A stretch of 64,000 bases of DNA. Source: Chloroflexota bacterium (GTDB lineage Bacteria > Chloroflexota > Limnocylindria > Limnocylindrales > CSP1-4). Below the pieces are notes generated by a model that had not been told where the DNA came from, did not search any database, and saw nothing but the letters and a program-made list of their open reading frames with translations. How positions within the stretch are numbered: the first letter of the stretch is position 1; each line of letters starts with the position of its first letter. Location of the stretch: the NCBI GenBank assembly GCA_034430475.1, contig DAOUEA010000055.1, positions 18,008 to 82,007 on the forward strand. Reading direction: 5' to 3'. Below are positions 1-64,000 of this stretch, one piece after another. Position numbers and translations under genes: made by a program.

Positions 1-312
1 GCCCTCGGTCTGGAGGCGTCGCAGCTCCCAGACAGGATCGATGCCGCCGGCGCTCAGAGCCCACGAGGTCGGCACGGCCACGAAGGCGAAGACGGCCAGG
101 CCCAGGCCGATCGGGGCCAGGGGTCGGGGCTCAGCCTGGGGCAAAGCCAGGAACATCAGCAGGGCGGCCGTGAGCCGGCCGGCGTCCAGCATCAAGGCCC
201 GGTGCCGGGCGCGCTCCTCCGCCAGCGCCTCACGCTCGACCGCCAGCAGGACGGCCAGCATCAGCGCAAAGAGGACGAATGTGACCCAGTAGAGGACCCA
301 GAAGAGGTCCAT
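1..312 (-). CDS. Hypothetical membrane protein, 3' end runs off the window
   Basis: Not in the ORF track. ATG at 312 follows GGAGG; the frame is open to base 1 and reads MDLFWVLYWVTFVLFALMLAVLLAVERE..., with several hydrophobic segments. Confidence 0.6.
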   Translation of the reverse strand, partial: MDLFWVLYWVTFVLFALMLAVLLAVEREALAEERARHRALMLDAGRLTAALLMFLALPQAEPRPLAPIGLGLAVFAFVAVPTSWALSAGGIDPVWELRRLQTEG

Positions 313-420
313 GCCAGCCTCCCGGGCGATGTTCCGCCACCGCACCCGCAGTGCCGGGCGCCACCCTGGGCTCAGGTTAGCGCCGCTCGCGGCCTTCCGG
401 GTATCGGATTCGCGACCTAT

Positions 421-1278
421 CTACCCGACTTGCCGCAGGTCCCAGCGTTCGTCGTGGACGGCCGATTCGCCCGGCCCGAGCGCCACGAGCGGCCCCAGCG
501 TCTCCAGTTCGATCGAACCCTGGTCGCAGTAGACCTCCACGTTGCAGCCCAGGTCGGGATGCCGGGCGTCTGGAGCCGGGTCGAATGAGATCGAGAGGAG
601 CACCGCTTCGCGCTCGTATGTCAGCCGGCCGCTGTGGCTCAGGCAGCCGAGCTTGACCATCGGCCCGGGCGTGGCCTTGACGGAGATGCCGGCATCGGCC
701 AGCGACAGCCGCTCGTCCTCCCACGATGAGTACGGCCAGAGCACCACTTGCCGATTCGGGACGAAGGAGTGCTCGGACACAGGAGGTGGAAGCTCCACCC
801 GCGCTACGCCGCCCAGCTTGAGCTGGGTCACCGGCCAGACGGCCAGGTCGAGGGTGCTGTCTCCCACGTTGCTCAGGACGTGACGCAGGTCGACGGCCGC
901 GCTCTCCGGGGCGAGCCGGACCTCGATCGTCTTGCGCAGGCCAATCTGCTCCTGCACCTGCCCGATGAGCCGAAGGCCCAGGCCGAAAGCCGCATCCGGG
1001 AGCGGCTCCAGGGTCAGCCCGGCCGAATCTGGGATGGAGCACTCCGCTCTCTCGGGCGCGAACCAGACCCGGTGGCCGCCCATCAGCTCGAACCGCCCGA
1101 AGGTCGTCTCCCAGCCGATCTCCGGGGTCTCGGCCAGGATGCTCTCGCCGCCGGCCAGCCCGAAGCGCACGATGCGCGGCCCGGCCTCCGCCAGGACTTC
1201 CAGCCAGCACCGGCCGTTGTCCAGGCGCCGCGTCGGGCGGCCGTGGAAGTCGCCCGAGGTTCCGGGCAAGCCGCTCAT
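421..1278 (-). CDS. DUF4380-like protein (probable galactose-mutarotase-like beta-sandwich)
   Basis: Recognised from WLEVLAEAGPRIVRF, GGHRVWFAPE and IELETLGPL; the start overlaps the GH94 stop (ATGA), indicating translational coupling. Confidence 0.6.
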   Translation of the reverse strand: MSGLPGTSGDFHGRPTRRLDNGRCWLEVLAEAGPRIVRFGLAGGESILAETPEIGWETTFGRFELMGGHRVWFAPERAECSIPDSAGLTLEPLPDAAFGLGLRLIGQVQEQIGLRKTIEVRLAPESAAVDLRHVLSNVGDSTLDLAVWPVTQLKLGGVARVELPPPVSEHSFVPNRQVVLWPYSSWEDERLSLADAGISVKATPGPMVKLGCLSHSGRLTYEREAVLLSISFDPAPDARHPDLGCNVEVYCDQGSIELETLGPLVALGPGESAVHDERWDLRQVG

Positions 1279-3674
1279 TTGATTGTGACGTCGACTTTGA
1301 CCGAGGCGGTCCCCGGCGCCGGGAGCGGCACCACGTCGCCATCCACCGGCCTGCCGTCGACGACGAGCGAGACGACGTTGCCGGGCCCCTCGCGACGCAC
1401 GGCGATCTCATAGGCCGTGCCACGGAACTCGCGGTGGGCCTTGAAGCCCTGCCAGCCGGACGGCATCGCCGGCGCCACTCGCAACCCTTCGTACGTGGGC
1501 CGGATGCCGAGGATCCACTGCGTGGCCGCGACGTAGGTCCAGGCGGCCGTGCCGGTCAGCCAGGCGTTGCGGCCCAGGCCGAAGGACGGGTGGGTCGGTC
1601 CGCAGATGTTCTGGCAGTAGGTGTAGGGCTCGGCCCTGTAGACGTCCGAGTCGGTGCGGGCCAGCGGCAGGATCTGGCGGTAGTAGCGGTAGGCGGTCTC
1701 GCCGTCGCCCAGCATCGCCGCGGCGGCAACGGACCAGGTGTTGGCGTGGCAGAAGATGCCGCCGTTCTCCTTGGCCCCGGGCACGTACGTCGATGTACCG
1801 CGGATGCGCTCGTCGGCGCCGTCGTAGGGCGGCCACATCAGGGCCAGCCCGAACCTGGTGTTCAGCTTCTCGTCGGCCGAGGCCATGGCCAGCGCGGCTC
1901 GCTCCGGCGGAGCCACTTCGCCCAGCACGGACCAGCTCTGGGGGATCAGGTCGATGGCCTGGTGCTCCGCGCCGGAGACGCCGAGCGGCTGCCCGTCGTC
2001 GTCGAAGGCGCGCTTGTACCAGGCCCCATCCCAGGCGTGCTCGTTGATGGCCCTGGCCATAGCGGCGTGAATGCCTTCGAAGCGCCCGGCCTCGGCCGGC
2101 CGGTCCAGCTTCGCGCTCAGGTCCCGCAGGTCCAGCATCGCCCGGCAGAACTGCATGGCCGTCCAGACGCTTTCGGCCTTGCCCGAGCCATGGTCGACGT
2201 TCATGGTGTCGTTCCAGTCGGAGAAGCCAGCGCGCGGCAGCCCGTGGGGCCCCAGGTTGTCGAGGGTGAAATCCACGGCCCGCAGCATGTGCTCCCAGAC
2301 GGTCTCCTCGGCATGGTCCACGTACTTGACCTTCTGCTCGAGGTAGCCGAAGTCGCCGGTCTCGCGCAGGTAGGCGCAGACCGAAAGGATCAGCCACAGG
2401 TGATCGTCGCTGAACCACTGGGGCCACCTCGGGAATTCGCCCGCCAGGCCCGGCCCGCCCTCGCCCGTGAGCGGGAAGAACTGGTGGTGGGTGTGCCCGT
2501 CGGCGAACTGCATCTCCCAGATTTGAGTCAGCATCCGCCGGGCGTGGTCCGGCACGGTGTGCATGGTGCCCAGCGTGTCCTGGCCGCTGTCGCGGGTACC
2601 CATGCCCCGGCCCATGCCGGTCTCGTAGCCGGACACGAAGCGCGACCAGTACAGGGTCGTGCGGCACTGGACCTGGTTCCAGAAGTTGAGCATGGCGTTG
2701 GTATCGGCGTCGGGCGTATCGACGCTGAAACGGCCCAGATAGGCCGTCCAGTCGTCGCGCAAAGCGTCGAACGCAGACGCCACTTCGGCATCGCTCGAGA
2801 ACCGTTTGACGACCCTGTCTATCTCGGCCGGGCGGACGGTGCAGCCGGCGATGTACACCAGCTGGCGCTCCTCGCCCGGGGCCAGCTCGATGTCGTGGGT
2901 CAACGAGCCGACGCTGTTGCCACGCGGCGCCGGGGCGTCGGCGGGGCTGCCTGACTCGACGACGATCGGGTTGGACAGGTCGCGGCCCCGGCCCACGAAG
3001 TCCTCCCGGACGCAGGTGTAGCCGGTCGGCTTGTGGCTCGAACCGAAGAAGTAGACCAGCGGATTGAACTTGGTCATCACTCGGATGACCCCGTCTCCGA
3101 ACTCGCTGTACTGGATGTGCTGCGCCCAGTCCAAGTTGGTGGCGTCGTTTTGGGCGTCGTACAGGCTGAACTCGAAGTAGCTGAAGGTGCGCAGGCGGCG
3201 GGGCGCCTTGCCCGTGTTGCGGACCTTCAGGACCCACAGCTCGCAGGGGGCCGGCTCGTCCACCGGGCTCAAGGGGACGAAGTACAGCATCTCGGCGTCG
3301 ATGCCGCGGTACGAGCTGGCGATGCGCGTGTAGGCGGTGCCGTGGCGGCATTCGTAGGCGTCCGGCCGGTGCCAGGTCGGCGATACCGTGGGGCTCCAGA
3401 ACTCACCCGTCTCCTGGTCGCGCAGGTAGACGTAGCGACCCGGCTGGTCGTCCGGGACGGCATTGTAGCGGTAGCGGCTGACGCGCCGGTTGCGTGGGTC
3501 CCTGTCGAACGAGAAGCCGCCGCCGGTGTTGGAGACGATGCCGCCATAGCGACCCTCGCCGATGTAGTTGAGCCACGGCGTAGGGGTATCCGGCCGGGTG
3601 ATCACGTACTCGCGCGCGGCCTCCTCGAAGTGGCCGTACGCGTTGGCGCCGACTCGCGCCTTGTCCTGGCTCAC
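1275..3674 (-). CDS. GH94 glycoside phosphorylase, divergent paralog, substrate uncertain
   Basis: YGHFEEAAREYVITRPDTPTPWLNY N-terminus, GRGMGTRDSGQD, catalytic SDWND, KENGGIFCHAN; GTG start after GGAGG. Confidence 0.9.
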   Translation of the reverse strand: MSQDKARVGANAYGHFEEAAREYVITRPDTPTPWLNYIGEGRYGGIVSNTGGGFSFDRDPRNRRVSRYRYNAVPDDQPGRYVYLRDQETGEFWSPTVSPTWHRPDAYECRHGTAYTRIASSYRGIDAEMLYFVPLSPVDEPAPCELWVLKVRNTGKAPRRLRTFSYFEFSLYDAQNDATNLDWAQHIQYSEFGDGVIRVMTKFNPLVYFFGSSHKPTGYTCVREDFVGRGRDLSNPIVVESGSPADAPAPRGNSVGSLTHDIELAPGEERQLVYIAGCTVRPAEIDRVVKRFSSDAEVASAFDALRDDWTAYLGRFSVDTPDADTNAMLNFWNQVQCRTTLYWSRFVSGYETGMGRGMGTRDSGQDTLGTMHTVPDHARRMLTQIWEMQFADGHTHHQFFPLTGEGGPGLAGEFPRWPQWFSDDHLWLILSVCAYLRETGDFGYLEQKVKYVDHAEETVWEHMLRAVDFTLDNLGPHGLPRAGFSDWNDTMNVDHGSGKAESVWTAMQFCRAMLDLRDLSAKLDRPAEAGRFEGIHAAMARAINEHAWDGAWYKRAFDDDGQPLGVSGAEHQAIDLIPQSWSVLGEVAPPERAALAMASADEKLNTRFGLALMWPPYDGADERIRGTSTYVPGAKENGGIFCHANTWSVAAAAMLGDGETAYRYYRQILPLARTDSDVYRAEPYTYCQNICGPTHPSFGLGRNAWLTGTAAWTYVAATQWILGIRPTYEGLRVAPAMPSGWQGFKAHREFRGTAYEIAVRREGPGNVVSLVVDGRPVDGDVVPLPAPGTASVKVDVTIK

Positions 3675-3759
3675 TATTGCGCCTCCGATACCAGCCCCCG
3701 CCGGTCGGACATCGACGCGACACGCTCCCGCCGGCCGGCATGCATTCCCTTCTCGCCTT

Positions 3760-6207
3760 CTAGTAGATGGCTTCGATCTCCATCGTCTGGCCGACCTTCG
3801 CGGGCAGCGGGGCCAGGTGGCCCTCGATCTCCTTGCCGTCGACGACCAGCCGAGTCACGCGCCCGGTCGAACCCTTGGGCTTGCGGACGGTGATGTCGTA
3901 GGTGGCCCCGCGGAAGTGGCGGGTGACCTTGAATTCACCCCAATCGGCCGGCAGGACGGGGTCGATGCGCAGCCCGTCGTGCTCGGCGCGGATGCCCAGG
4001 ATCCACTGGGTGATGGCCACGTAGTTCCAGGCCGCCGTGCCGGTCAGCCACGAGTTCTTGGCCTCGCCGTGAGTCGGGGCGTCCTTGCCGGCGATCATCT
4101 GGGCGTAGACATAGGGCTCGCAGCGATGGACCTCGGATATCTCCTCGCGCGCCGACGGGCACAGCCGCATGTAGTAGTCGAGCGCGGCTTCGCCGTCGCC
4201 GACGCGAGTCTCGGCGATCATGACCCAGGGGTTGGTGTGGCAGAAGACCCCGGCGTTCTCCTTGTAGCCCTCGGGGTAGGTGGAGATCTCGCCCAGCTCC
4301 GGGTAGTAGTGGCTGTAGGCCGGGTTGTTGACCACGATGCCGTGGGGCGTGGCCAATCGCTCCTTGACCGAGCGCAGAGCCTTGACGGCCAGCCCGTCCT
4401 GGAGGCCGATCCCAGCCGCGACGCAGATGCCCTGGGGCTCGATGAAGATCTGGCCCTCCTGGCACTCCTTCGAGCCGACGGGGTGGCCGAAGTAGTCGTA
4501 GGCCCGCCGGAACCACTCGCCGTCCCAGCCGGCCGTCTCGACGACCTGCATCATCGCGCCGACCGCTTCGAGGCAGCGCCGGCTCTCGGTCTGGTCGTGG
4601 CGCAGGGCCGCGATCTCGGCCATCTCGGTCGCAGCCAGGACGAACAGGCCGGCGATGAAGACCGACTCGGCGACGCCGCCCTCCTTGTTCTCGGTCGTCT
4701 GGAATGACTCGCCGGGCGTCTGCGAGAAGCAGTTGAGGTTCAGGCAGTCGTTCCAGTCGGCCCGCCCGATGAGCGGCAGCCCGTGCGGGCCGCGCCGGTC
4801 GAGGGTGTACTGGATCGAGCGCTGGAGGTGATCGTAGAGCGGCTTCTCGGTGCCGGTCTTGTTGTCGTACGGGACTGGCTCGTCGAGGATGGCCAGGTCG
4901 CCCGTCTCCTTGAGGTATGCCGCCACGCCCAGGACGAGCCAGGCCGGGTCGTCGTTGAAGCCCGTCCCGACGGAGTTGTTGCCGCGCTTCGTCAGCGGCT
5001 GGTACTGGTGGTAGGCGCCGCCGGTGGGGAGCTGCGTCGCGGCGATGTCGAGCAGCCGCCCGCGGGCCCGGGCCGGGACCATGTGGACGAAGCCGAGCAG
5101 GTCCTGGCTGGAGTCACGGAAGCCCATGCCGCGGCCGATGCCCGACTCGAACATCGAAGCCGAGCGGCTGATGTTGAAAGTCACCATGCACTGGTAGGCG
5201 TTCCAGATGTTGACCATGCGGTTGACGTGCTCGCTGCCGGTCTGGACCTCGACGATGTCCAGCAGCTTGCTCCAGTAGTCGCGCAGGTCCGTGAAGGCCT
5301 TCTCGACCTCGGCCGGTTGGAGGTAGCGGGCGATGACCGGCTGGCAGCGCTTCTTGTTGATCGTCTGGGAGCCCGGGGGATCGAACTTCTCGTCCTGGGG
5401 GTTCTCCTGGTAGCCGAGCAGGACGATCACCTCGCGGGTCTCGCCGGGCGCCAGCTCAAGCTTGACGTGGTGCGAGCCCATCGGCTGCCAGCCGTGGGCG
5501 ATCGAATCGGCCGTCTTCCCCTGTTCGACCACGATCGGCCTGTCCCAGCTGCGGTAGGGGCCCAGGAAGGCGTCGCGCTGCGTCTCGAAGCCGGCCGCCT
5601 TCTCCGAGCAGGCGAAGTAGGCGAAGTGGTCGCGCCGCTCGCGGTACTCGCTCTTGTGGTAGATGACGCCGTCCTCTACTTCCACCTGGCCGATGGAGTA
5701 GTTGCGCTGGAAGTTGGTGGCGTCGTCGTTGGCCTCCCAGAGGCAGAACTCTATGGAGCTGAAGAGGGAGATCCTGGCCTTCGCCTTGCGCTCGTTGGTG
5801 ACGCGAATGCGCCAGATCTCCAGGTTCTCGCCCACCGGCACGAAGTACAGCGTCTGGGCGGCGATGCCCTTGTAGCGCGAGCCGATGATCGAGTAGCCCA
5901 TGCCGTGACGGCAGGAATAGTCCTCCAGATCGCGCTGAGTGGGTTGCCAGCTGGGGCTCCAGAACTCGCCCGATCCGTCGTCGCGGAGGTAGACGTAGCG
6001 GCCGCCCAGGTCCAGCGGGGCGTTGTTGTAACGATAGCGACTGATGCGCCGCAATCGAGCGTCCCGATAGAACGAGTACCCACCGGCAGTGTTGGAGATG
6101 ATGCCGAAGTAGGCCTCGCTGCCCAGGTAGTTGATCCAGGGCAAGGGGGTGTCGGGGCGAGTTATGACGTACTCGCGACTCTCGTCGTCGAAGTGCCCGT
6201 AACGCAC
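3760..6207 (-). CDS. cbp: GH94 cellobiose phosphorylase
   Basis: MRYGHFDDESREYVI, GRGMGFRDSSQD, RADWNDCLNL, KENAGVFCHTNPW; start reassigned to GTG 6207 behind AAGGAG. Confidence 0.9.
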   Translation of the reverse strand: MRYGHFDDESREYVITRPDTPLPWINYLGSEAYFGIISNTAGGYSFYRDARLRRISRYRYNNAPLDLGGRYVYLRDDGSGEFWSPSWQPTQRDLEDYSCRHGMGYSIIGSRYKGIAAQTLYFVPVGENLEIWRIRVTNERKAKARISLFSSIEFCLWEANDDATNFQRNYSIGQVEVEDGVIYHKSEYRERRDHFAYFACSEKAAGFETQRDAFLGPYRSWDRPIVVEQGKTADSIAHGWQPMGSHHVKLELAPGETREVIVLLGYQENPQDEKFDPPGSQTINKKRCQPVIARYLQPAEVEKAFTDLRDYWSKLLDIVEVQTGSEHVNRMVNIWNAYQCMVTFNISRSASMFESGIGRGMGFRDSSQDLLGFVHMVPARARGRLLDIAATQLPTGGAYHQYQPLTKRGNNSVGTGFNDDPAWLVLGVAAYLKETGDLAILDEPVPYDNKTGTEKPLYDHLQRSIQYTLDRRGPHGLPLIGRADWNDCLNLNCFSQTPGESFQTTENKEGGVAESVFIAGLFVLAATEMAEIAALRHDQTESRRCLEAVGAMMQVVETAGWDGEWFRRAYDYFGHPVGSKECQEGQIFIEPQGICVAAGIGLQDGLAVKALRSVKERLATPHGIVVNNPAYSHYYPELGEISTYPEGYKENAGVFCHTNPWVMIAETRVGDGEAALDYYMRLCPSAREEISEVHRCEPYVYAQMIAGKDAPTHGEAKNSWLTGTAAWNYVAITQWILGIRAEHDGLRIDPVLPADWGEFKVTRHFRGATYDITVRKPKGSTGRVTRLVVDGKEIEGHLAPLPAKVGQTMEIEAIY

Positions 6208-6392
6208 GACTCTCCTTCGCGTATACCGATGCCACCGGCCGGCGACGGAAGCGGCCGGTTCTCCACTCAGGAACGGCGGGCGCCTTGGCAACCATGCGCC
6301 CGCGGCACATTATGGCCCGACGCTCACCCGCCCCGCAGGACGAGATGCCAAGCCGGCTGCTTCGGGCCCACACCGGGTAGTACAGTGCGGCC

Positions 6393-7433
6393 ATGGTCAG
6401 ACCAGGCGGCAAGCCCGCCGCGAGACGCGCTCCACCGCCGACACCGCTCGGGGCCGAGCCCGCTCCACTGCCGACAGAGCCCGCTGCGCCCGAGGTGCCC
6501 GCTCAGCCCGAGCTGCCCGCCACGCCCGCGGGTGACCGGCTCTACAGGGCGATCGTCGACCAGATGGCCGACGGCGTCTACCTCGTCGACCCGGACAGGA
6601 CCATCAAGTACTGGAGCCCCGGGGCGGAGCGCATCTCAGGCCACAGCGCGCGTGAAGTCGTGGGCCGGCGGTGCCTGGACAACATCCTGGACCACGTGGA
6701 TGAGAAGGGCCGCTCGCTGTGCCATGCCGCCTGCCCGCTGGCAGCCACGATTGGCGACGGCCGGCCGCGCGAGGCGACGATCTGGCTCCGCCACGGCGAT
6801 GGCCACCGCAAGCCGGTCAGGGTCAGGGCCACCCCGCTGCTCGACGAGACGGGCAGGATCGTGGGCGGCATCGAGTACTTCGCCGACGCGACGGCGACCC
6901 TCGCCGCGGCCGAAGACGCCGATCGGGCGAGGCGCGAAGCTCTGACCGACCAGCTGACCGGGCTGCCGAACCGGCGCATGTTCGACCTGGCGCTGGCCGG
7001 ACGATTGGAGAATCTGCGCCGCTACGGCTGGCCCTTCGGCCTGCTGATGGTCGACATCGACCACTTCAAGACGATCAACGACGAGCACGGGCACGCCCTT
7101 GGCGACGCGGCCCTGGCCGGAGTGGCCGCCACCCTGACCGGAGCTATTCGTTCCGGCGACATGGTGGCCCGCTGGGGCGGCGAGGAGTTCGCCGTCCTTG
7201 TCGAGGCCTCGGACGAAGAGAGATTGTGCGAGGCCGGCGAGAGGATCCGGGTGCTGGTGCAGCGCTCCGAGGCCCGTTTCGAGGGAGCCAGAGTGCCGCT
7301 CAGGGTTTCCGTGGGCGGGACGATGGCCGTCCCGGCAGACACGCCGGAGTCCATCTTCGCCCGTGCCGACGGGGCCCTCTACCGCGCCAAGAACGGCGGC
7401 CGCAACAGGACGGAGATCGCCGGCCAGGGCTAG
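6393..7433 (+). CDS. PAS-domain diguanylate cyclase
   Basis: PAS region, then DQLTGLPNRR, DIDHFKTIND, I-site RSGD five residues before GGEEF. Confidence 0.93.
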   Translation: MVRPGGKPAARRAPPPTPLGAEPAPLPTEPAAPEVPAQPELPATPAGDRLYRAIVDQMADGVYLVDPDRTIKYWSPGAERISGHSAREVVGRRCLDNILDHVDEKGRSLCHAACPLAATIGDGRPREATIWLRHGDGHRKPVRVRATPLLDETGRIVGGIEYFADATATLAAAEDADRARREALTDQLTGLPNRRMFDLALAGRLENLRRYGWPFGLLMVDIDHFKTINDEHGHALGDAALAGVAATLTGAIRSGDMVARWGGEEFAVLVEASDEERLCEAGERIRVLVQRSEARFEGARVPLRVSVGGTMAVPADTPESIFARADGALYRAKNGGRNRTEIAGQG

Positions 7434-7548
7434 GCGCGGCGCGCCCGGGCCGCCGGAGCGGGGCCGGTCCAGGAGCGCAGATCCCGCTGCCCCGGGCGAT
7501 ATGCTGTGGCCATCGTCCGCGCTCGCCGCTCCGGAAGAGGAGGGACTC

Positions 7549-8424
7549 GTGACCACAAGCCGATCGCATCTGGTTGCAGGGCTGGTGGCCCTGCTCTTCG
7601 TCACCACCGCCTGCGGGTCGGGGGCCGCCTCGGCCGGGCCGGCCACGGACGGGGGGCCAGGCGAGACTCCGGCCGCAACGCAGGAGCCGGGAGAGGGCTC
7701 GTTGCCCTCCGGCGATTCGCAGGCCTCGCCTCTGCCTCCCGGGGCGGTGGCGATCGCCACCTTCGGCGACAGCCTGACCGAAGGCGACTGCGACGACTCC
7801 GGTCGCGGCTACCCCGGCCGCCTGCTGCCGATGATCGAGAAGATCCGGCCCGGGAGCACCATGCTCAACGTCGGCCACTCCGGCTGGACGTCGGGCGACC
7901 TGGCCAACACGGCCAACGACCCGCCGACCGACATCGCCCAGGCGATCGACAGCAGCCCGGACATCGCCCTCGTCTGGATCGGCTCGAACGACCTGTGGGC
8001 CCTCTACGAGTTCGGTCCCGAGCCCATGACCTCGGCCGCGGAGCAGGAGGACCTGGCCGCCTACGAAGCCAACCTGGACACGGTCCTGGGACGGCTGGCC
8101 GATCGCGGCGCGTCGATCTACATCGCCCTCCTGGACGACCAATCGAAGCGTCCGTGCGTCGCCGCTCCCGCAGATCCCTCTGCGCCGGACTTCCCGGAGA
8201 CCACCAAAGCCGATCTGGCCCTCATGTCCGCCCACGTGAGCGCCTACAACGACATCATCCGCCGCAAGGCGGCCGAATACGGCGCCGTGACCGTGGACTT
8301 CTACGACACCACGATCTTCACCGACTACGCCACTCTCTGCAGCGACGGCAACCACCCCAACGACAGCGGCTATGACGTCATCGCCGACATCTGGTTCGCG
8401 GCCCTGGAGCCAGCCCTGAGGTAG
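7549..8424 (+). CDS. SGNH/GDSL hydrolase lipoprotein
   Basis: GTG after GAGGAGGG; signal peptide ending TTAC; blocks GDSLT, GHSG, GSND and DGNHPN. Confidence 0.85.
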   Translation: MTTSRSHLVAGLVALLFVTTACGSGAASAGPATDGGPGETPAATQEPGEGSLPSGDSQASPLPPGAVAIATFGDSLTEGDCDDSGRGYPGRLLPMIEKIRPGSTMLNVGHSGWTSGDLANTANDPPTDIAQAIDSSPDIALVWIGSNDLWALYEFGPEPMTSAAEQEDLAAYEANLDTVLGRLADRGASIYIALLDDQSKRPCVAAPADPSAPDFPETTKADLALMSAHVSAYNDIIRRKAAEYGAVTVDFYDTTIFTDYATLCSDGNHPNDSGYDVIADIWFAALEPALR

Positions 8425-8466
8425 CCCCCAGCCGCCGGGCCGGAGGCCGCTCAGCCAGGTACAACG

Positions 8467-8498
8467 CGGCCCCCTCGCGGGTTCCCGCGAAGGGGCCG
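8467..8498. terminator. GC-rich hairpin between the converging SGNH gene and tRNA-Lys
   Basis: cggcccc-c-tcgcggg-tt-cccgcga-a-ggggccg inverted repeat; no clear U-tract. Confidence 0.55.
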
Positions 8499-8514
8499 GA
8501 CGATGATCAGGATC

Positions 8515-8589
8515 TGGTGAGCCCGCAGAGATTCGAACTCTGAACCTAGGGATTAAGAGTCCCCCGCTCTACCGTTGAGCTACGGGCCC
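8515..8589 (-). tRNA. tRNA-Lys (CTT)
   Basis: Reverse complement GGGCCCGTAGCTCAACGGTAGAGC...CTCTTAA...GTTCGAATC...CACCA gives a cloverleaf with anticodon CTT and encoded CCA. Confidence 0.96.
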
Positions 8590-8826
8590 ACGGCCGCGAA
8601 GGATACAGCAAAAGGGCCTCCTGCCGCCGCGCAAACCTCTGCGGAGAACGCGGGACCGCCCGACGCGACGCAGGCCGGCGAGGGCTACTACGGGGCAAAG
8701 GGACTACGACCGACCGGGACCCTGGACGATCTACCTCCCCCGACGGGTGCTGGCTACGATACTGTGGCGGCTGACGCCCCCGGCGCCGGCTATTGGGGTC
8801 CGTCCTGGCTGCAGATCGGCCCAGCA

Positions 8827-11800
8827 TTGGTGAGAGCCTTGTCCGAACTGCCCTACCGCGACCTGTTTCGCAGCACACCTCAGCCTCTGTTCCTGGTGGA
8901 CGAGGACAACGTGTGTGTCGACGCGAGCGAGGCAGGCGCCGCGCTGGTAGGGCTCAGCCGCGAGCAGCTGTTGGGTCGCAATCTCCTGACCCTGCTGTCT
9001 GAGGACTCCAGGGCGGACGTAGCATCCACACGCGACGAGCTGAAGGCCACCGGCATCGTCATCAGGCACGTCACGATGGAGTCGGCGGAGCGCGATCCAT
9101 TCCCGGCCGAGGCGATCTTCTCGACCACCTCCTCTGCCGCGTGCACGCTGGTCCATGTCCGCGACCGGCGCCACCAGCTCGAGGCAGAGGGGGCCCTGCG
9201 CGAGTTGCGCGAAATGCACCGTCTCTCGCAACCCGGCGAGAAGATCGAGGTACGAAGCTGGACCGACATGGCGAACGCCGCCCTCGAGCGGCTGTGCCAG
9301 GTCACCGGCGCGGACGCGGGCCTGGTGGTCCTCGTCGACCACGGTGGCCGCAATCCCCTGGAGGTTTCTCGCGGGACGAGCCCCAAGCTTGGCGGGCTCT
9401 TCCGAGGCCTCGATTCGCCGGCGCTCATGAAGGCCCTGAGCCGGCCCGGAGCGATGGTCCAGCTCGACGCGCTCGGCGGCTTCGAGGGCGCAGCCGGGGT
9501 GGCGGCCGAGGTGGCGGCCGAGGGCCTGACGAGCGGCCAGGTGATCAGCCTGCGGCGACAGGACGAAACGATCGGTCTTCTGGCCCTGGCCTCGCGCAGC
9601 CCCGTCTGGGTCGGGGCAGGGCCCGATCTGATCGGCGAGGCTGCCACGCAGCTTGTCAGCGCTCTCGACAATGCCCGCCTGATGGAGCGGTTGCGGCGCG
9701 GCCTGGAAGAGGAGCGGCGGCTGACGGGTCAGCTGGAAGCGCTGATGGGCCTGACGCTCCTGCCCCAGGGCGAGGCGGACGAGCGTGCCGGCGCACAGTT
9801 CCTGCTGGATCGAGTCGTTGCCGCGCTCGGCGCAGACGGTGGGTTCGCCGTCAGGCTCGTCGACGCCGACCTCGACGTGGTTGCCGCCCAGGGAGCGGCC
9901 ATTCGCATGGCCCGGGCCGTGGCCGCCAGGCCGGCCGAATCGTTCGCCTTCTGGCGGCGGCTGCTGGATCACCCCGAAATCGGAGCTTTCCAGATGACAG
10001 CCGCCGAGCTGCTCGGCAGCGGGCCCCCGGAGGGCGGTCTGGAAGTGGAGGCGGAGGCCGAGGCGGAGGTGGAGGTGGAGGCGGAGGCGGAGGCGGCCTG
10101 CTCAGTCTCGCCGCTTCGCGAGGGCGGCAGGGTGACGGGAGCGTTCGTATGTCAGTTCGCGCCGGGGCCAGACCCGGTCGACGAACGGACCCTCGAGGCT
10201 GTGGGGCGCATCGTCTCGATTGCCTACGCCAACGTCCGGATGAGCCGCGGCCTCAACGAAGCGGCGGAGCACGAGCGCCGCCTTACGGCCGAGTTGCGCG
10301 CCCTGCAGGAGCTGACCCTCCTGGGCGCCTCCACCGACGACGTGCACCGGTTGGCCCAGGAGACCATCGAGGCCGTCGCGGTCGCCACCGGGGCCACGGG
10401 CGGCGGCTATGTCCTGATCGACCCTTCGCGCGGCGCAGTCGAGCCGATCGTCTGGGTCGGCCAGCCGAGCCGACACTGGAGGCTGGACGAAGCCGAGCCC
10501 GCCACTCCCACCGACTGGCCGGCCCTGGAGACGCTCGAGGCCGAGCGCGTCTGGCTGTCCCGAGAGCCGCCCGAGCCACAGCCCCCGCCGCCGTCGGACC
10601 AGAAGCAGAGCGGACGGACAACGCGAGTCCACCCCGACTCGCAGGCCGTGTTGCCGCTTCACGTCGACGGCCGCATCTCAGGGGCGCTGCACCTCGAGTG
10701 GTCCGAGACGCCCTGGGCAGAGCAGCTCGACGGCCACTTCCTGGAGCCGATCGGGCGAATCTGCAGCATCTCGCTGGCCAACTTCAGGCTCCGCTCCGAG
10801 CTGCTACACCGCGCCGCGGCGCAACGGGCCCTTAGCCATCGGCTCGACACCCTCGACGAGTTGACCCGCATCGGCGAGGAGGCCAGCTCGTTCGAAGAGC
10901 TGGCCCACCGCACGGTCAGCCTCGTCCGTGAGGCCCTGGGGGCGACCGGCGTCTGCTACCTGTTGATGGAACCCGGACACCACTTCGAGACTCACGCCGT
11001 GGCCGGCGAGGCGGGCGCGTTCCGGCCCTGGCTCAAGGGCGTTCCGGCGCGGGACGTTCCCGGAGGCCAGCTGATGCTCACCGGCGGGGGCAGCAGTCTG
11101 GGCGACTTCATGGCCGGGGAGGTCAGCGAGCGCGTGCTGCCCATGGCCCAGACGACCGGCTTCCAGGCCTACGGCGCCATACCGATCCGCACCGGCGAGG
11201 AGCTCGCCGGGGCCCTGCTGTGCTTCTTCGAGCAGCCCACCCTCCGCCTGACCATCGACGAGGCGGCGCTTGATTCGGTGGCCCGCATCGGCGGCATCGC
11301 CCTGGCCAACTTCCGCCTGCGGGAGCGCCTGGTCGCGTCGGAGGAGCGCTACCGCACCCTGTTCGAGGAATCGCCGGACGCCTTCTTCGTCTCCGCTCTC
11401 GATGGCACCGTCCTCGACGCCAACGAGGCGGCCGTTCGCCTGTATCACGTCAACCGCGGCGAGATCCTGGGCCGCTACTTCGGCCAGCTCATCTCCGCGG
11501 ACGAGCGGGAGATGGCGCGGCGCCGGCAGATCGTCTGGACCCAGGGGCGCGGCACATTCAAGGATCGGGCTCGTCGCCCCGACGGCTCGGAGTTCCCCGT
11601 AGAGGTGGAGGTCCGCGTCGTGGAGCTGGGGGGCCAGCGGCGCTTCCTGTCGCTGGTGCGCGACCTGTCCGACCAGGAGCGTCTGACGAATGAGCTGCTG
11701 CAGGCCCAGAAGATGGAGGCTATCGGCCAGCTCGTCTCCGGTGTGGCTCACGAGCTGAACAACCCACTGGCGGCGATCATCGCCTTCAGCCAGCTCATAC

Positions 11801-13164
11801 GAAGCGACGAGCGGCTGCCCGAGGATATGCGCCACGATGCCGGCCTCCTGGTCCAGGAGTCGGACCGGACGAGGCGGATCGTCCAGAGCCTGCTCGACTT
11901 CGCCCGGCAGCGGCCGCCCGAACGACGCCCCACGAGCATCTCCGCCCTGGTCCAGAGCGTCCTGGAGCTGCAGTCGTACGCCCTCAGCACCAACCACATC
12001 GAGGTCGCGGTGGATATCCCGGCGACGATCCCCGAGATCGACCTGGATCGGGCCCAACTGCAGCAGGTGCTGCTCAACCTGACAATCAACGCCATTCAGG
12101 CCATGCGCGACGTCAAGCGATCGGGGCCTTCCCACCTGTGGATCACGGCGGCTCTGCCCAGGCCCGGTCGAGGCGCCAAGACCGACAAGCCGCTTGAGGA
12201 GCGCGTTCGTGTCACCGTCCGCGACGATGGGCCCGGCGTGCCGGAATCGGCCCGGGCCCGGCTGTTCGACCCCTTCTTCACTACGAAGCAACCGGGTGAA
12301 GGGACGGGCCTCGGGCTCTCGGTCTCGTTCGGGATCGTCGCCGCCCACGGCGGGCGCCTGTGGTACGAACCCGGGCCAAAGGGAGCGGGCAGCTCCTTCA
12401 TCATCGAGCTGCCGGTCCGGGCCGGTCCGATCGACGAGCGGCAGTTCGTCGAGGCGGTAGGCCGGCGTCCGACCCGCCACGAAGCGCCGGCTGCGGCCGA
12501 AGTGGCAGAGAGCGCCGCCCCTCAGCCGGCGACCGAGAAGCGGCCCGTCGCCCGGGCCGCGAAGGCGACTGCGGGGAGGGCCGCGCCTGAGGCGGCCGCC
12601 AGGGCGGGGCCGGCGAAGCCGGCCACGAAGCGCGCCAGCCGATCCAGGAAGCAGCCCGCGCCCGCCAGGGCGCCGGCCCGGGAGCAGGCGGCCCCGACAC
12701 CGACCCCCGTCCCGGCCGACCAGGGGGCGATCCCGTCCATGACCGCAACCATCCCCACTCGCTTCCCCGCCTCTCAGCCCTTCGTCCTGGCCGTCGACGA
12801 CGAGCCCTCCATCCGCGCCTTCCTGCGCAAAGCTCTGACGGCGGCCGGCATCAACTGCGTTCCGGCGGCGGACGGAGCGAACGCCCTGGAGGCTCTACGC
12901 GACACCCCCTTCGACGTGATGCTGATCGACCACCGCATGGCCGGCATGAGCGGGACGGAGTTCTACGAGGCGGCGGTCGAGTTCCGGCCCGAGATGGCCC
13001 GCCGCGCGGTCTTCATGAGCGGCGACGTACTCAACCCCCACCTCAGGGGCTTCGCCACCGACCGCGGCATCCGCCTGCTGGCCAAGCCGTTCGACATCGA
13101 GGCCGTGGTCAGGGTCGTGAGGGAGGTGCTGGCCACCGGCGGAGGCGGCGGGGCGGAGGAGTAG
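8827..13164 (+). CDS. Hybrid sensor histidine kinase: PAS, four GAF-like repeats, PAS, HisKA, HATPase, REC
   Basis: H-box GVAHELNNPL, N-box QVLLNLTINA, DDGPG, FFTTK and GTGLGL, C-terminal receiver VDDEPSIR...LIDHRM...KPF. Start uncertain: the track start at 8575 overlaps the tRNA, and in-frame TTG/GTG codons lie at 8827-8839. Confidence 0.88.
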   Translation: MVRALSELPYRDLFRSTPQPLFLVDEDNVCVDASEAGAALVGLSREQLLGRNLLTLLSEDSRADVASTRDELKATGIVIRHVTMESAERDPFPAEAIFSTTSSAACTLVHVRDRRHQLEAEGALRELREMHRLSQPGEKIEVRSWTDMANAALERLCQVTGADAGLVVLVDHGGRNPLEVSRGTSPKLGGLFRGLDSPALMKALSRPGAMVQLDALGGFEGAAGVAAEVAAEGLTSGQVISLRRQDETIGLLALASRSPVWVGAGPDLIGEAATQLVSALDNARLMERLRRGLEEERRLTGQLEALMGLTLLPQGEADERAGAQFLLDRVVAALGADGGFAVRLVDADLDVVAAQGAAIRMARAVAARPAESFAFWRRLLDHPEIGAFQMTAAELLGSGPPEGGLEVEAEAEAEVEVEAEAEAACSVSPLREGGRVTGAFVCQFAPGPDPVDERTLEAVGRIVSIAYANVRMSRGLNEAAEHERRLTAELRALQELTLLGASTDDVHRLAQETIEAVAVATGATGGGYVLIDPSRGAVEPIVWVGQPSRHWRLDEAEPATPTDWPALETLEAERVWLSREPPEPQPPPPSDQKQSGRTTRVHPDSQAVLPLHVDGRISGALHLEWSETPWAEQLDGHFLEPIGRICSISLANFRLRSELLHRAAAQRALSHRLDTLDELTRIGEEASSFEELAHRTVSLVREALGATGVCYLLMEPGHHFETHAVAGEAGAFRPWLKGVPARDVPGGQLMLTGGGSSLGDFMAGEVSERVLPMAQTTGFQAYGAIPIRTGEELAGALLCFFEQPTLRLTIDEAALDSVARIGGIALANFRLRERLVASEERYRTLFEESPDAFFVSALDGTVLDANEAAVRLYHVNRGEILGRYFGQLISADEREMARRRQIVWTQGRGTFKDRARRPDGSEFPVEVEVRVVELGGQRRFLSLVRDLSDQERLTNELLQAQKMEAIGQLVSGVAHELNNPLAAIIAFSQLIRSDERLPEDMRHDAGLLVQESDRTRRIVQSLLDFARQRPPERRPTSISALVQSVLELQSYALSTNHIEVAVDIPATIPEIDLDRAQLQQVLLNLTINAIQAMRDVKRSGPSHLWITAALPRPGRGAKTDKPLEERVRVTVRDDGPGVPESARARLFDPFFTTKQPGEGTGLGLSVSFGIVAAHGGRLWYEPGPKGAGSSFIIELPVRAGPIDERQFVEAVGRRPTRHEAPAAAEVAESAAPQPATEKRPVARAAKATAGRAAPEAAARAGPAKPATKRASRSRKQPAPARAPAREQAAPTPTPVPADQGAIPSMTATIPTRFPASQPFVLAVDDEPSIRAFLRKALTAAGINCVPAADGANALEALRDTPFDVMLIDHRMAGMSGTEFYEAAVEFRPEMARRAVFMSGDVLNPHLRGFATDRGIRLLAKPFDIEAVVRVVREVLATGGGGGAEE
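10042..10095 (+). repeat. In-frame hexanucleotide microsatellite encoding (EV/EA)9
   Basis: Nine GAR-GYS units giving EVEAEAEAEVEVEAEAEA inside the kinase. Confidence 0.85.
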
Positions 13165-13188
13165 AGCCCCGCGCCGGGGCGATTCTGC

Positions 13189-14172
13189 CTACTCCCGCTC
13201 GGCCGAGACCATCAGGGCCAGAAGGCGGTCGGCGGCCGCGTACGGGTCCAGCTCGTGGGCGGCCACGGCCCGCAGCAGCTCGGCGGCCACCGGCGCCGCT
13301 TCGATCGTGCGGGCCCGCTCGCGGAGGCGGTCCGCCAGCACGGCCCAGACCTGAGCCTCGGCCCGGGTAAGGCGGTTGGCGTCGCCGGCCGCCCCGGCGG
13401 CTCCGCGGTGGCGGTCGATAGCGGCCAGCAGATCGGCTACTCCTTCTCCGGTCGCGGCGGTGGTCAGCAGGACCTCCGGCCGCTTGGGGGCAGGTCCACC
13501 CGGCCGCGCCTCGCGCGGCGCGTCGGCCAGCATCGCCCGCAGCTGGCTCGCCGTCCGCTGCGCCCCTGGGCGATCGCCCTTGTTGACAACGACGATGTCG
13601 GCGACCTCCAGCAAGCCGGCCTTGATGGCCTGGATCTCGTCGCCCATCTCCGGAGCCTCCACGACGACGGTGGTGTCGGCCGTGGCGGCGACCTCGACCT
13701 CGCTCTGGCCCGTGCCTACGGTCTCGATCAGGACGACGTCGAAGCCGACTGCGTCGAAGACCGCCGCGGCCGCGGTCGTGGCGTAGGCCAGCCCGCCGGA
13801 GTGGCCGCGAGAGGCCATGGAGCGGATGAAGACCCCGTCGTCTCCGGCGTAGGCCTGCATCCGGACCCGGTCGCCCAGGACGGCGCCGCCGGTGATGGGG
13901 CTGGAGGGGTCCACGGCCACGACCGCCACGGGTCGTCCGGAGCGGCGCAACTCCCCGATGAGCGCCGCCACCAGGGTGCTCTTGCCCGCCCCCGGGGGCC
14001 CCGTCACGCCGATCAGCTGAGCACGGCCGGCCCTGGGGTAGAGCTGCCGCAGCGCAGCTTCGGCCAGCGGGGTGCGGTTCTCGACGGCGGTCAGGAGACG
14101 GGCCAGGGCGCGACGATCGCCGCTCAGGGCCGCCTCGCTCAGCTCCCCCGCTCGCTCCACGGCCGTGCCCAC
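13189..14172 (-). CDS. meaB: Methylmalonyl-CoA mutase-associated GTPase MeaB/ArgK
   Basis: GPPGAGKST Walker A, VDPSSP..GGA.LGDR.RM, ETVGTGQSE, NKGD. Confidence 0.93.
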   Translation of the reverse strand: MGTAVERAGELSEAALSGDRRALARLLTAVENRTPLAEAALRQLYPRAGRAQLIGVTGPPGAGKSTLVAALIGELRRSGRPVAVVAVDPSSPITGGAVLGDRVRMQAYAGDDGVFIRSMASRGHSGGLAYATTAAAAVFDAVGFDVVLIETVGTGQSEVEVAATADTTVVVEAPEMGDEIQAIKAGLLEVADIVVVNKGDRPGAQRTASQLRAMLADAPREARPGGPAPKRPEVLLTTAATGEGVADLLAAIDRHRGAAGAAGDANRLTRAEAQVWAVLADRLRERARTIEAAPVAAELLRAVAAHELDPYAAADRLLALMVSAERE

Positions 14173-14178
14173 TCCGCC

Positions 14179-14583
14179 CTAGTCCCGCGGCCGGGCGTTG
14201 GCGCGCACAAACTCGGCGACCTGGGCGATGGTGGTTCCCGGGCCGAAGACGGCGGTCACTCCTGCCTTCCTGAGTGAGGGAACGTCCTCGTCCGGGATGA
14301 TGCCCCCGGCCACGACCAGCACGTCGCTCATCCCCTTCTCCTTGAGCAGGCCGCAAACCTTGGGCAGCAGGGTCTGATGGGCGCCCGACAGGATGGACAG
14401 CCCGACCACGTCCACGTCCTCCTGCAGGGCGGCCGTGACGATCATCTCGGGTGTCTGGCGCAGGCCGGTGTACACCACCTCGAAGCCTTCATCACGGAGG
14501 CCGCGGGCGAGCACCTTGGCGCCGCGGTCGTGCCCGTCGAGACCCGGCTTGGCAATGAGCACCTTGATCGGTCGGTCGGTCAT
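14179..14583 (-). CDS. Cobalamin-binding domain protein (C-terminal subunit of a split acyl-CoA mutase)
   Basis: [12 protein letters not shown] (DxHxxG), [14 protein letters not shown]; start reassigned to ATG 14583. Confidence 0.92.
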
Positions 14584-14608
14584 GCCCGCATCATAACGGG
14601 CTGCCCAC

Positions 14609-14818
14609 CTACAGCGGCCAGCGCGGCGAGTCATTCTCCTCAGCCGCCACGTGGATGCGCACCCCGCGCCCGCGCCCGCACAGCTGACAGGCCGGGGTGA
14701 GGATCTGGTGGTGCGCACTTCCGCAGTAGATGGGCGGCACGGCCTGGAAGGCGTGAGGAAGCCGCGGGTCGGGGACCCACGGCTTCGTTTCGGATCGTCG
14801 GTTCGGCGTTGGGTGCAT
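14609..14818 (-). CDS. 69-aa putative zinc-binding microprotein, copy 3 of the SPRW family
   Basis: ATG with GGAGGG 7 nt upstream; PHAFQ...[13 protein letters not shown]...NDSPRWPL*. Confidence 0.75.
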
Positions 14819-14835
14819 CGAGCGACCCTCCGGGG

Positions 14836-15018
14836 CTAGAAGCCCCAGCGAGGGGACTCGTCGACCTCCACGCCCTGATGGACGGGATCGTTCTTGCTAC
14901 GAGCGCAAACCGCGCAGGGGCCGCCCGGCACGGCTTCCTGGAAGAGATGCCGTTCTTTCGGATCGGGCCCCTGAGCCTGCTTGTTGCCCTCGTTCCTGCG
15001 GGCGTTACGGAAGTTCAT
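14836..15018 (-). CDS. 60-aa putative zinc-binding microprotein, copy 2 of the SPRW family
   Basis: ATG 15018 after GGGGAG; RHLFQE...CAVCARSKNDPVH...DESPRWGF*. Confidence 0.75.
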   Translation of the reverse strand: MNFRNARRNEGNKQAQGPDPKERHLFQEAVPGGPCAVCARSKNDPVHQGVEVDESPRWGF

Positions 15019-15128
15019 GGTCTCCCCGTTCTGGATCTCGAGCGCCGCATGCCGGTCTTCGGCGCCTCGGTAATCCAGACGAGATGGACCGCTCGGTTGT
15101 TCGATTGTCCGGCTCGCCCACGCCCGGC

Positions 15129-15380
15129 CTAGAGGCCCCAGCGCGGCGATTCGAAGTCGGCCTCGATCTCGCCCTCGACATGAATGCGATCCTCGCGGGG
15201 CTTCCTGCAAAGGCCGCACATGAGGGCCCGACTGGCCGGCACGGGGGGCGGCGTGTAGGGCCCGCCCATGTGCGACGTGAAGGGCTCGGTGACCGGAGGG
15301 ATCTCCATCTCCTGGAAGACGTGTGGCCGATTCGCGGCCGGAGCCGCGATGTCGCGCCTGGATTCGATCTGCTGGACCAT
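15129..15380 (-). CDS. 83-aa putative zinc-binding microprotein, copy 1 of the SPRW family
   Basis: ATG 15380; PHVFQE...CGLCRKPREDRIH...FESPRWGL*. Confidence 0.75.
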   Translation of the reverse strand: MVQQIESRRDIAAPAANRPHVFQEMEIPPVTEPFTSHMGGPYTPPPVPASRALMCGLCRKPREDRIHVEGEIEADFESPRWGL

Positions 15381-15400
15381 GGCATTCCACTTTCCGCTTG

Positions 15401-15422
15401 TCTCTCGATAACCCTCGAGAGA
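15401..15422. promoter_or_regulatory. Perfect 8-6-8 inverted repeat upstream of the microprotein array
   Basis: TCTCTCGA-taaccc-TCGAGAGA, 20 nt upstream of ATG 15380. Confidence 0.45.
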
Positions 15423-15535
15423 ACGCGTTAATGGTCGCTCAATCGTCGCCCGCCCCTGTGCCAGGCCCGGCTCTGTTCCGCGCTGAGGATCATTCGCAGC
15501 CGGGCTCCGGCATCCCGCCTTCCGGATCCAGCCGG

Positions 15536-16222
15536 TCAGGCCTGCCTGTCTCCCCGCTCGAGGTGAGCCATGAACTCGTCGCGGGTGCGCTGGTTGGTTC
15601 GGAAGCAGCCCAGGACGCTGCTGGTGACCATCGTCGCGCCGCGCTTCTGAATGCCGCGCATGGCCATGCACAGATGCTGGGCTTCGATGACCACGGCCAC
15701 GCCCTGGGGATCGAGCCGCTCCTGGAGGAAGTCGGCGACCTGCTGGGTCATGCGCTCCTGGACCTGCAGCCGCCGGGCGTACATCTCCACGACCCGCGGA
15801 ATCTTGGACAGGCCCACGACCTTCCCTCGCGGGACATAGCCCACCGAGGCCGTGCCGAAGAAGGGCAGCATGTGGTGCTCGCACAGCGAGTAGAAGGGGA
15901 TGTTCTTGACCACGACCATCTCGCTGTAGCCGACATCGAAGATGGCGCCGTTGATCAGCTTGTCCGGGTCGACCAGGTAGCCGCAGGTCAGCTCCAGCCA
16001 CATGCGGTGCATCCGCTCAGGCGTGCGCAGGAGCCCCTCGCGATCGGGGTCCTCGCCGATCTCGGTCAGGATCCGGCGCACGGCCTCCTCGATCCCACCC
16101 GCCGGGCGGCTCTCAGCGGGCGCGCCCGCGCCTGTGTCGCCGTGCTCGATCTGCTCCACGATCTGGCGCACGCGGGCTTCCAGGTCGTCGCAATCTCCCT
16201 GACCGCGCTTGTCATCCGGCAT
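15536..16222 (-). CDS. folE: GTP cyclohydrolase I
   Basis: [45 protein letters not shown]; ATG 16222 after GAAGGAG. Confidence 0.95.
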
Positions 16223-16292
16223 GACTGCTCTCCTTCGCGGCCATCGTAGCGCCAGCGCTGCCAACGCGCGGCCGGGGCCGTAGCATAGGCGC

Positions 16293-16706
16293 ATGGTGAA
16301 GCACCGCCGGGGCAGCGTCAGCTGGCGAGCCCGCGAGACGGCAGACCGCGCCGCCTTCCACGATTCCGTGGAGCGGGCCCTTGCGGCCGTGCCCCCGCCA
16401 TTCTCGCGCGCCCTGGACGAGGTAGCGATCGTGGTGGAGGACCGCCCCAGCGCCGAGCAGCGCCGCTCGGTCGGCCTGCGGCCCGGCGACGACCTGTACG
16501 GGCTGTTCGAGGGCGTGCCGCGAACCGAATGGGCGGCCGACTGGGCTCCCTTCCCGAACAAGATCTCGCTCTTCCGAATCGCCCTCGAGGAGGATTTCCC
16601 GAACGAGGCCGCCCTGGAGAAGCAGATACGAGTGACGGTCCTGCACGAACTGGCCCACTACCTGGGCATCGACGACGACCGCCTCCACGAGCTGGGCATG
16701 GGGTAG
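16293..16706 (+). CDS. Minimal zincin-like metallopeptidase family protein
   Basis: [26 protein letters not shown] (HExxH). Confidence 0.85.
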
Positions 16707-16716
16707 GAGCTTCGCT

Positions 16717-17739
16717 CTAGCCGACCAGCGGCGGGATGTCGAGCGGAGCCGCGCCCGCCAACAGCTCGCCGAGCCGGGCCGGGTCTACGTTGCCGCCGCT
16801 GAGCACCACGCACACCCGCTCCCCGTCGCGGATCGGAACATCGCCGAACAGCACCGCCGCCAGGGCGGCCGCACCAGCCGGCTCCACGAGCTGCTTCATC
16901 CGCTCCAGGGCGAAGCGCACCCCGGCCAGGATCGTGGCGTCGTCGATCAGCAGCACGCCGTCCAGGTAGCGATGGGCCATGGCCAGGGTCCACTCCCCGG
17001 CGAACGGCGAGCCCAGGCCGTCGGCGACAGAGACGGGCTGGATCGTGACCGGCTTGCCCGCCTTCAAGGCCAGCGTCATCGAGTTGGAGGTCACCGGCTC
17101 CACGCCGTAGACGCGGATCTCGGGCCTGGTCTCCTTGAGCGCGGCAGCCGTCCCGGTGCACAGCGCTCCACCGCCGATGCCCGCCACCACCACGTCCACG
17201 TCCGGCAGATCGTCCAGGATCTCCAGGCCGATGGTCCCCTGCCCGGCAATGATGGCCGGGTCGTCGAAGGGAGGAACGAACGCCAGGCCCCGCTCGGCCT
17301 GGATCTCGTCCATGCGGGCCCAGGTCTCCCCGACGTGCTGGCCGAAGAGGATCACTTCAGCGCCGTAGCCACGGCAGGCCTCGACCTTGGAGCGCACGGC
17401 GCCCGCCGGCATCATGACCACGGCATGCGCCCCGGCCTCGTGAGCGGCCAGCGCCACCCCCTGGGCATGATTGCCCGCCGAGAGGGTGATCACCCCCGCA
17501 GCCCGCTCGTCCGCCGTCAGGGCCTCCATCTTGTTGAGCGCGCCGCGGATCTTGAAGGCGCCTGTCCTCTGCAGGTTCTCCGCCTTGGCGTAGACGCGCC
17601 CGTCGGCGGCGGCGATCCCGCGCGCCGCGAGGACGCGGCCGGCCGTCGATGACGACAGAATTGGCGTGCGGTCGATCCGCCCTTCCAGTACGCCTCGGGC
17701 TTCATGGAACCGCTGCAGGGGAACGATGCGTTCTGACAT
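16717..17739 (-). CDS. PLP-dependent threonine/serine dehydratase family, no ACT domain
   Basis: KAENLQRTGAFKIRGA, SAGNHAQG, IGGGAL, EPAGAAALAA, LSGGN; start ATG 17739. Confidence 0.9.
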   Translation of the reverse strand: MSERIVPLQRFHEARGVLEGRIDRTPILSSSTAGRVLAARGIAAADGRVYAKAENLQRTGAFKIRGALNKMEALTADERAAGVITLSAGNHAQGVALAAHEAGAHAVVMMPAGAVRSKVEACRGYGAEVILFGQHVGETWARMDEIQAERGLAFVPPFDDPAIIAGQGTIGLEILDDLPDVDVVVAGIGGGALCTGTAAALKETRPEIRVYGVEPVTSNSMTLALKAGKPVTIQPVSVADGLGSPFAGEWTLAMAHRYLDGVLLIDDATILAGVRFALERMKQLVEPAGAAALAAVLFGDVPIRDGERVCVVLSGGNVDPARLGELLAGAAPLDIPPLVG

Positions 17740-17834
17740 GGGCGAAGTATGAGGCCGCACGGAACGTCGCTGCATCGACGCAACCTGAGGGCAGCGTCGA
17801 GCATCGGATGTAGCAGAGGCACCAGGGGAGGCAG

Positions 17835-17912
17835 ATGGAGCGCAGCCGCGTGGACAATGCCACGGTTCTGGCCATCTTCAACCCGCTCGGCCTGGTGGAC
17901 CTGGAAGGCTAG
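17835..17912 (+). CDS. Candidate 25-aa small protein MERSRVDNATVLAIFNPLGLVDLEG
   Basis: Preceded by AGGGGAGG; GC3-rich codons; lies in the dehydratase-arsR intergenic gap. Confidence 0.35.
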   Translation: MERSRVDNATVLAIFNPLGLVDLEG

Positions 17913-17934
17913 CGGCCGGGCCGTGGCAAGCTGC

Positions 17935-17963
17935 TTGCGTATTTGCGCAACTTACTGTAGGAT
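17935..17963 (+). promoter_or_regulatory. Sigma70-type promoter of arsR with overlapping inverted repeat
   Basis: TTGCGT, 17 nt, TAGGAT, 6 nt, ATG; TTGCG-N6-CGCAA (17935-17950) covers the -35. Confidence 0.7.
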
Positions 17964-17969
17964 CTCTGC

Positions 17970-18263
17970 ATGCTCGAAGTAAGCGAACTCGAGGCAACGC
18001 GGCAACGATCGGCGGCGGTGGCCAGGGCCCTGGCCGATCCGAAGCGATTGTGCGTCCTGCAGTGCCTCGCGCGAGGCGAGATGTCGGTCCGGGACCTGTC
18101 CGAGAGAGTCGGCTGCCAGGTCCCGAACATGAGCCAGCATCTGGCCGTGCTTCGGAACTCGGGCCTGGTCCTGACCAGGCGCGACGGCAACACAATCTAC
18201 TACCGGCTCGCGGACACGCGGATCACGGACGCCTGCGAGCTACTCCAATCGATCTCAGGCTGA
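17970..18263 (+). CDS. ArsR/SmtB family transcriptional regulator, 4 Cys
   Basis: ALADPKRL, MSQHLAVLRNSGLV, RRDGNTIYYRL. Confidence 0.92.
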   Translation: MLEVSELEATRQRSAAVARALADPKRLCVLQCLARGEMSVRDLSERVGCQVPNMSQHLAVLRNSGLVLTRRDGNTIYYRLADTRITDACELLQSISG

Positions 18264-18304
18264 CCGCCGAGGCCGGCACGTAGCCGCAAGGCAGAAAGGA
18301 CCAG

Positions 18305-18646
18305 ATGGCCGACGTCAGAGAAGTAACGGACGAGACCTTCGAAGAGATCGTCCTCAACGCGGAGCGGCCGGTGATCGTCGACTTCTGGGCGGCCTGGTGC
18401 CAGCCGTGCCGCATGGTCGCCCCGGAGCTCGAACGCATCGCCGAGAAGTACGCCGGCGCAATCGATATCGTCAAGATGGACGTGGACGCGAACCCGGGCG
18501 TCTCCCAGGCGCTCCAGATCGCGACTCTGCCTACGATCGCCTTCTTCCGGCCCGGACTCCAACCCATGGCGGTGGTCGGAGCCCGTCCTGCGGAGCAGAT
18601 CGAAGCGGTCTTCGGCCTTTCGCAGTACGCTCCGGTCGCCAACTAG
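18305..18646 (+). CDS. trxA: Thioredoxin
   Basis: VIVDFWAAWCQPC active site; thioredoxin length; AAGGA RBS. Confidence 0.93.
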   Translation: MADVREVTDETFEEIVLNAERPVIVDFWAAWCQPCRMVAPELERIAEKYAGAIDIVKMDVDANPGVSQALQIATLPTIAFFRPGLQPMAVVGARPAEQIEAVFGLSQYAPVAN

Positions 18647-18672
18647 GCACCCACCGAATTCGAATACACCCC

Positions 18673-18735
18673 CGGGGCCTCCCCCTCGGCCCCGTATACG
18701 ACCCCGGCCTGCCCCCTCGGCCGGGGTCGTTCTTT
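18673..18735 (+). ncRNA. Twin-hairpin element with C-rich loops (6C-like RNA candidate; second hairpin is an intrinsic terminator)
   Basis: Stem 1 cggggcc/ggccccg with loop TCCCCCTC; stem 2 acgaccccggcc/ggccggggtcgt with loop TGCCCCCTC; followed by TCTTT. Confidence 0.5.
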
Positions 18736-18757
18736 GCGCCGCGAGGCAGGCAGGCGG

Positions 18758-19246
18758 TCAGCGGCCGGCGGCGGTCAGGATCGCTCTCAGCTCCGCCACG
18801 TGCTCCGCGTAGTGCTCGGTGGTGTTCTGGAGCAGCGTCTTCAGCGCGGCCTCGTCCTTGAGCCAGCGCGCCTCAGGGATCACCGTCAGGTAACCCCGCA
18901 GATCGCCCGGCAGGGACTCGAAGCGCTGTCGCACCTCGGCCATCGGCAAGGCCGCCCACTCGGCCTGGATGGCCGCATTGACTGCGTCGCCCTCCGTCTC
19001 CCAGCTACGGCCCAGCTCGCGCAGGCGCTCCATGGTTGGGCTCTCCGGGCCTACGGCCAGCTCCCGGGCGATCTCGAGCCACCACCCTATCCAGGCGCAC
19101 AGGTGGGCCATCAGGTCGCGGCCGGTCCAGTCGTGGGCACCCTCGACGGCCGCCTGCAGCTGCTCGTCCGTCAGTTCGAGCAGGGCCTCGAAGGGACGCC
19201 AGGCCTCGCGTTCCTCCTCCAGGTAGGACAGTCCGTTGGCGTACAT
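18758..19246 (-). CDS. DinB/maleylpyruvate-isomerase-N-like four-helix bundle protein
   Basis: WTGRDLMAHL, VNAAI, NTTEHYAEH; ATG 19246 after GGAGGAG. Confidence 0.75.
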   Translation of the reverse strand: MYANGLSYLEEEREAWRPFEALLELTDEQLQAAVEGAHDWTGRDLMAHLCAWIGWWLEIARELAVGPESPTMERLRELGRSWETEGDAVNAAIQAEWAALPMAEVRQRFESLPGDLRGYLTVIPEARWLKDEAALKTLLQNTTEHYAEHVAELRAILTAAGR

Positions 19247-19651
19247 GCCGCTCCTCCGAGGTAAGCCGGACGGGGGTGCTAGGTATGACCCGCCCAAATG
19301 GGTGGTGCGCCGACGCGCCTTACTTAGTGGCTGCCCCGGACACGCACGTACGGGCCATTGTAGAAGCGGGATTCCCGAGTAGGGTTGTCACTGGCCGCCG
19401 GCGACACCACTGGACGAAGAGCCAGGGCGTCGGATACGGGCCGAGGCTCTCGCAGACCGCCGTCTTTTTCGCGACCTGGAGATCGCCGAGGAGGCTGCCG
19501 GCCTCGACTACGACCCGAGCAACCATGGAGCAGCCGGCCCATCAAGGCTCTTCGGTCGGCGGCCGGGACTCATTTCTGGCGGGTGAGCGACCCGTCCGGG
19601 CATCCCGGGCGGGTCGTTTCTCCATCTCCGAGCCAGTTCGCGGCCGGCACC

Positions 19652-20392
19652 TCAGCCTCGCGGGACGCTCGTGTCCAGCCGCCGTCGCCTTGCCCGACCC
19701 CTGCGCTCCAGGTGGCTCAGCACGACTCGAGCGGCCAGCAGTAGCTCGGGGTCGCGGTTCACGGTCCGAACCAGCCACTCGAGATAGGTCGGCTCCAGGT
19801 CCGCCACGTCGCCCACGGCCAGGCCGGCGAACTTGCCGAAGCCGACGGGCGTGGCCAGGGCCTCGGCCAGGCCGGGCAGGTCGCCTTCCAGGGAGGGGCC
19901 GGCGCGGCGTTGCGTCGGGCCGCTGGGAGTCGAGGCCCGCGGCGCTTCTCGAGCCTCCACGTAGCGCGGCATAGGGGCATGGCCGGGCAGCGGGCTGCGC
20001 CGCGTCGGATGCAGGGTGGAGTTGCGAGGGTGGTACAGGGCGCTGGTGTCGATACGGGCCGTGACGGGCCGCGTACGGTGGCTCGTCGCCCGGGTGCCGT
20101 GCTCAACGGCCGGGCCCTCCGCCTGCTGGGCCTCCAGGGGCCCCAATGGGCTGGCCCCGCGCGTCCTGGCCGCCTCGTCGCGGAAGCGCCGCCGGCTGAC
20201 GAGATCCTTCAGCTCCAGGTAAGCGGCGTTGATCTCGACCATCTGCCGCGTGGCGCGCCTCTCCAGCGCCGCGTCGCCGCTCGTCAGGTCCGGGTGGTGC
20301 TGGCGCGCCAGCCGACGCCAGGCGCTCCGGATCGCGGCGGTCGTGGCGTCGAGCGGCAGCTCCAGAACGTCGAACGGGTTGCGATGCGGCAT
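19652..20392 (-). CDS. J-domain protein with a C-terminal FGKFxG...YLEW module
   Basis: NPFDVLEL...WRRLARQHHPD...INAAY; C-terminal VGFGKFAGLAVGDVADLEPTYLEWL. Confidence 0.82.
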   Translation of the reverse strand: MPHRNPFDVLELPLDATTAAIRSAWRRLARQHHPDLTSGDAALERRATRQMVEINAAYLELKDLVSRRRFRDEAARTRGASPLGPLEAQQAEGPAVEHGTRATSHRTRPVTARIDTSALYHPRNSTLHPTRRSPLPGHAPMPRYVEAREAPRASTPSGPTQRRAGPSLEGDLPGLAEALATPVGFGKFAGLAVGDVADLEPTYLEWLVRTVNRDPELLLAARVVLSHLERRGRARRRRLDTSVPRG

Positions 20393-20487
20393 CCCCTCAG
20401 TCTACCTGGACCGCCGCCGCGGCCCCCGGGACGGGCCAGTCGAGGCCGGCGCTTGACAGCCGCGCCCGGGTGGCGTCCCCTACCCTC

Positions 20488-21570
20488 ATGCTGTCGCTAT
20501 TCAGGCCTCGCAACTTCGCCTTCGCCGGGCTGGCCGCCGGCGCCCTGTCCTTCGGTCTCGCCTATCGCTTCGCCCTGCGCTACAGGGCGCGAGCCGGGCT
20601 GCCGGTCCGGAGCCCCGTCGAGGGCACACCGGCGGATCTCGGGCTCGTCTCCGAGCTTGTTTCGATACCCGGACCGCCGGGCGGACCGGACACGCTGGCA
20701 GCCTGGTGGATCCCGGCCGTCGGCGCCAGCAAGCGCGCCGTCAAGCCACACCCGGCCGTGGTTATCCTTCACGGCTGGGAGTCGAATCGCGGCCGTTCGC
20801 TGGCTCACGTCCGCTACCTGCACGCCTCCGGCTTCCACTGCCTGGCCATCGACGCCCGGGGCCACGGCGACAACCCACCGGAGGAAGTGGCCATCAGCGT
20901 GCCCGAGTTCGCGGCAGATGCCGCCGCGGCAGCGCGTTGGCTGGCCGCCCGCCCCGACGTATCGGGGGTCGGACTGATCGGCCACTCCATGGGCGGGGCC
21001 GGGGTGATCGCGGCGGCCGCGCTGGAACCGGTTGTCGGCGCCGTGGTCGCCATGTCCGCCCCGGCCGACCCGGTGCGCATGACCCGCCGAACCTTCGAGC
21101 TGGCGGAGATGCGGATCCCGGGGCCCATCGCCATGCCCCTGGCGGCCCTGACGGCGGCCGTGTTGCTGGTCGCGCGGCGGCACTCGATCGAGGACGCCAG
21201 CGCCTCCACCGCCGCCGCCCGCTACAGCGGACCGCTCTTCCTGATCCACGGCGAGGATGACCGCGCCGTACCCGTCTCCCACCTGACGCTGATCGCCGAC
21301 GCGGCCCGCAAGCAGCGCCGCCGGCCCGGCTCGGCCGAGGTCGAAACACTGGTGCTGTCCGGCTTCGGCCACCGCTGGCTCTACGAAGCCCCGGAGATGC
21401 GGCGCCGCGTGGCCTCGTTCCTGGCCCGGTCGCTGGGTGGAGCCGTCACGCCACACAAAGCCGGCGAACTGGCCGCCGCCTGCGTAGTGGAGCGGCCGGC
21501 CAACCCCAGCTTCGGCTATGGCGCTATCCCCGACCTCGCGCCCGTCGCCGACCCCACCCGCCCCCGCTAG
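20488..21570 (+). CDS. Alpha/beta hydrolase with N-terminal membrane anchor
   Basis: LHGWESNR, DARGHG, GHSMG nucleophile elbow, IHGEDD, GHRW; start 20470 or 20488. Confidence 0.85.
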   Translation: MLSLFRPRNFAFAGLAAGALSFGLAYRFALRYRARAGLPVRSPVEGTPADLGLVSELVSIPGPPGGPDTLAAWWIPAVGASKRAVKPHPAVVILHGWESNRGRSLAHVRYLHASGFHCLAIDARGHGDNPPEEVAISVPEFAADAAAAARWLAARPDVSGVGLIGHSMGGAGVIAAAALEPVVGAVVAMSAPADPVRMTRRTFELAEMRIPGPIAMPLAALTAAVLLVARRHSIEDASASTAAARYSGPLFLIHGEDDRAVPVSHLTLIADAARKQRRRPGSAEVETLVLSGFGHRWLYEAPEMRRRVASFLARSLGGAVTPHKAGELAAACVVERPANPSFGYGAIPDLAPVADPTRPR

Positions 21571-21582
21571 ACCGGAGCAGCC

Positions 21583-22143
21583 ATGAACACCTGGACCGCC
21601 ATCGACACCACGAGGGCCGTGCGCAAGTTCGCCGACCGCCCCCTGGAACCGGAGCACCTGCAGCGGATCCTCAATGCCGGGCGCCGCGCCGGCAGCTCGA
21701 AGAACCAGCAGCGCTGGGACTTCGTGGTCTGCACCGACCGGGCGCACCTCGAGCAGCTTGGGGGCCTCGGCGAGAACGCGGCACATCTGGCCGGTGCCGC
21801 CGCGGCGATCGCGCTGGTGACGCCCGACCCCGGCACAGTGGACGCCCCCCTCTCGGTCATGTGGGACCTGGGCCGGGCCGCCCAGAACATGACCCTGGCG
21901 GCCTGGGAGCTGGGGATCGGCAGCGTGCCGGCAACGATCCATCGCCAGGACATGGTCAAGGATCTGCTGGGCCTGCCGGACGGCTACTGGTGCGAGTTCA
22001 TCCTCTCGTTCGGCTATCCGGCCAACCCCGAAGCCCTCACCTGGCCGAAGCGCAAGGGGCGGAAGTCATACGAGGAGGTCGTGCACTGGGAGCGGTGGGG
22101 CGCTCAGGCGGCCTCCGGGCAGCCACCCGAGACGGAGAAGTAG
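21583..22143 (+). CDS. Nitroreductase family protein
   Basis: RAVRKF, AGSSKNQQRWDF, AAQNMTLAAWELGIGS. Confidence 0.9.
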   Translation: MNTWTAIDTTRAVRKFADRPLEPEHLQRILNAGRRAGSSKNQQRWDFVVCTDRAHLEQLGGLGENAAHLAGAAAAIALVTPDPGTVDAPLSVMWDLGRAAQNMTLAAWELGIGSVPATIHRQDMVKDLLGLPDGYWCEFILSFGYPANPEALTWPKRKGRKSYEEVVHWERWGAQAASGQPPETEK

Positions 22144-22243
22144 CGAGCCGGCCCCGGAGTACATGGGATTCGGGGCGTGCCTGGACGGCCCTACGTGCGA
22201 CGTCAACCGGCAATCATGACCTGGTAGAAGTGCGCAGTATCGC

Positions 22244-23323
22244 CTAGGTCCAGCGGAAGAAGCGGGCCGTGATGCCGAGACAGACCACGAGCCAGCCGAC
22301 AAGGATGGCCACGTCCATCGCCATCGGCGCGACCATCGTCCCGTGGACCATCTCCTGGCGCATCGCGTCGGCGAGGTAGGTCAACGGCAGCAAGCGGCCG
22401 ATGGACTGCAGGAAGCCGGGCAAGAACTCGAACTGGAAGAAGATGCCCGAGAGGAACATCATCGGGATCTGGACGAGCTGCACGACGCCGCTGGCCTGCT
22501 CTTCGGTCCGAAGGAATGCCGCAAGGGCGTAGCCCAGGGCGAGGAACGCGGCCGCTCCGAGCAGCACCAGGAAGGCAACGACCAGGATGCTGCCGAGGAT
22601 CTTGACGCCGAAGAGCGCGACGCCTATCCCGATTATCAGGACCGCGTCGATGATCGCCACCAGCAGGCGCTCGAAGACGTGGCTGACGACCAGCTGCCAG
22701 CGTGACAGGGGGGTCGCGCCCAGGCGCTTGAGGATGCCCTTCTCTCGCTGCTGAACCAGCGGGATGCAGGCGAAGACACCGAGCTGCATCAAGGCCATGG
22801 CCAGGATGCTCGGGACCAGGTAGCCGGCGGCCGTCAGAGCCTCGGACTCGAGTGTCAGGTTCGAGACGGTCAGGACCACGGGCGCACCGGCCAGGGTCAG
22901 GTTGTACTGGTTGGCAATCTCACTCGCGACCCTCTCCACGATCTGATTGACCTGGGATGCCGTGGGGTCGATGTAGAGCTGGATCGAGGCAGGGTTGTCT
23001 CCCGAGGCCTCCAGAAGCCCCTTGGGGATGACGATGACGGCCGAGACCTGCCCGTCCTTCATCGCCTGCTTCTCGTCCTCGAGGGTCCCGACCTCCAGGA
23101 CAAGCAGGCCCGAGTTCTCGAATGCCTCCTGGAGCTTGGCAGTGGCGGGGTTGTTCTCCTCGTTGACGAAGCCAACGGTGATCTTGGTCTCCCCGGAGCC
23201 GGAGAAGATGGCCCCGAAGAGGAGCACGAACATGATCGGGAACATGACTGCCCAGAAGAGGGCCGCCCGATCACGAAGCAGACTCTTGACGTTGGCGACC
23301 GTAAGGCGCCACAGGGTTCTCAT
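22244..23323 (-). CDS. ABC-2 type exporter permease
   Basis: N-terminal TM helix, extracellular domain, five further TM segments, REKGILKRLGATP, LPLTY; AGGAGG RBS. Confidence 0.9.
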   Translation of the reverse strand: MRTLWRLTVANVKSLLRDRAALFWAVMFPIMFVLLFGAIFSGSGETKITVGFVNEENNPATAKLQEAFENSGLLVLEVGTLEDEKQAMKDGQVSAVIVIPKGLLEASGDNPASIQLYIDPTASQVNQIVERVASEIANQYNLTLAGAPVVLTVSNLTLESEALTAAGYLVPSILAMALMQLGVFACIPLVQQREKGILKRLGATPLSRWQLVVSHVFERLLVAIIDAVLIIGIGVALFGVKILGSILVVAFLVLLGAAAFLALGYALAAFLRTEEQASGVVQLVQIPMMFLSGIFFQFEFLPGFLQSIGRLLPLTYLADAMRQEMVHGTMVAPMAMDVAILVGWLVVCLGITARFFRWT

Positions 23324-23333
23324 CTGTCGCCTC

Positions 23334-24263
23334 CTAGTCGCGCAGGGCTCGACCGGTCAGGTCGAGGAAGACATCTTCGAGCGTGGCCTGGCGAACGCCC
23401 AGGTTGTGCGGCTCGACCTTCAGCCGGTCGGCCATTGCCAGCAGCGCACCGATGGTGGCCGGCACGTCCTTCGAGTAGAGGACTGTCTGGCCGTCCTCCT
23501 GGGCCGCATGGGTAACCCCGCCCAGCTTGGAGAGCTGAGCCGGCGACAGGCTGGGATGGGTGTCGAAGAAGACCGCCCGCTCTTTGAAGCGCTTGCGGAT
23601 CAGTTCGTTCACCGTGCCGATCTCCAGGATGTGGCCGTGATCCATGATGGCCACCCGGTCGCACAGCTCGGCGGCCTCCTCCATGTAGTGGGTCGTGAGC
23701 ATCACCGACTTGCCGCTGCTCTGGAGATCCTTGACAAGATCCCAGATGGAGCGCCGAGCCTGCGGATCCAGGCCGGTGGTGGGCTCGTCGAGGAAGACCA
23801 GCTCCGGGTCGTTGACCAGCGACAGGGCGATGGACAGACGCTGCTGCTGGCCGCCCGAGAGGTCCATCGAACGGGCTCCGGCGCGCTCGTCCAGGTCCAC
23901 CTTGTCGATCAGCTCGCCCGTCGACAGGTGCCGGCGATAGATGCTTCCGAAGAGGTCTATCAGCTCGTGGACCGTCAGCCGCGGATAGAGCGCTACCGTC
24001 TGCAGCTGGACCCCGATGCGTTCTTTGATGGCGTCGGCGTTGCGCAGAACGTCCATGCCCAGGACCCGGACCTGCCCCGAATCCGGTTTGCGCAGTCCCT
24101 CCAGGATCTCGATGGTGGTTGTCTTGCCGGCCCCGTTGGGACCGAGCATGCCGAAGACCTCCCCGCGCCCGACCGAGAAGCTGATCCCGTCGACGGCCTG
24201 CACGTCGCCGTAGGACTTGCGCAGGTCGGACACGGAGATGACAGGCTCGCTTGTCTGAGACAT
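23334..24263 (-). CDS. ABC exporter ATP-binding protein
   Basis: [34 protein letters not shown]. Confidence 0.95.
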   Translation of the reverse strand: MSQTSEPVISVSDLRKSYGDVQAVDGISFSVGRGEVFGMLGPNGAGKTTTIEILEGLRKPDSGQVRVLGMDVLRNADAIKERIGVQLQTVALYPRLTVHELIDLFGSIYRRHLSTGELIDKVDLDERAGARSMDLSGGQQQRLSIALSLVNDPELVFLDEPTTGLDPQARRSIWDLVKDLQSSGKSVMLTTHYMEEAAELCDRVAIMDHGHILEIGTVNELIRKRFKERAVFFDTHPSLSPAQLSKLGGVTHAAQEDGQTVLYSKDVPATIGALLAMADRLKVEPHNLGVRQATLEDVFLDLTGRALRD

Positions 24264-24319
24264 GTCGACTCCCTGCTGCAGCCGGTGCCTTCTCCATCGC
24301 GCGGCTGCCTGCGTCGAGT

Positions 24320-25177
24320 CTAGCCTGCCGGTCTGAGCAACAGGTCGGCAGATTCGCCACCCAGGATCGCGAAGCCGAGGCGCTCGTAGAGGCCGACTGC
24401 CCGCGGCTTGTCCGAGTACACGCCCAGGTAGACCAGGTCAAATCCCGCCTCGAGGGACTCCGAGACCATCAGGCGCGTCAGGTAGGTGCCCAATCCCAGG
24501 CCGCGCCACGGCGGCCGCGTGCCGATCGACGACAGGTAGCTGGCGCCCTCGAAAGTGTAGCGCTGGCCCGTGGCGACGGGCTCATCCTCCACGGTGATCA
24601 CGTAGGCGTGGAAGACCGGGCGCTCCAGGGTCAGGCCGATCTCCCGCTGCAGATTGGCCCGCCGCGCCTCAGGCAGGCTGAACGCGGCTTCGATGACCCT
24701 GGCGATGGTCTCCGCCCGGGGCTGGACCTGCTCCGGCGGGGTGCAATTCCAGTGGCTGACCACGGCCCCCGGCGGCAACGGCTGCAGTGGCTCCTCCCTG
24801 GAGTCGCGCACGAGCAGCATGTCGTAGCCCCCGCCCTGGTTCACGAAGCCATTGGCCGTCAATCGGGCCACGAGATCGGGCGGCTGGCTGAGCCCCGGGA
24901 CGGCCCATACGTGGGGCCAGCGCCCCAGCGAGGTGAAGAGCTCGTTCGTCTCGCGGAGGCGGGCGTCGAACTCGGCCGACACCTCCGGCCAGCGCACGGC
25001 CACGAGGCGGTTGAAGAACGGGTCGCGCTCCATTGCCGAGTACAGCATCACCGCGTCGCCCAGGTCCCGCCAGCTGCGCCCCGGGATGGCCACCGCCCTG
25101 GCCTGGTGGATCTCCAGGAAGCGCAGAGTCTCGACCGAGAGCCCGTGCCAGGGATCGCTGCGCTGCGGCAATGCCAT
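24320..25177 (-). CDS. GNAT family N-acetyltransferase
   Basis: IGTRPPWRGLGLG acetyl-CoA motif and AVGLYERLGF. Confidence 0.85.
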   Translation of the reverse strand: MALPQRSDPWHGLSVETLRFLEIHQARAVAIPGRSWRDLGDAVMLYSAMERDPFFNRLVAVRWPEVSAEFDARLRETNELFTSLGRWPHVWAVPGLSQPPDLVARLTANGFVNQGGGYDMLLVRDSREEPLQPLPPGAVVSHWNCTPPEQVQPRAETIARVIEAAFSLPEARRANLQREIGLTLERPVFHAYVITVEDEPVATGQRYTFEGASYLSSIGTRPPWRGLGLGTYLTRLMVSESLEAGFDLVYLGVYSDKPRAVGLYERLGFAILGGESADLLLRPAG

Positions 25178-25254
25178 CGTCTCTACCCCTGTCTACGGAG
25201 GGTGGTGCCGCCGGCCCCAACCGATCCCCCGGCCAGCCCGACGGACCCAGCCTC

Positions 25255-26031
25255 CTAGGTGCCCTGGGTCTCCCAGCGCTCGAGTGCCCGTGCCCAGCGC
25301 TCAGCCGTGCGGGCCGGGCGCATGCGCTGGCGATGAGCCCGGTCCCTCTCGAGACTCTCACGGACCGGGCGCAACAGGGTCAGCCAGCCGCCGACCCGCT
25401 CCGACGACAGTTCCTGGATCGCGACCACGTCACCCACTATCCCGCTCCGCAGGCCACGCCAGACGATCCTCAGACCCTGGCCGTCGGTCTCGAGCGAGGC
25501 CTGGGTTGCCGGCCCGCCGAGCCTGGTGCCGAGCGTCAGGAAGCGCGGCCACTCGGCGACCCCTTGGGGATCCTCGAGAGCCTCGATCAGGCGGCTGACG
25601 ATCCACCACATGCCGTCCGACCCAAGGTCGATCCGTCCGCCGCCGCCATCGATGGCCTCCAGGCGGCCGTCGCCCCGCTCGTCCATGTGGAGCGCCAGCC
25701 CCGTGGGCGATCCGGGCAGCGAGAAGGACACGGGCTCGACCGGCACGGTCGGCACGGGCGCGTCGCCAGGAAACTCCACCGTCGCCCCGGAAGTGGCCCC
25801 CGCGATGGCAACCGGAGGCTCGTCCTGGCCGGAGACCCCGGTCAGCTCTCGCACCACCCGGACCAGGTCCTCGTCCGTGGGGCGCGACGTGACTCCCCGG
25901 GTCGAGCTCGGCCCGGACTCGAACAAACGGCCGTCATCGCCGCCCGGCCGGCGGGTCATGACCTTGACGGTCTGCCCTTCCACGTCGGCCTCAAGCGCCT
26001 CTCCTCCAGCGCCGGGTCCCATCCGCTCCAC
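25255..26031 (-). CDS. Hypothetical protein
   Basis: 258-aa ORF, GTG directly after AGGAGGT; no family recognised. Confidence 0.7.
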   Translation of the reverse strand: MERMGPGAGGEALEADVEGQTVKVMTRRPGGDDGRLFESGPSSTRGVTSRPTDEDLVRVVRELTGVSGQDEPPVAIAGATSGATVEFPGDAPVPTVPVEPVSFSLPGSPTGLALHMDERGDGRLEAIDGGGGRIDLGSDGMWWIVSRLIEALEDPQGVAEWPRFLTLGTRLGGPATQASLETDGQGLRIVWRGLRSGIVGDVVAIQELSSERVGGWLTLLRPVRESLERDRAHRQRMRPARTAERWARALERWETQGT

Positions 26032-26171
26032 GACACCTCCTGGTTTCGGCCACGCGAGCCTCTCCGCTCGCGCAGCCGCGTGCCCGCACAGACGCCCCCC
26101 GTTGAGCCTCCGCGGCGCACCCGGTTACCTCCGGTGGCTGCACAGCCTACATGAATCGGCGGCCTCGGGTG

Positions 26172-26210
26172 GGACTTTCGGCGCATATGGCATAGGACTT
26201 TGGGGGCATA
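26172..26210. repeat. 16-bp direct repeat in a divergent promoter region
   Basis: GGACTTTcGGcGCATA (26172-26187) and GGACTTTgGGgGCATA (26195-26210). Confidence 0.7.
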
Positions 26211-26335
26211 CGGGTTCGAAGCCACCTGGGGAGGCCGGAGTCCCGGCAGCCGCCTCCTCGGGGCAGCCGCCCCTATACTCCGTAGAACCGCCGGTCGATG
26301 CCGACCGGCGAACCGTGTTTCGAGGAGTCCCTGCC

Positions 26336-27703
26336 ATGTCCACCGGCGACAAGCCCACCGCCTCCCCCTCTGCCGCCTCCACCGGCGGAACGCCGGAGAT
26401 GGCCCTGGCGGCGGCGGGCGACTACGCCGCGATCTCCAAGCCGCACCTCTCCCCGATCCTGGGCCGCTACTACGAGCGCAGCTGGGAGCGGGGCGAGGGT
26501 CACACTCTGTACGACTCCTCGGGACGGGGCTTCCTGGACTTCGCCTGCGGCATCGCGACCACGTCGCTGGGGCACCACCACCCGGCCGTGACCCAGGCCA
26601 TCAAGGACCAGGCCGACAAGCTGCTCCACATCTGCAACGCCCTCGGCTACCTGGAACCGGTGGGCCAGCTGGCCACGATGCTGGCTGAGGTCTGCCCCAA
26701 ACCGCTCGACACGGTCTTCTTCGGCAACAGCGGGGCAGAGGCGGTGGAGGCCTCGCTGAAGCTCGCCCGGCGCGTGACCGGTCGGCCCGGGATCGTGGCC
26801 TTCCGGGGCGCCTTCCACGGCCGGACCTTCGGCGCGGCCTCGATCACCAGCTCGAGCATCAGCTACCGTCTCGGCTACGAGCCGCTGCTGCCGTCCGTCT
26901 ACCTGACTCCCTACCCCAACGTCTATCGCTACTTCGGTGAAGACGAGGAGGCCGCCACGGCCGGCGCCATGGGCGCCCTGCGAACGCTGTTCGCCCACGA
27001 GATCCCGGCCACCTCGGTGGCGGCGATCATCATCGAGCCCATCCAGGGCGAGGGCGGTTTCAGCCCTGCTCCCCTGAGCTTCCTGCGCGAGCTGCGGGCC
27101 CTGTGCGACGAGCACGGGATCCTGCTGATCTGCGACGAGATCCAGTCGGGCATCGGCCGGACGGGCAGGATGTGGGCCTTTGAGCATGCCGGCATCGTCC
27201 CGGACGTGATCTGCCTGGCCAAGGCGCTGTCCAACGGCCTGCCTATCGGGGCCATTGTCAGCCGCCGCGATCTACAGGAGCGCTGGGGAGTGGGGGCCCA
27301 CGGGACCACCTTCGGCGGCAATCCGGTGTCGTGTGCGGCAGGCATCGCCGTTCTCGAGACGATCAGCCGTCAGGGGCTGGTGGCCAACTCCGAGGCCCGC
27401 GGCCAGGAGCTGATGACTGCGCTGCAGGGCCTCATGGCGAAAGACGAGCGCATCGGCAACGTCCGCGGGCGGGGGCTCATGGTGGGTGTGGAGATGGTCA
27501 AGGACCGCGCCACTCGAGATCCCGACACGGCCACCGGGGAGGCGCTGGTCCAGGCCTGTGCCGATCAGGGGTTGCTGGTGCTCAACTGCGGCATGCACCA
27601 CAACGTCATCAGGTTCCTGCCCCCGATCGACACTGCAAGCGAAGAGATCGCCCAGGGCGTGGAGATGTTCGGGGCAGCGCTGCGGAGCGTGCCGGGCGCC
27701 TGA
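26336..27703 (+). CDS. Class III PLP aminotransferase (4-aminobutyrate aminotransferase-like)
   Basis: NSGAEAVE, FHGRT, IIEPIQGEGG, DEIQSGIGRTG, AKALSNG, HGTTFGGNP; ATG 26336 after GAGGAG. Confidence 0.9.
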   Translation: MSTGDKPTASPSAASTGGTPEMALAAAGDYAAISKPHLSPILGRYYERSWERGEGHTLYDSSGRGFLDFACGIATTSLGHHHPAVTQAIKDQADKLLHICNALGYLEPVGQLATMLAEVCPKPLDTVFFGNSGAEAVEASLKLARRVTGRPGIVAFRGAFHGRTFGAASITSSSISYRLGYEPLLPSVYLTPYPNVYRYFGEDEEAATAGAMGALRTLFAHEIPATSVAAIIIEPIQGEGGFSPAPLSFLRELRALCDEHGILLICDEIQSGIGRTGRMWAFEHAGIVPDVICLAKALSNGLPIGAIVSRRDLQERWGVGAHGTTFGGNPVSCAAGIAVLETISRQGLVANSEARGQELMTALQGLMAKDERIGNVRGRGLMVGVEMVKDRATRDPDTATGEALVQACADQGLLVLNCGMHHNVIRFLPPIDTASEEIAQGVEMFGAALRSVPGA

Positions 27704-27716
27704 CCGCGCTTGTGAG

Positions 27717-27911
27717 CTAGCGGTTCCGGGCCAGGAAGGCCATCACGTCTTCCAGACGGAAGCGCCGGTCGCCCCGCTTGCAGACACGGTAGAAGGGCAG
27801 TTCGCCGCGATCTCCGAGGCGCTTCACGGTGTTGACATGCAAGTGAAGCATCTCGGCCACCTCGCTTGCGGTGAGCATCGGACCGAGTTCGTTGGCCGCC
27901 ATGGAAGCCAT
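27717..27911 (-). CDS. Stand-alone MerR-like/HTH_17 DNA-binding protein (BldC-like)
   Basis: MLTASEVAEMLHLHVNTVKRLGDRGEL...RGDRRFRLEDV; ATG 27911 has a GAGGA RBS (alternative start 27932). Confidence 0.85.
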   Translation of the reverse strand: MASMAANELGPMLTASEVAEMLHLHVNTVKRLGDRGELPFYRVCKRGDRRFRLEDVMAFLARNR

Positions 27912-28150
27912 AGGTTTCCTCTGCGTCTCCATCGGCTCTGAGTAAGTCCCCTGAACAGGCGACGGCTACGCTTCCGGACTGGAAGCGACGCGAACCGTAC
28001 AAAGTCCACTCAACTGCCACAAGCCGTACTTTCTGGCGGGCGCCACCGGTACCGGCCCGCATGCCCCGGCTCGACCGCGCCCGTCCCGGGGTCGCGAGGG
28101 GCCTCCGGCGGCAGTACCATCGATCGCCGAGGAGGCTAGACGGAGGGCCG

Positions 28151-29803
28151 ATGCGGGGTTTCGTCGGATCCAGGGTCCCGGCCCGGGTGACAGGTCGGGC
28201 CACTGCGATTGCGCTGGTCGCCAGCGTCGCCTCGGCATGCGGATCCGGGCCCGTGGCGACAGGATCGCCGGTGGCGACCGCCACACCGATGCCCTGGACC
28301 CCGTCCGCGCCCGTCACGCCCGAGCCCACCGCGGCACCGGTCGGCCTGCCGCTGGCCGTCGTGGCCCGCTATGACGACCTGCGGCCGAACGTGACCCTCG
28401 ACGCCCTGAGCTCGGCGGTCTCGGCGGGCACGGTCCTGCTCCCGTGCGAGGTGACCTCCCTGACGCTCGACGGCGTGGCCCTGGTCCCGGGCCCCGGCAC
28501 GAACTGCCTGCCGGCGACGCAGATCCCCGACGCCGTGGTGGCCCCCGCCTCAGCCGCGGCCTCCGCCTCAGCCGCGGCCTCCGTCTCAGCGGCGGGCGGC
28601 TTGCCGGCCGGCGCGCTGGCCCTGCTGCCGCCCGGTTTGGTGGCGCCTCAACTCAAGGTCCTGCCCATCGGCGAGGCGGACCTGTTCGGGGCACCGAAGC
28701 ACCGGGCGCTGCAATACCCGCTGCAGGCGATCGCCTCGCCGGAGATCGCCGGCTCGGCCTACGACGCCGCCGACATCAGGACGCTCATCTCAACCGGCGA
28801 CACGTGCCCCGACCGCGGCTTCAGCTTCCTCGCCGTGACCCACAAGAAGGGCTGGGACTGGACCCTCTCGGGCGGCAGCGCGACCTATACCGGGTTTCGT
28901 CTGGACACTCAGTACCGCGGCCCCCACCAGGGCGGCTGGCTCGTGCCCAACATTCGCGTCGGGCGCGACAGGGGAAAGGTCGCCGATCTCATCTCCGACA
29001 ACGACGTCAGCGCCAACGACTTCGAGTGCCCGATGCTGTCCGGCTGGGTCCAGCACAACGGCGGCCTGATCTTCACCATCGACCCGCGCGTGGCCCCGCT
29101 CCTCGCCGAGAAGGGCGGCGTGAAGGTCGTGACCCTCGGCTCCAACCACATCACCAACGGCGGTCTGGATGGCGTCAGGCAGACGCTGCGCTACCTCGAT
29201 GCAGCAGGGATCAAGCACACAGGCGCCGGCCTGACGCTCGAGGACGCGCTCGCGCCGGCGGTCGTAGACGTTCGAGGCGTCCGGTTCGCCTTCGTCGGCT
29301 GGGACGACATCAAGGGCTCCGCGGCGGCCACAGCGAGTCGTCCCGGCGTAGCCCCCATGACCGACGAGAACCTGTGCGCCTCCCTGCAGGCGGCTCGCAA
29401 GGTCGCCGACGTCGTGGTCGCCATGCCCCAGTGGGGCTGGCCGGAGTACCACAACGACATCACGCAGGCCCAGGTCGCCCAGCGCGCCAGGATGTACGAG
29501 TGCGGAGCCGACCACATCCTGGGCAGCGGCACCCACTGGGCCTCCTGGGCCTCGATCCTGCCCGGGCCGAACGGGCCCCAGTTCGCCATCGGCAGCCACG
29601 GCAATTTCTTCTTCGACCAGAACTGGAGCCAGGAGACGATGGAGGGCGTGGTCGTAGAGGCCACCTTCTCCGAAGCCCGGCTGGTGCAGGTCAGGCTCCA
29701 CCCCTATGTCGTCGCATACGGGGCTCAGCCGAACCTGCTCGACCCGAGCGGGGACGGCCGCTATGTCATGCAGCGCGTCTGGTCGGCCAGCGAGGTGCGC
29801 TGA
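28151..29803 (+). CDS. CapA family (metallophosphoesterase-like) lipoprotein
   Basis: Lipobox ASAC; TGD, NDFEC, LGSNH, HTGAG, QWG, SHGNFFFDQ; ATG after GGAGGG. Confidence 0.8.
   Translation: MRGFVGSRVPARVTGRATAIALVASVASACGSGPVATGSPVATATPMPWTPSAPVTPEPTAAPVGLPLAVVARYDDLRPNVTLDALSSAVSAGTVLLPCEVTSLTLDGVALVPGPGTNCLPATQIPDAVVAPASAAASASAAASVSAAGGLPAGALALLPPGLVAPQLKVLPIGEADLFGAPKHRALQYPLQAIASPEIAGSAYDAADIRTLISTGDTCPDRGFSFLAVTHKKGWDWTLSGGSATYTGFRLDTQYRGPHQGGWLVPNIRVGRDRGKVADLISDNDVSANDFECPMLSGWVQHNGGLIFTIDPRVAPLLAEKGGVKVVTLGSNHITNGGLDGVRQTLRYLDAAGIKHTGAGLTLEDALAPAVVDVRGVRFAFVGWDDIKGSAAATASRPGVAPMTDENLCASLQAARKVADVVVAMPQWGWPEYHNDITQAQVAQRARMYECGADHILGSGTHWASWASILPGPNGPQFAIGSHGNFFFDQNWSQETMEGVVVEATFSEARLVQVRLHPYVVAYGAQPNLLDPSGDGRYVMQRVWSASEVR
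28547..28594 (+). repeat. 18-bp in-frame tandem repeat (ASAAAS)
   Basis: gcctcagccgcggcctcc twice, plus a partial third copy. Confidence 0.7.
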
Positions 29804-29845
29804 CCGGGCGGGCGTCGATGAAGGGGCCGCCGGGGCGGCCCCCTG

Positions 29846-30817
29846 TCAGCTGGGCGAAGCCGTGACCTCGGCCGATGGCGAAGCCGTGACTTCGGCCGAT
29901 GCGGACCCCGATGCGGACGCTGTCGGCGTGGGAGTTGGGCACGGCGGGAGCGTCGGCTCGAGGCTTCCGGAGGCGCCGGCCGAAGCGGACGCACCGGGCG
30001 AAGCCGACATACCGGGCGACTCCGGGCCGACCGGTATGCAGGCAGCGGACGGCAGCGGCAGCTCCGACGGCTCGGGCATAGCCGGCAGCCCCAGCGTCAC
30101 CCGAATCAGAGCCCGCTCCGTCTCCCAGGTCTGATCTGCCTCCGGCAGCGTCTCCTCCATCGTCAGGATCTCTTCCGGCGTGTTGGCCTCATAGGCCGTC
30201 TTCAGCAGTTCGAGGTAGTGCTGCCCGTCCTTGATGAACAGATCCACGTAGTAGGCGGTCTCGCCGGTCTCGTCTGCCTCAGACCACCTGTCGTAGGCCT
30301 GGACGTCGTCCAGCCAGCCCTTGGTAGCGTCGTAGAAGGCCTTGTAGTCCGCCAGCTGAGCCACGAAATCGCGCCCGTGGCTGGCCAGGTCGTTGCGGGC
30401 CTGCTCGCGGGCAGGGCTCCAGCGGTCCTCGATCTGCTGCCAGCGGTCCTTCGGCTCGACGGGCGGCGGGTTGATGAAGCTGACCCAGACCCAGAGGACG
30501 GCCAGCAGCCCGAACAGGACGCCCAGCAGGGGCAGGTAGGCCGCGACCCAGCGGTACACAGTGCCGTGACGCTTCTTCTTCTTGACGGGTGCCTGGCGGG
30601 CGCGCCTGTCATCCGGCTGCACGGCCTCGACGTCCGAGAGCGGCTCCGCGCCCTCGGCCTCCGAGAGCGGCCACGACTCCGGGGCTTCCTCCAACGGGGC
30701 CTCGGACGGAGCCCCGGCCTGCGCCGCCGCCGGCTGCGGGGCGCGACTGCCGGGCTGGTGGCGATGGCGACTCCTTCGGCTGGCCGATCCCCGGCCATGC
30801 CGCGAACGGGGCGACAA
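29846..30817 (-). CDS. Hypothetical single-pass membrane protein
   Basis: TTG 7 nt after AGGAGG; KKKKR, then hydrophobic YLPLLGVLFGLLAVLWVWV, a helical domain and a Ser/Pro/Ala tail. Confidence 0.75.
   Translation of the reverse strand: MSPRSRHGRGSASRRSRHRHQPGSRAPQPAAAQAGAPSEAPLEEAPESWPLSEAEGAEPLSDVEAVQPDDRRARQAPVKKKKRHGTVYRWVAAYLPLLGVLFGLLAVLWVWVSFINPPPVEPKDRWQQIEDRWSPAREQARNDLASHGRDFVAQLADYKAFYDATKGWLDDVQAYDRWSEADETGETAYYVDLFIKDGQHYLELLKTAYEANTPEEILTMEETLPEADQTWETERALIRVTLGLPAMPEPSELPLPSAACIPVGPESPGMSASPGASASAGASGSLEPTLPPCPTPTPTASASGSASAEVTASPSAEVTASPS
29853..29900. repeat. 24-bp tandem repeat encoding SAEVTASP twice
   Basis: ggcgaagccgtgac(c/t)tcggccgat twice. Confidence 0.75.
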
Positions 30818-30908
30818 CTCATGACCTCCTGGAAGCTGTTGAGCGCGACCGGCCGCCGATGCGGGGCAGGCGTCGGAAGTCTAGCGCGATCCTGGGCTCG
30901 TCGCGAAG

Positions 30909-30934
30909 GTTGCGGATCCGTACCGAATCGCAAC
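30909..30934. promoter_or_regulatory. Imperfect palindrome upstream of gltB
   Basis: GTTGCG-N14-CGCAAC centred on GTAC. Confidence 0.4.
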
Positions 30935-31078
30935 TAGCGTAACCTTGACCGCAACCAGCCACTCGGGGAGACTCGGCGTTCCGCTGGGTCCGAGGCTCCT
31001 GCGCGCGCAGCAGGGACCGCGCTGGGTGCACCCATGCGGCTCCCGGGCAAGCGCGCCCGCGACGAGGAAGAGACGGAC

Positions 31079-34000
31079 TTGAGCCAGACCGGCAGGCCAC
31101 CAGCCCAGGGTCTCTACGACCCCGGAGCCGAGCACGATTCGTGCGGCTTCGGCTTCGTGGTGGATATCGCCGGGCGGCCCTCTCACGACATCGTCCGGGA
31201 CGCCCTGACGGTCCTGGTCAACCTCGAGCACCGCGGCGCCACTGGGTCGGAGGCGAACACCGGGGACGGAGCGGGCATCACCATCCAGATGCCCCATCGC
31301 TTCCTGGTCGAGCAGGCCGGGAAAGCCGGCGTCAAGCTCCGGGGCCGCGGCGGATACGGCACGGGGACCATATTTCTGCCGCCGGACAAACGGGCTCGAG
31401 TGGAGTGCACCAGGCTGTTCGAGCAGGCCGCCGAGCAGGAGGGGCTGCGAATCCTCGGCTGGCGCGAAGTCCCCACCGACAACTCCGGCCTGGGAGTGAG
31501 CGCCAGGGCCAGCCAGCCCCATATCCGCCAGGTCTTCGTCGATCGCCCGACGAGCCTGGTTGAGGACATGGCCTTCGAGCGCAAGCTGTACGTCGTCCGC
31601 CGCCTGGCCGAGAAAGCCGCCTCAAGGTCCGCCATCCCCGGCCGCGGCGGTTTCTACATCCCTTCGCTGAGCTGCCGGACGATCGTCTACAAGGGCATGC
31701 TCAACGCCTCGCAGCTGCGCACTTTCTACCCCGACCTGGTCGATGAGCGCGTCGAGAGCGCCATCGCCATGGTTCATTCGCGCTTCTCGACGAACACCTT
31801 CCCCTCCTGGGCGAGGGCTCATCCGTATCGCTACATCTCCCACAACGGCGAGATCAACACCCTGCGCGGCAACATCAACTGGATGCACGCCCGCCAGTCG
31901 CAGTTCTCCTCCAAGCTGTTCGGGGATGACCTGCGCAAGGCCCTGCCGGCCATCGACATCGAAGGCTCCGACTCGGCCATGCTCGACAACACGCTCGAGC
32001 TGCTGTACCTGTCCGGTCGCTCGCTGGCCCACAGCCTGATGATGATGGTCCCCGAGCCGTGGCAGCACCACGAATCGATGTCGCCCGAGAAGCGGGCCTT
32101 CTACGAATTCCACAGCTGCCTGACGGAGCCCTGGGACGGCCCGGCCTCGATCGCCTTCACCGACGGCGTCCGTGTCGGCGCCACGCTCGATCGCAACGGC
32201 CTCCGCCCAGCCCGCTACTACGTCACCTCGGACAACCGGGTTGTCATGGCCTCCGAGGCCGGGGTGCTGGACATCCCGCCGGACAAGGTAGTCGCCAAGG
32301 GCCGCCTTCAGCCGGGCCGGATGTTCCTGGTCGACACCTCGGAGCAGCGCATCGTCTCCGACGAAGAGCTGAAGCGCCGGGTCGCCACCGAGCAGCCCTA
32401 CGAGGAGTGGGTTCGCGACTGGCTGGTCAAGCTGACCGAGCTGCCGCCCCCGCCGCGCGTGATCGAGCCCGACCATGAGACCGTCCTGCGCCGCCAGGAG
32501 GTCTTCGGCTACACCGCCGAGGACGTCCGGATGCAGGTCAACGCCATGGCCCAGACCGCCACAGACCCGGTGGGCTCGATGGGCAACGACACCCCCCTGG
32601 CCGTCCTTTCGGAAAGGCCGCATCTGCTCTACTCGTACTTCAAGCAGCTCTTCGCCCAGGTCACCAACCCGCCGATCGACGCCATCCGCGAGGAGATCAT
32701 CACCGCCAGCGAGATGGCCGTGGGCCCGGAGGGCAACCTCCTGGAGCCCGGCCCCCGCTCGGCCCACCAGCTGGAGCTGCCCTCGCCGGTGCTCACCAAC
32801 GAGGAGCTGGAGAAGATCCGGCACCTCAACAGCACCGACCCGCACGGCTTCCGGACGATCACCCTGCCGATCATCTTCCCCGTGGCAGAGGGCGGGGCCG
32901 GCCTGCGCCGGGCCATCGAGCAGGCTCGGGATCGCGCCTCCGAGGCCATCGCCGAGGGCCACAACATCATCATCCTCTCGGACCGCGGCCACAACGAAGA
33001 GCAGGCCCCCATCCCGGCCCTGCTGGCCGTGGCGGCAGTCCACCACCACCTGATCCGGTCCGGCACGCGGACCCTGGTCGGGCTGGTCGTCGAATCGGGC
33101 GAGCCGCGCGAGGTCCACCACTTCGCCCTGCTGATCGGCTACGGAGCAAGCGCCGTCAACCCCTACCTGGCCTTCGAGACGGTCCACGACCAGGTCCGTC
33201 AGGGCCTGATCCCCGGGCCGGCCGAGAAGGCGGAGAAGAAGTACATCAAGGCCCTCGCCAAGGGGATCGTGAAGGTCCTCTCCAAGATGGGGATCAGCAC
33301 GACCCAGAGCTACCACGGCGCCCAGGTCTTCGAGGCGGTGGGCCTCAACCAGGATTTCGTGGACGAGTACTTCACCGGCACCCCGACCCGCATCGGCGGC
33401 ATCGGCATCGATGTCGTGGCCCGGGAAGTCAGAGCCCGCCAGAACCGGGCCTACCCACCCAAGCGCCCCATCTACCACAAGCAGCTGGCCAGCGGCGGCA
33501 ACATCCAGTACCGCGCCGACGGTGAGCTTCACCTCTTCAACCCGTTGTCGATCGCCCAGCTCCAGTTCGCCACGCGGAGCGGCAGCTACGAGGCCTTCAA
33601 GGAGTACTCGAAGCTGATCGACGATCAGTCCGACCGCCTGGCCACCCTGCGCGGCCTGATGGAGTTCAGGCCCAATCACCGGCCGCCCGTCCCGCTCGAG
33701 GAAGTGGAGCCGGTCGAGTCGATCGTGAAGCGCTTCAAGACGGGGGCAATGAGCTACGGCTCGATCTCCAGGGAGACCCACGAGGCCCTGGCCATAGCCA
33801 TGAACCGCCTCGGCGCCAAGTCCAACACCGGCGAGGGGGGCGAGGATCCGGCGCGCTTCGAGAGGCTGCCCAACGGCGACTCGCTCAAGAGCGCCATCAA
33901 GCAGGTCGCCTCGGGCCGCTTCGGGGTCACCAGCGCGTACCTGGTCAGCGCCCAGGAGATCCAGATCAAGATGGCCCAGGGTGCCAAGCCCGGCGAGGGC

Positions 34001-35710
34001 GGCCAGCTGCCGGGCCACAAGGTCTATCCCTGGATCGCCAAGGTTCGCCACTCCACGCCCGGCGTGGGCCTGATCAGCCCTCCGCCGCACCACGACATCT
34101 ACTCCATCGAGGATCTGGCAGAGCTGATCCACGACCTGAAGAACGCCAACCCCCAGGCCCGGATCTCGGTCAAGCTCGTCTCCGAAGTGGGCGTCGGCAC
34201 CATTGCCGCCGGTGTCGCCAAGGCCCATGCGGACGTGATCCTGATCAGCGGTCACGACGGGGGCACCGGCGCCTCGCCCATCTCCTCCATCAAGCACTCC
34301 GGCCTGCCCTGGGAGCTGGGCATCGCCGAGACCAACCAGACGCTGCTGCTCAACGACCTGCGCTCGCGGGTCGCGCTCGAAGTGGACGGTCAGATGAAGA
34401 CCGGCCGCGACGTCGTCGTAGGGGCCCTGCTGGGCGCCGAGGAGTTCGGCTTCTCGACCGCGCCGCTGGTCACACTGGGCTGCGTGATGATGCGGGTCTG
34501 CCACCTCAACACCTGCCCGGTCGGCGTGGCCACTCAAGACCCCGAGCTTCGCAAGCGCTTCACCGGCGACCCGCAGTACGTGGTCAACTTCATGACCTTC
34601 GTGGCCATGGAGGTCCGAGAGCACATGGCCCGGCTCGGCTTCCGCACTTTCGAGGCGATGGTCGGACACCCCGAGCGCCTGGAGATGCGCCGCGCCATCG
34701 ATCACTGGAAGGCCCACAACCTGGACTTCAGCCGGATCCTCCACCAGCCTCCTGTGCCGAGGACGGTGGGCCGCACCTGCCAGATCACGCAGGAGCACAA
34801 GATCGAGGCCTCGCTCGACTCCACCAAACTGATCCCGCTGTGCAAGCCGGCCCTGGAGCGCGGCGAGAAGGTGGAGGCCGAGCTCGAGATCCACAACACC
34901 AACCGCGTGGTGGGCACCACGCTGGGCTCGGAGGTTACGCGGCGCCACGGCGGCGATGGGCTGCCGGAGGACACGATCAAGCTCCACTTCCGCGGCTCGG
35001 CCGGCCAGAGCTTCGGCGCCTTCGTGCCTCGAGGCGTCACCCTGATCCTCGAGGGCGACGCCAACGACTACCTGGGCAAGGGTCTCTCGGGGGGGAAGAT
35101 CGTCCTCTACCCGCCGCGCGAGTCGACGTTCGTTGCGGAGGAGAACGTCATCACCGGCAACGTCGCCTTGTACGGCGCCACCGGAGGCGAGGCCTTCATC
35201 CGCGGCGTGGCCGGCGAGCGATTCTGCGTCCGCAACTCCGGCGTCAGCGCCGTCGTGGAGGGCGTGGGCGACCACGGCTGCGAGTACATGACCGGCGGCC
35301 GGGCGGTGATCATCGGCAAGACGGGCCGCAACTTCGCGGCCGGCATGTCCGGCGGCGTCGCCTACGTCCTCGACGAGAGCGGCGAGGGCGGTGCCGCGGG
35401 CGGCAGCTTCGAGCGAGTCTGCAACAAGGAGATGGTCCAGCTCTTCCCGCTCTCCGATCCGGACGAGATCGCCGAGGTCCGGCGGTTGGTGGAGCGCCAC
35501 CTCGAGTACACCGCCAGCCCACGGGCCAGAGCCTTGCTGGACGACTGGCAGAGGACGGTGACCCGCTTCATCCGCGTCGTGCCCAACGACTACAGGCGAG
35601 TCCTCGAGGCGCAGGCCAGGATGCGAGCCAGGGGCCTCGCGGCGGAGGAAGCCGAGATGGCGGCCTTCGAGGAGAACGTCCTGGACGCGCGTCGCGTGGC
35701 GGGGAACTGA
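31079..35710 (+). CDS. gltB: Glutamate synthase large subunit
   Basis: [64 protein letters not shown]; start TTG 31079 or ATG 31034. Confidence 0.97.
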
Positions 35711-35712
35711 CG

Positions 35713-37197
<1,485 letters not shown>

Positions 37198-37279
37198 GAA
37201 AGCCTGGCTGGCACACGCCTCGGAGCTGATGAAGGACCCCCGCGTCATCACCCGGGACCGGCTGGACCGGGGCTGAGCC

Positions 37280-38527
37280 TCAGGCTAGCTCGAAGCGCTT
37301 CTCGGCCAGCTCGGCCAGCTCACGACCGATGGCCAGCGAGGCCGTGGCCGCCGGCGACGGCGCGTTGCGGACATGCAGGACCCGCCCGCTGCCGCCGATC
37401 GAGAAGTCGTCCACCATCTCGCCGTCGAGGCGCACCGATTGAGCCCGGACGCCGGACGGGCCGGGCTCCAGGTCGTCCTCGCTCAGCTCCGGCACGTAGC
37501 GCCGGACCGCGGCGGCGAAGGCCGGCTTCCAGAAGTCGCGGCCCATCTCCGCTACGCCGGACCGCCAGTAGCGGAAGGCGAGGCGCAGGAATCCGCGATC
37601 GGTCAGCGTCTCCGCCAGCTCGCGTGGGACTATGTCGCGGCGCCGGTAGCCCTCGCGGGCGAAGGCCAGGACGGCGTTGGGGCCGGCCCAGACGCCGCCG
37701 TCGATGCGGCGTGTCAGGTGGATCCCCAGGAACGGGAACCGCGGATCGTTGACCGGGTAGATGAGAGCCTTCACCAGATGGCGAGCCTCGGGGCGCAGGC
37801 GATAGTAATCCCCACGGAACGGAACCGCTCTCTCGCGGCCAGCGTGGCCGGTCATGGCCGCGACGCGATCCGACCACAGGCCCGCGCAGGCAATCACCGC
37901 GACGGTCTGAAACTCGCCGGCGGTCGTGTCCAGGACCCACTCCTCGCCCGCCCCCAGGGCGTAGCGTCGCATCCCGTCCACCCGCGCGTTCCGGACCAGC
38001 CGGCCGCCGCGCGCCTCGACCTCGGCAGCGTAGGCCCGCCCCACGACCCCGAAGTCGACGATTCCCGTCTCGGGCGAGTACAGACCGGCGATCCCCGCCG
38101 CGTGCGGCTCGATCTCCGCGATCCGCTCCGGGCCCACCGTCTCCAGGCCCGGCACGCCGTTCGCCCGAGCGCGACGAGCCAGGGCCTCCAATGCGGGCTT
38201 CTCCTCCGGCGTGACGGCGATCACGAGCTTGCCGCAGCGCTCCAGGGGTATCGAGTGCTCGGTCGCGAACCGCTCCAGATCGGCCTTCCCTTCGCGGCAC
38301 AGGCGAGCCTTGCGCGAGCCAGCCTGATAGTAGAGCCCGGCGTGGAGGACGCCGCTGTTGTGGCTCGACTGGTGAGCCAGCAGCTCGGGCTCCTTCTCCA
38401 GCACCACCAGCCGAAGGCGCGGCCGGCGCTCCAGGAGCCGCAGGGCCGTGGCCAGGCCCACGATCCCGCCGCCGACGAGTGCTACGTCGAACCGCTCGCC
38501 TTCGGCCTTCCTGGGTCGCTTCGCCAC
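37280..38527 (-). CDS. lhgO: L-2-hydroxyglutarate oxidase
   Basis: GGGIVGLATA, HQSSHNSGVLHAG, PFLGIH, GVRAQ, NAPSPAATASL. Confidence 0.9.
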   Translation of the reverse strand: MAKRPRKAEGERFDVALVGGGIVGLATALRLLERRPRLRLVVLEKEPELLAHQSSHNSGVLHAGLYYQAGSRKARLCREGKADLERFATEHSIPLERCGKLVIAVTPEEKPALEALARRARANGVPGLETVGPERIAEIEPHAAGIAGLYSPETGIVDFGVVGRAYAAEVEARGGRLVRNARVDGMRRYALGAGEEWVLDTTAGEFQTVAVIACAGLWSDRVAAMTGHAGRERAVPFRGDYYRLRPEARHLVKALIYPVNDPRFPFLGIHLTRRIDGGVWAGPNAVLAFAREGYRRRDIVPRELAETLTDRGFLRLAFRYWRSGVAEMGRDFWKPAFAAAVRRYVPELSEDDLEPGPSGVRAQSVRLDGEMVDDFSIGGSGRVLHVRNAPSPAATASLAIGRELAELAEKRFELA

Positions 38528-38548
38528 CGCTCGCCCCGCCTTGCCGGG

Positions 38549-39133
38549 CTAGGGAGCCGGGGTTCGGTCGGGGACGCCCTCGTAGGTGGCCGACCCCACG
38601 AAGCCGAACGGGCCGCCCCAGTAGCGCAGCCAGGCCCGGCCGATCACGCTCGATCTGGGGATCGGCCCGAAAGCACGGGAATCCTGAGAAGCGGCTCGGT
38701 GGTCGCCCAGGACGAAGAGGTAGTCTCTGGGCACCACCCATCTGGTCACCTCCGTCCAGGCCTCGGTTGGCTGGCCCGGGTAGAGGTAGGGCTCGTCCAG
38801 CTTCACGTCGTTGACCCACACGGCCCCGTCGCGGACCTCGACGGTATCGCCGGGTACGCCGATGACGCGCTTGACGAACGGAATGTCCTGGCCGTTCTCC
38901 CGGTACCCCTTGGGCGGCTCGAAGACGATGATGTCGCCCCTCTTGTAGTCGTTCCAGTTGGGCGACAACTTGTCGACCAGCACGTACTCGTACTGGTTGA
39001 GCGTGGGGACCATCGACTGCTGGAGGATCTGGTAGGGCTGGGCCACGAAGTGCTGGACGACGAAGAAGATGACCAGCGTCAGGAGGATCGTCTCGGCGAT
39101 CTCGATGAAGCAGCCACCCCAGCGCGACTTCAT
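38549..39133 (-). CDS. lepB: Signal peptidase I
   Basis: QSMVPTL, FVKRVIGVPGD, LGDHR..SQDSR, IGRAW; start ATG 39133. Confidence 0.93.
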   Translation of the reverse strand: MKSRWGGCFIEIAETILLTLVIFFVVQHFVAQPYQILQQSMVPTLNQYEYVLVDKLSPNWNDYKRGDIIVFEPPKGYRENGQDIPFVKRVIGVPGDTVEVRDGAVWVNDVKLDEPYLYPGQPTEAWTEVTRWVVPRDYLFVLGDHRAASQDSRAFGPIPRSSVIGRAWLRYWGGPFGFVGSATYEGVPDRTPAP

Positions 39134-39258
39134 GCGGCTCAGCCCTCTGCTTCCCGCGGGCGAGCCCGCGACCACGATGGACTGCCGAAAGGTAGCACCT
39201 CCGTCGAATCGACAGCGCCGGCGATCCACGATCGCCCGTTCTCCGCTATCGTGGCAGC

Positions 39259-39480
39259 GTGAGCACGGTCATTGAATTCCGCGAGCCGTTCCGGTGTGTC
39301 GTCGAAGGCATGGACCGGCTCCGCAGCCGATCGCGCGGGACCTGGCACTGCCGCTGTGGCGCGCTGGCCGAAACCCGCCACGACAACCCCCGCTGCGAGA
39401 TCTGCGCCGCTCACGGCAACTGCGGCCTTGACTGCACGCTCAGCAGCCTCTACTGCCCGAGCTGTGGCGCGAGCGCTTGA
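39259..39480 (+). CDS. 73-aa Cys-rich small protein, probable metal binder
   Basis: Nine Cys in CxC, CxxC, CxxxC and CxxC clusters; GTG 6 nt after TATCGT. Confidence 0.7.
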   Translation: MSTVIEFREPFRCVVEGMDRLRSRSRGTWHCRCGALAETRHDNPRCEICAAHGNCGLDCTLSSLYCPSCGASA

Positions 39481-39697
39481 GGGCCGGGGCGTGAAGCTGC
39501 TGACGCCACAGCCGTCGCCGGAACGCGCGAGGAGGCGGCAGATCGGGTCCAGGCCTGGGACGGCCTGGCCGAGCGGGTCATTCTGGGCGTGCCTGGTACG
39601 GCCTGAGCTCCGCCAGGCAGCGACAGGCGCCGAGGGTGCGCTGAAGCCGGGGGCGCGCCTGATCGGGAGCTAGGCCGGGGCGGCCGCGCCCGCGCCG

Positions 39698-40693
39698 CTA
39701 CTGCTGAGGCTTGCTCCGGGGCTTCCTCTTGGGCTTCTCGGCGGGCGCCTCAGGTGCCGGCGGCGGGGCAACCGGCGGGGCGGCAGGCGGCTGAGCCTGC
39801 GGCGGGTAGCCCGGATAGCCTGGATAGCCACCGTAGCCCGGGTAGGCGGACGGCGGGTAGCCCGGAGCCTGAGGCGGCGGGGTCCCGGCCGGCTGCGGAG
39901 GCCAGGCCGGAGCCTGAGGCGGGGTCCCGGCCGGCTGCGGAGGCCAGGCCGGCGCGGCCCCGGCGCCCGGGTACTGCGCGTAGGCGCTGTACTGGACCGG
40001 ACCGAGGACGATGGAGCCGGCCACCTTGTCATGCCAGCCTTGCTTCATCTTGTCGATGCCGGTCACGACCACCAGCAGGACCATCCACAGCAGAGGGACG
40101 TACTGGAGAAGGGTGGACCCACCTCCGGGCCCGAAACTCGCCCCCGCTCCGTAGCTGCTCTGGGACAGCCAGTCGCTCGTGGGTGTCTTGGCTACCCAGT
40201 CCAGCATGAAGACAAGGCTCAGGGCGCCGACGACCTCGGCCACGCCGACCATGACGAACCACCGCACGAGCGCCCGGTCGAGGCGAAGGTTGCCGCCGTT
40301 CGACGCATCGGCCACGCGCAGGCCGAGGAGCTTCTGGGCAGGCGACCCGCCCCAGGCCATCCAGGATCCGATGAAGTAGAGGGCCATCAAGCCGACGTAC
40401 AGGCAGGCCACCATCACCAGGCGTCCCATCTCGACGTCCAGAAGCGGTGCCGTGACACCGTCAAACGGGTTGTTGGCAGCGTTCCTGTCGATCTGGTCGA
40501 CGGCCTGCTGGTTCAGATGCACCGCACCGGATGCGACAACAGCCACGAACCCGAAGATGCCCACCGTGATGCTGAGGAAGATGTAGTCCAGGATGAAGGC
40601 CCCGATGCGGCGGCCCATGCTGGCTATCGCCATCCCCTCTGGGATCTTGACCGAAGGATCGACGGCCGGCGCCGCGGGCGTCCATCCGCTCAT
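39698..40693 (-). CDS. RDD family protein with Pro-rich C-terminal tail
   Basis: RRIGAFILD, KLLGLRV, QGWHDKVAGSIV; tail contains two copies of WPPQPAGTPP. Confidence 0.85.
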   Translation of the reverse strand: MSGWTPAAPAVDPSVKIPEGMAIASMGRRIGAFILDYIFLSITVGIFGFVAVVASGAVHLNQQAVDQIDRNAANNPFDGVTAPLLDVEMGRLVMVACLYVGLMALYFIGSWMAWGGSPAQKLLGLRVADASNGGNLRLDRALVRWFVMVGVAEVVGALSLVFMLDWVAKTPTSDWLSQSSYGAGASFGPGGGSTLLQYVPLLWMVLLVVVTGIDKMKQGWHDKVAGSIVLGPVQYSAYAQYPGAGAAPAWPPQPAGTPPQAPAWPPQPAGTPPPQAPGYPPSAYPGYGGYPGYPGYPPQAQPPAAPPVAPPPAPEAPAEKPKRKPRSKPQQ

Positions 40694-40717
40694 CTGCCCA
40701 CCTCCGTTGCTTAGTTC

Positions 40718-40793
40718 TGGCGTCCCCGGCGGGACTCGAACCCACGACCTTCCGCTTAGAAGGCGGCTGCTCTATCCGCTGAGCTACGGGGAC
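40718..40793 (-). tRNA. tRNA-Arg (TCT)
   Basis: Reverse complement GTCCCCGTAGCTCAGCGGATAGAGC...CTTCTAA...GGTTCGAGTCC...GGGGACGCCA. Confidence 0.96.
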
Positions 40794-40964
40794 ACCGGAT
40801 TGGCACGAATGCCGTACGTAGGGTAGCGCCGGACGCCGCGCGGGGCCAGCCCGCGCGGCCGCAAGAGTTCTTTTGTCCCATCGTTGCGGCCTCCCGGCAG
40901 TGCTAGACTCGGGGGCCTTCGGAGTCAACGGCCGCCGCGCGCGGCCGGCCACAGGAGACCTGGC

Positions 40965-42476
40965 TTGCCGTCGCTTCCGCTCGAGACCGATCCGGCACCG
41001 CCGACGCCATCGGTCGAGCGAACCGGCGCCCGAACGGATGCGAGCGCCGTGCCGGCCCCGGCCGCCCCTCGAACCCCGGCGGCGGGGGCTGACGGTCAGC
41101 TGGCCCTGGCTCTACAGGTACCCGTAGCCCTGCCCCACCTGGCGATCCCCGCCGAGTGGAAGGACCAGCAGCGGCTGTGGGGCCACAGCTTCCACCCCAT
41201 GTGCTCGTATCTGGCCAGCTTCCCGGCCGGCCTGGCCCATGCCTTCATCGCCCGCTACACCCGCCCCGGCGACGTCGTGATGGACCCGTTCAGCGGCAGG
41301 GGCACGACGCCGCTGCAGGCATGCGCCGAGGGCCGGATAGGCGCCGGCAACGACCTGAACCCGTTCGCCCACATCCTGACCGCAGCCAAGGTGGACCCAC
41401 CCAGCAAGGCCGAGGTGAAGACCCGCCTCACCGCCCTGCGCCTGGCCTGGACCGCCGTCGCAGGGGAGTGGCTGGAAATGGCCCGCGCCGCCATCGCCGA
41501 TCCCGGCTCCCCCACCGTGCTCGTCCCCGCCTCGGGCAGCAGGCCTGTGGGCGGCCCCGAGAAACACCGGCCGGCCGCCCCCATCCCCGCGGAGGTCTGC
41601 CTGGCGTTCCACCCCAGCACGCTGGCCCAGGTCCTCTATCTCCGGGCCGGGCTGGACCCCGACGACCGAACAGATCGCTTCATCCTGGCCACGCTGACCG
41701 GCATCCTGCACGGCAAGAGCGGCAGCTACCTCTCGGCGGTCATGCCCAACACGTTCAGCATGGCCCCGCGCTACGTCCGCGATTTCGTGGCCCGCACCGG
41801 GTTCCGCTCGCCCGAACGCGACGCCTTCAATCTTCTCAACGGCAAGGTGCGCCGCCTCTACCGCCAGCCCGTCCCGACGACGCGGGGCATGGCCCTGCTC
41901 GGCGACGCGCGCGACTCCGGAGTCCGTTTCCGGGAGGCGCTGCGGGCCCGCGGCCTGCCCGAGCGAGCTCGTCTGGTGGTCACCTCGCCGCCCTACCTGC
42001 GCGTGGTGAAGTACGGCTACTACAACTGGCTGCGGCTGTGGCTGCTCGGCTACGAGGCCGCGGCGATCGACGACCTGCTGGACGACGCCCACCACCGCGA
42101 TGCCTACCTGGTCTTCATGCGCGAGGTCCTGCGCGGTCTGCGGACCGCCCTTGCGGACGACGCCGTGGTGGCCGTGGTCATCGGCGACGTGGAGATGGAT
42201 CGCGGCCGGCCCGCGCGGGGCGGCATCGGCCTGGCCGAGGCGGTCTGGGAGGCGGCCGCCGCGCCGGAGGGCTACCGGCTGGCCGGCCTGGCCCTGGATG
42301 ACATCCTGGCCGGGCGCAAGATGACCAAGCTCTGGGGCGGCGAGGCCGGCCGGGCCACGAAGCTGGACCGCATCCTGGTCCTGGGAGCCACCGAGGCAGG
42401 CCGGCGGAGAGCGATCAGCGGCGCCTCGCTGCCGATCGACTGGACCTGGCCGCCACAGAGGCCGCGGGCGCTGTAG
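40965..42476 (+). CDS. Amino-DNA methyltransferase (SPPY, likely N4-cytosine), orphan
   Basis: Motif I DPFSGRGTT near the N-terminus and motif IV VTSPPY later; TTG 7 nt after AGGAG. Confidence 0.8.
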   Translation: MPSLPLETDPAPPTPSVERTGARTDASAVPAPAAPRTPAAGADGQLALALQVPVALPHLAIPAEWKDQQRLWGHSFHPMCSYLASFPAGLAHAFIARYTRPGDVVMDPFSGRGTTPLQACAEGRIGAGNDLNPFAHILTAAKVDPPSKAEVKTRLTALRLAWTAVAGEWLEMARAAIADPGSPTVLVPASGSRPVGGPEKHRPAAPIPAEVCLAFHPSTLAQVLYLRAGLDPDDRTDRFILATLTGILHGKSGSYLSAVMPNTFSMAPRYVRDFVARTGFRSPERDAFNLLNGKVRRLYRQPVPTTRGMALLGDARDSGVRFREALRARGLPERARLVVTSPPYLRVVKYGYYNWLRLWLLGYEAAAIDDLLDDAHHRDAYLVFMREVLRGLRTALADDAVVAVVIGDVEMDRGRPARGGIGLAEAVWEAAAAPEGYRLAGLALDDILAGRKMTKLWGGEAGRATKLDRILVLGATEAGRRRAISGASLPIDWTWPPQRPRAL

Positions 42477-42519
42477 GGCCCATCCCGGCGCAGCCCCACC
42501 CAACCGCTACAATCGCGCC

Positions 42520-42747
42520 ATGAAGCCAATGTACGCCGAGAGCGACCTGGCGGCGATGGATCCGCTCGTCCTGATGAAGAACCTGGACCACGTGCGCATG
42601 ACCAGCCGGCGGCTCAGCTACATCCTCCAGCAGCAGGTCCACCTCTACACGCCGGAGGCGACCCAGCTCCGTCAGCGCATCGACGCCTACGTGGCGGCCG
42701 AGCAGCAAATCGAGGCCGAGATGGCGCGCCGGCGGCTGCGCGCCTGA
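42520..42747 (+). CDS. 75-aa hypothetical helical protein
   Basis: Coding-like codon use; TACAAT, 6 nt, ATG. Confidence 0.75.
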   Translation: MKPMYAESDLAAMDPLVLMKNLDHVRMTSRRLSYILQQQVHLYTPEATQLRQRIDAYVAAEQQIEAEMARRRLRA

Positions 42748-42836
42748 CCTTTCGAGCGCCTGACAGCCCGCTTCCTCTGACTCCCGCCTGGCCCGAGCCT
42801 TCGTTGGCTCCCCGCTGCCCCGAAAACCCGGGGGCG

Positions 42837-43214
42837 TCAGTTGGCGACCGCCAGCAGCGGAGGGTCCTCCTGCTCGTCCACCGGCTCCGGGGCAACCGCG
42901 ATCGTCACGGCCGCCGGCCGCAGCGGTAGCGGAGCCATCACGCCGCGCATGAGACGCTTCCGCCGCTCCGCCTCCTCAGTGGCTATCTGAGCCACCAGGC
43001 CGGCCAGACGTGGCATCTCCGCCAGCCCGAACTCGATTCCGTGCTCCGCCAGCTCGATGAAGCCCCAGCCTCGAAACAGCCCACGGCTGGCTACCAAGCA
43101 CATCTCGTCGTACAGCTCGGGCCAGCCCACGTGCCTGCGCCTGCGGCAGAAGCGGACGAACTCCAGAGCGATCCCATTGGTGGCCCGTTCCTCCTGACGC
43201 CTGCGCGAATCCAT
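42837..43214 (-). CDS. Hypothetical protein
   Basis: ATG 43214 after GGGAG; globular-looking core EFVRFCRRRR..WPELYDEMCLVASRGLFRGWG. Confidence 0.7.
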   Translation of the reverse strand: MDSRRRQEERATNGIALEFVRFCRRRRHVGWPELYDEMCLVASRGLFRGWGFIELAEHGIEFGLAEMPRLAGLVAQIATEEAERRKRLMRGVMAPLPLRPAAVTIAVAPEPVDEQEDPPLLAVAN

Positions 43215-43325
43215 CGATCTACCCGCTCCCATTCCACCCGGGCCAACCCAAGCCCTCCAGACGACCGCGGGTGTGACGGCCGGGCCTGGGCCATTGGGCC
43301 TCCGCGCATCTCACCACCGCGGCAG

Positions 43326-43405
43326 GCATGGCCGCCATGCTAGGGGTGCCCCCCGTGTCAAAAAAGGGGGTTTCTCCACCAACTAGTCCACCAAGTTTTC
43401 CACAG
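43326..43405 (-). promoter_or_regulatory. Promoter-like region with three 12-bp-phased TCCAC repeats
   Basis: Perfect TTGACA on the minus strand (43356-43361); TCCAC at 43375, 43387 and 43399; GCATGG-N3-CCATGC palindrome at 43326-43340. Confidence 0.5.
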
Positions 43406-43559
43406 AACAGCCGTTCGGCGATCGTCTGTTCGAGACCGTCCGCGGGGCCGCCAGAAGGGCCCACGAGCGGGCTTCCAGAGGCCGATCGGCGGTCCGCGGC
43501 GGGCGCGAGAAGGGCGGAGGCCTTGCGACCTCCGCCCGCAAGATCTCCCACTCTCGGGA

Positions 43560-44183
43560 TCAGTTCACATGGATGACCACAGTCGCGGCGGCCTTGTCGT
43601 GCCAGGCCTGCTTCTGGGGATCGAAGGCGGCCCAGACGTAGCCGAGGTACCCGATGAGGAAGAAGCCGCCGAGGAAGTTCTCGGCCCACATCACGACCGC
43701 TCGAACAACAGCGGTGGAGCCGTCGATAGGACCACCGTCGATGGCCCGGACCACGCGCAGCCCCAGGGCCTGCTGGCCGAATGTTGCGCCCTTCTTCCAC
43801 CACATCCAGGGCATGTAGCCGAGCCAGAGCGGGATCCAGAGGAGGATGCCGATGATCGTGATCGCCAGCACGATGGTCAGGACGATCAGGATGATCATGT
43901 CCAGGATGTACGCCACCAGCCTGATCCAGAAGCCAGCGTACCGGGGCGGCCCACCGTAGACGGGCGGATACCCGGCCGGGGGGTACCCCGGGGGCGGGTA
44001 GCCACCGGGAGGCGGGTAGCCACCGGCAGGCGGCGGAGGCCAGCCAGGCTGAGCGCCGGGCGGCGGGTAGATACCGGGAGGCGGGTAGCCGCCGGCAGGC
44101 GGCGGAGGCCAGCCGGGCTGGGGCGGAGTTCCCTCCGGAGGCGATCCGGGGGCCTGTCCGGGTTGGTTCTGCGAGTCGCTCAT
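43560..44183 (-). CDS. RDD family protein with Pro/Gly/Tyr-rich N-terminus
   Basis: YAGFWIRLVAYILD, GQQALGLRVV, QAWHDKAA; ATG 44183 after AGGAGG. Confidence 0.88.
   Translation of the reverse strand: MSDSQNQPGQAPGSPPEGTPPQPGWPPPPAGGYPPPGIYPPPGAQPGWPPPPAGGYPPPGGYPPPGYPPAGYPPVYGGPPRYAGFWIRLVAYILDMIILIVLTIVLAITIIGILLWIPLWLGYMPWMWWKKGATFGQQALGLRVVRAIDGGPIDGSTAVVRAVVMWAENFLGGFFLIGYLGYVWAAFDPQKQAWHDKAAATVVIHVN
44005..44120 (-). repeat. 69-bp-period internal repeat (QPGWPPPPAGGYPPPG twice)
   Basis: Near-identical units at 44005-44051 and 44074-44120. Confidence 0.75.
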
Positions 44184-44316
44184 GCCACCTCCTGCCACGC
44201 CGGGGTCGAGCGGCGTTCCGCCACTCGCATCCCCACCACAGGAATGGTACAGCCGGCGGAATCGCAAGGGCGGCGGCTTCGAGCCTCCGCCCTTGACAAC
44301 CTGGAAGCGCGATCTG

Positions 44317-44880
44317 CTAGCGCGGGTACAGCTGGGCGTGAACCACGACGGTGCCTGCCAGCATGTCGTGGAGGGCCCTCTTTCGCGAGTCGAAAGCCGC
44401 GATGGCGAACGCCAGGAACCCGATGAGCAGGAAGCAGGCAAGCGTCTCCAGCACGAAGATCACGAAGCGCACGACGGCGGTGCCCATGTCGATGGGCATG
44501 CCGTCGGCCTCGCGGACGATCCTCATGCCCAGGGCCTTCATCGCGGGAGTCCGGCCCTTGGACCAGAAGTACGGCAGGTACCCCAGCCACAGGACTGGGA
44601 TGAGGAATATGCCCACGAGGGTGATGAGTAGCAGGATGGTGAGCAGGTACAGGATCGTACCGTCCAGGCTCAGAGCCATGTAGCGAGCCCAGAAGCCGCC
44701 GTAGGAGACGTAGCCGCTGAGCCCGGGGGGCGTCACAGGCGGCAAGGACGGCACCTCCGGCGGGTACGGCGAGTCGCCCGGCGGAGGCCCGGAAGACGGC
44801 CAGCCTCCGGGCGCACCCTGAGGTGCCGGAGGCCAGGCACCCTGAGGCGGTGGCTGAGGGGGTGGTTGCTGCGAGGCCAT
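44317..44880 (-). CDS. RDD family protein with Pro/Gln-rich N-terminus
   Basis: YGGFWARYMALSLD, MKALGMRIV, RALHDMLAGTVV. Confidence 0.88.
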   Translation of the reverse strand: MASQQPPPQPPPQGAWPPAPQGAPGGWPSSGPPPGDSPYPPEVPSLPPVTPPGLSGYVSYGGFWARYMALSLDGTILYLLTILLLITLVGIFLIPVLWLGYLPYFWSKGRTPAMKALGMRIVREADGMPIDMGTAVVRFVIFVLETLACFLLIGFLAFAIAAFDSRKRALHDMLAGTVVVHAQLYPR

Positions 44881-45038
44881 GATGTGCTCCCACGTCTCAT
44901 TGCCCGTCCACGGCGGTCCGCCCGCCCAGGAGCCAGGCGCCGGCGCTCATGCTATCAGCCGCAATCCGGAGGCCGAGGCTCCGAATGGAGAGCGCGCCGT
45001 CGATGCCCGTGGCGGGCCGCTACCGGCGCCGAGAATCT

Positions 45039-45068
45039 GAGAGCGGAGACCTCGCGGCCTCCGCTCTC
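45039..45068. terminator. Hairpin downstream of the shortest RDD gene
   Basis: gagagcggag / ctccgctctc 10-bp stem. Confidence 0.45.
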
Positions 45069-45087
45069 TCACTCTTGCCAGCCGAGG

Positions 45088-45432
45088 CTACTTGATGACC
45101 ACGGTGCCGGCGATCTTGTCCGCCCAACCCTGCTTCTTGGAGTCGAAGGCGACCCAGATGACGCCGATGAAGATCACCATGAAGGCGATAAGCAGGCCGA
45201 TGAAGCGGATGATCGACGTGCCGACGTCGATCGGGCCGCCGTCGGCTGCCCGCACGACCTTCAGGCCGAGCGCCATCTGGCCGACGGTCGCGCCCTTCCA
45301 GGTCCACATGATCGGCATGTAGATGAGGGGGCCGATGACGGTCACCGAGAGGAACAGCATGATCACCCAGTCGATGATGTAGGCGACGACGCGGATCCAG
45401 AAACCAGCGTACTGCGGGGGCTGTGCTGCCAT
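45088..45432 (-). CDS. Minimal RDD family protein
   Basis: YAGFWIRVVAYIID, GQMALGLKVV, QGWADKIAGTVV. Confidence 0.88.
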   Translation of the reverse strand: MAAQPPQYAGFWIRVVAYIIDWVIMLFLSVTVIGPLIYMPIMWTWKGATVGQMALGLKVVRAADGGPIDVGTSIIRFIGLLIAFMVIFIGVIWVAFDSKKQGWADKIAGTVVIK

Positions 45433-45558
45433 GAGCCTCTCTCTCCCTTGACAGTCCCGGGCTCAGTGCTGGTCCTCAGACTCCAGGCTCGGCCGGGCTC
45501 TGTGGGTTGATCGTAGCGATCCACGCAAGCCGCCACACGGCGTCTCTGCACGCGGCAC

Positions 45559-45593
45559 AAAGAGAACGCCCCCGGGGCGCGGTCCGGGGGCGT
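45559..45593 (-). terminator. Intrinsic terminator of tRNA-Glu
   Basis: acgcccccgg/ccgggggcgt stem followed by TCTCTTT on the minus strand. Confidence 0.75.
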
Positions 45594-45606
45594 AGGTGTC
45601 TGCGAC

Positions 45607-45683
45607 TGGTACCGCATATCGGATTCGAACCGATGATCTCCGCCTTGAGAGGGCGGTGTCCTGGGCCTCTAGACGAATGCGGC
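45607..45683 (-). tRNA. tRNA-Glu (CTC)
   Basis: Reverse complement GCCGCATTCGTCTAGAGGCCCAGGAC...CTCTCAA...GGTTCGAATCC...GCGGTACCA. Confidence 0.96.
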
Positions 45684-45798
45684 GCGCTGGCGGTCCGCGT
45701 TGCGGCGGGCCGGGCGGGATGATAGCAGGCCCGGCGCAGGCGCGCCATGGCGGCGGAGCGTCGATGTGCGCGGCCGCACCGCCCGTTGCGGGCCGGCG

Positions 45799-46680
45799 CT
45801 ACAGGCGGTGCGATTCGAGGAAGGCGCGGACGCCTTCGGCCACCTGCTGGTAGCTCTGCTCGCCGATGATCAGGCCGAAGTGTGAGTGGGCCCCAAAGGG
45901 CTCGTATACGCCGCCCAGCCAGTCGGCCAGGCGCTCGGCTCCCGTGGCGGACATCGTGCCGTCCAGGCCGGCCCCCACGACCAGCATCGGGATGCCTGCC
46001 AGGCGCGAGCGCTCGACGGCTATCCCTTCCACCACCTCGCGCCGTACCGTCCCCGACTCGTACGGCTTCTGGCCGAAGAGGTGCTGGAGCCGGATCACGT
46101 CGTCCAGGGTCAGGTCGCGGTTGTCGCGCAGGAGCTTCTCCGGCAACGTCTCCCAGCCGATGTAGTCGCGGCCGTAGACATCCGGGATCTCGCGCAGCTC
46201 GTGCGGCCGGGCGGGCAGCCGCAGGTCTCGCGGCAGTTCACTGTCCAGCAGGACGACGGCCGCTACCGGGAAGCGCTCGGCCGCCTTGAGGACCAGCAGC
46301 CCGCCCAGGCCGTGGCCGATCGCGACCGAGGCCGGCCCCAGCTTGGCCATCACCGCCACGACGTCGTCGACGTAGGTTTCGAAGTCCGTGAGCGTAGGGT
46401 CGGCCGTGGCCGACCAGTAGTGGTTGCGCAGGTTGAGGGCGTGACCCTCCCAGCCTCGGCTGGCGAAGTAGGAGAGGTAGCGTTCCCAGACCCACGACCC
46501 GGTCAGCTCGCCGTGGACGAACAGCAGCGGCCGGCGGCGCGAACGCCGCTCCGGCATCCACGACTCCACGTAGAGCCCGCGGTCCGGGATCTCGATCTCG
46601 TCCTTGCGAATCGGCCGGCCGTTGGCGCCGACCGGGTGCGGCCTGGCTACCCGCAGACCCTCGGGGAATCCGTCGTTCAT
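45799..46680 (-). CDS. Alpha/beta-fold protein lacking the nucleophile Ser
   Basis: LLFVHG, LRNH, GHGLGG where GxSxG is expected, C-terminal HSH. Confidence 0.8.
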   Translation of the reverse strand: MNDGFPEGLRVARPHPVGANGRPIRKDEIEIPDRGLYVESWMPERRSRRRPLLFVHGELTGSWVWERYLSYFASRGWEGHALNLRNHYWSATADPTLTDFETYVDDVVAVMAKLGPASVAIGHGLGGLLVLKAAERFPVAAVVLLDSELPRDLRLPARPHELREIPDVYGRDYIGWETLPEKLLRDNRDLTLDDVIRLQHLFGQKPYESGTVRREVVEGIAVERSRLAGIPMLVVGAGLDGTMSATGAERLADWLGGVYEPFGAHSHFGLIIGEQSYQQVAEGVRAFLESHRL

Positions 46681-46720
46681 GTGCCTCTAGCGTTGCGTCG
46701 GGGGGCGTCCGCCCTCCTGT

Positions 46721-48058
46721 TCACCATTCGTGAGCGTTGATGATGAGCCCTGAGAGGGCCTTTGGGTAGAAGTAGGTCGATTTCTGCGGCATGACGTCGC
46801 CATCGGCGGCGACCGCGGCGATCTGGGCCACGGGCGTAGGATCGAGCAGGAAGGCCATGTCTGCTCCATCCGTGGCCGCCTCCACGATGTCCAGGGCCTC
46901 GGGCACGGACTTGGTGTAGGCCAGGCGCCCGGACGCGATGGCCTCCCGATCGATGCCGCACAGCTCGTCAAGGGCAGTCTGGAGCAGCGTCACGTCGAGT
47001 CCGCACAGGGCCTCTCCGCCGGACGACAGCAGCGGAGCGAAGGCCGACCGGTTGGCCCGCAGGATGGCCCCGCCGGCTCGCGTCCAGAGACCGATCCTGC
47101 CCTCACCGCCGGGCACGGCGTCGACGGGCACGAAAGCCGCTTCCAACTCGACTCGATCTGCGACCGGCCGAACCTCGAACAGCTCGGGGGCACGCGCCAT
47201 GAAGGCCGAGACGCCCTGCTCCCCCAGGCCACGGACGATGCGGTGGGTGGAAAGAACCGTCAGCCTCTGGCTGGCAGACTCCAGGAAGAGCGTCAAGACG
47301 TAGTCCGAAGCCGGCTCCTCGCCCGGAGCCCCGGCAGCGGTGCTGGCGGCGGCTCGCTGCTCGTCGCGATAGCGCAGCGCCGTCTCGTAGCGGTGGTGGC
47401 CGTCGGCGATGGCAATCGGTCGGGCGGCGGCCGTGGCGATGAGCGAAGCCACTGCCGCCGAGTGCGGCCCGCCGGCCGGCACATACCAGAGTCGATGGCG
47501 GACCCCGTCGTCGTCCGTCACGTCGAGGTCGGGGGGCGTGGCGGCCATGGCCCGCATCGCCCGCACCGATTCCCCGCCCGGGTCGTCGAACAGGCCGACG
47601 ATGGGGCTGGTGTTGACGCGTGTAGCCCGCATCAGGAGGTAGCGGTCTTCCTTGGGCGCGGACAGAGTGCGCTCGTGGGGCAGGACTCCAGACCCCGGCC
47701 CCAACTCCTCGAGCCGCAGCCGGGCGAAGAACCCGATCTGGCTCCGCCTGGCTCGGGTGCCGGGCACGGCGTAGGCCTGGTCGTAGACGTAGATCCCCGG
47801 CTCATCATCGAGGCGCAGAGTGCCATCCTCGCGCCAGGCAGCCAGCTGCTCAGAGGCGCGGCGGTAACGGGCCCCGGGCTCGTCGCCGGGCAGCGACTCG
47901 GGCAGGTCGATCCGGACGGCGTTGACCGGGCTGCGATCCAGAAGCTTGCGCTGCAGCTCCGGCCCGATTACGTCGTAGGGCGGGCAGACCACCGCACCCA
48001 GGTCGCCCGCCACGGCGGGATCGAAACGAAGCGCGCGAAACGGTCGAAGGTGCGGCAA
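46721..48058 (-). CDS. DUF1015 family protein
   Basis: PFRALR, PPYDV, PHERT, IADGHHRY, MPQKSTYFYPK; TTG 48058 after GAGGAG. Confidence 0.88.
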   Translation of the reverse strand: MPHLRPFRALRFDPAVAGDLGAVVCPPYDVIGPELQRKLLDRSPVNAVRIDLPESLPGDEPGARYRRASEQLAAWREDGTLRLDDEPGIYVYDQAYAVPGTRARRSQIGFFARLRLEELGPGSGVLPHERTLSAPKEDRYLLMRATRVNTSPIVGLFDDPGGESVRAMRAMAATPPDLDVTDDDGVRHRLWYVPAGGPHSAAVASLIATAAARPIAIADGHHRYETALRYRDEQRAAASTAAGAPGEEPASDYVLTLFLESASQRLTVLSTHRIVRGLGEQGVSAFMARAPELFEVRPVADRVELEAAFVPVDAVPGGEGRIGLWTRAGGAILRANRSAFAPLLSSGGEALCGLDVTLLQTALDELCGIDREAIASGRLAYTKSVPEALDIVEAATDGADMAFLLDPTPVAQIAAVAADGDVMPQKSTYFYPKALSGLIINAHEW

Positions 48059-48268
48059 CTTGCTCCTCGGTGCGCGGGTGGGAGGCCCGCGGCCTGCGAC
48101 CGCGCAAACCCGGCCGCCGATTCGACCGTGTGGCAAACCCGCCGCGCTGATCGTAAGTCAACCGGGCCTCGCCGGCCAGATCGCGGTCCACGGGCAGGCT
48201 CAGCCCGCACCGCGGCAGCCGGACGGCAACTCGATGCAGGTTCTGGCGCACGCTGCTACTTTTCCACC

Positions 48269-49090
48269 ATGAGCCTGCAGCCCGTTGTCAGAAGCGCCTC
48301 GCGCGCAGCCCAGCCTGCCTCCGAGACACCTTCGCCTGCGCCCGCCGACATCGGGAGCGACGAGCACTTCGAGCATGGGACAGACGCCGACATGATCGGG
48401 CGGCGAGTGCGCACGGCCAATCCGCTCGTCACCCCCTCGCCCGGCCCGGGCGCCTCCTCGACGTTGCGGCGCGAAGTTCTCTACGCCCTGCGCACCGGCG
48501 GGCCCGCCTCCCCGGACCAGATTGCCGAGCGAGTCGGGGCCAGCCGCACCGGCGTCCTGCAGCAGCTTCGGACGCTCGAGACGGCCGGCCTGGTCACGCG
48601 CAGCCTGGCGCGCCACGGCGTGGGCCGGCCGCGCCATGTCTACGACCTCACGCCTCCGGCCCAGGATCTGTTCCCAGCCAACTACGGCGCGCTTACGCAG
48701 TCGATGCTCTCGGCCATCAGGACCGTTGGCGGGGATGAGCTGATCCACGAGATCTTCGAGGTGCGGCGCGAGATGCTCAAGGCACGGATCCAGCGGCGCT
48801 TCGAGGACCATCTGCCGCCCGACGCCACTCTCTGGGATCGCGTGCGCGAGGTCGCCAGCTACGAAGACGAGACAGGGTATCTGGGCCGCGCCACCTGCGA
48901 CGCCGCGGGCACGATCCGCCTCCACGAGCACAACTGCGCCATCTCCGCGATCTCGGGCGAATACCAGATCGCCTGCGACCAGGAGCTGCAGCTGTTCGGC
49001 GAGGTCCTGAACGCCCGCGTCACGCGGGAGAGCCACATCGCCTCGGGTGGGCGCAGCTGCACCTACCGCATCGAGCCGCTGGACAAGTAG
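48269..49090 (+). CDS. SufR-like wHTH metalloregulator
   Basis: HTH (VLQQLRTLE..GLV, GVGRPRHVY) plus C-terminal EHNCAI, ACDQEL, GGRSCTY; TACTTT, 6 nt, ATG. Confidence 0.8.
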   Translation: MSLQPVVRSASRAAQPASETPSPAPADIGSDEHFEHGTDADMIGRRVRTANPLVTPSPGPGASSTLRREVLYALRTGGPASPDQIAERVGASRTGVLQQLRTLETAGLVTRSLARHGVGRPRHVYDLTPPAQDLFPANYGALTQSMLSAIRTVGGDELIHEIFEVRREMLKARIQRRFEDHLPPDATLWDRVREVASYEDETGYLGRATCDAAGTIRLHEHNCAISAISGEYQIACDQELQLFGEVLNARVTRESHIASGGRSCTYRIEPLDK

Positions 49091-49111
49091 CCCGGCGACC
49101 CGCGGCGCCGC

Positions 49112-50167
49112 CTATTGCTCTTCACGCTCCACTTCGTGGCGGGTGGCCGGCCGAACGGCCGGGGTCGGGGCGGCGTCCGCCGCGGGCACGAACGAAGCCG
49201 CCATCGACGTCTCGGCCGCGGCCAGTTGCTCTTCGTAGCTGAGGATGCCCAGCCGCCCCAGGGTTGCCAGCTCGTCGCGGATGTAGGTCCGCAGCATCTC
49301 CGGGCCGTCGGTGCTGATGGCGAAGCGAATGCCGTTGCGCCGGAACTGGTCGAAGATCCAGCGGAACTCCTCCCACCCGGAGACCACCTCCGTCTGCAGG
49401 TTCGATGTCGGGCAGATCTCCAGGACGATCCCGCGCTCGCGCAGCAGACCCATCGTTCGGGCGTCGTAGGCGCTCTTCACGCCGTGGCCGATACGGTCGG
49501 GCTCCAGCTGCTCGATCACTTCGGCCACCTCTTCGGCCGGGCCGACCTCGCCGGCGTGGACTGTCACGCCCAACCCGGAGCGGCGGGCACAAGCGAAGAG
49601 CTCGCGGTAGTCGGCAACCCGGAAGGCGGATGAGTCCGGCCCGGCGATGTCGATGCCGACCACTCCCCTGCTCCGCCAGGCGATCGCCTTGTCGACGATG
49701 ATCTCGTTGAGCTCATAGGGGAAAGCACGGTCCAGGCAGAAGATCAGGCCGGGGCGGATCGGGTACTCGAGCACCGCCCGGTCCATGCCCCGCAGGGCGG
49801 CAGCGATGATGTGGTCCAGGTCCTGCTCGCCGCCGCGGTTGCGCTTCATGGGGTTGAAGCGCAGCTCCATGGTAGTGATGTTGTTCTTGCGGTAGGCGCC
49901 GCCCACGACCTCGTAGACCGACCGCTCCATGGCCAGGGGCGAGGACTGGATCAGCTCCGTCCAGTGGAACAGCTGCAGGTAGCCGTCGAAGGAGTGGCCG
50001 CGTTTGGGAGAAGCCGTGACCATGTCGCGGAACTCCCAGTAGTCCTTCGTCGGCAGCTTGATGCCCTGGTCGTGGGCGATCCCCCACATCACCGAAGGCG
50101 TCACGGCGCTGCCGAGGTGGCAATGGAGCTCGGCGAGCGGCAACTTGCGCGGCAGCTGACGGGCCAT
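49112..50167 (-). CDS. Adenosine deaminase family protein
   Basis: HCHLGS, HAGE, RIGHG, EICPTSN, STDGP. Confidence 0.88.
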   Translation of the reverse strand: MARQLPRKLPLAELHCHLGSAVTPSVMWGIAHDQGIKLPTKDYWEFRDMVTASPKRGHSFDGYLQLFHWTELIQSSPLAMERSVYEVVGGAYRKNNITTMELRFNPMKRNRGGEQDLDHIIAAALRGMDRAVLEYPIRPGLIFCLDRAFPYELNEIIVDKAIAWRSRGVVGIDIAGPDSSAFRVADYRELFACARRSGLGVTVHAGEVGPAEEVAEVIEQLEPDRIGHGVKSAYDARTMGLLRERGIVLEICPTSNLQTEVVSGWEEFRWIFDQFRRNGIRFAISTDGPEMLRTYIRDELATLGRLGILSYEEQLAAAETSMAASFVPAADAAPTPAVRPATRHEVEREEQ

Positions 50168-50257
50168 CTGGACAGAGCATAGCCGCTCCGCGGCAGAGGG
50201 CCGAGAACGCAGGGCGCACCCGAAACCGGATCACAACCCAAGCGAGCCGGATCAGCC

Positions 50258-50286
50258 TTGCAGCAGCCTCCGCCGGGGGATACTCT
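50258..50286 (+). promoter_or_regulatory. Sigma70-type promoter of the amino acid ABC operon
   Basis: TTGCAG, 17 nt, TACTCT. Confidence 0.55.
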
Positions 50287-50364
50287 CCCTCCACCGACAC
50301 GCCCGGGCGCGTCGCGGCGGGACGGCGCGCGTGCTGGCGTCACCAGGAAAACAGGAGGAACGAA

Positions 50365-51243
50365 GTGGTTGCATCTCGTCTCCGGATTCTCGTCGCGCTG
50401 GCCGCCGCGGTCATCGTCGCAGGCGCCGTCGCCGGCGCCTGCGGCAGCAGCGAAGAGACCAGCAAGCCGGCTACCGTCGCCGACGACCAGTTGAACGTCA
50501 AGGGCAAACTGATCGTCTGCGCGGATATGCCGTATCCCCCGCAGGAGTATCTCGACGAGAGCGGTAACCCGACCGGCTCCGACATCGAGATCGCCCAGGC
50601 CCTGGCCGATCGGATGGGCCTGACCCTCCAGGTCGAGAACACCGTCTGGGACACCATCATCCAGGCTCTCTCGACGGGCAAGTGCGACCTGATCATCTCG
50701 GCTATGACCATCACCGACGACCGGGCGGAGCAGATCGACTTCATCCCCTACTTCGTGGCCGGCCAGGCCTTCGTGGTCCTGAAGGACAACCCCGAGAACA
50801 TCACGAGCGTGGATGACCTGTGCGGCAAGGCCGTGGCCGCCGAGACCGGCACGACCGAGGATCAGTCGCTGCGCGGCACCGACGCCTATGAAGGCAAGGG
50901 TCTCTCCGACGCCTGCGTCGCCAAGGGCAAAGAGGCAATCGAGATCCAGACCTACCAGAAGGACAGCGACGCCTTGCTGGCCCTGCAGACCAACAAGGTG
51001 GACGCTTACTTCACGGACTCACCCGTCGCGGCATACCAGGTGACCGAGCACGGCGACTCCTTCCAGCTCGTCCCCGGCCTCCTGCTCGACACCGCGCCCG
51101 AGGGCATCGGCGTGCCCAAGGACAAGACCGGCCTTCAGGACGCCGTCAAGACGGCTCTCAAGGCCATGATCGACGATGGCTCGTACATGGCGATCCTCGA
51201 GAAGTACGAGCTCCAGGATGGGGCGGTCACGTCTGTCGAATAG
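50365..51243 (+). CDS. Polar amino acid ABC transporter substrate-binding lipoprotein
   Basis: Lipobox AGAC; YPP, GSDIEIA, WDTII.AL, ITDDRAEQIDF..Y; AGGAGG RBS. Confidence 0.92.
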   Translation: MVASRLRILVALAAAVIVAGAVAGACGSSEETSKPATVADDQLNVKGKLIVCADMPYPPQEYLDESGNPTGSDIEIAQALADRMGLTLQVENTVWDTIIQALSTGKCDLIISAMTITDDRAEQIDFIPYFVAGQAFVVLKDNPENITSVDDLCGKAVAAETGTTEDQSLRGTDAYEGKGLSDACVAKGKEAIEIQTYQKDSDALLALQTNKVDAYFTDSPVAAYQVTEHGDSFQLVPGLLLDTAPEGIGVPKDKTGLQDAVKTALKAMIDDGSYMAILEKYELQDGAVTSVE

Positions 51244-51261
51244 ACACGGCTGGCCGTCAGC

Positions 51262-52161
51262 ATGACCCGTCGCATCGGAGGCATCCGGCCAGCGCTGCTG
51301 GCCGGATGCCTTCTGCTCGCCGGCCTCACAGTCGCGGGCTGCTCCTCAGGCAAGGCATCCGTCCCCACTGACTGGAGCATCTTCTGGCGCTCCATCTTCC
51401 AGCCCGACGGTCTGATCCTGAGCGGGCTGTGGCTGACAGTCTCGATCGCCGTCATCAGCCAGACGCTCGGCCTGATCCTGGGGATCCTCGCCGCACTGGG
51501 CCGCATGGCTAAGGCCTGGCCGCTGCGCGCGGTCGCGGGGATCTACATCTGGCTCTTCCGCGGAACGCCCCTGCTGGTCCAGATCATGCTCGTCTACTTC
51601 GGTTTGCCGGCGGTGGGCCTGTACGATTTCCCCACCTTCACCATCCCAGGCATCAACGTCGCCGTGCCCAACGCGGTCCAGGCCGGCATAGTCGCCCTGA
51701 GCCTGAACGAGGGCGCCTACATGGCCGAGATCGTCCGGGCCGGCATCCTCTCGATCGATCCCGGACAGACCGAAGCCGCCAAGTCGCTCGGGATGACATA
51801 CGGGCAGACGATGCGACGGATCGTCCTGCCGCAGGCGGCGCGGGTCATCATTCCGCCGCTCGGCAACGAGTTCAACAACATGCTCAAGACCACCTCATTG
51901 CTGGTGGTCATCGGTGTCCGCGAGCTATTCGTCATCTTCTCCTACAAGAACACGACCGGTTCCACGTCGCTCCAGCCCTTCGCCCTGTTCCTCGCCTGCG
52001 CGGTCTGGTACCTGATGCTGACCACGATCTGGGGCTTCATCCAGGCTCGCATCGAGCGCCGCTTTGGCCGGGGCGCGGCCGGTGCCGTGGAGGAAGAGGG
52101 CTTCCTCTCCCGGGTGTTCGGGTCGCGCGGATCTTCGGGCAGCACCGTGGAAGGCCGCTGA
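51262..52161 (+). CDS. Polar amino acid ABC permease with a lipoprotein-like N-terminal extension
   Basis: [34 protein letters not shown]; N-terminal VAGC lipobox. Confidence 0.92.
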
Positions 52162-52973
52162 TGGCCGGCAACCTCCTCGGCGCCATCGGGGGCGTGCCCC
52201 TGCCCGAGACGGACGTCGTCGTCGACGCCCGCGACGTCAACAAGTGGTTCGGCCGTCTTCACGTCCTGAAGGACGTCTCGTTGCAGGTGAAGCGGCAGGA
52301 GACCGTCGTGGTCATCGGGCCGTCCGGTTCGGGGAAGACGACGTTCATCCGCTGCGTCAACCACCTGGAGAAGATCCAGAGCGGGCGGATCTTCGTGAAC
52401 GGCCACTTGATCGGCTATCGCGAGAGTTCGGGCGGGAAGCTGGTCGAGGACAAGGAGAAGAACATCGCCCGCCAGCGCCAGGAGATCGGCATGGTCTTCC
52501 AGCGCTTCAACCTGTTCCCGCACATGACGGCCATAGGGAACATCAGCGAGGCGCCGATTCAGGTGCGAGGCGTCGCCCGTGAGGAGGCCGAGGAGACGGC
52601 CCGGGCGTTGCTGGAGCGCGTGGGCCTGGCGGCGAAGGCCGATTCCTATCCGGCGCAGCTCTCCGGCGGCCAGCAACAGCGCGTGGCCATCGCTCGGGCC
52701 CTGGCCATGAAGCCGGCGCTGATGCTCTTCGACGAGCCCACCTCCGCGCTTGACCCGGAGATGATCGGCGAGGTGCTGGAGGTCATGAAGGAGCTGGCCC
52801 GCGAGGGCATGACGATGATCGTGGTCAGCCACGAGATGGGCTTCGCCCGCGAGGTCGCCAACCGCGTGGTCATGATGGACGAGGGCCAGGTCATCGAGGA
52901 GGGCTCGCCCGACCAGGTCTTCTCGGCCCCGGCCCAGGAGCGGACGCAGGCGTTCCTCTCGAAGATCCTGTAG
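52161..52973 (+). CDS. Polar amino acid ABC ATP-binding protein
   Basis: [35 protein letters not shown]; TGATG overlap with the permease. Confidence 0.95.
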
Positions 52974-53016
52974 CGGCTCAGGCGGGCCGGGCGGCCCATT
53001 CGGGCGCGGGTGGCGC

Positions 53017-53991
53017 CTAGTGCCGCCCGGGGCGAGGTTGAGGGTGGGCCCCGGCTCGGGCAGCGGCCCGGGCGGCGGCTCGGGCCGCTGCGTCCGGCAC
53101 CTGGTCGCGGGCGCGGTAGCTGGAGCGGACCAGCGGCCCGGATTCCACGTGGCGGAAGCCCAGCTCGAGCGCCTCTAGCTTCATCTCGGCGAATTCGGCG
53201 GGGTGATAGTAGCGCTCCACCGGCAGGTGCTCAGGCGTGGGCCGCAGGTACTGGCCCAGGGTCAGGGTGTCACAGTCGACGGCGCGCAGGTCGAGAAGAG
53301 CCTGGCGCAGCTCCGCTCGCGTCTCGCCCAGCCCGACCATGATGGAGGATTTCGTGTGCATGCCCGCAGGCCGTCCGTCGACCCCGAAGCCCAGCTCAGC
53401 CGCCAGCGTCTTCGCCCTCGTCAGCACTTCGAGCGAGCGATCGTAGCGGGCCCGCTTGCGCACGGGCTTCTGCATCCGCTCCACCGTCTCCAGGTTGTGG
53501 CTCAGGATGTCCGGACCGGCCGTCATGACGGTCCGCAGTGGCTCCGTTTCGCCGTTGAAGTCTGGGATCAGCACTTCCACGCCCATGCCCGGGCAGGCCA
53601 TTCGCAACCGCCTGATCGTCTCGGCGAAGGCGCCCGCGCCCCCGTCGGCCAGATCGTCGCGTGCCACGCTCGTGACTACGACGTGGTCCAGATCAAGGTC
53701 TCGGATCGCCTCCGCTACGCGTCTCGGCTCGTCCGAGTCGACGGCCCCCGGGCGTCCGGTCGCGACGGCGCAGAAGCCGCAGGCCCGCGTACACACGTCA
53801 CCCAGGATCATGACGGTGACCGTGCGTGCGGCCCAGCACTCGCCGAGATTGGGACAGCGCGCCTCCTCGCACACGGTGTTCAGGCGCAGGCCGTGCATGA
53901 GCCGGCGCACATCCTGGTACGTCTCGCCCGCCGGGATCCGGGCGCGAATCCACTTGGGGTGGCGACGGGGCGCGGGGGCGGTCTCAGTCAT
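53017..53991 (-). CDS. lipA: Lipoyl synthase
   Basis: CEEARCPNLGEC, CTRACGFC, HNLETV, RSSY; start ATG 53991. Confidence 0.96.
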   Translation of the reverse strand: MTETAPAPRRHPKWIRARIPAGETYQDVRRLMHGLRLNTVCEEARCPNLGECWAARTVTVMILGDVCTRACGFCAVATGRPGAVDSDEPRRVAEAIRDLDLDHVVVTSVARDDLADGGAGAFAETIRRLRMACPGMGVEVLIPDFNGETEPLRTVMTAGPDILSHNLETVERMQKPVRKRARYDRSLEVLTRAKTLAAELGFGVDGRPAGMHTKSSIMVGLGETRAELRQALLDLRAVDCDTLTLGQYLRPTPEHLPVERYYHPAEFAEMKLEALELGFRHVESGPLVRSSYRARDQVPDAAARAAARAAARAGAHPQPRPGRH

Positions 53992-54185
53992 CGGCTCGCG
54001 GATAGTATCCGCCACCAGCAGGCGCCGCGCATCTGCCACCCCCTGAGCAGTCGTGAGCCGGAGACGACCCCATCAGGCGCTACCCGCGCCCCTTACCCTT
54101 CCGGCCAGCCCGCAGAACCGCGATGATTGGGGGCGATAGGGCCGCGCCGGAAGGCGCCAGGCCGCACAGCGGAAAGGGGACGAAG

Positions 54186-55205
54186 ATGCAGATCGGACTC
54201 GTCGGGCTGGGCCGGATGGGGGCCAACATGTCGCGGCGCTGGCTCCGCGCCGGCCACAGCGTCGTCGGCTATGCCCGCCACTACGAGACTGTGAAAGGGC
54301 TGCTTGATCAGAAGGCCATCTCGGCCGGGGCCACCTCGCTGGAGAACCTTGTCGAGCAGCTGACCGCCCCCAGGATCCTGTGGCTGATGGTCCCGGCAGC
54401 CTCGGTGGACGACACTGTCGACCGTCTGGTGCCGCTGCTCGGCCGCGACGACGTTGTCATCGACGGCGGCAACTCCTACTACGTAGACGACCTGCGCCGC
54501 TCCGCCGCACTGGCCAAGGCCGGCATCCACTACCTCGACTGCGGCACCAGCGGCGGTGTTTTGGGTCTCGAGCGGGGCTACTGCCTGATGATCGGCGGCG
54601 ATCCTGAGGCGGTGACGCGCCTGGACCCGATCTTCAAGGCCCTGGCGCCGGGAGTGGACGCAGCGCCGCGCACGCCCGGTCGGACCGGCGAACCCACGCC
54701 GGCGGAGCAGGGCTACCTGCACTGCGGGACCAGCGGCGCCGGCCACTTCGTCAAGATGGTCCACAACGGCATCGAGTACGGGGTCATGGCGGCCTATGCC
54801 GAGGGCATCAACATCCTGGCCCACGCCGCCTCGGGCTCGCGCGGCCGCGACGTCAGCGCCGAGGTCGCTCCTCTCCGCGATCCGGATCACTACAAGTACG
54901 AGTTGGACCTGCCGGCCGTGACAGAGGTCTGGCGCCGCGGCAGCGTCATCGCTTCCTGGCTGCTCGATCTGACCGCTCAGGCGTTCGTGCACAGCGCTGA
55001 TCTGTCCGACTTCGAGGGCCGCGTCTCTGATTCGGGCGAAGGCCGCTGGACGAGCATCGCCGCCATCGAGGTCGACACGCCCGCGCCGGTGCTGACGACC
55101 GCCCTCTACGAGCGCTTTGCCTCGCGCGGCGAGGCCGACCTTGCCGATCGCGTGCTGTCGGCAATGCGCTTCGGCTTCGGCGGGCATGAGGAGCGAAAGG
55201 AGTAG
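54186..55205 (+). CDS. gnd: 6-phosphogluconate dehydrogenase, decarboxylating, short form
   Basis: GLGRMG, IDGGNS, SGAGHFVKMVHNGIEY, DSGEGRW, MRFGFGGH. Confidence 0.94.
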   Translation: MQIGLVGLGRMGANMSRRWLRAGHSVVGYARHYETVKGLLDQKAISAGATSLENLVEQLTAPRILWLMVPAASVDDTVDRLVPLLGRDDVVIDGGNSYYVDDLRRSAALAKAGIHYLDCGTSGGVLGLERGYCLMIGGDPEAVTRLDPIFKALAPGVDAAPRTPGRTGEPTPAEQGYLHCGTSGAGHFVKMVHNGIEYGVMAAYAEGINILAHAASGSRGRDVSAEVAPLRDPDHYKYELDLPAVTEVWRRGSVIASWLLDLTAQAFVHSADLSDFEGRVSDSGEGRWTSIAAIEVDTPAPVLTTALYERFASRGEADLADRVLSAMRFGFGGHEERKE

Positions 55206-55208
55206 CAC

Positions 55209-56660
55209 ATGGTGGCCGTCGGGCCCGGCCGTCCATCCAGGGATGCCCGGCAGGATCGGGCCGATGCCTTCGTCTTCTTCGGGGCCACCGGAGATCTTGC
55301 TTACAAGCAGATCTTCCCGGCCCTGGCGGGACTGATCCGCGACGAAGGCTTCGACCTGCCGATCATCGGCGTGGCCCGCCACGGCGACACGGACGCCCTG
55401 CGCCGGCGCGCTCACGAGAGCCTGGCCGAGCACGGCTTCAAGGACGGTGAGGCTACCCGGAAGCTCGTCGACGGGCTGACCTTCGTGCGGGGCTCGGATG
55501 ACGATGCGGAGACGTTCTATGCCCTCCGCCGCGAGCTGGGGAAAACGCGCCACCCGCTGCACTACATGGCAATCCCGCCGGCTCTCTTCGGAGCCGTGGT
55601 GGACAACCTCCAGGCGTCCGGCTGTGCCCGGGGCGCCCGGATAATCGCCGAGAAGCCCTTCGGCCACGACCTGGACTCGGCCAGGGCACTCAACGAGGAG
55701 ATCCACCGGGTCTTCGCCGAGCGCGACATCTTCCGCATCGACCACTACCTGGGCAAGGAGCCGGTCCAGAATCTGCTCTACTTCCGCTTCGCCAATTTGT
55801 TCCTGGAGCCGATCTGGAACCGGGACTACCTCTCGAGCGTGCATATCAACATGCCCGAGGCCTTCGACGTGGCCGATCGCGGCGCCTTCTACGACGCCGC
55901 CGGTGCCATCCGCGACGTCATCCAGAACCACCTGCTGCAGGTCGTCAGCCTCCTGGCAATGGAACCGCCGTCCGGCCACATGCCCGAGGCCACGCGCAAC
56001 GAGCAGTTCAAGGTCGTCGATTCGATCCGCCCGCTCTCGCCAGCGGACGTGATCCGAGGCCAGTACCGAGGCTACTGCGAAGTCGAGGGCGTAGCTCCCG
56101 ATTCGACAACCGAGACCTTCGTCGCCCTGCGCCTGAACGTCAATACGCGGCGCTGGGCCGGGGTGCCGTTCTACATCCGGACCGGCAAGAGCCTGCCCGT
56201 CACGGCGACAGAGGTCCGGGTCGAGATGAAGCGGCCGCCGCAATTGCCCTTCGGAGAGCGCCGGCCGCCCGACGCCGACTACTTCCGCTTCCGGCTCACG
56301 CCCGACATGTCGATCTCATTGGGTGCGCGGGCGAAGAAGCCGGGCGAGGCCATGGTCGGCGAGGCCGTTGAGCTGTACGCGGCTCACGAGAGCCCCGACG
56401 TACGCCCGCCCTACCAGCGCCTGATCGGCGACGCGATCCGCGGCGACCAGTCGCTCTTCGCGCGCGAGGATTGGGTGGAAGCGGCATGGCGGGTGGTGGA
56501 CGGCGTGCTCGACGGCCGGACGCCGCTGTACGAATACGAGCCGGGAACCTGGGGACCGCAGGAGGCAGACGAGGTCCTTGTCCACGGCGACCGCTGGCTG
56601 GACCCACAAGTCGGGCCGAGCGTGCCGGTGGGCCGGGCGTCGGCTCGATCAGCCAGATGA
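55209..56660 (+). CDS. zwf: Glucose-6-phosphate 1-dehydrogenase
   Basis: GATGDLA, EKPFG, RIDHYLGKE, DVIQNHLLQ, RTGK. Confidence 0.95.
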   Translation: MVAVGPGRPSRDARQDRADAFVFFGATGDLAYKQIFPALAGLIRDEGFDLPIIGVARHGDTDALRRRAHESLAEHGFKDGEATRKLVDGLTFVRGSDDDAETFYALRRELGKTRHPLHYMAIPPALFGAVVDNLQASGCARGARIIAEKPFGHDLDSARALNEEIHRVFAERDIFRIDHYLGKEPVQNLLYFRFANLFLEPIWNRDYLSSVHINMPEAFDVADRGAFYDAAGAIRDVIQNHLLQVVSLLAMEPPSGHMPEATRNEQFKVVDSIRPLSPADVIRGQYRGYCEVEGVAPDSTTETFVALRLNVNTRRWAGVPFYIRTGKSLPVTATEVRVEMKRPPQLPFGERRPPDADYFRFRLTPDMSISLGARAKKPGEAMVGEAVELYAAHESPDVRPPYQRLIGDAIRGDQSLFAREDWVEAAWRVVDGVLDGRTPLYEYEPGTWGPQEADEVLVHGDRWLDPQVGPSVPVGRASARSAR

Positions 56661-59113
56661 GCGCGGATTCGAACGACCCACCCAACGGGCCTCCCGCACC
56701 CGGCGCTCCTGGACTGCCGCCGACCTGGTCGAGCAGCAACAAGGACGCGGTCGGGACGTCCCACTACTCCAGTCGGGTCTGGTTCACCATCGGCCACGGC
56801 ATCCTCAACGAGGTCTACTGGCCGCACGTGGACCGGCCGCAGATCCGCGACCTGGGCTTCATCGTGGCCGACGACGCCGGCTTCTGGAGCGAGGTCAAGC
56901 GCGACGCCGAGCACCAGGTCCACGCCGAGGCGCCGGGCGTGCCGGCAATCACCGCTGTCCACGACCATCCCCGCTACCGGCTGACGCTGCGCATCTGCGC
57001 CGACGACCACGCCGACCTTGTCCGCATCGAGGCGCGTCTGGAAGACCGGCGTGACGCTTCGAGCGCCGAGCGCAAAGCCCACCCGCTGCGCCTATACCCC
57101 TTGCTGGCGCCGCATCTCGGCTTCGCCGGCACGCACAATCGAGCCTGGACAGGCGACTACAAGGGCCGCTCCGCGCTCTGCGCCCGCAACGGTCCCTGGT
57201 CCCTGGCCCTGGTATCGGATCCAGCGCCGCTGCGCCAGAGCGTGGGCTACGTGGGAGCCTCCGACGGCTGGCAGGACTTCGCAGCCAACGGCCGCATGGC
57301 CTGGACCTTCGGCTCGACCGACGCCGGCCACGTGGCCGGCATGACCGAGCTGGACCTGGACGACGGAGTGGCCCAGATCGCGCTGGCCTTCGGGACCCGC
57401 CCGGACGAGGCCGCCCTGCAGGCCTGCGCGGCGCTCGTCGGCGAGTTCGACGCGGCCTGGGACGAGTACCTGGCCAACTGGCAGGGCTTCGTGCGGACTG
57501 TCGTGAATCCTCCCGCGAACCTCAGCCAGCCCCAGCGCGATCTCTACATGACCTCGGCGTCGGTGCTGCGCTCGCTCCAGGACCGCACCGCGCCGGGCGC
57601 GACGGTGGCCAGCCTTTCAATCCCGTGGGGCAATACCCGAAACGACCTGGGCGGCTATCACCTCGTCTGGTCGCGGGATCTCGTCGAATCGGCCGGCGCC
57701 TTTGTCGCCCTGGGCGCCCACGCCTCGGCCCGGCGGACGCTGGCCTACCTGGTCGCCTCTCAGGAGGCGGACGGTCACTGGGTTCAGAACCAATGGGTCG
57801 ACGGCGATCCCTACTGGACCGGCGTCCAGCTCGACGAGGCCGCCTACCCCATTCTGCTGGCGGACGCGTTGCGCGGCGGGGCAGGGCACATGCACGGCCG
57901 AACCGGACGGCATGCGACGGCCTTCCAGAAGCTCCTCACCCGCCGTGCCCTGGACGGCATGATCGCCAGGGCCGCCCGCTTCATCGCCCGCAGCGGGCCA
58001 GTCACAGGACAGGACCGCTGGGAGGAGAACGCGGGGCTGACGACCTCGACGCTGGCCCCGGTGGTGGCCGCGCTGGTGGCGGCCGCCGGATACCTCCCCG
58101 AGCCTTCGGCCGCGTACTGTCTGGAGCTGGCCGACGACTGGAACGCCTCCATCGAGGATTGGACCTACGCTCGCGGTACGGCCCTGGCCCGCCGGCACGG
58201 CGTCGACGGCTACTACGTGCGCATAGCCTCGCCCGAAGTCCTGGCCGGCGCCCCGCTATCCACGCCCGTGCCGGTCCGCAACAGGCCGCCCGAATCGAAC
58301 ATGGTGCGCGCCGACGAGATGGTTGGCACTGACTTCCTGGCCCTCGTCCGCTTCGGCCTTCGCCTGCCGGACGACCCCCACATCCTTTCGAGCCTGAAAG
58401 TGGCCGACGCGCTGCTTCGGACGGAAACGCCCAGCGGGCCGGTCTGGCATCGCTACGACGGCGACGGCTACGGAGAGCACGAGAACGGCGACGCGTTCGA
58501 CGGCACAGGCGTCGGCCGGGGCTGGCCGCTTCTGGTGGGCGAGCGGGGCCACTACGAGCTCGATGCCGGCAGGGACGCGAGGCCCTACCTGGAGGCCATG
58601 CGGCGCATGGCCTCGGGCGGGCAGATGCTGCCCGAGCAGGTCTGGGACGCCGACCCAATTCCCGAACGTGGCCTCTTCTCCGGCCGGCCCAGCGGCTCGG
58701 CCATGCCCCTGGCCTGGGCCCACGCCGAGTACATCAAGCTCGTGCGATCGATCGCCCTGGGCCACGCCATCGACCGTCCCCAGGCAGCCTGGCGGCGTTA
58801 CCAGGGCAAGCGGCCCAAGCGCGTGCGGGCGACATGGCGTTTCTCGGTGCCGCGCCCCTCCATGCCGGCCGGCCGAGTCCTCCGCCTCGAGCTGCTGGCC
58901 CCGGGCCGCGTGCACTACTCCACCGACGGCGGCGCCACGTGGGCCGACCTGGACGCGCGCGACACAGGTCTCGGCGTCTGGATCGCCGACCTCCCGGGCT
59001 CGGAGAAGCTGGGCTCCGGAGGCCGCGTCGTCTTCACCATCTGGTGGCCTGACTCCGGCACCTGGGAAGGCCGGGACGTCAGCGTGGAGGTGGCAGACGC
59101 GGCCGGCGCCTGA
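56657..59113 (+). CDS. GH15 glucoamylase/glucodextranase-like glycosidase
   Basis: GILNEVYWP, GYHLVWSRD, QLDE, DRWEE, PEQVWD, PLAWAHAEY; ATGA overlap with zwf. Confidence 0.9.
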   Translation: MSADSNDPPNGPPAPGAPGLPPTWSSSNKDAVGTSHYSSRVWFTIGHGILNEVYWPHVDRPQIRDLGFIVADDAGFWSEVKRDAEHQVHAEAPGVPAITAVHDHPRYRLTLRICADDHADLVRIEARLEDRRDASSAERKAHPLRLYPLLAPHLGFAGTHNRAWTGDYKGRSALCARNGPWSLALVSDPAPLRQSVGYVGASDGWQDFAANGRMAWTFGSTDAGHVAGMTELDLDDGVAQIALAFGTRPDEAALQACAALVGEFDAAWDEYLANWQGFVRTVVNPPANLSQPQRDLYMTSASVLRSLQDRTAPGATVASLSIPWGNTRNDLGGYHLVWSRDLVESAGAFVALGAHASARRTLAYLVASQEADGHWVQNQWVDGDPYWTGVQLDEAAYPILLADALRGGAGHMHGRTGRHATAFQKLLTRRALDGMIARAARFIARSGPVTGQDRWEENAGLTTSTLAPVVAALVAAAGYLPEPSAAYCLELADDWNASIEDWTYARGTALARRHGVDGYYVRIASPEVLAGAPLSTPVPVRNRPPESNMVRADEMVGTDFLALVRFGLRLPDDPHILSSLKVADALLRTETPSGPVWHRYDGDGYGEHENGDAFDGTGVGRGWPLLVGERGHYELDAGRDARPYLEAMRRMASGGQMLPEQVWDADPIPERGLFSGRPSGSAMPLAWAHAEYIKLVRSIALGHAIDRPQAAWRRYQGKRPKRVRATWRFSVPRPSMPAGRVLRLELLAPGRVHYSTDGGATWADLDARDTGLGVWIADLPGSEKLGSGGRVVFTIWWPDSGTWEGRDVSVEVADAAGA

Positions 59114-59128
59114 CCGGGCCCTTCCCCT

Positions 59129-60565
59129 TCAAGCGTTGAGCTGGCGGCCGTCGACCGCCAGCGCCGCCTCCCCCAGGACCTCCGCCAGAGAGGGATGGGG
59201 GTGAGTGGCTCCGCCCATCTCCGCGGCGGTCGCGTCCAGGCTCATGGCCACGGCCGCCTCCGCGATGAGGTCCGTGACCCCGGGCCCAAAGAGGTGAACT
59301 CCCAGCACCTCGCCCTTCTCCGCGCCGGCGATCACCTTGGCGAAGCCCTCGGTCTCGCCCGCGATCACGGCCTTGGCGACGGCCGCGAAGGGGAAGCGCC
59401 CCACCTTGACCGCGATCCCCCGCTCCTCGCACTGCTGCTCGCTCAGGCCGATCGAGCCGATGGCAGGGTGGGTGTAGGTGGCTCGCGGCTGGCGATCGTA
59501 GTCGATCGGCTGGGGCCCCTGGCCGGCGATCTCGTGGACCGCCTCCAGACCCTCGTGAGCCGCCACGTGGGCCAGCATCAGCCCCCCTACCAGATCGCCG
59601 ATGGCGTAGACGTGCGGTTCGGCCGTCCGCATCCAGCCGTCCACCTTGACGAACCCGCGCTCGAGCTCGACTTTCGTCGTCTCCAGCCCGATCTCCTCGG
59701 AGTTGGGTGCGCGGCCCGTTGCCACCAGCAGCTGCTCGACCGCCAGCTCGGCGGCTGCCCCACCCTCCGGCCCGACCGCCAGCGTCACGCCGTCGTCCGA
59801 GGCTCGCACCGCGGCCGGGTCGAAGCGGGCGTTGGTGATGACCTTGATGCCGCGCCGGACGAAGCTCTTCTCCAGGGCCGCACTGACCTCGCGGTCCTCG
59901 AGCGGCACGATCGAGGGCAGGTATTCCAGCAGGGTCACGGCTACCCCCAGATCGTGGTAGAGCGAGGCGAACTCGGAGCCGACCGCGCCCGCACCCACGA
60001 TGGCGATCGAGCGGGGCAGGTCGACCTTCGTCGTCACATCATCTGACGTCACGATGCGCCGGCCGTCGGGGACCAGGCCGGGCAGGCTCTTGACCCGGCT
60101 GCCCGTGGCGAGGATGACGTCACTGCCGTGCAGGACCTGCTCGCCACCACCACCCGGCGTCCCGTCTTCGCCGTTGAGGACCACGCGCACCGCGCCGGCG
60201 CCTTCCAGCCGGCCGCTGCCGGCCACCCAGGTCACACCGTTCTTGCCGACCAGGCCGCGCAGGCCCGTCCACATCCGCTTCACGACCTGGTCCCGCCGCG
60301 CCGCAACGGCCGGGTAGTCGAGGCTCGGCTGGCCGCCGAGGGCGATGCCGAAGTCCTTCGACCTGCGCAGGCGCGCGTACAGCTCGGCCGATTCGAGCAG
60401 GGCCTTGGTGGGGATGCAACCCACGTGCAGGCACGTGCCGCCGATCCTGCCCCGGTCCACCAGGGCCACCCTCATGCCCAGCTGGGCGGCCCGGAAGGCG
60501 GCCGAGTAGCCGCCGCTGCCTGCGCCGAGGACGATCAGGTCGAATTCGGAGGATTCGGCGGCCAT
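59129..60565 (-). CDS. lpdA: Dihydrolipoyl dehydrogenase
   Basis: GAGSGGY, GGTCLHVGCIPTK, GAGAVGSE, YAIGD, HPHPSLAE; ATG 60565 after GGAGG. Confidence 0.95.
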   Translation of the reverse strand: MAAESSEFDLIVLGAGSGGYSAAFRAAQLGMRVALVDRGRIGGTCLHVGCIPTKALLESAELYARLRRSKDFGIALGGQPSLDYPAVAARRDQVVKRMWTGLRGLVGKNGVTWVAGSGRLEGAGAVRVVLNGEDGTPGGGGEQVLHGSDVILATGSRVKSLPGLVPDGRRIVTSDDVTTKVDLPRSIAIVGAGAVGSEFASLYHDLGVAVTLLEYLPSIVPLEDREVSAALEKSFVRRGIKVITNARFDPAAVRASDDGVTLAVGPEGGAAAELAVEQLLVATGRAPNSEEIGLETTKVELERGFVKVDGWMRTAEPHVYAIGDLVGGLMLAHVAAHEGLEAVHEIAGQGPQPIDYDRQPRATYTHPAIGSIGLSEQQCEERGIAVKVGRFPFAAVAKAVIAGETEGFAKVIAGAEKGEVLGVHLFGPGVTDLIAEAAVAMSLDATAAEMGGATHPHPSLAEVLGEAALAVDGRQLNA

Positions 60566-60708
60566 GGGCGGTCGGCCTCCCGCTGCGGATGGACTTGCCG
60601 AAATCCTATGCGGCCCTCCCGGCAGCGGCAACGGGGCCACGTCGGTGGTCCTGGGTACGAGACGACGGGCATCGGCCCGGGTCGTCGGTCTGGCGATTCG
60701 ACCCGCTA

Positions 60709-61017
60709 TCAGCCGCCGCGGACGATCCTGAAACAGTCGCTGCAGTAGACGGGCTTGCCATTGGTGGGCTGGAACGGCACCTCGGTTTCGTTGCCGCAGC
60801 GGCTGCACGTCGCCGGGAACATCTGCCGGGGTCCGCGATCGTAGCCACCACCGAAGCCGTGGCCTCCTTCAGGGCGAGCCGCCTTGCGGGCGGCGCGGCA
60901 GGCACCACAGCGCTTTGGCTCGGAGAATCCACGCTGGGCGTAGAAGTCCTGCTCGTTGGCGGTGAATACGAACTGCTGGCTGCAGTCGGCGCAGACCAGG
61001 ATCTTGTCCGTGTACAC
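60709..61017 (-). CDS. Double zinc-ribbon protein (zf-trcl-like plus CxxC-x17-CxxC domain)
   Basis: CADC..F.FTANEQDFY, PKRCGACR, CSRCG..TEVPF.P, VYCSDCF; GAGGAG RBS. Confidence 0.88.
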   Translation of the reverse strand: MYTDKILVCADCSQQFVFTANEQDFYAQRGFSEPKRCGACRAARKAARPEGGHGFGGGYDRGPRQMFPATCSRCGNETEVPFQPTNGKPVYCSDCFRIVRGG

Positions 61018-61139
61018 GAGACCCGGAACTCCTCTCAGTAGCCGTTCCCTCGGTTTCCTCGCGGCTATGCGTGAGGGGCCCGGTAGTCCGCGCTACCTAT
61101 TCGCTCGCGATCCGCTCGCGAGCCTGCGGCGGGATTGTA
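61018..61139 (-). promoter_or_regulatory. TACAAT promoter and ~110-nt structured 5' leader of the zinc-ribbon gene
   Basis: -10 at 61134-61139; hairpins at 61103-61123, 61082-61097 and 61039-61067. Confidence 0.45.
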
Positions 61140-61321
61140 CGTCCGGGCATCCGCCGTGCATAGGGTTCACATGTCGGCAGGTATGCGCATCGCCCGAAAG
61201 GACTGGCCGGGGGGCATGACCGACGGATGGTGCACGAGGGTGCCCGATCGGGTTATGGTGGTCCGACCGGCGGGCCCCCGGCTCGTTCCACCACCGCTAC
61301 TCGGCCCTGGCAATCAACACG

Positions 61322-62638
61322 ATGAGACTAAGCCGGATCCTCGTTCTCGTTCTCGCGCCCGTCCTGCTCGGCGCCATCAACGCCGGCAGGGCAGACGCTG
61401 CCGACCCGGCCGCGGCCTTCACCTCGCCTGCGCCCGGCGTCGTTTCCGTGGTCCGGACCAGTTCGTTCCACGTCGCCTGGACGCTCACTTCGGGGGCGCA
61501 GGTCACATCGTCCTCGCTGGCCGTGCAGGCCTCCCGGCCGATCGGAACTGAGGGCTGCGACCCGCGCTGGGCGCCTGTCAGCGCTCGGCCCGTCAGCGGC
61601 ACTTCCTTCGACGTCCAGGGCCTGGCCCGCGATCACTGCTACCGCTTCGTGCTGATCCTGACCACGCCCGAGGGACCGCAGTCGATCGCCTCGGCGCCGG
61701 TCATCCCCACCTCGAAGGGCTGGGGGCCGAGCGTCGAGTTCACCAACCCCTACATAGACGGTGTCGTGTCGTACACGACGTCCGTTCGCGTCAGCTGGCT
61801 GGAGTGGGACGCCTTCCATTCGCCGATCGTCTCCCGGACCCTGGTCGAGCAATCGGCCCCGGCCAACGGCGAGAGCTGCTCGGGCGTGTCCTGGTCGTCC
61901 GGGACCTACGTCGCATTCACCGGCACCGCGGTCACCCGCTCCCTCGACAGGGCCCGCTGCTACCGGTACTCCCTGACCGTCCAGGATGCGGCCGGATTCC
62001 GCGGCCTGTTCACGTCGGGCGCCCTGCGCATCGCGGTCGACCTGCCGGCCTGGACCGGGACCGCCAACCTGTACCGCGAAGACGCCTATGTCACGCAGTT
62101 CAACCTGGTGCAGTGCGTGGCCGCCAGCAGCCAGATGATGCTCAACCTCACTCTCGGCCAGAGCGACACCTCATCCGCCACGCAGTCCATCTACATGGCC
62201 TACGCCGAGGCCAACGACAGCGCTTCCTACTCCGGCGGCGGCAGCAACCCCGCCGGCTGGGCAGCCGTCCTGAACCGCTACGGGGGCATGCCCTACTCGG
62301 TCGCCCGCTACATCGACAGCGGAAGCGCGATCAAGGCCGCGGCCACCCGGCTGCGGCTCACCAACCGCCCGGTCGGGCTGCTGGTCTTCAGGGGCCGCCA
62401 CGCCTGGGTTCTGAACGGGTTCGAGGCCACGGCCGACCCGGCCGTCACCAGCAACTTCGCCGTCACGGCCGTGTATGTCTCGGGCCCGCTCTACCCGCGC
62501 GATCCCAACGCCTACGGCTACGATCCGCCACCCAACACGCGGCTGACCACGTCCGAGTTCACTTCGCGCTTTTTCGGGCGCTACTACGACTCCGCCCTCA
62601 CGACCTGGAACGGCTACTGGGTCATCATCCAGCCCTAG
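61322..62638 (+). CDS. Secreted protein: two FN3-like repeats and a C39-like papain-fold peptidase domain
   Basis: Signal peptide; two repeats each with C...CYR; QCVAASSQM and GRHAWVLNG as candidate catalytic Cys and His. Confidence 0.7.
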   Translation: MRLSRILVLVLAPVLLGAINAGRADAADPAAAFTSPAPGVVSVVRTSSFHVAWTLTSGAQVTSSSLAVQASRPIGTEGCDPRWAPVSARPVSGTSFDVQGLARDHCYRFVLILTTPEGPQSIASAPVIPTSKGWGPSVEFTNPYIDGVVSYTTSVRVSWLEWDAFHSPIVSRTLVEQSAPANGESCSGVSWSSGTYVAFTGTAVTRSLDRARCYRYSLTVQDAAGFRGLFTSGALRIAVDLPAWTGTANLYREDAYVTQFNLVQCVAASSQMMLNLTLGQSDTSSATQSIYMAYAEANDSASYSGGGSNPAGWAAVLNRYGGMPYSVARYIDSGSAIKAAATRLRLTNRPVGLLVFRGRHAWVLNGFEATADPAVTSNFAVTAVYVSGPLYPRDPNAYGYDPPPNTRLTTSEFTSRFFGRYYDSALTTWNGYWVIIQP

Positions 62639-62648
62639 GCCGAAGACG

Positions 62649-63446
62649 CTAGACGCGATCGGCCTCAGGCGGGATACCGATGGGCGCAACCAGCACCCGA
62701 CCCGCCACCGCCCTGCCGCGCCGCGTCAGCAGGCCCGACTTGGGCCGGTGGAAGGTCACGCTGAGGTGAGCCCTGACCACCGGGTCCGAGAGGTCCCCGC
62801 CGGTCAAGTCGACCGCTGTCGGGCAGTCGACGGCCACGACCGGGATCCCGGCCCGGCGCGCCTTGTTGACCACCTCCACCGCCGACCGGATGGGCTCGCG
62901 CAGCGGACCGGCAGTGCCGGTCCCCAGCAGGGCATCCACCACCACGGCCGCCTTCTCGATGCTCTGGCCCAGGATGGCCACGTCCCTGGCGACCGGGGTA
63001 TGGATCCGCTCAACGCGGCTCTCCGCCTCGAGGCGGTCCCAGTTGCGGGCCGAATCCTTGCCGGCCGGCCGGCCCTCGGCCGCGACCAGCACGACGACGA
63101 CCCGCGCCCCCTGCCGCGCCAGGTGCCGTGCCGCAACGAAGCCGTCGCCGCCGTTGTTGCCCGGGCCGCACATCACCACCGCGGGCCCCTTGTCCCAGCG
63201 CTCGGTCTGTACGGCGATCGCCCTCGTCGCAGCGGCCACGGCGCAGCCGGCGTTCTCCATCAGCACGAACCCGGGCATTCCCAGAGCCTGGGCCCGGCGG
63301 TCGGCGCCCTTCATCGCCTCGGCGCCGATGGGCGAGGCGTCCATGGCTCGCGCCCAGCGCAGCCCCAGCTCGTCCAGGGTCATGCCGAAGATGGCCGGGT
63401 CGTCGGCGGGAAGCAGCTGGTCCGGGGAGGGTTGAGAGCGGGGCAC
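62649..63446 (-). CDS. nnrE: NAD(P)H-hydrate epimerase (stand-alone YjeF N-terminal domain)
   Basis: LMENAG, CGPGNNGGDG, VDALLGTG, AVDCPT, APIGIP. Confidence 0.9.
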   Translation of the reverse strand: MPRSQPSPDQLLPADDPAIFGMTLDELGLRWARAMDASPIGAEAMKGADRRAQALGMPGFVLMENAGCAVAAATRAIAVQTERWDKGPAVVMCGPGNNGGDGFVAARHLARQGARVVVVLVAAEGRPAGKDSARNWDRLEAESRVERIHTPVARDVAILGQSIEKAAVVVDALLGTGTAGPLREPIRSAVEVVNKARRAGIPVVAVDCPTAVDLTGGDLSDPVVRAHLSVTFHRPKSGLLTRRGRAVAGRVLVAPIGIPPEADRV

Positions 63447-63453
63447 GGCCGCC

Positions 63454-63999
63454 CTAGCCCGTGTTCTGGAGGCCGGCCGCGACGCCGTTCACGGTCAGCT
63501 GGACCACGGCCGCGCAGCGGGCGCGATCGGGGTGGCCGGGCGGCAGGGCCCGCAGGCGGGCCAGGAAGCGAACCTGGACGTGGGACAGCGGGTCGACGTA
63601 CGGCCGGCGGAGACGGATCGAGCGTTCCGTGATCGGCTCGTTGGCGAGCATCGACTTGTGCCCATTGACCCTGGCCAGCTCCGCGATCGTCAGCTCGTAC
63701 TCGGAGCTGATCCGAGACCAGAGGTACTCGCCCCTGGGCGAATCGTCGAGCGCGGCGAACAGACGGGCGATCTCGGGCGCGGCGCGGTAGAGGGCCATCT
63801 CGGCGTTGTCGAGCGTGCTCGAGAAGAAGGGCCAGTCGCGGTAGAGGGTGGCCAGCTTCGTCGCACCGCGAGCGCCGTGGGCCTTGCGGAAGGCCCGCAG
63901 CGCGGATCCCAGGCCGTACCAGGCCGGCAGTGAGATGCGGGCCTGTGACCAGGCGAAGACCCAGGGGATGGCCCGCAACGACTCCACGTCCGGGGCCTG
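63454..63999 (-). CDS. ppc: Phosphoenolpyruvate carboxylase, C-terminal part (5' end outside the window)
   Basis: SLRAIPWVFAWSQ, RRPYVDPLSHVQ, NGVAAGLQNTG* terminus. Confidence 0.95.
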   Translation of the reverse strand, partial: QAPDVESLRAIPWVFAWSQARISLPAWYGLGSALRAFRKAHGARGATKLATLYRDWPFFSSTLDNAEMALYRAAPEIARLFAALDDSPRGEYLWSRISSEYELTIAELARVNGHKSMLANEPITERSIRLRRPYVDPLSHVQVRFLARLRALPPGHPDRARCAAVVQLTVNGVAAGLQNTG

Positions 64000-64000
64000 G

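Follow-up and report, generated by a model that had tools for sequence, protein, structure and literature searches.

The three small minus-strand genes between folE and a B12-binding-domain gene are genuine coding genes. Their products belong to a microprotein family in which a putative H/C/C/H metal knuckle is followed by an acidic arm and a Trp close to the free C-terminus. We propose, with a probability of roughly 0.4, that the metal knuckle is a scaffold that presents the tethered acidic Trp tail as a docking peptide to a partner. Both the conserved sequence pattern and the predicted fold are consistent with an H/C/C/H knuckle presenting a C-terminal recognition peptide.

The window, i.e. 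the whole 64-kb stretch of DNA that was analyzed, belongs to an uncultured Chloroflexota of the class Limnocylindria (habitat type freshwater/soil). The gene order on the minus strand is folE, copy 1, copy 2, copy 3, the B12-binding-domain gene and meaB. The folE gene (15536..16222) encodes GTP cyclohydrolase I (PF01227) and lies directly upstream of copy 1 in the same orientation. The encoded FolE carries the zinc-ligand motifs CEHH and C, as in the Zn-dependent IA type. Copy 1 (type 1, 15129..15380), copy 2 (type 2, 14836..15018) and copy 3 (type 3, 14609..14818) encode proteins of 83, 60 and 69 aa, respectively, copy 2 being the smallest form of the family. The B12-binding-domain gene (14179..14583, minus strand; PF02310, 134 aa) starts 25 nt past the stop of copy 3, and the spacing ahead of the B12 gene is 17–25 nt. 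Its product reads as the small-subunit type of methylmalonyl-CoA mutase. The final gene of the apparent operon encodes a MeaB/ArgK-type G3E GTPase (13189..14172, minus strand; PF03308). Neither a sigma-70-like promoter nor an intrinsic terminator was found from folE to meaB (14000–16800). The microprotein genes probably share a transcript with folE, the B12-domain gene and meaB.

The positions and lengths of the three ORFs agree with the initial annotation, which had also recognized two of them as hidden in the C-terminal tails of longer ORFs. Copies 1 and 2 form the ends of mechanical ORFs of 290 and 184 aa. The gene calls are corrected in this respect, as two of the three genes sat inside longer spurious ORFs.

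All three proteins share the features that had been described at first sight, and an alignment confirmed them: H-x-F-Q, CxxC-x8-H, an acidic linker and the SPRW tail. In the numbering of copy 1, the residues H20, F22, Q23, C55, C58, H67 and S78-P79-R80-W81 are invariant among the three copies. Copy 1 is composed of PHVFQE, a Pro-rich insert of 32 residues, the segment CGLCRKPREDRIH, the acidic arm VEGEIEADF and the tail ESPRWGL (15132..15152, minus strand). Its CxxC-x8-H knuckle comprises C55–H67 (15180..15218, minus strand) with H20 as the putative fourth ligand. In copy 2, RHLFQE is followed by an insert of eight residues, the segment CAVCARSKNDPVH, QGVEVD and the tail ESPRWGF (14839..14859, minus strand); the knuckle comprises C35–H47 (14878..14916, minus strand) and H24 is the putative fourth ligand. 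The N-terminal segment of copy 2, MNFRNARRNEGNK, is basic. Copy 3 has an insert of 19 residues and the tail DSPRWPL (14612..14632, minus strand), with the knuckle at C44–H56 (14651..14689, minus strand) and H22 as the putative fourth ligand. The microproteins have no signal peptides and are therefore probably cytoplasmic.

Evidence for coding comes from the window as well as from independent contigs. The GC3 values of copies 1, 2 and 3 are 0.87, 0.79 and 0.84, compared to 0.55–0.71 in the overlapping alternative frames and 0.89–0.90 in folE, the B12-domain gene and meaB. Clear ribosome-binding sites had been noted for copies 2 and 3. They are present as Shine-Dalgarno-like GGGGAG (15022..15027, minus strand, 3 nt 5' of the ATG of copy 2) and GGAGGG (14826..14831, minus strand, 7 nt 5' of the ATG of copy 3). 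Copy 1 has only a weak purine-rich stretch as ribosome-binding site. Since the upstream reading '..GETM' is conserved in the type 2 loci, the context GGNGAR-ACN-ATG is conserved as well. GGAG-type sites are also located ahead of all five type 1 copies in the seven-gene array of locus L001. The dN/dS values of orthologs range from 0.32 to 0.44 for copy 1, from 0.18 to 0.65 for copy 2 and from 0.30 to 0.43 for copy 3, with dS of ~0.7–1.3; all three types are thus below 1 (range 0.18–0.65).

JGI gene calls on independent contigs gave the same products of 83, 60 and 69 aa. A protein identical to copy 1 (P0001) is present on at least 22 contigs. Orthologs of copy 2 (P0005–P0007, P0010 and P0012) are 62–82% identical to it, and copy 3 has orthologs in P0008, P0009 and P0014 and in the copies of loci L001 and L082. 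An HMM built from 19 members of other loci recovered copy 1 (E = 2.3e-15) and copy 3 (E = 3.3e-6), and not copy 2, among the 1050 six-frame ORFs of the window. Copy 2 is matched by the HMM of the whole family with E = 4.6e-14, a model that contains the window sequences. It is extremely improbable that the ORFs are untranslated chance open frames in a GC-rich intergenic insertion: high GC gives long ORFs in every frame, but the GC3 signal is frame-specific, dN/dS is below 1 at saturated dS, the ribosome-binding sites are conserved and ~100 distinct homologs have invariant C, C and W and are conserved even after relocation.

An exhaustive search of 1.84 billion representatives with the family HMM yielded 47 matches at E <= 1e-3. 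About 43 of these are proteins of 39–123 aa with the same architecture. The large matches P0039, P0042, P0051 and P0052 were rejected as biased or repeat proteins with no informative domain. A metagenome scan added 48 further loci. In total, the family comprises ~100 distinct sequences from ~50 metagenomic loci, with a typical length of 60–90 residues and one to seven copies per locus. A pattern scan of GTDB genomes for type 2 matched 47 stretches, none of which was confirmed, and a six-frame search by HMM and regular expression at 80 GTDB loci with the B12-domain gene revealed no family member. Every locus with assignable taxonomy belongs to Candidatus Limnocylindria. This class of uncultured Chloroflexota is abundant in freshwater, peat and soil, and very few of its genes are characterized.

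Types 1, 2 and 3 each have orthologs on other contigs, where the order type 1, type 2, type 3 is kept. The old duplications suggested for the three genes are borne out by this arrangement. The metal motif and the tail had been proposed to be under selection. Within the L001 array of seven genes, pN is 0.01–0.23 and pS 0.13–0.63 in the C-terminal halves, and pN/pS between paralogs is ~0.03–0.4 there, lower than in the N-terminal halves (~0.4–0.9), in agreement with that proposal.

The family pattern was derived from 103 distinct complete sequences. It consists of H-x-[FY], an insert of 8–39 residues, CxxC-x8-H, a linker of 8–13 residues and W-[GP]-x(0-1) at the C-terminus. The Trp is invariant in the family alignments and lies one or two residues from the C-terminus in 101 of the 103 complete sequences. 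It is followed by a final Gly in 43 of them, by Gly and one of Leu, Phe or Met in 44 and by Pro and one further residue in ~10. Exceptions to the tail rule are P0002, which ends with DSPRRPQ, and the type 3 copy of L138, which reads through to ..WPVQMSGPL. The arm between the knuckle His and the Trp is 8–13 residues long, acidic, of low complexity and variable in composition. A full-text literature search on the tail motifs returned nothing relevant.

The positions of the putative ligands are invariant or nearly so across 48–76 sequences. C55 and C58 are invariant, and at least 90% of 48 sequences keep H20 and H67. One copy without the x8 His (locus L142) has a His right behind the CxxC (CGICH). 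The position of F22 is conserved in at least 90%, and F22 and W81 are the only (near-)invariant aromatic residues. Judging from this conservation and from the models, each protein has one probable metal site, most likely for Zn, formed by the His of P-H-x-F in a short strand near the N-terminus, the CxxC and the His at the start of the helix. Two AlphaFold2 models concur in a short hairpin (strand or bridge), the knuckle, a helix and a low-confidence tail. The predicted strand and helix of copy 1 comprise residues 50–55 and 65–77, with pLDDT values of 82–87 across the knuckle stretch; the predicted helix of copy 2 comprises residues 45–53. Confidence in the two models is moderate (mean pLDDT of 69 and 63). 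The tail is not packed and its last block has pLDDT values of 54–56. Foldseek searches of the PDB with both models gave no matches.

No named family had been recognized at the outset, and none emerged. Scans of the three proteins against Pfam, NCBIfam, PADLOC and PHROGs assigned no family, nor did Pfam and NCBIfam scans of 48 aligned members. A sequence-profile search of the PDB returned only chance matches (E > 0.3). The suggestion of an anti-sigma-like factor found no support, as there is no ZAS match. In ZAS anti-sigma factors (zf-HC2, H-x3-C-x2-C) the His lies three residues ahead of the CxxC, but the conserved His of the family lies 10–41 residues ahead of it, and Pfam reports no match. 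In L001 and L082, genes for ECF sigma factors lie at a distance of 2–4 kb instead of next to the family genes, and the window has none in the vicinity of the three copies. The hallmarks of ubiquitin-like or sulfur-carrier tags (ThiS, MoaD, Pup) are missing as well: there is no profile match, the AlphaFold2 fold is not a beta-grasp and the tail is W-G, not G-G. No ThiF, PafA or JAB genes are near the family genes in the annotated neighborhoods. For the C4 zinc finger of DksA/TraR, one of 48 members has a match with E = 0.03 (to NF008243) and the others have none; the second CxxC is absent.

Direct support covers the coding status, the family, its conservation, the variation in copy number and the lack of known relatives. 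The genes are a clean example of an unannotated microprotein family that is conserved, under purifying selection and tandemly amplified. Beyond this, we infer the metal, the fold, the docking and the partner. The knuckle would be a small folded handle. A flexible, net-acidic arm of 8–13 residues would link it to the tail, (E/D)-S-P-x-W-(G/P), after which the chain ends, either at once or with a single hydrophobic residue. The arm together with the C-terminal Trp may insert into a pocket of a partner protein, with the microprotein as its regulatory or adaptor subunit. The C-terminal tail of SSB (DDDIPF type) resembles the family tail in being acidic and flexible with an aromatic or hydrophobic end, and it docks partners. 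The scaffold of SSB is an OB fold, however, and the motif (E/D)SPxW(G/P) of the family is distinct, without homology. If the tail is a docking peptide, the proteins would be a compact module for enzyme regulation.

The closest known design, by analogy, is that of the amino-group carrier protein LysW/ArgW (PF21344; PDB entries 3WWL and 5K2M). The design of knuckle plus tail that the initial annotation had put forward is upheld as consistent, but LysW, a carrier protein of the lysine pathway, had been overlooked as its closest analog. LysW (53–60 aa) and the family (60–85 aa) have in common a CxxCG knuckle, ~20–24 residues including an acidic arm and a conserved W-G at a distance of one residue from the free C-terminus. 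This combination of knuckle, acidic arm and Trp at the free end is shared only with LysW-type carriers. The C-terminal tail EDWGE of LysW is recognized by the enzymes of its pathway (PMC10433800). The physical design proposed for the family would be the same as in LysW, where knuckle, acidic arm and EDWGE tail dock into each pathway enzyme.

Alternatively, the Trp is structural and packs on the knuckle. The proteins would then be mini-domains that bind metal on their own, such as metal buffers or nucleic-acid binders whose N-terminus is basic and whose C-terminus is acidic. The core of a small zinc finger usually depends on conserved aromatics, a role that F22 and W81 as the sole (near-)invariant aromatics could fill, and basic N-terminal segments such as that of copy 2 also fit. 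Furthermore, archaeal zinc-finger microproteins are common and have diverse roles (PMC11241148, PMC10716476). Among these, the C(P)XCG proteins of Haloferax volcanii (HVO_0758, HVO_2753) are likewise single-domain proteins under 70–90 aa with one metal site; many are of unknown or regulatory role and annotation often misses them (PMC11241148, PMC10716476). The Haloferax proteins have two knuckles with four Cys, whereas the family has one CxxC and two His. They lack a conserved C-terminal Trp tail, and no sequence relation to the family was detected. A packed Trp is possible but unlikely in view of the variable length and the low-complexity acidic character of the arm and of the tail being unpacked in the AlphaFold2 models. 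In particular, core packing by itself hardly accounts for the strict distance of the Trp to the free C-terminus.

The likeness to LysW also raises the question of covalent use. The proteins might be covalent carriers or tags (LysW/AmCP, ubiquitin-like or a PEARL-type scaffold) whose C-terminal carboxylate is activated, loaded or ligated. The active end would be the Gly, or the next residue after trimming. Ubiquitin-like precursors are trimmed to a terminal Gly. The 43 of 103 family sequences ending exactly with WG and the 44 with one extra hydrophobic residue could be read in the same way. Tandem amplification to seven copies would suit a stoichiometric reagent. In profile comparisons by hhalign, the CxxCG, the arm and the WG of the family aligned colinearly with those of LysW (P = 5.5e-4 and 1.3e-3). 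At 21.1, the score is higher than in any of 300 column-shuffled controls (maximum 19.2), but the hhalign probability is only 18–30%, with 18% (P = 1.3e-3) for a LysW profile of 30 sequences. Thus, the profile similarity to LysW is borderline.

Differences from LysW argue against a carrier, which we consider doubtful. The family has the ligand pattern H...CxxC...H with a single CxxC, whereas LysW has two CxxC knuckles, and its C5, C8, C25 and C28 are invariant in 30 sequences. At the position of the N-terminal knuckle of LysW, P-H-x-F and the variable insert of 8–39 residues are found instead. The terminal Glu, which defines LysW and is the site of cargo attachment, is missing: 29 of 30 LysW sequences have Glu after WG, compared to none of the 103 family sequences. 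At E <= 1, none of the 48 members matches PF21344 or the LysW model of NCBIfam, whereas all 120 LysW homologs among the matches listed carry PF21344. Additionally, the 64-kb window and the annotated flanks of seven loci contain no gene for an ATP-grasp protein (LysX/RimK), LysZ, LysY, LysJ or LysK, and E1-like, LanB/PEARL and JAB genes are equally absent from the annotated neighborhoods and the window. More doubtful still is the specific version in which the family is a diverged offshoot or a convergent analog of LysW with a swinging arm, its W-G(-X) end being loaded via the alpha-carboxylate or ligated to targets. A tail that is used covalently would extend carrier-protein chemistry past the terminal-Glu rule. 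With a LysW-like carrier, Limnocylindria would have a new kind of carrier or tagging chemistry, in which the tandem paralogs serve different enzymes or cargoes.

For the docking reading, the probable co-transcription with folE, the B12-domain gene and meaB makes FolE the first partner candidate. The microproteins could be accessories specific to FolE: bound to GTP cyclohydrolase IA, they would adjust its activity or its loading with zinc, as a bacterial equivalent of a feedback-regulatory or metallochaperone subunit. In B. subtilis mtrAB, a small regulatory gene lies behind folE, which speaks in favor of such a role, as do the Zn-ligand motifs in the FolE of the window. FolE-IA is known to be vulnerable when zinc is limiting, and Bacillus has a dedicated chaperone for it (bioRxiv 10.1101/594382, PMC10882993), a further point in favor. 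The folE gene immediately precedes the family genes on the same strand in 24 of 51 non-redundant loci (a further two were missed for technical reasons), and four loci keep folE without the B12 gene. No locus with the B12 gene and without folE occurs among those with readable upstream sequence.

The FolE tree indicates a different origin of this adjacency. The family-bearing loci form one clade with two nested losses, and the adjacency is essentially the result of one ancestral insertion into a conserved folE-B12-meaB operon. In close relatives such as L002, folE and the B12 gene are 48 nt apart with no microprotein between them. At least 13 loci have neither folE nor the B12 gene nearby, yet hold a conserved member. 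The single ancestral insertion and the relocated but still conserved members leave any functional link to folE or B12 hypothetical, and the tempting functional tie to these genes is mostly historical. A copy number of one to seven is also ill-suited to a subunit of fixed stoichiometry, and by visual inspection the promoter region of folE (the Zincin_1/folE spacer) contains no Zur-like palindrome. A FolE-specific accessory is hence improbable.

Other partners are not apparent from the neighborhoods. ORFs were clustered at 30 loci, most of which lack folE, with four that have folE and lack the B12 gene. The recurrent neighbors were confined to lineage-specific synteny and, in two pairs of loci, a DinB_2-like gene. 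Neither a PDZ, TPR or ATP-grasp protein nor any other tail-binding protein is found repeatedly beside the family genes. A zf-UBP domain, which binds free C-termini, was considered as a partner and rejected: it is encoded beside P0053 in L095/L096 only and is absent from the window and the other loci. For the adaptor that had been envisaged, no specific partner is supported: no partner gene recurs beyond folE, whose adjacency is largely inherited.

Finally, the proteins could be ribosomally made peptide precursors (RiPP), from which a C-terminal Trp peptide is modified as in the Trp-prenylated pheromone ComX and released, the knuckle being the leader. The tandem small genes of L001 with their nearly identical C-terminal segments would fit. 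ComX precursors (ComQXPA) are ~55 aa long and carry a modified Trp a few residues from the C-terminus in a short functional peptide (PMC5331326). However, ComX needs the adjacent prenyltransferase ComQ as well as ComP/ComA and has no metal knuckle, and the family loci lack these genes. There is no adjacent ComQ-like prenyltransferase, C39 peptidase or dedicated exporter in any locus, and the sole radical-SAM gene of the window is that of lipoyl synthase (53020–54072), ~38 kb away. A leader would not usually contain a folded metal knuckle, as the conserved part does here, and both a cleavage motif and a signal peptide are absent. A RiPP precursor with a Trp core, one of the initial suggestions, is left with no enzyme support in any neighborhood and is very unlikely.

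Rfam detected no riboswitch or RNA element near the three genes, and its only matches in the window are three tRNAs. RNA folding of the two longer intergenic spacers gave z-scores of -2.4 and -1.05, which are not compelling. In the intergenic region between Zincin_1 and folE, promoter-like elements are conserved.

Copies 1, 2 and 3, the three microprotein genes, occupy positions 15129–15380 (83 aa), 14836–15018 (60 aa) and 14609–14818 (69 aa) of the minus strand. This agrees with the three consecutive ORFs between folE and the B12-binding-domain gene described in the initial annotation. On the same strand, the array is flanked upstream by folE, encoding GTP cyclohydrolase I (15536–16222), and downstream by the B12-binding-domain gene (B12 gene; 14179–14583, 134 aa), followed by meaB (13189–14172). 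Two ORFs had been regarded as hidden tails of longer ones; these are copies 1 and 2, the C-terminal portions of mechanical ORFs of 290 and 184 aa. The clear ribosome-binding sites ascribed to copies 2 and 3 are located as GGGGAG (3 nt 5′ of the ATG) and GGAGGG (7 nt 5′ of the ATG), respectively. Upstream of copy 1 there is only a weak purine-rich stretch. The gaps measure 155 nt (folE–copy 1), 110 nt (copy 1–copy 2), 17 nt (copy 2–copy 3) and 25 nt (copy 3–B12 gene). Neither terminator-like nor sigma-70-like sites are present between 14000 and 16800, and no Rfam elements lie near the copies. In the simplest reading, folE through meaB form one transcript. In the spacer before copy 2 (15013–15135, minus strand), a possible hairpin pairs the ribosome-binding region GGGGAGACC (energy not unusual, z = −1.05); folding of the folE–copy 1 spacer gives z = −2.4.

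Four lines of evidence show that copies 1–3 are real genes. GC3 in the proposed frames is 0.87, 0.79 and 0.84, compared with 0.55–0.71 in overlapping alternative ORFs and 0.89–0.90 in folE, the B12 gene and meaB. For each orthologue group (types 1, 2 and 3), separate members occur on other contigs; the dN/dS analysis suggested in the initial annotation yielded 0.18–0.65 for these at dS of about 0.7–1.3 (pairwise Nei-Gojobori). The products of 83, 60 and 69 aa were also called by JGI gene callers on independent contigs. An HMM check succeeded for two of the three copies. Among the 1050 ORFs of the window, a model trained solely on 19 distant members of other loci picks up copy 1 (E 2.3e-15) and copy 3 (E 3.3e-6), but not copy 2. 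The latter has close orthologues, with identities of 62–82%, and matches the whole-family HMM, which contains the window sequences, with E 4.6e-14. That the copies are non-coding ORFs is therefore extremely improbable.

The family has no entry in the libraries searched. No named family had been recognised at the outset, and no member matches Pfam, NCBIfam, PADLOC or PHROGs or finds a counterpart among PDB sequences or folds. Members named by their sources are called 'hypothetical protein', and a full-text literature search for the tail motifs returned nothing relevant. A word-indexed protein search found 14 relatives only, whereas an exhaustive HMMER search of 1.84 billion representatives gave 47 matches at E ≤ 1e-3. 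About 43 of these are proteins of 39–123 aa with the same layout; four large matches were rejected as biased or repeat proteins. A metagenome scan added 48 loci. The window itself holds no further copy.

In the alignment of copies 1–3, the H-x-F-Q, C-x2-C-x8-H and SPRW motifs are shared as annotated: H20, F22, Q23, C55, C58, H67 and S-P-R-W are invariant (copy 1 numbering). The layout of the 103 distinct complete family sequences starts with H-x-[FY], mostly after a D/P-K-x-P context. A variable insert of 8–39 residues, C-x2-C-x8-H and a net-acidic linker of 8–13 residues (mean net charge −2.7) follow. The terminal W-[GP] is followed by nothing (43), by L/F/M (44) or by one residue after P (~10). 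Both Cys and the Trp are invariant in alignments of 48–76 sequences, and both His and the Phe are conserved to at least 90%. In protein P0055 (123 aa, from the exhaustive search) the CxxC-knuckle segment is duplicated internally, with DVPDDCELCSK present twice.

The window B12 gene shares 73–87% identity with its counterparts in Candidatus Limnocylindria/Limnocylindrales MAGs. Locus L095, which encodes P0053, the most divergent member examined, carries G6PD and 6PGD genes 77–79% identical to those of the window. Judged by these identities, all placeable members belong to Candidatus Limnocylindria. The GC content of family contigs is 66–70%, and none of 80 loci fetched from GTDB representatives via the B12 gene contains a member. 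The family is well defined and testable, but apparently confined to one uncultured class.

A single family gene is present in 39 of 51 non-redundant loci. The window and L138 carry three each, L082/L083 three plus one unrelated zinc-ribbon gene, L135 four and L001 seven (five type 1, one type 2, one type 3). FolE is encoded directly upstream on the same strand in 24 of the 51 loci (plus two technical misses); the B12 gene also lies downstream in 16 of these and is absent downstream in four. In 13 of the 51 loci, 900 nt or more of upstream sequence is available and holds no folE. Close relatives that lack the family have a spacing of 48 nt between folE and the B12 gene (L002). When FolE sequences are arranged in a neighbour-joining tree, almost every family-bearing locus falls into a single clade, within which two family-less loci are nested; no member occurs in other Limnocylindria clades. 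Given this tree and spacing, the array most plausibly goes back to a single ancient insertion into a conserved folE-B12-meaB operon. Tandem duplication would then have given the three types, along with further amplification, sporadic loss and relocation. The old duplications initially postulated are borne out by the orthologues of each type and by the type 1–type 2–type 3 order preserved across arrays.

Several observations concern the neighbourhood. IS110-family transposases adjoin family genes in two different contexts (L088, 11268–12314; L091, 1204–2250), both at relocated or rearranged loci; in L091 the transposase occupies the expected place of the B12 gene. In L082, the position directly after folE and ahead of the family array is taken by an unrelated, zinc-ribbon-like ORF of 86 aa with two pairs of CxxC (9374–9634); small metal-finger genes seem to accumulate at this site. 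Two conserved elements are present in the divergent intergenic region between Zincin_1 and folE (window 16223–16292 and equivalents in ~20 loci): CCTATGCTACGGCCC where Zincin_1 starts, and GCGTAGGAT then GAAGGAG just 5′ of folE. They probably serve as promoter and ribosome-binding site. Inspection of this region by eye in the ~20 loci revealed no palindromic metal-regulator box. The P0053 gene (tail EPPVWG; L095, 8001–8669, also L096) lies between a glyoxalase-family gene and a gene for a 114-aa zf-UBP protein. The eukaryotic zf-UBP domain binds free C-terminal tails. This pairing is confined to L095/L096 and absent from the window. Besides folE, the B12 gene and meaB, the sole recurrent neighbour is a gene of ~180 aa (132 aa in L102/L103), tentatively assigned as DinB_2-like on its sequence alone and directly flanking a family gene in two locus pairs (L102/L103, 2048–2443; L116, 6255–6809, and L117, 5863–6390).

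Selection was assessed in the five type 1 paralogues of L001, all of which retain a GGAG-type ribosome-binding site. Their C-terminal halves show pS of 0.13–0.63 versus pN of 0.01–0.23, whereas pN/pS is ~0.4–0.9 in the N-terminal halves. Constraint therefore falls on knuckle, arm and tail as one unit and leaves the insert free to change, in line with the selection on two motifs postulated earlier. Tail-breaking variants occur in P0002 (DSPRRPQ, Trp replaced by Arg) and in the type 3 copy of L138 (4088–4507, reading through to WPVQMSGPL), which suggests that constraint on type 3 may be less strict in some strains. The knuckle His is replaced by Pro in two copies. In L142 a His directly follows CxxC instead (CGICH..LP); P0056/L143 has lost it without replacement and looks degenerate. 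A type 1 copy in L092 (1418–1576) has no in-frame N-terminal half.

The closest known design is that of the amino-group carrier proteins LysW/ArgW, in which a zinc knuckle and acidic arm precede a C-terminal EDWGE recognised by pathway enzymes, with cargo on the terminal Glu (PMC10433800). The LysW sequence used from T. thermophilus agrees with PDB 3WWL. In hhalign, CxxCG, arm and WG are colinear, with a probability of 30% (P 5.5e-4) against two LysW sequences and 18% (P 1.3e-3) against 30. None of 300 column-shuffled controls (mean 8.6, maximum 19.2) reaches the score of 21.1. The colinear resemblance is real, but too weak for a claim of homology. No member matches PF21344; the family has one knuckle instead of two and lacks the terminal Glu and a LysX-type neighbour gene. 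It is most aptly seen as a novel variation on the small zinc-finger, LysW-like carrier design.

AlphaFold2 models, calculated with the family alignment, are of moderate confidence. For copy 1 (mean pLDDT 69), strands 24–27 and 50–55, the knuckle and helix 65–77 are predicted, with pLDDT of 82–87 at residues 51–70 and a mean of 54 in the last block. Copy 2 (mean 63) has a bridge between residues 28 and 35, a helix at 45–53 and a last block of mean 56. Both models fit a small hairpin-knuckle-helix unit with a flexible tail. One metal could be bound jointly by the His of H-x-F, the CxxC and the His at the start of the helix.

The strict distance of the Trp from the C-terminus, the conserved (E/D)-S-P-x, the variable-length acidic arm and the low confidence of the modelled tail suggest that the tail would act as a tethered recognition peptide. 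Since the LysW-defining features fail, non-covalent docking to a partner is tentatively favoured (probability about 0.4). The architecture proposed initially stands; the proposed partners lack support, and clustering of ORFs neighbouring family genes yields no recurrent partner gene beyond those of the folE operon. A structural Trp within a self-contained mini-domain would also fit its invariance; with the tail modelled at such low confidence, this is rather doubtful. A FolE-specific accessory is suggested by recurrent folE adjacency. After a single insertion, this adjacency is not independent evidence for a functional link, and conservation is maintained in members that left the folE operon; such a role is unlikely. 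A covalent carrier or tag, to which the LysW-like layout points, is similarly unlikely without the terminal Glu, and the 64-kb window contains no peptide-modifying enzyme, ATP-grasp or E1-like gene. A ComX-like peptide precursor, for which the terminal Trp might speak, is very improbable with the knuckle itself under constraint.

The remaining content of the window is housekeeping, including GH94 phosphorylases, a GGDEF protein, a large PAS histidine kinase, glutamate synthase, lipoyl synthase, 6PGD/G6PD, an amino-acid ABC transporter and RDD proteins. Two tandem GH94 genes (cellobiose/cellodextrin phosphorylase-type, 1278–6309) adjoin a PAS-GGDEF gene (6381–7430). A minus-strand tRNA (8518–8589) overlaps the listed TTG start (8575) of the 1529-aa PAS/GAF hybrid histidine kinase ORF, whose true start is probably further downstream. 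RDD-family paralogues (39701–40771, 43563–44441 and 44320–44946) are accompanied by tRNA genes (40721–40793, 45610–45683) and a partial DNA-methylase match (40827–42473); the region 39701–46686 may be the remnant of an integrated element.

Follow-up and report, generated by a model that had tools for sequence, protein, structure and literature searches.

Twin hairpins with C-rich loops at the 3' end of an arsR-trxA operon in Limnocylindria form a conserved element resembling 6C RNA

In a 64,000-nt stretch of Chloroflexota DNA (hereafter the window), two adjacent hairpins with C-rich loops lie just downstream of a thioredoxin gene, and we are highly confident that they constitute a selected, structured RNA element of the + strand that is specific to trxA in this clade. 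Our preferred reading, drawn by analogy with characterized RNAs and to which we give a probability of about 0.55, is that the element is the terminator and 3' UTR of the arsR-trxA transcript and would act as an anti-Shine-Dalgarno (anti-SD) regulator of the 6C/CcsR type.

The first hairpin (HP1; 18673-18694, +) has a 7-bp stem, CGGGGCC/GGCCCCG, closed by the loop UCCCCCUC (-14.9 kcal/mol), and the second (HP2; 18698-18730, +) has a 12-bp stem, ACGACCCCGGCC/GGCCGGGGUCGU, closed by the loop UGCCCCCUC (-26.0 kcal/mol). They are separated by a linker of 3 nt in the window and together measure 64 nt, or 76 nt when the conserved 5' island and the tail are included. An earlier reading of the same DNA, made from the sequence only, had located the element at 18673-18735 and described two adjacent stem-loops with C-rich loops, the second of 12 bp; the coordinates proved exact and the two hairpins are read in the sequence as described. 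The U-rich tail that it reported is indeed present after HP2, as the terminator tail UCUUUG (18731-18736, +), albeit short with just 3-5 U; T85 is invariant in this tail and T87 is found in at least 90% of the sequences (window-row positions). The element starts 27 nt after the stop codon (18646) of trxA (18305-18646, +; Pfam Thioredoxin PF00085, 2.8e-29), which encodes a thioredoxin with the active site WCQPC and follows the first gene of the operon, encoding an ArsR-family HTH regulator (17970-18263, +; Pfam HTH_5 (arsR family), 4.3e-12). Between trxA and HP1 lies an A/U-rich island, CGAAUAC (18661-18667, +; family consensus CGAAUAYC), predicted to be single-stranded and a candidate endonuclease processing site; in the fold prediction, both loops and this island are more than 90% unpaired. 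On the other side, a DinB/MDMPI_N-like gene (18758-19297, -) converges on trxA. HP2 has the make-up of an intrinsic terminator, with a GC-rich hairpin (-26 kcal/mol) followed by UCUUUG and a convergent gene beyond, and is most likely, from its sequence, that of the arsR-trxA operon. Note that its tail is similar to the one of an ordinary terminator located after a tRNA gene of the window (45563-45594, -; ACGCCCCCGG-ACCGCG-CCCCGGGGGCGT followed by TCTCTTTG), which ends TTCTCTTTG.

We searched for relatives with a TrxA-based scan, taking one genome per species, and obtained 46 loci with TrxA 77-86% identical, all from metagenome-assembled genomes labelled Chloroflexota, Chloroflexia or Candidatus Limnocylindria/Limnocylindrales. 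The host is a member of the Chloroflexota, class Ca. Limnocylindria, and not of the Actinobacteria. Limnocylindria are an abundant, uncultured class of peat, soil and freshwater. All species representatives with a TrxA of at least 77% identity (46/46) have the element, its site and orientation being unchanged. Together with the window copy, these provide an unbiased alignment of 47 sequences (A1), from which all following mean pairwise identities were taken. HP2 is the most conserved part (93.6%), above the first and second codon positions of trxA (90.5%), and it is followed by its own loop (84.5%), HP1 (79.5%), the U-tail (72%) and the CGAAUA block with the bases up to HP1 (62%). By comparison, third codon positions of trxA are 62.7% identical, the 60 nt downstream of the element 41%, the linker between the hairpins 35% and the spacer after the trxA stop codon 23%. 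HP2 is also nearly invariant among the metagenome sequences described below, but the search pattern biases that observation, A1 alone being unbiased in this respect.

The loops are kept as well. The motif CCCC(C)UC is present in the HP1 loop of 46/47 species, the remaining one ending in UU, and in the HP2 loop of 47/47. Runs of at least five consecutive C occur in 39/47 HP1 loops and 46/47 HP2 loops, and runs of at least six in 6/47 and 9/47, respectively; the window copy has 5 + 1 C in both loops, in line with the 5-C rather than 6-C loops announced by the sequence-only reading. The HP1 loop is shortened or degenerate in five lineages (L039, L044, L084, L097 and L141). Conserved stems with drifting loops would have spoken against a small RNA, and here both loops keep CCCC(C)UC in practically every one of the 47 species. 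Since terminators put no constraint on loop sequence, this conservation goes beyond what a terminator needs. As judged from the alignment, these identities show strong purifying selection on both the stems and the loops.

The secondary structure is itself supported by covariation, an analysis for which the sequence-only reading had called. We counted pairs in A1 on a hand-set structure, because the HP1 consensus of RNAalifold was distorted by alignment gaps, and re-checked them on a model-based alignment. In the 47 sequences, 99.4% of cells are paired and five pairs are changed on both sides, with a covariation score of 0.103 versus 0.065 +/- 0.004 in shuffles (reached by 0/500); when the partner columns are slid, pairing falls to 23-52%. 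Adding metagenome variants, for a total of 83 distinct sequences, brings the paired cells to 99.8% and the covarying pairs to six, and over the two sets sliding leaves 23-55% pairing. HP1 (99.7% paired) displays compensatory changes in 4/7 pairs, from GC to AU at two and from CG to UA at two; HP2 displays them in two pairs (CG to AU once, GC to AU once), and its basal pair changes from A-U to G-U in 11/47 species. In total, 31 cells are G-U on the + strand, corresponding to C-A mismatches on the - strand, versus 3 non-standard cells. As G-U pairs fit the + strand only, the structure under selection is that of an RNA transcribed in the trxA direction. A covariance model built for the family (R1) likewise gives 78-108 bits on the + strand and ~20 bits on the - strand. 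The case rests on these comparative data, the folding energy by itself standing out only slightly (z = -2.4 for both strands; -63 kcal/mol for the reverse strand). Two other structures were considered. A - strand G-quadruplex or i-motif was rejected, as its G-tracts are interrupted by the G to A covariations of HP1, and an attenuator-like alternative in which HP1 pairs with the 5' arm of HP2 was dropped on account of the convergent orientation of the genes downstream.

The operon to which the element is attached has a recognizable start. A putative promoter/operator (17935-17963, +) precedes arsR, with a -35 box TTGCGT (17935-17940), the 8-bp palindrome TTGCGCAA within the promoter spacer (17943-17950; layout TTGCGT-N2-TTGCGCAA) and a -10 box TAGGAT (17958-17963). 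We infer this function from the sequence; the block CTTGCGTnnTTGCGCAAnCTGTTGTAnAnT, followed by 6-7 nt and an ATG or GTG, is kept in 50/50 orthologous loci, and arsR is immediately 5' of trxA in the same 50/50. In the window the arsR ATG stands only 6 nt after the -10 box, so that the arsR mRNA is probably leaderless, and judging by the promoter/operator block arsR looks autoregulated. At the arsR promoter position of one relative (L017), 4-5 tandem CTTGCGTA units are found. The ArsR-family protein (17970-18263) has the Cys residues of an LCVLQC motif and two more Cys; its sequence suggests a thiol-based sensor (of redox state, metalloid or persulfide) placed over trxA and the attached RNA.

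No conserved -35/-10 pair was found between the trxA stop codon and HP1 in the 47-sequence alignment, where the spacer is 23% identical, with the arsR promoter, conserved in 50/50 loci, as positive control for this search. The stretch of 5-27 nt that separates the stop codon from the CGAAU motif is not conserved in sequence, CGAAUAYC being the only conserved block before HP1. Two types of promoter were examined and rejected: a sigma-70 promoter of the element's own, as CGAATAC lacks a T at -7 in most species and the -35 is not conserved, and an ECF SigR-type GGAAT-N18-GTT promoter before HP1, for which the spacing is wrong (~28 nt). The sequence-only reading had left the choice between a 3' UTR-derived and an independent sRNA; because no conserved promoter precedes HP1, the former option is favored and the independent gene disfavored. 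From sequence, the simplest reading of the element is as the 3' end of the arsR-trxA transcript.

Within the CGAAUA island, G and T are invariant and GAAT is nearly invariant over the 47 sequences. In most relatives, a further, sequence-variable hairpin forms across the trxA stop codon (mean -9.1 vs -5.4 kcal/mol for shuffled sequences), spanning ~-12 to ~+25 around the stop in L003, L005, L012, L013, L016, L032, L036 and others; it is weak in the window (18635-18654). CGAAUAYC is left exposed as an A/U-rich island between this hairpin and HP1. CcsR RNAs are freed by RNase E in a setting of this kind (PMC8034643); by analogy, processing at the island may set the 5' end of an RNA liberated here, and the stop-codon hairpin could then shield the 3' end of the trxA mRNA after such a cut.

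The element is present once per locus. Allowing up to 3 mismatches, we found no further copy of the hairpin unit beyond chance in the 64 kb, and a filter-free search of the window with R1 gave no further copy. Its secondary match (45556-45638, -; 23 bits) was rejected as a paralogue, being composed of the T-arm of a tRNA (45610-45683, -), whose T-loop TCGAAT mimics the CGAAU motif, and of the ordinary terminator that follows it. An exact-pattern scan for HP2 over 241 million metagenome records returned 84 contigs with one copy each; trxA is immediately upstream on the same strand in 79/79 testable contigs, the other five being cut by contig ends. A dispersed repeat, against which the sequence-only reading had cautioned, is excluded by this single copy in the window, one copy per contig and trxA upstream in 79/79. 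Plasmids (PLSDB), GenBank phages and IMG/VR gave no match to the element, and a mobile or phage-borne origin was rejected on this basis. The heptamer CCCCCTC/GAGGGGG is about threefold depleted in the window: shuffles give 30.9 +/- 5.4 sites and the window has 10, the HP1 and HP2 loops accounting for two of them. This recalls the depletion of G-runs in mycobacteria (PMC6486639). In 47 relatives, the 1.5 kb on either side of trxA are likewise nearly devoid of C5/G5 runs, the two loops excepted.

Which known RNA does the element resemble? Scanned with Rfam at gathering scores, the window gave no family except three tRNAs. In a permissive scan, 6C (RF01066) came out on top, the window copy reaching 35.9 bits over model positions 1-75, below the gathering score of 47 and with E = 0.5 at whole-window scale; it is the only 6C match in the whole window at E <= 10. 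The model also matched 26/30 relatives over its full length (34.7-47.1 bits). All but one of these 26 stay below gathering (34.7-46.2 bits), the exception being L092, which has six C in both loops and reaches 47.1 bits. Control trxA loci of 65 kb (eight Actinomycetota and the outgroup L049) gave no 6C match at E <= 5. These scans show that the similarity to the 6C model is specific, as far as sequence models can tell. The 6C-like architecture proposed by the sequence-only reading thus stands as to the full-length matches in 26/30 relatives, behind which sX13, ar7 and ErsA trail, and the Rfam scan that it had suggested does give 6C as best match; the window copy nevertheless remains sub-threshold. 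Its second candidate, the cuckoo RNAs, fared poorly, ar7 obtaining only 21-28 bits in the relatives against a gathering score of 60. Because the family sits just under the 6C gathering score, automated annotation will be inconsistent; a model of its own, as R1 is (72-108 bits for members), would mend this. Sub-threshold matches to the Pseudomonas sRNA P10 were also noted at 30762-30814 (+; 25.6 bits) and 8316-8381 (+; 21.9 bits), versus a gathering score of 37; these are probably chance GC-rich hairpins.

The family 6C is defined by at least six conserved C in each of two loops, a length of ~80 nt, occurrence in Actinobacteria and a SigA/SigB promoter (PMC5014011), and no chaperone is needed for its loops to bind G-rich ribosome-binding sites (PMC6486639). 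Like 6C (B11/6C of Mycobacterium, Streptomyces and Corynebacterium), the element consists of two adjacent GC-rich hairpins with unpaired C-run loops and a short U-tract after the second hairpin, for a total of ~70-80 nt; the covarying HP1 and HP2 provide the two adjacent stem-loops of a ~80-nt RNA, the HP2 arm ACGACCCCGGCC resembles the 6C consensus acGgccCcCGCc, and an action of C-rich loops on G-rich ribosome-binding sites (PMC6486639) would fit this anatomy. It differs in taxon, being found in Chloroflexota (Ca. Limnocylindria) instead of Actinobacteria; in position, as a putative trxA 3' UTR/terminator that lacks its own promoter, 6C being a stand-alone gene; in HP1, which has 7 bp versus ~12 bp, and in a linker of 3-9 nt between the hairpins; in its loop, since UCCCCCUC has six C of which five are consecutive, versus at least six conserved in 6C; and in score, with all scored copies but one under the gathering score. 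We therefore describe the element as 6C-like and leave it outside the 6C family proper, because it departs from the family in taxon, in the score of the window copy and in the independent promoter, and agrees with the loop definition by half.

The best analogue for the proposed biogenesis and redox link would be CcsR and the cuckoo RNAs of Alphaproteobacteria (RSs0680, ar7/ar14). CcsR has two anti-SD loops and, in a genome of 69% GC, RNase E excises it from a 3' UTR by cleaving at A/U-rich sites (PMC8034643); these RNAs act in the oxidative-stress response (PMC8034643, PMC4615179). They share with the element two (up to four) adjacent hairpins exposing the same anti-SD-like C/U-rich loop. The layout seen here, with the same strand as the upstream gene, a spacer of 5-27 nt to CGAAU, no conserved promoter and an A/U-rich island predicted to be single-stranded, would be compatible with co-transcription and 3' UTR processing of the Rhodobacter type. 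Their loop is however CCUCCUCCC, versus (U)CCCCCUC here, their stems vary freely, whereas HP2 is nearly invariant, the upstream gene encodes a DUF1127 protein (ccaF1) instead of thioredoxin, and they occur as several tandem copies per locus instead of one; at the level of Rfam models, ar7/ar14 are among the trailing matches in relatives. sX13 (Xanthomonadaceae), which has three loops and its own promoter (PMC3771888), and Pseudomon-1/ErsA also have C-rich loops thought to pair with G-rich mRNA. Both belong to unrelated phyla and give weak secondary Rfam matches (sX13, 19-26 bits vs gathering 50; ErsA, 14-27 bits vs 50). RsaE/RoxS are C-rich-loop sRNAs as well. As for an ordinary high-GC terminator, HP2 and its short U-tract fit the local terminator style; the element differs from it by a second hairpin, a shared conserved loop motif and a conservation above that of the coding sequence.

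On this basis we propose the following mechanism. The twin hairpins would be the conserved 3' end of the arsR-trxA transcript, HP2 terminating the operon, and an endonuclease cut in the CGAAUAYC island just 5' of HP1 would release an RNA of ~75 nt. Its two unpaired CCCCCUC loops would pair with GAGGGGG-like Shine-Dalgarno sequences of other mRNAs, altering the translation or the stability of these targets. As the element has no promoter of its own, the RNA level would depend on how actively the ArsR-controlled thioredoxin operon is transcribed. The steps that we infer are terminator activity, processing at the island, anti-SD pairing in trans and the link to thiol/redox stress. Candidate targets were sought in the window, where none of the 8 other GAGGGGG sites lies at a credible start codon (the one at 9187 is internal to a 1529-aa ORF) and a relaxed 6-mer search gave internal sites or doubtful starts only. 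Within +/-1.5 kb of trxA in the 47 loci, no conserved G-rich complement was found; pairing in cis with the operon 5' region or the trxA ribosome-binding site was rejected on the same grounds. Note that the HP2 stem is nearly invariant in sequence, beyond the needs of a seed-presenting hairpin, which hints at a sequence-specific partner, possibly a protein.

Outgroup loci inform on a possible origin. In the three nearest ones (L047-L049), TrxA is 53-64% identical and an ArsR-like gene lies 5' of trxA, and the element is absent from all three; the convergent DinB-like gene is kept in L047 and L049. At the orthologous site these two loci have a plain terminator, CGACCCCGGC-TCAC-GCCGGGGTCG in L049 (~4400-4435) and GCCCCCGGC-CTGGT-GCCGGGGGC in L047 (~4392-4420), both sharing with HP2 the stem core CCCCGGC/GCCGGGG and lacking HP1. 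Such a terminator is possibly the ancestral state, and the comparison suggests that the element arose from it. The broader proposition, that the 6C type reaches beyond Actinobacteria as a Limnocylindria 6C-like RNA (true homologue or convergent) in a thioredoxin-operon 3' UTR, born from a terminator, is one that we hold tentatively, at somewhat less than even odds.

The main rival to an anti-SD regulator is an element working in cis only, whose hairpins would terminate the trxA mRNA and protect it from 3' exonucleases, the loops or the HP2 stem being a platform for a protein, e.g. a poly(C)- or hairpin-specific RNA-binding protein controlling trxA mRNA stability, with no pairing in trans. We regard it as rather unlikely, although several results are in its favor: HP2 and its U-tract are like the ordinary terminators of this genome, L049 and L047 carry the CCCCGGC/GCCGGGG core as a plain terminator, HP2 combines 93.6% identity with only two covarying pairs, an invariance exceeding the needs of pairing, and the searches of the window and of +/-1.5 kb around trxA in 47 loci found no target. 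Protein binding has moreover been raised as a reason for the stability of 6C (Pahlke 2016, PMC5014011). A stabilizer would however need no pair of identical C-rich loop motifs kept across 47 species, the characterized RNAs of such an architecture (6C, CcsR and sX13) all act by base-pairing (PMC6486639, PMC8034643, PMC3771888), and the conserved neighborhood, limited to arsR, trxA and the DinB-like gene, offers no candidate binding protein.

The full-length match to the 6C model, with L092 at 47.1 bits for a gathering score of 47, and HP2 arms (ACGACCCCGGCC) like the 6C consensus (acGgccCcCGCc) would also be expected of a true, independently transcribed 6C sRNA, inherited or horizontally acquired, and standing downstream of trxA by chance; the CGAAUAY block could even be a weak -10, reading GAATAT in one sub-clade. 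We find this improbable, given that 25/26 scored relatives and the window copy are under the gathering score, that HP1 has 7 bp instead of ~12 and is separated by a linker of 3-9 nt, and that most loops have five consecutive C and not six. There is no conserved -35, and the would-be -10 is mostly GAATAC, without T at -7, whereas a clear TTGCGT-17-TAnAnT promoter stands at arsR in the same genomes and actinobacterial 6C has a strong SigA promoter of its own (PMC5014011); 6C is also unlinked to trxA in the 8 Actinomycetota trxA loci. Much less probable still is a bidirectional terminator or DNA palindrome serving convergent genes without regulatory role for the RNA, HP2 stopping trxA and the reverse complement of HP1 followed by UAUUCG stopping the opposite gene. 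It is true that a convergent gene ends beyond the element, both in the window and in those relatives that we examined, that the reverse strand has a similar folding energy (-63 kcal/mol, z = -2.4), and that on the - strand HP1 is followed by a modestly U-rich stretch, the reverse complement of CGAAUA. Against this, the 31 G-U cells fit the + strand only and become C-A mismatches on the other, R1 gives ~20 bits on the - strand versus 78-108 on the +, position and orientation are fixed with respect to trxA, whereas the next convergent gene differs between loci in both distance and identity, and terminators leave their loop sequence unconstrained.

To our knowledge, no regulatory sRNA has been described so far in Limnocylindria. 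If the element is indeed a 6C/CcsR-like anti-SD regulator, the twin C-rich-loop design would reach a third high-GC lineage, after Actinobacteria (6C) and Proteobacteria (CcsR, sX13), and the output of a thiol-redox operon would be directly coupled to the translation of mRNAs with G-rich ribosome-binding sites. What is new is an RNA fused to trxA, pointing to a link with thiol/redox stress similar to that of CcsR, together with outgroup loci whose plain terminators suggest how such an RNA arose from an ordinary terminator; the locus would then document how a terminator turned into a trans-acting sRNA, first gaining a C-rich loop and then duplicating its hairpin. Finally, the thioredoxin itself varies at its active site, TrxA residues 31-35 (18395-18409) reading WCQPC in the window and WCGPC or WCHPC in relatives, so that the residue standing between Cys and Pro is variable within the clade.
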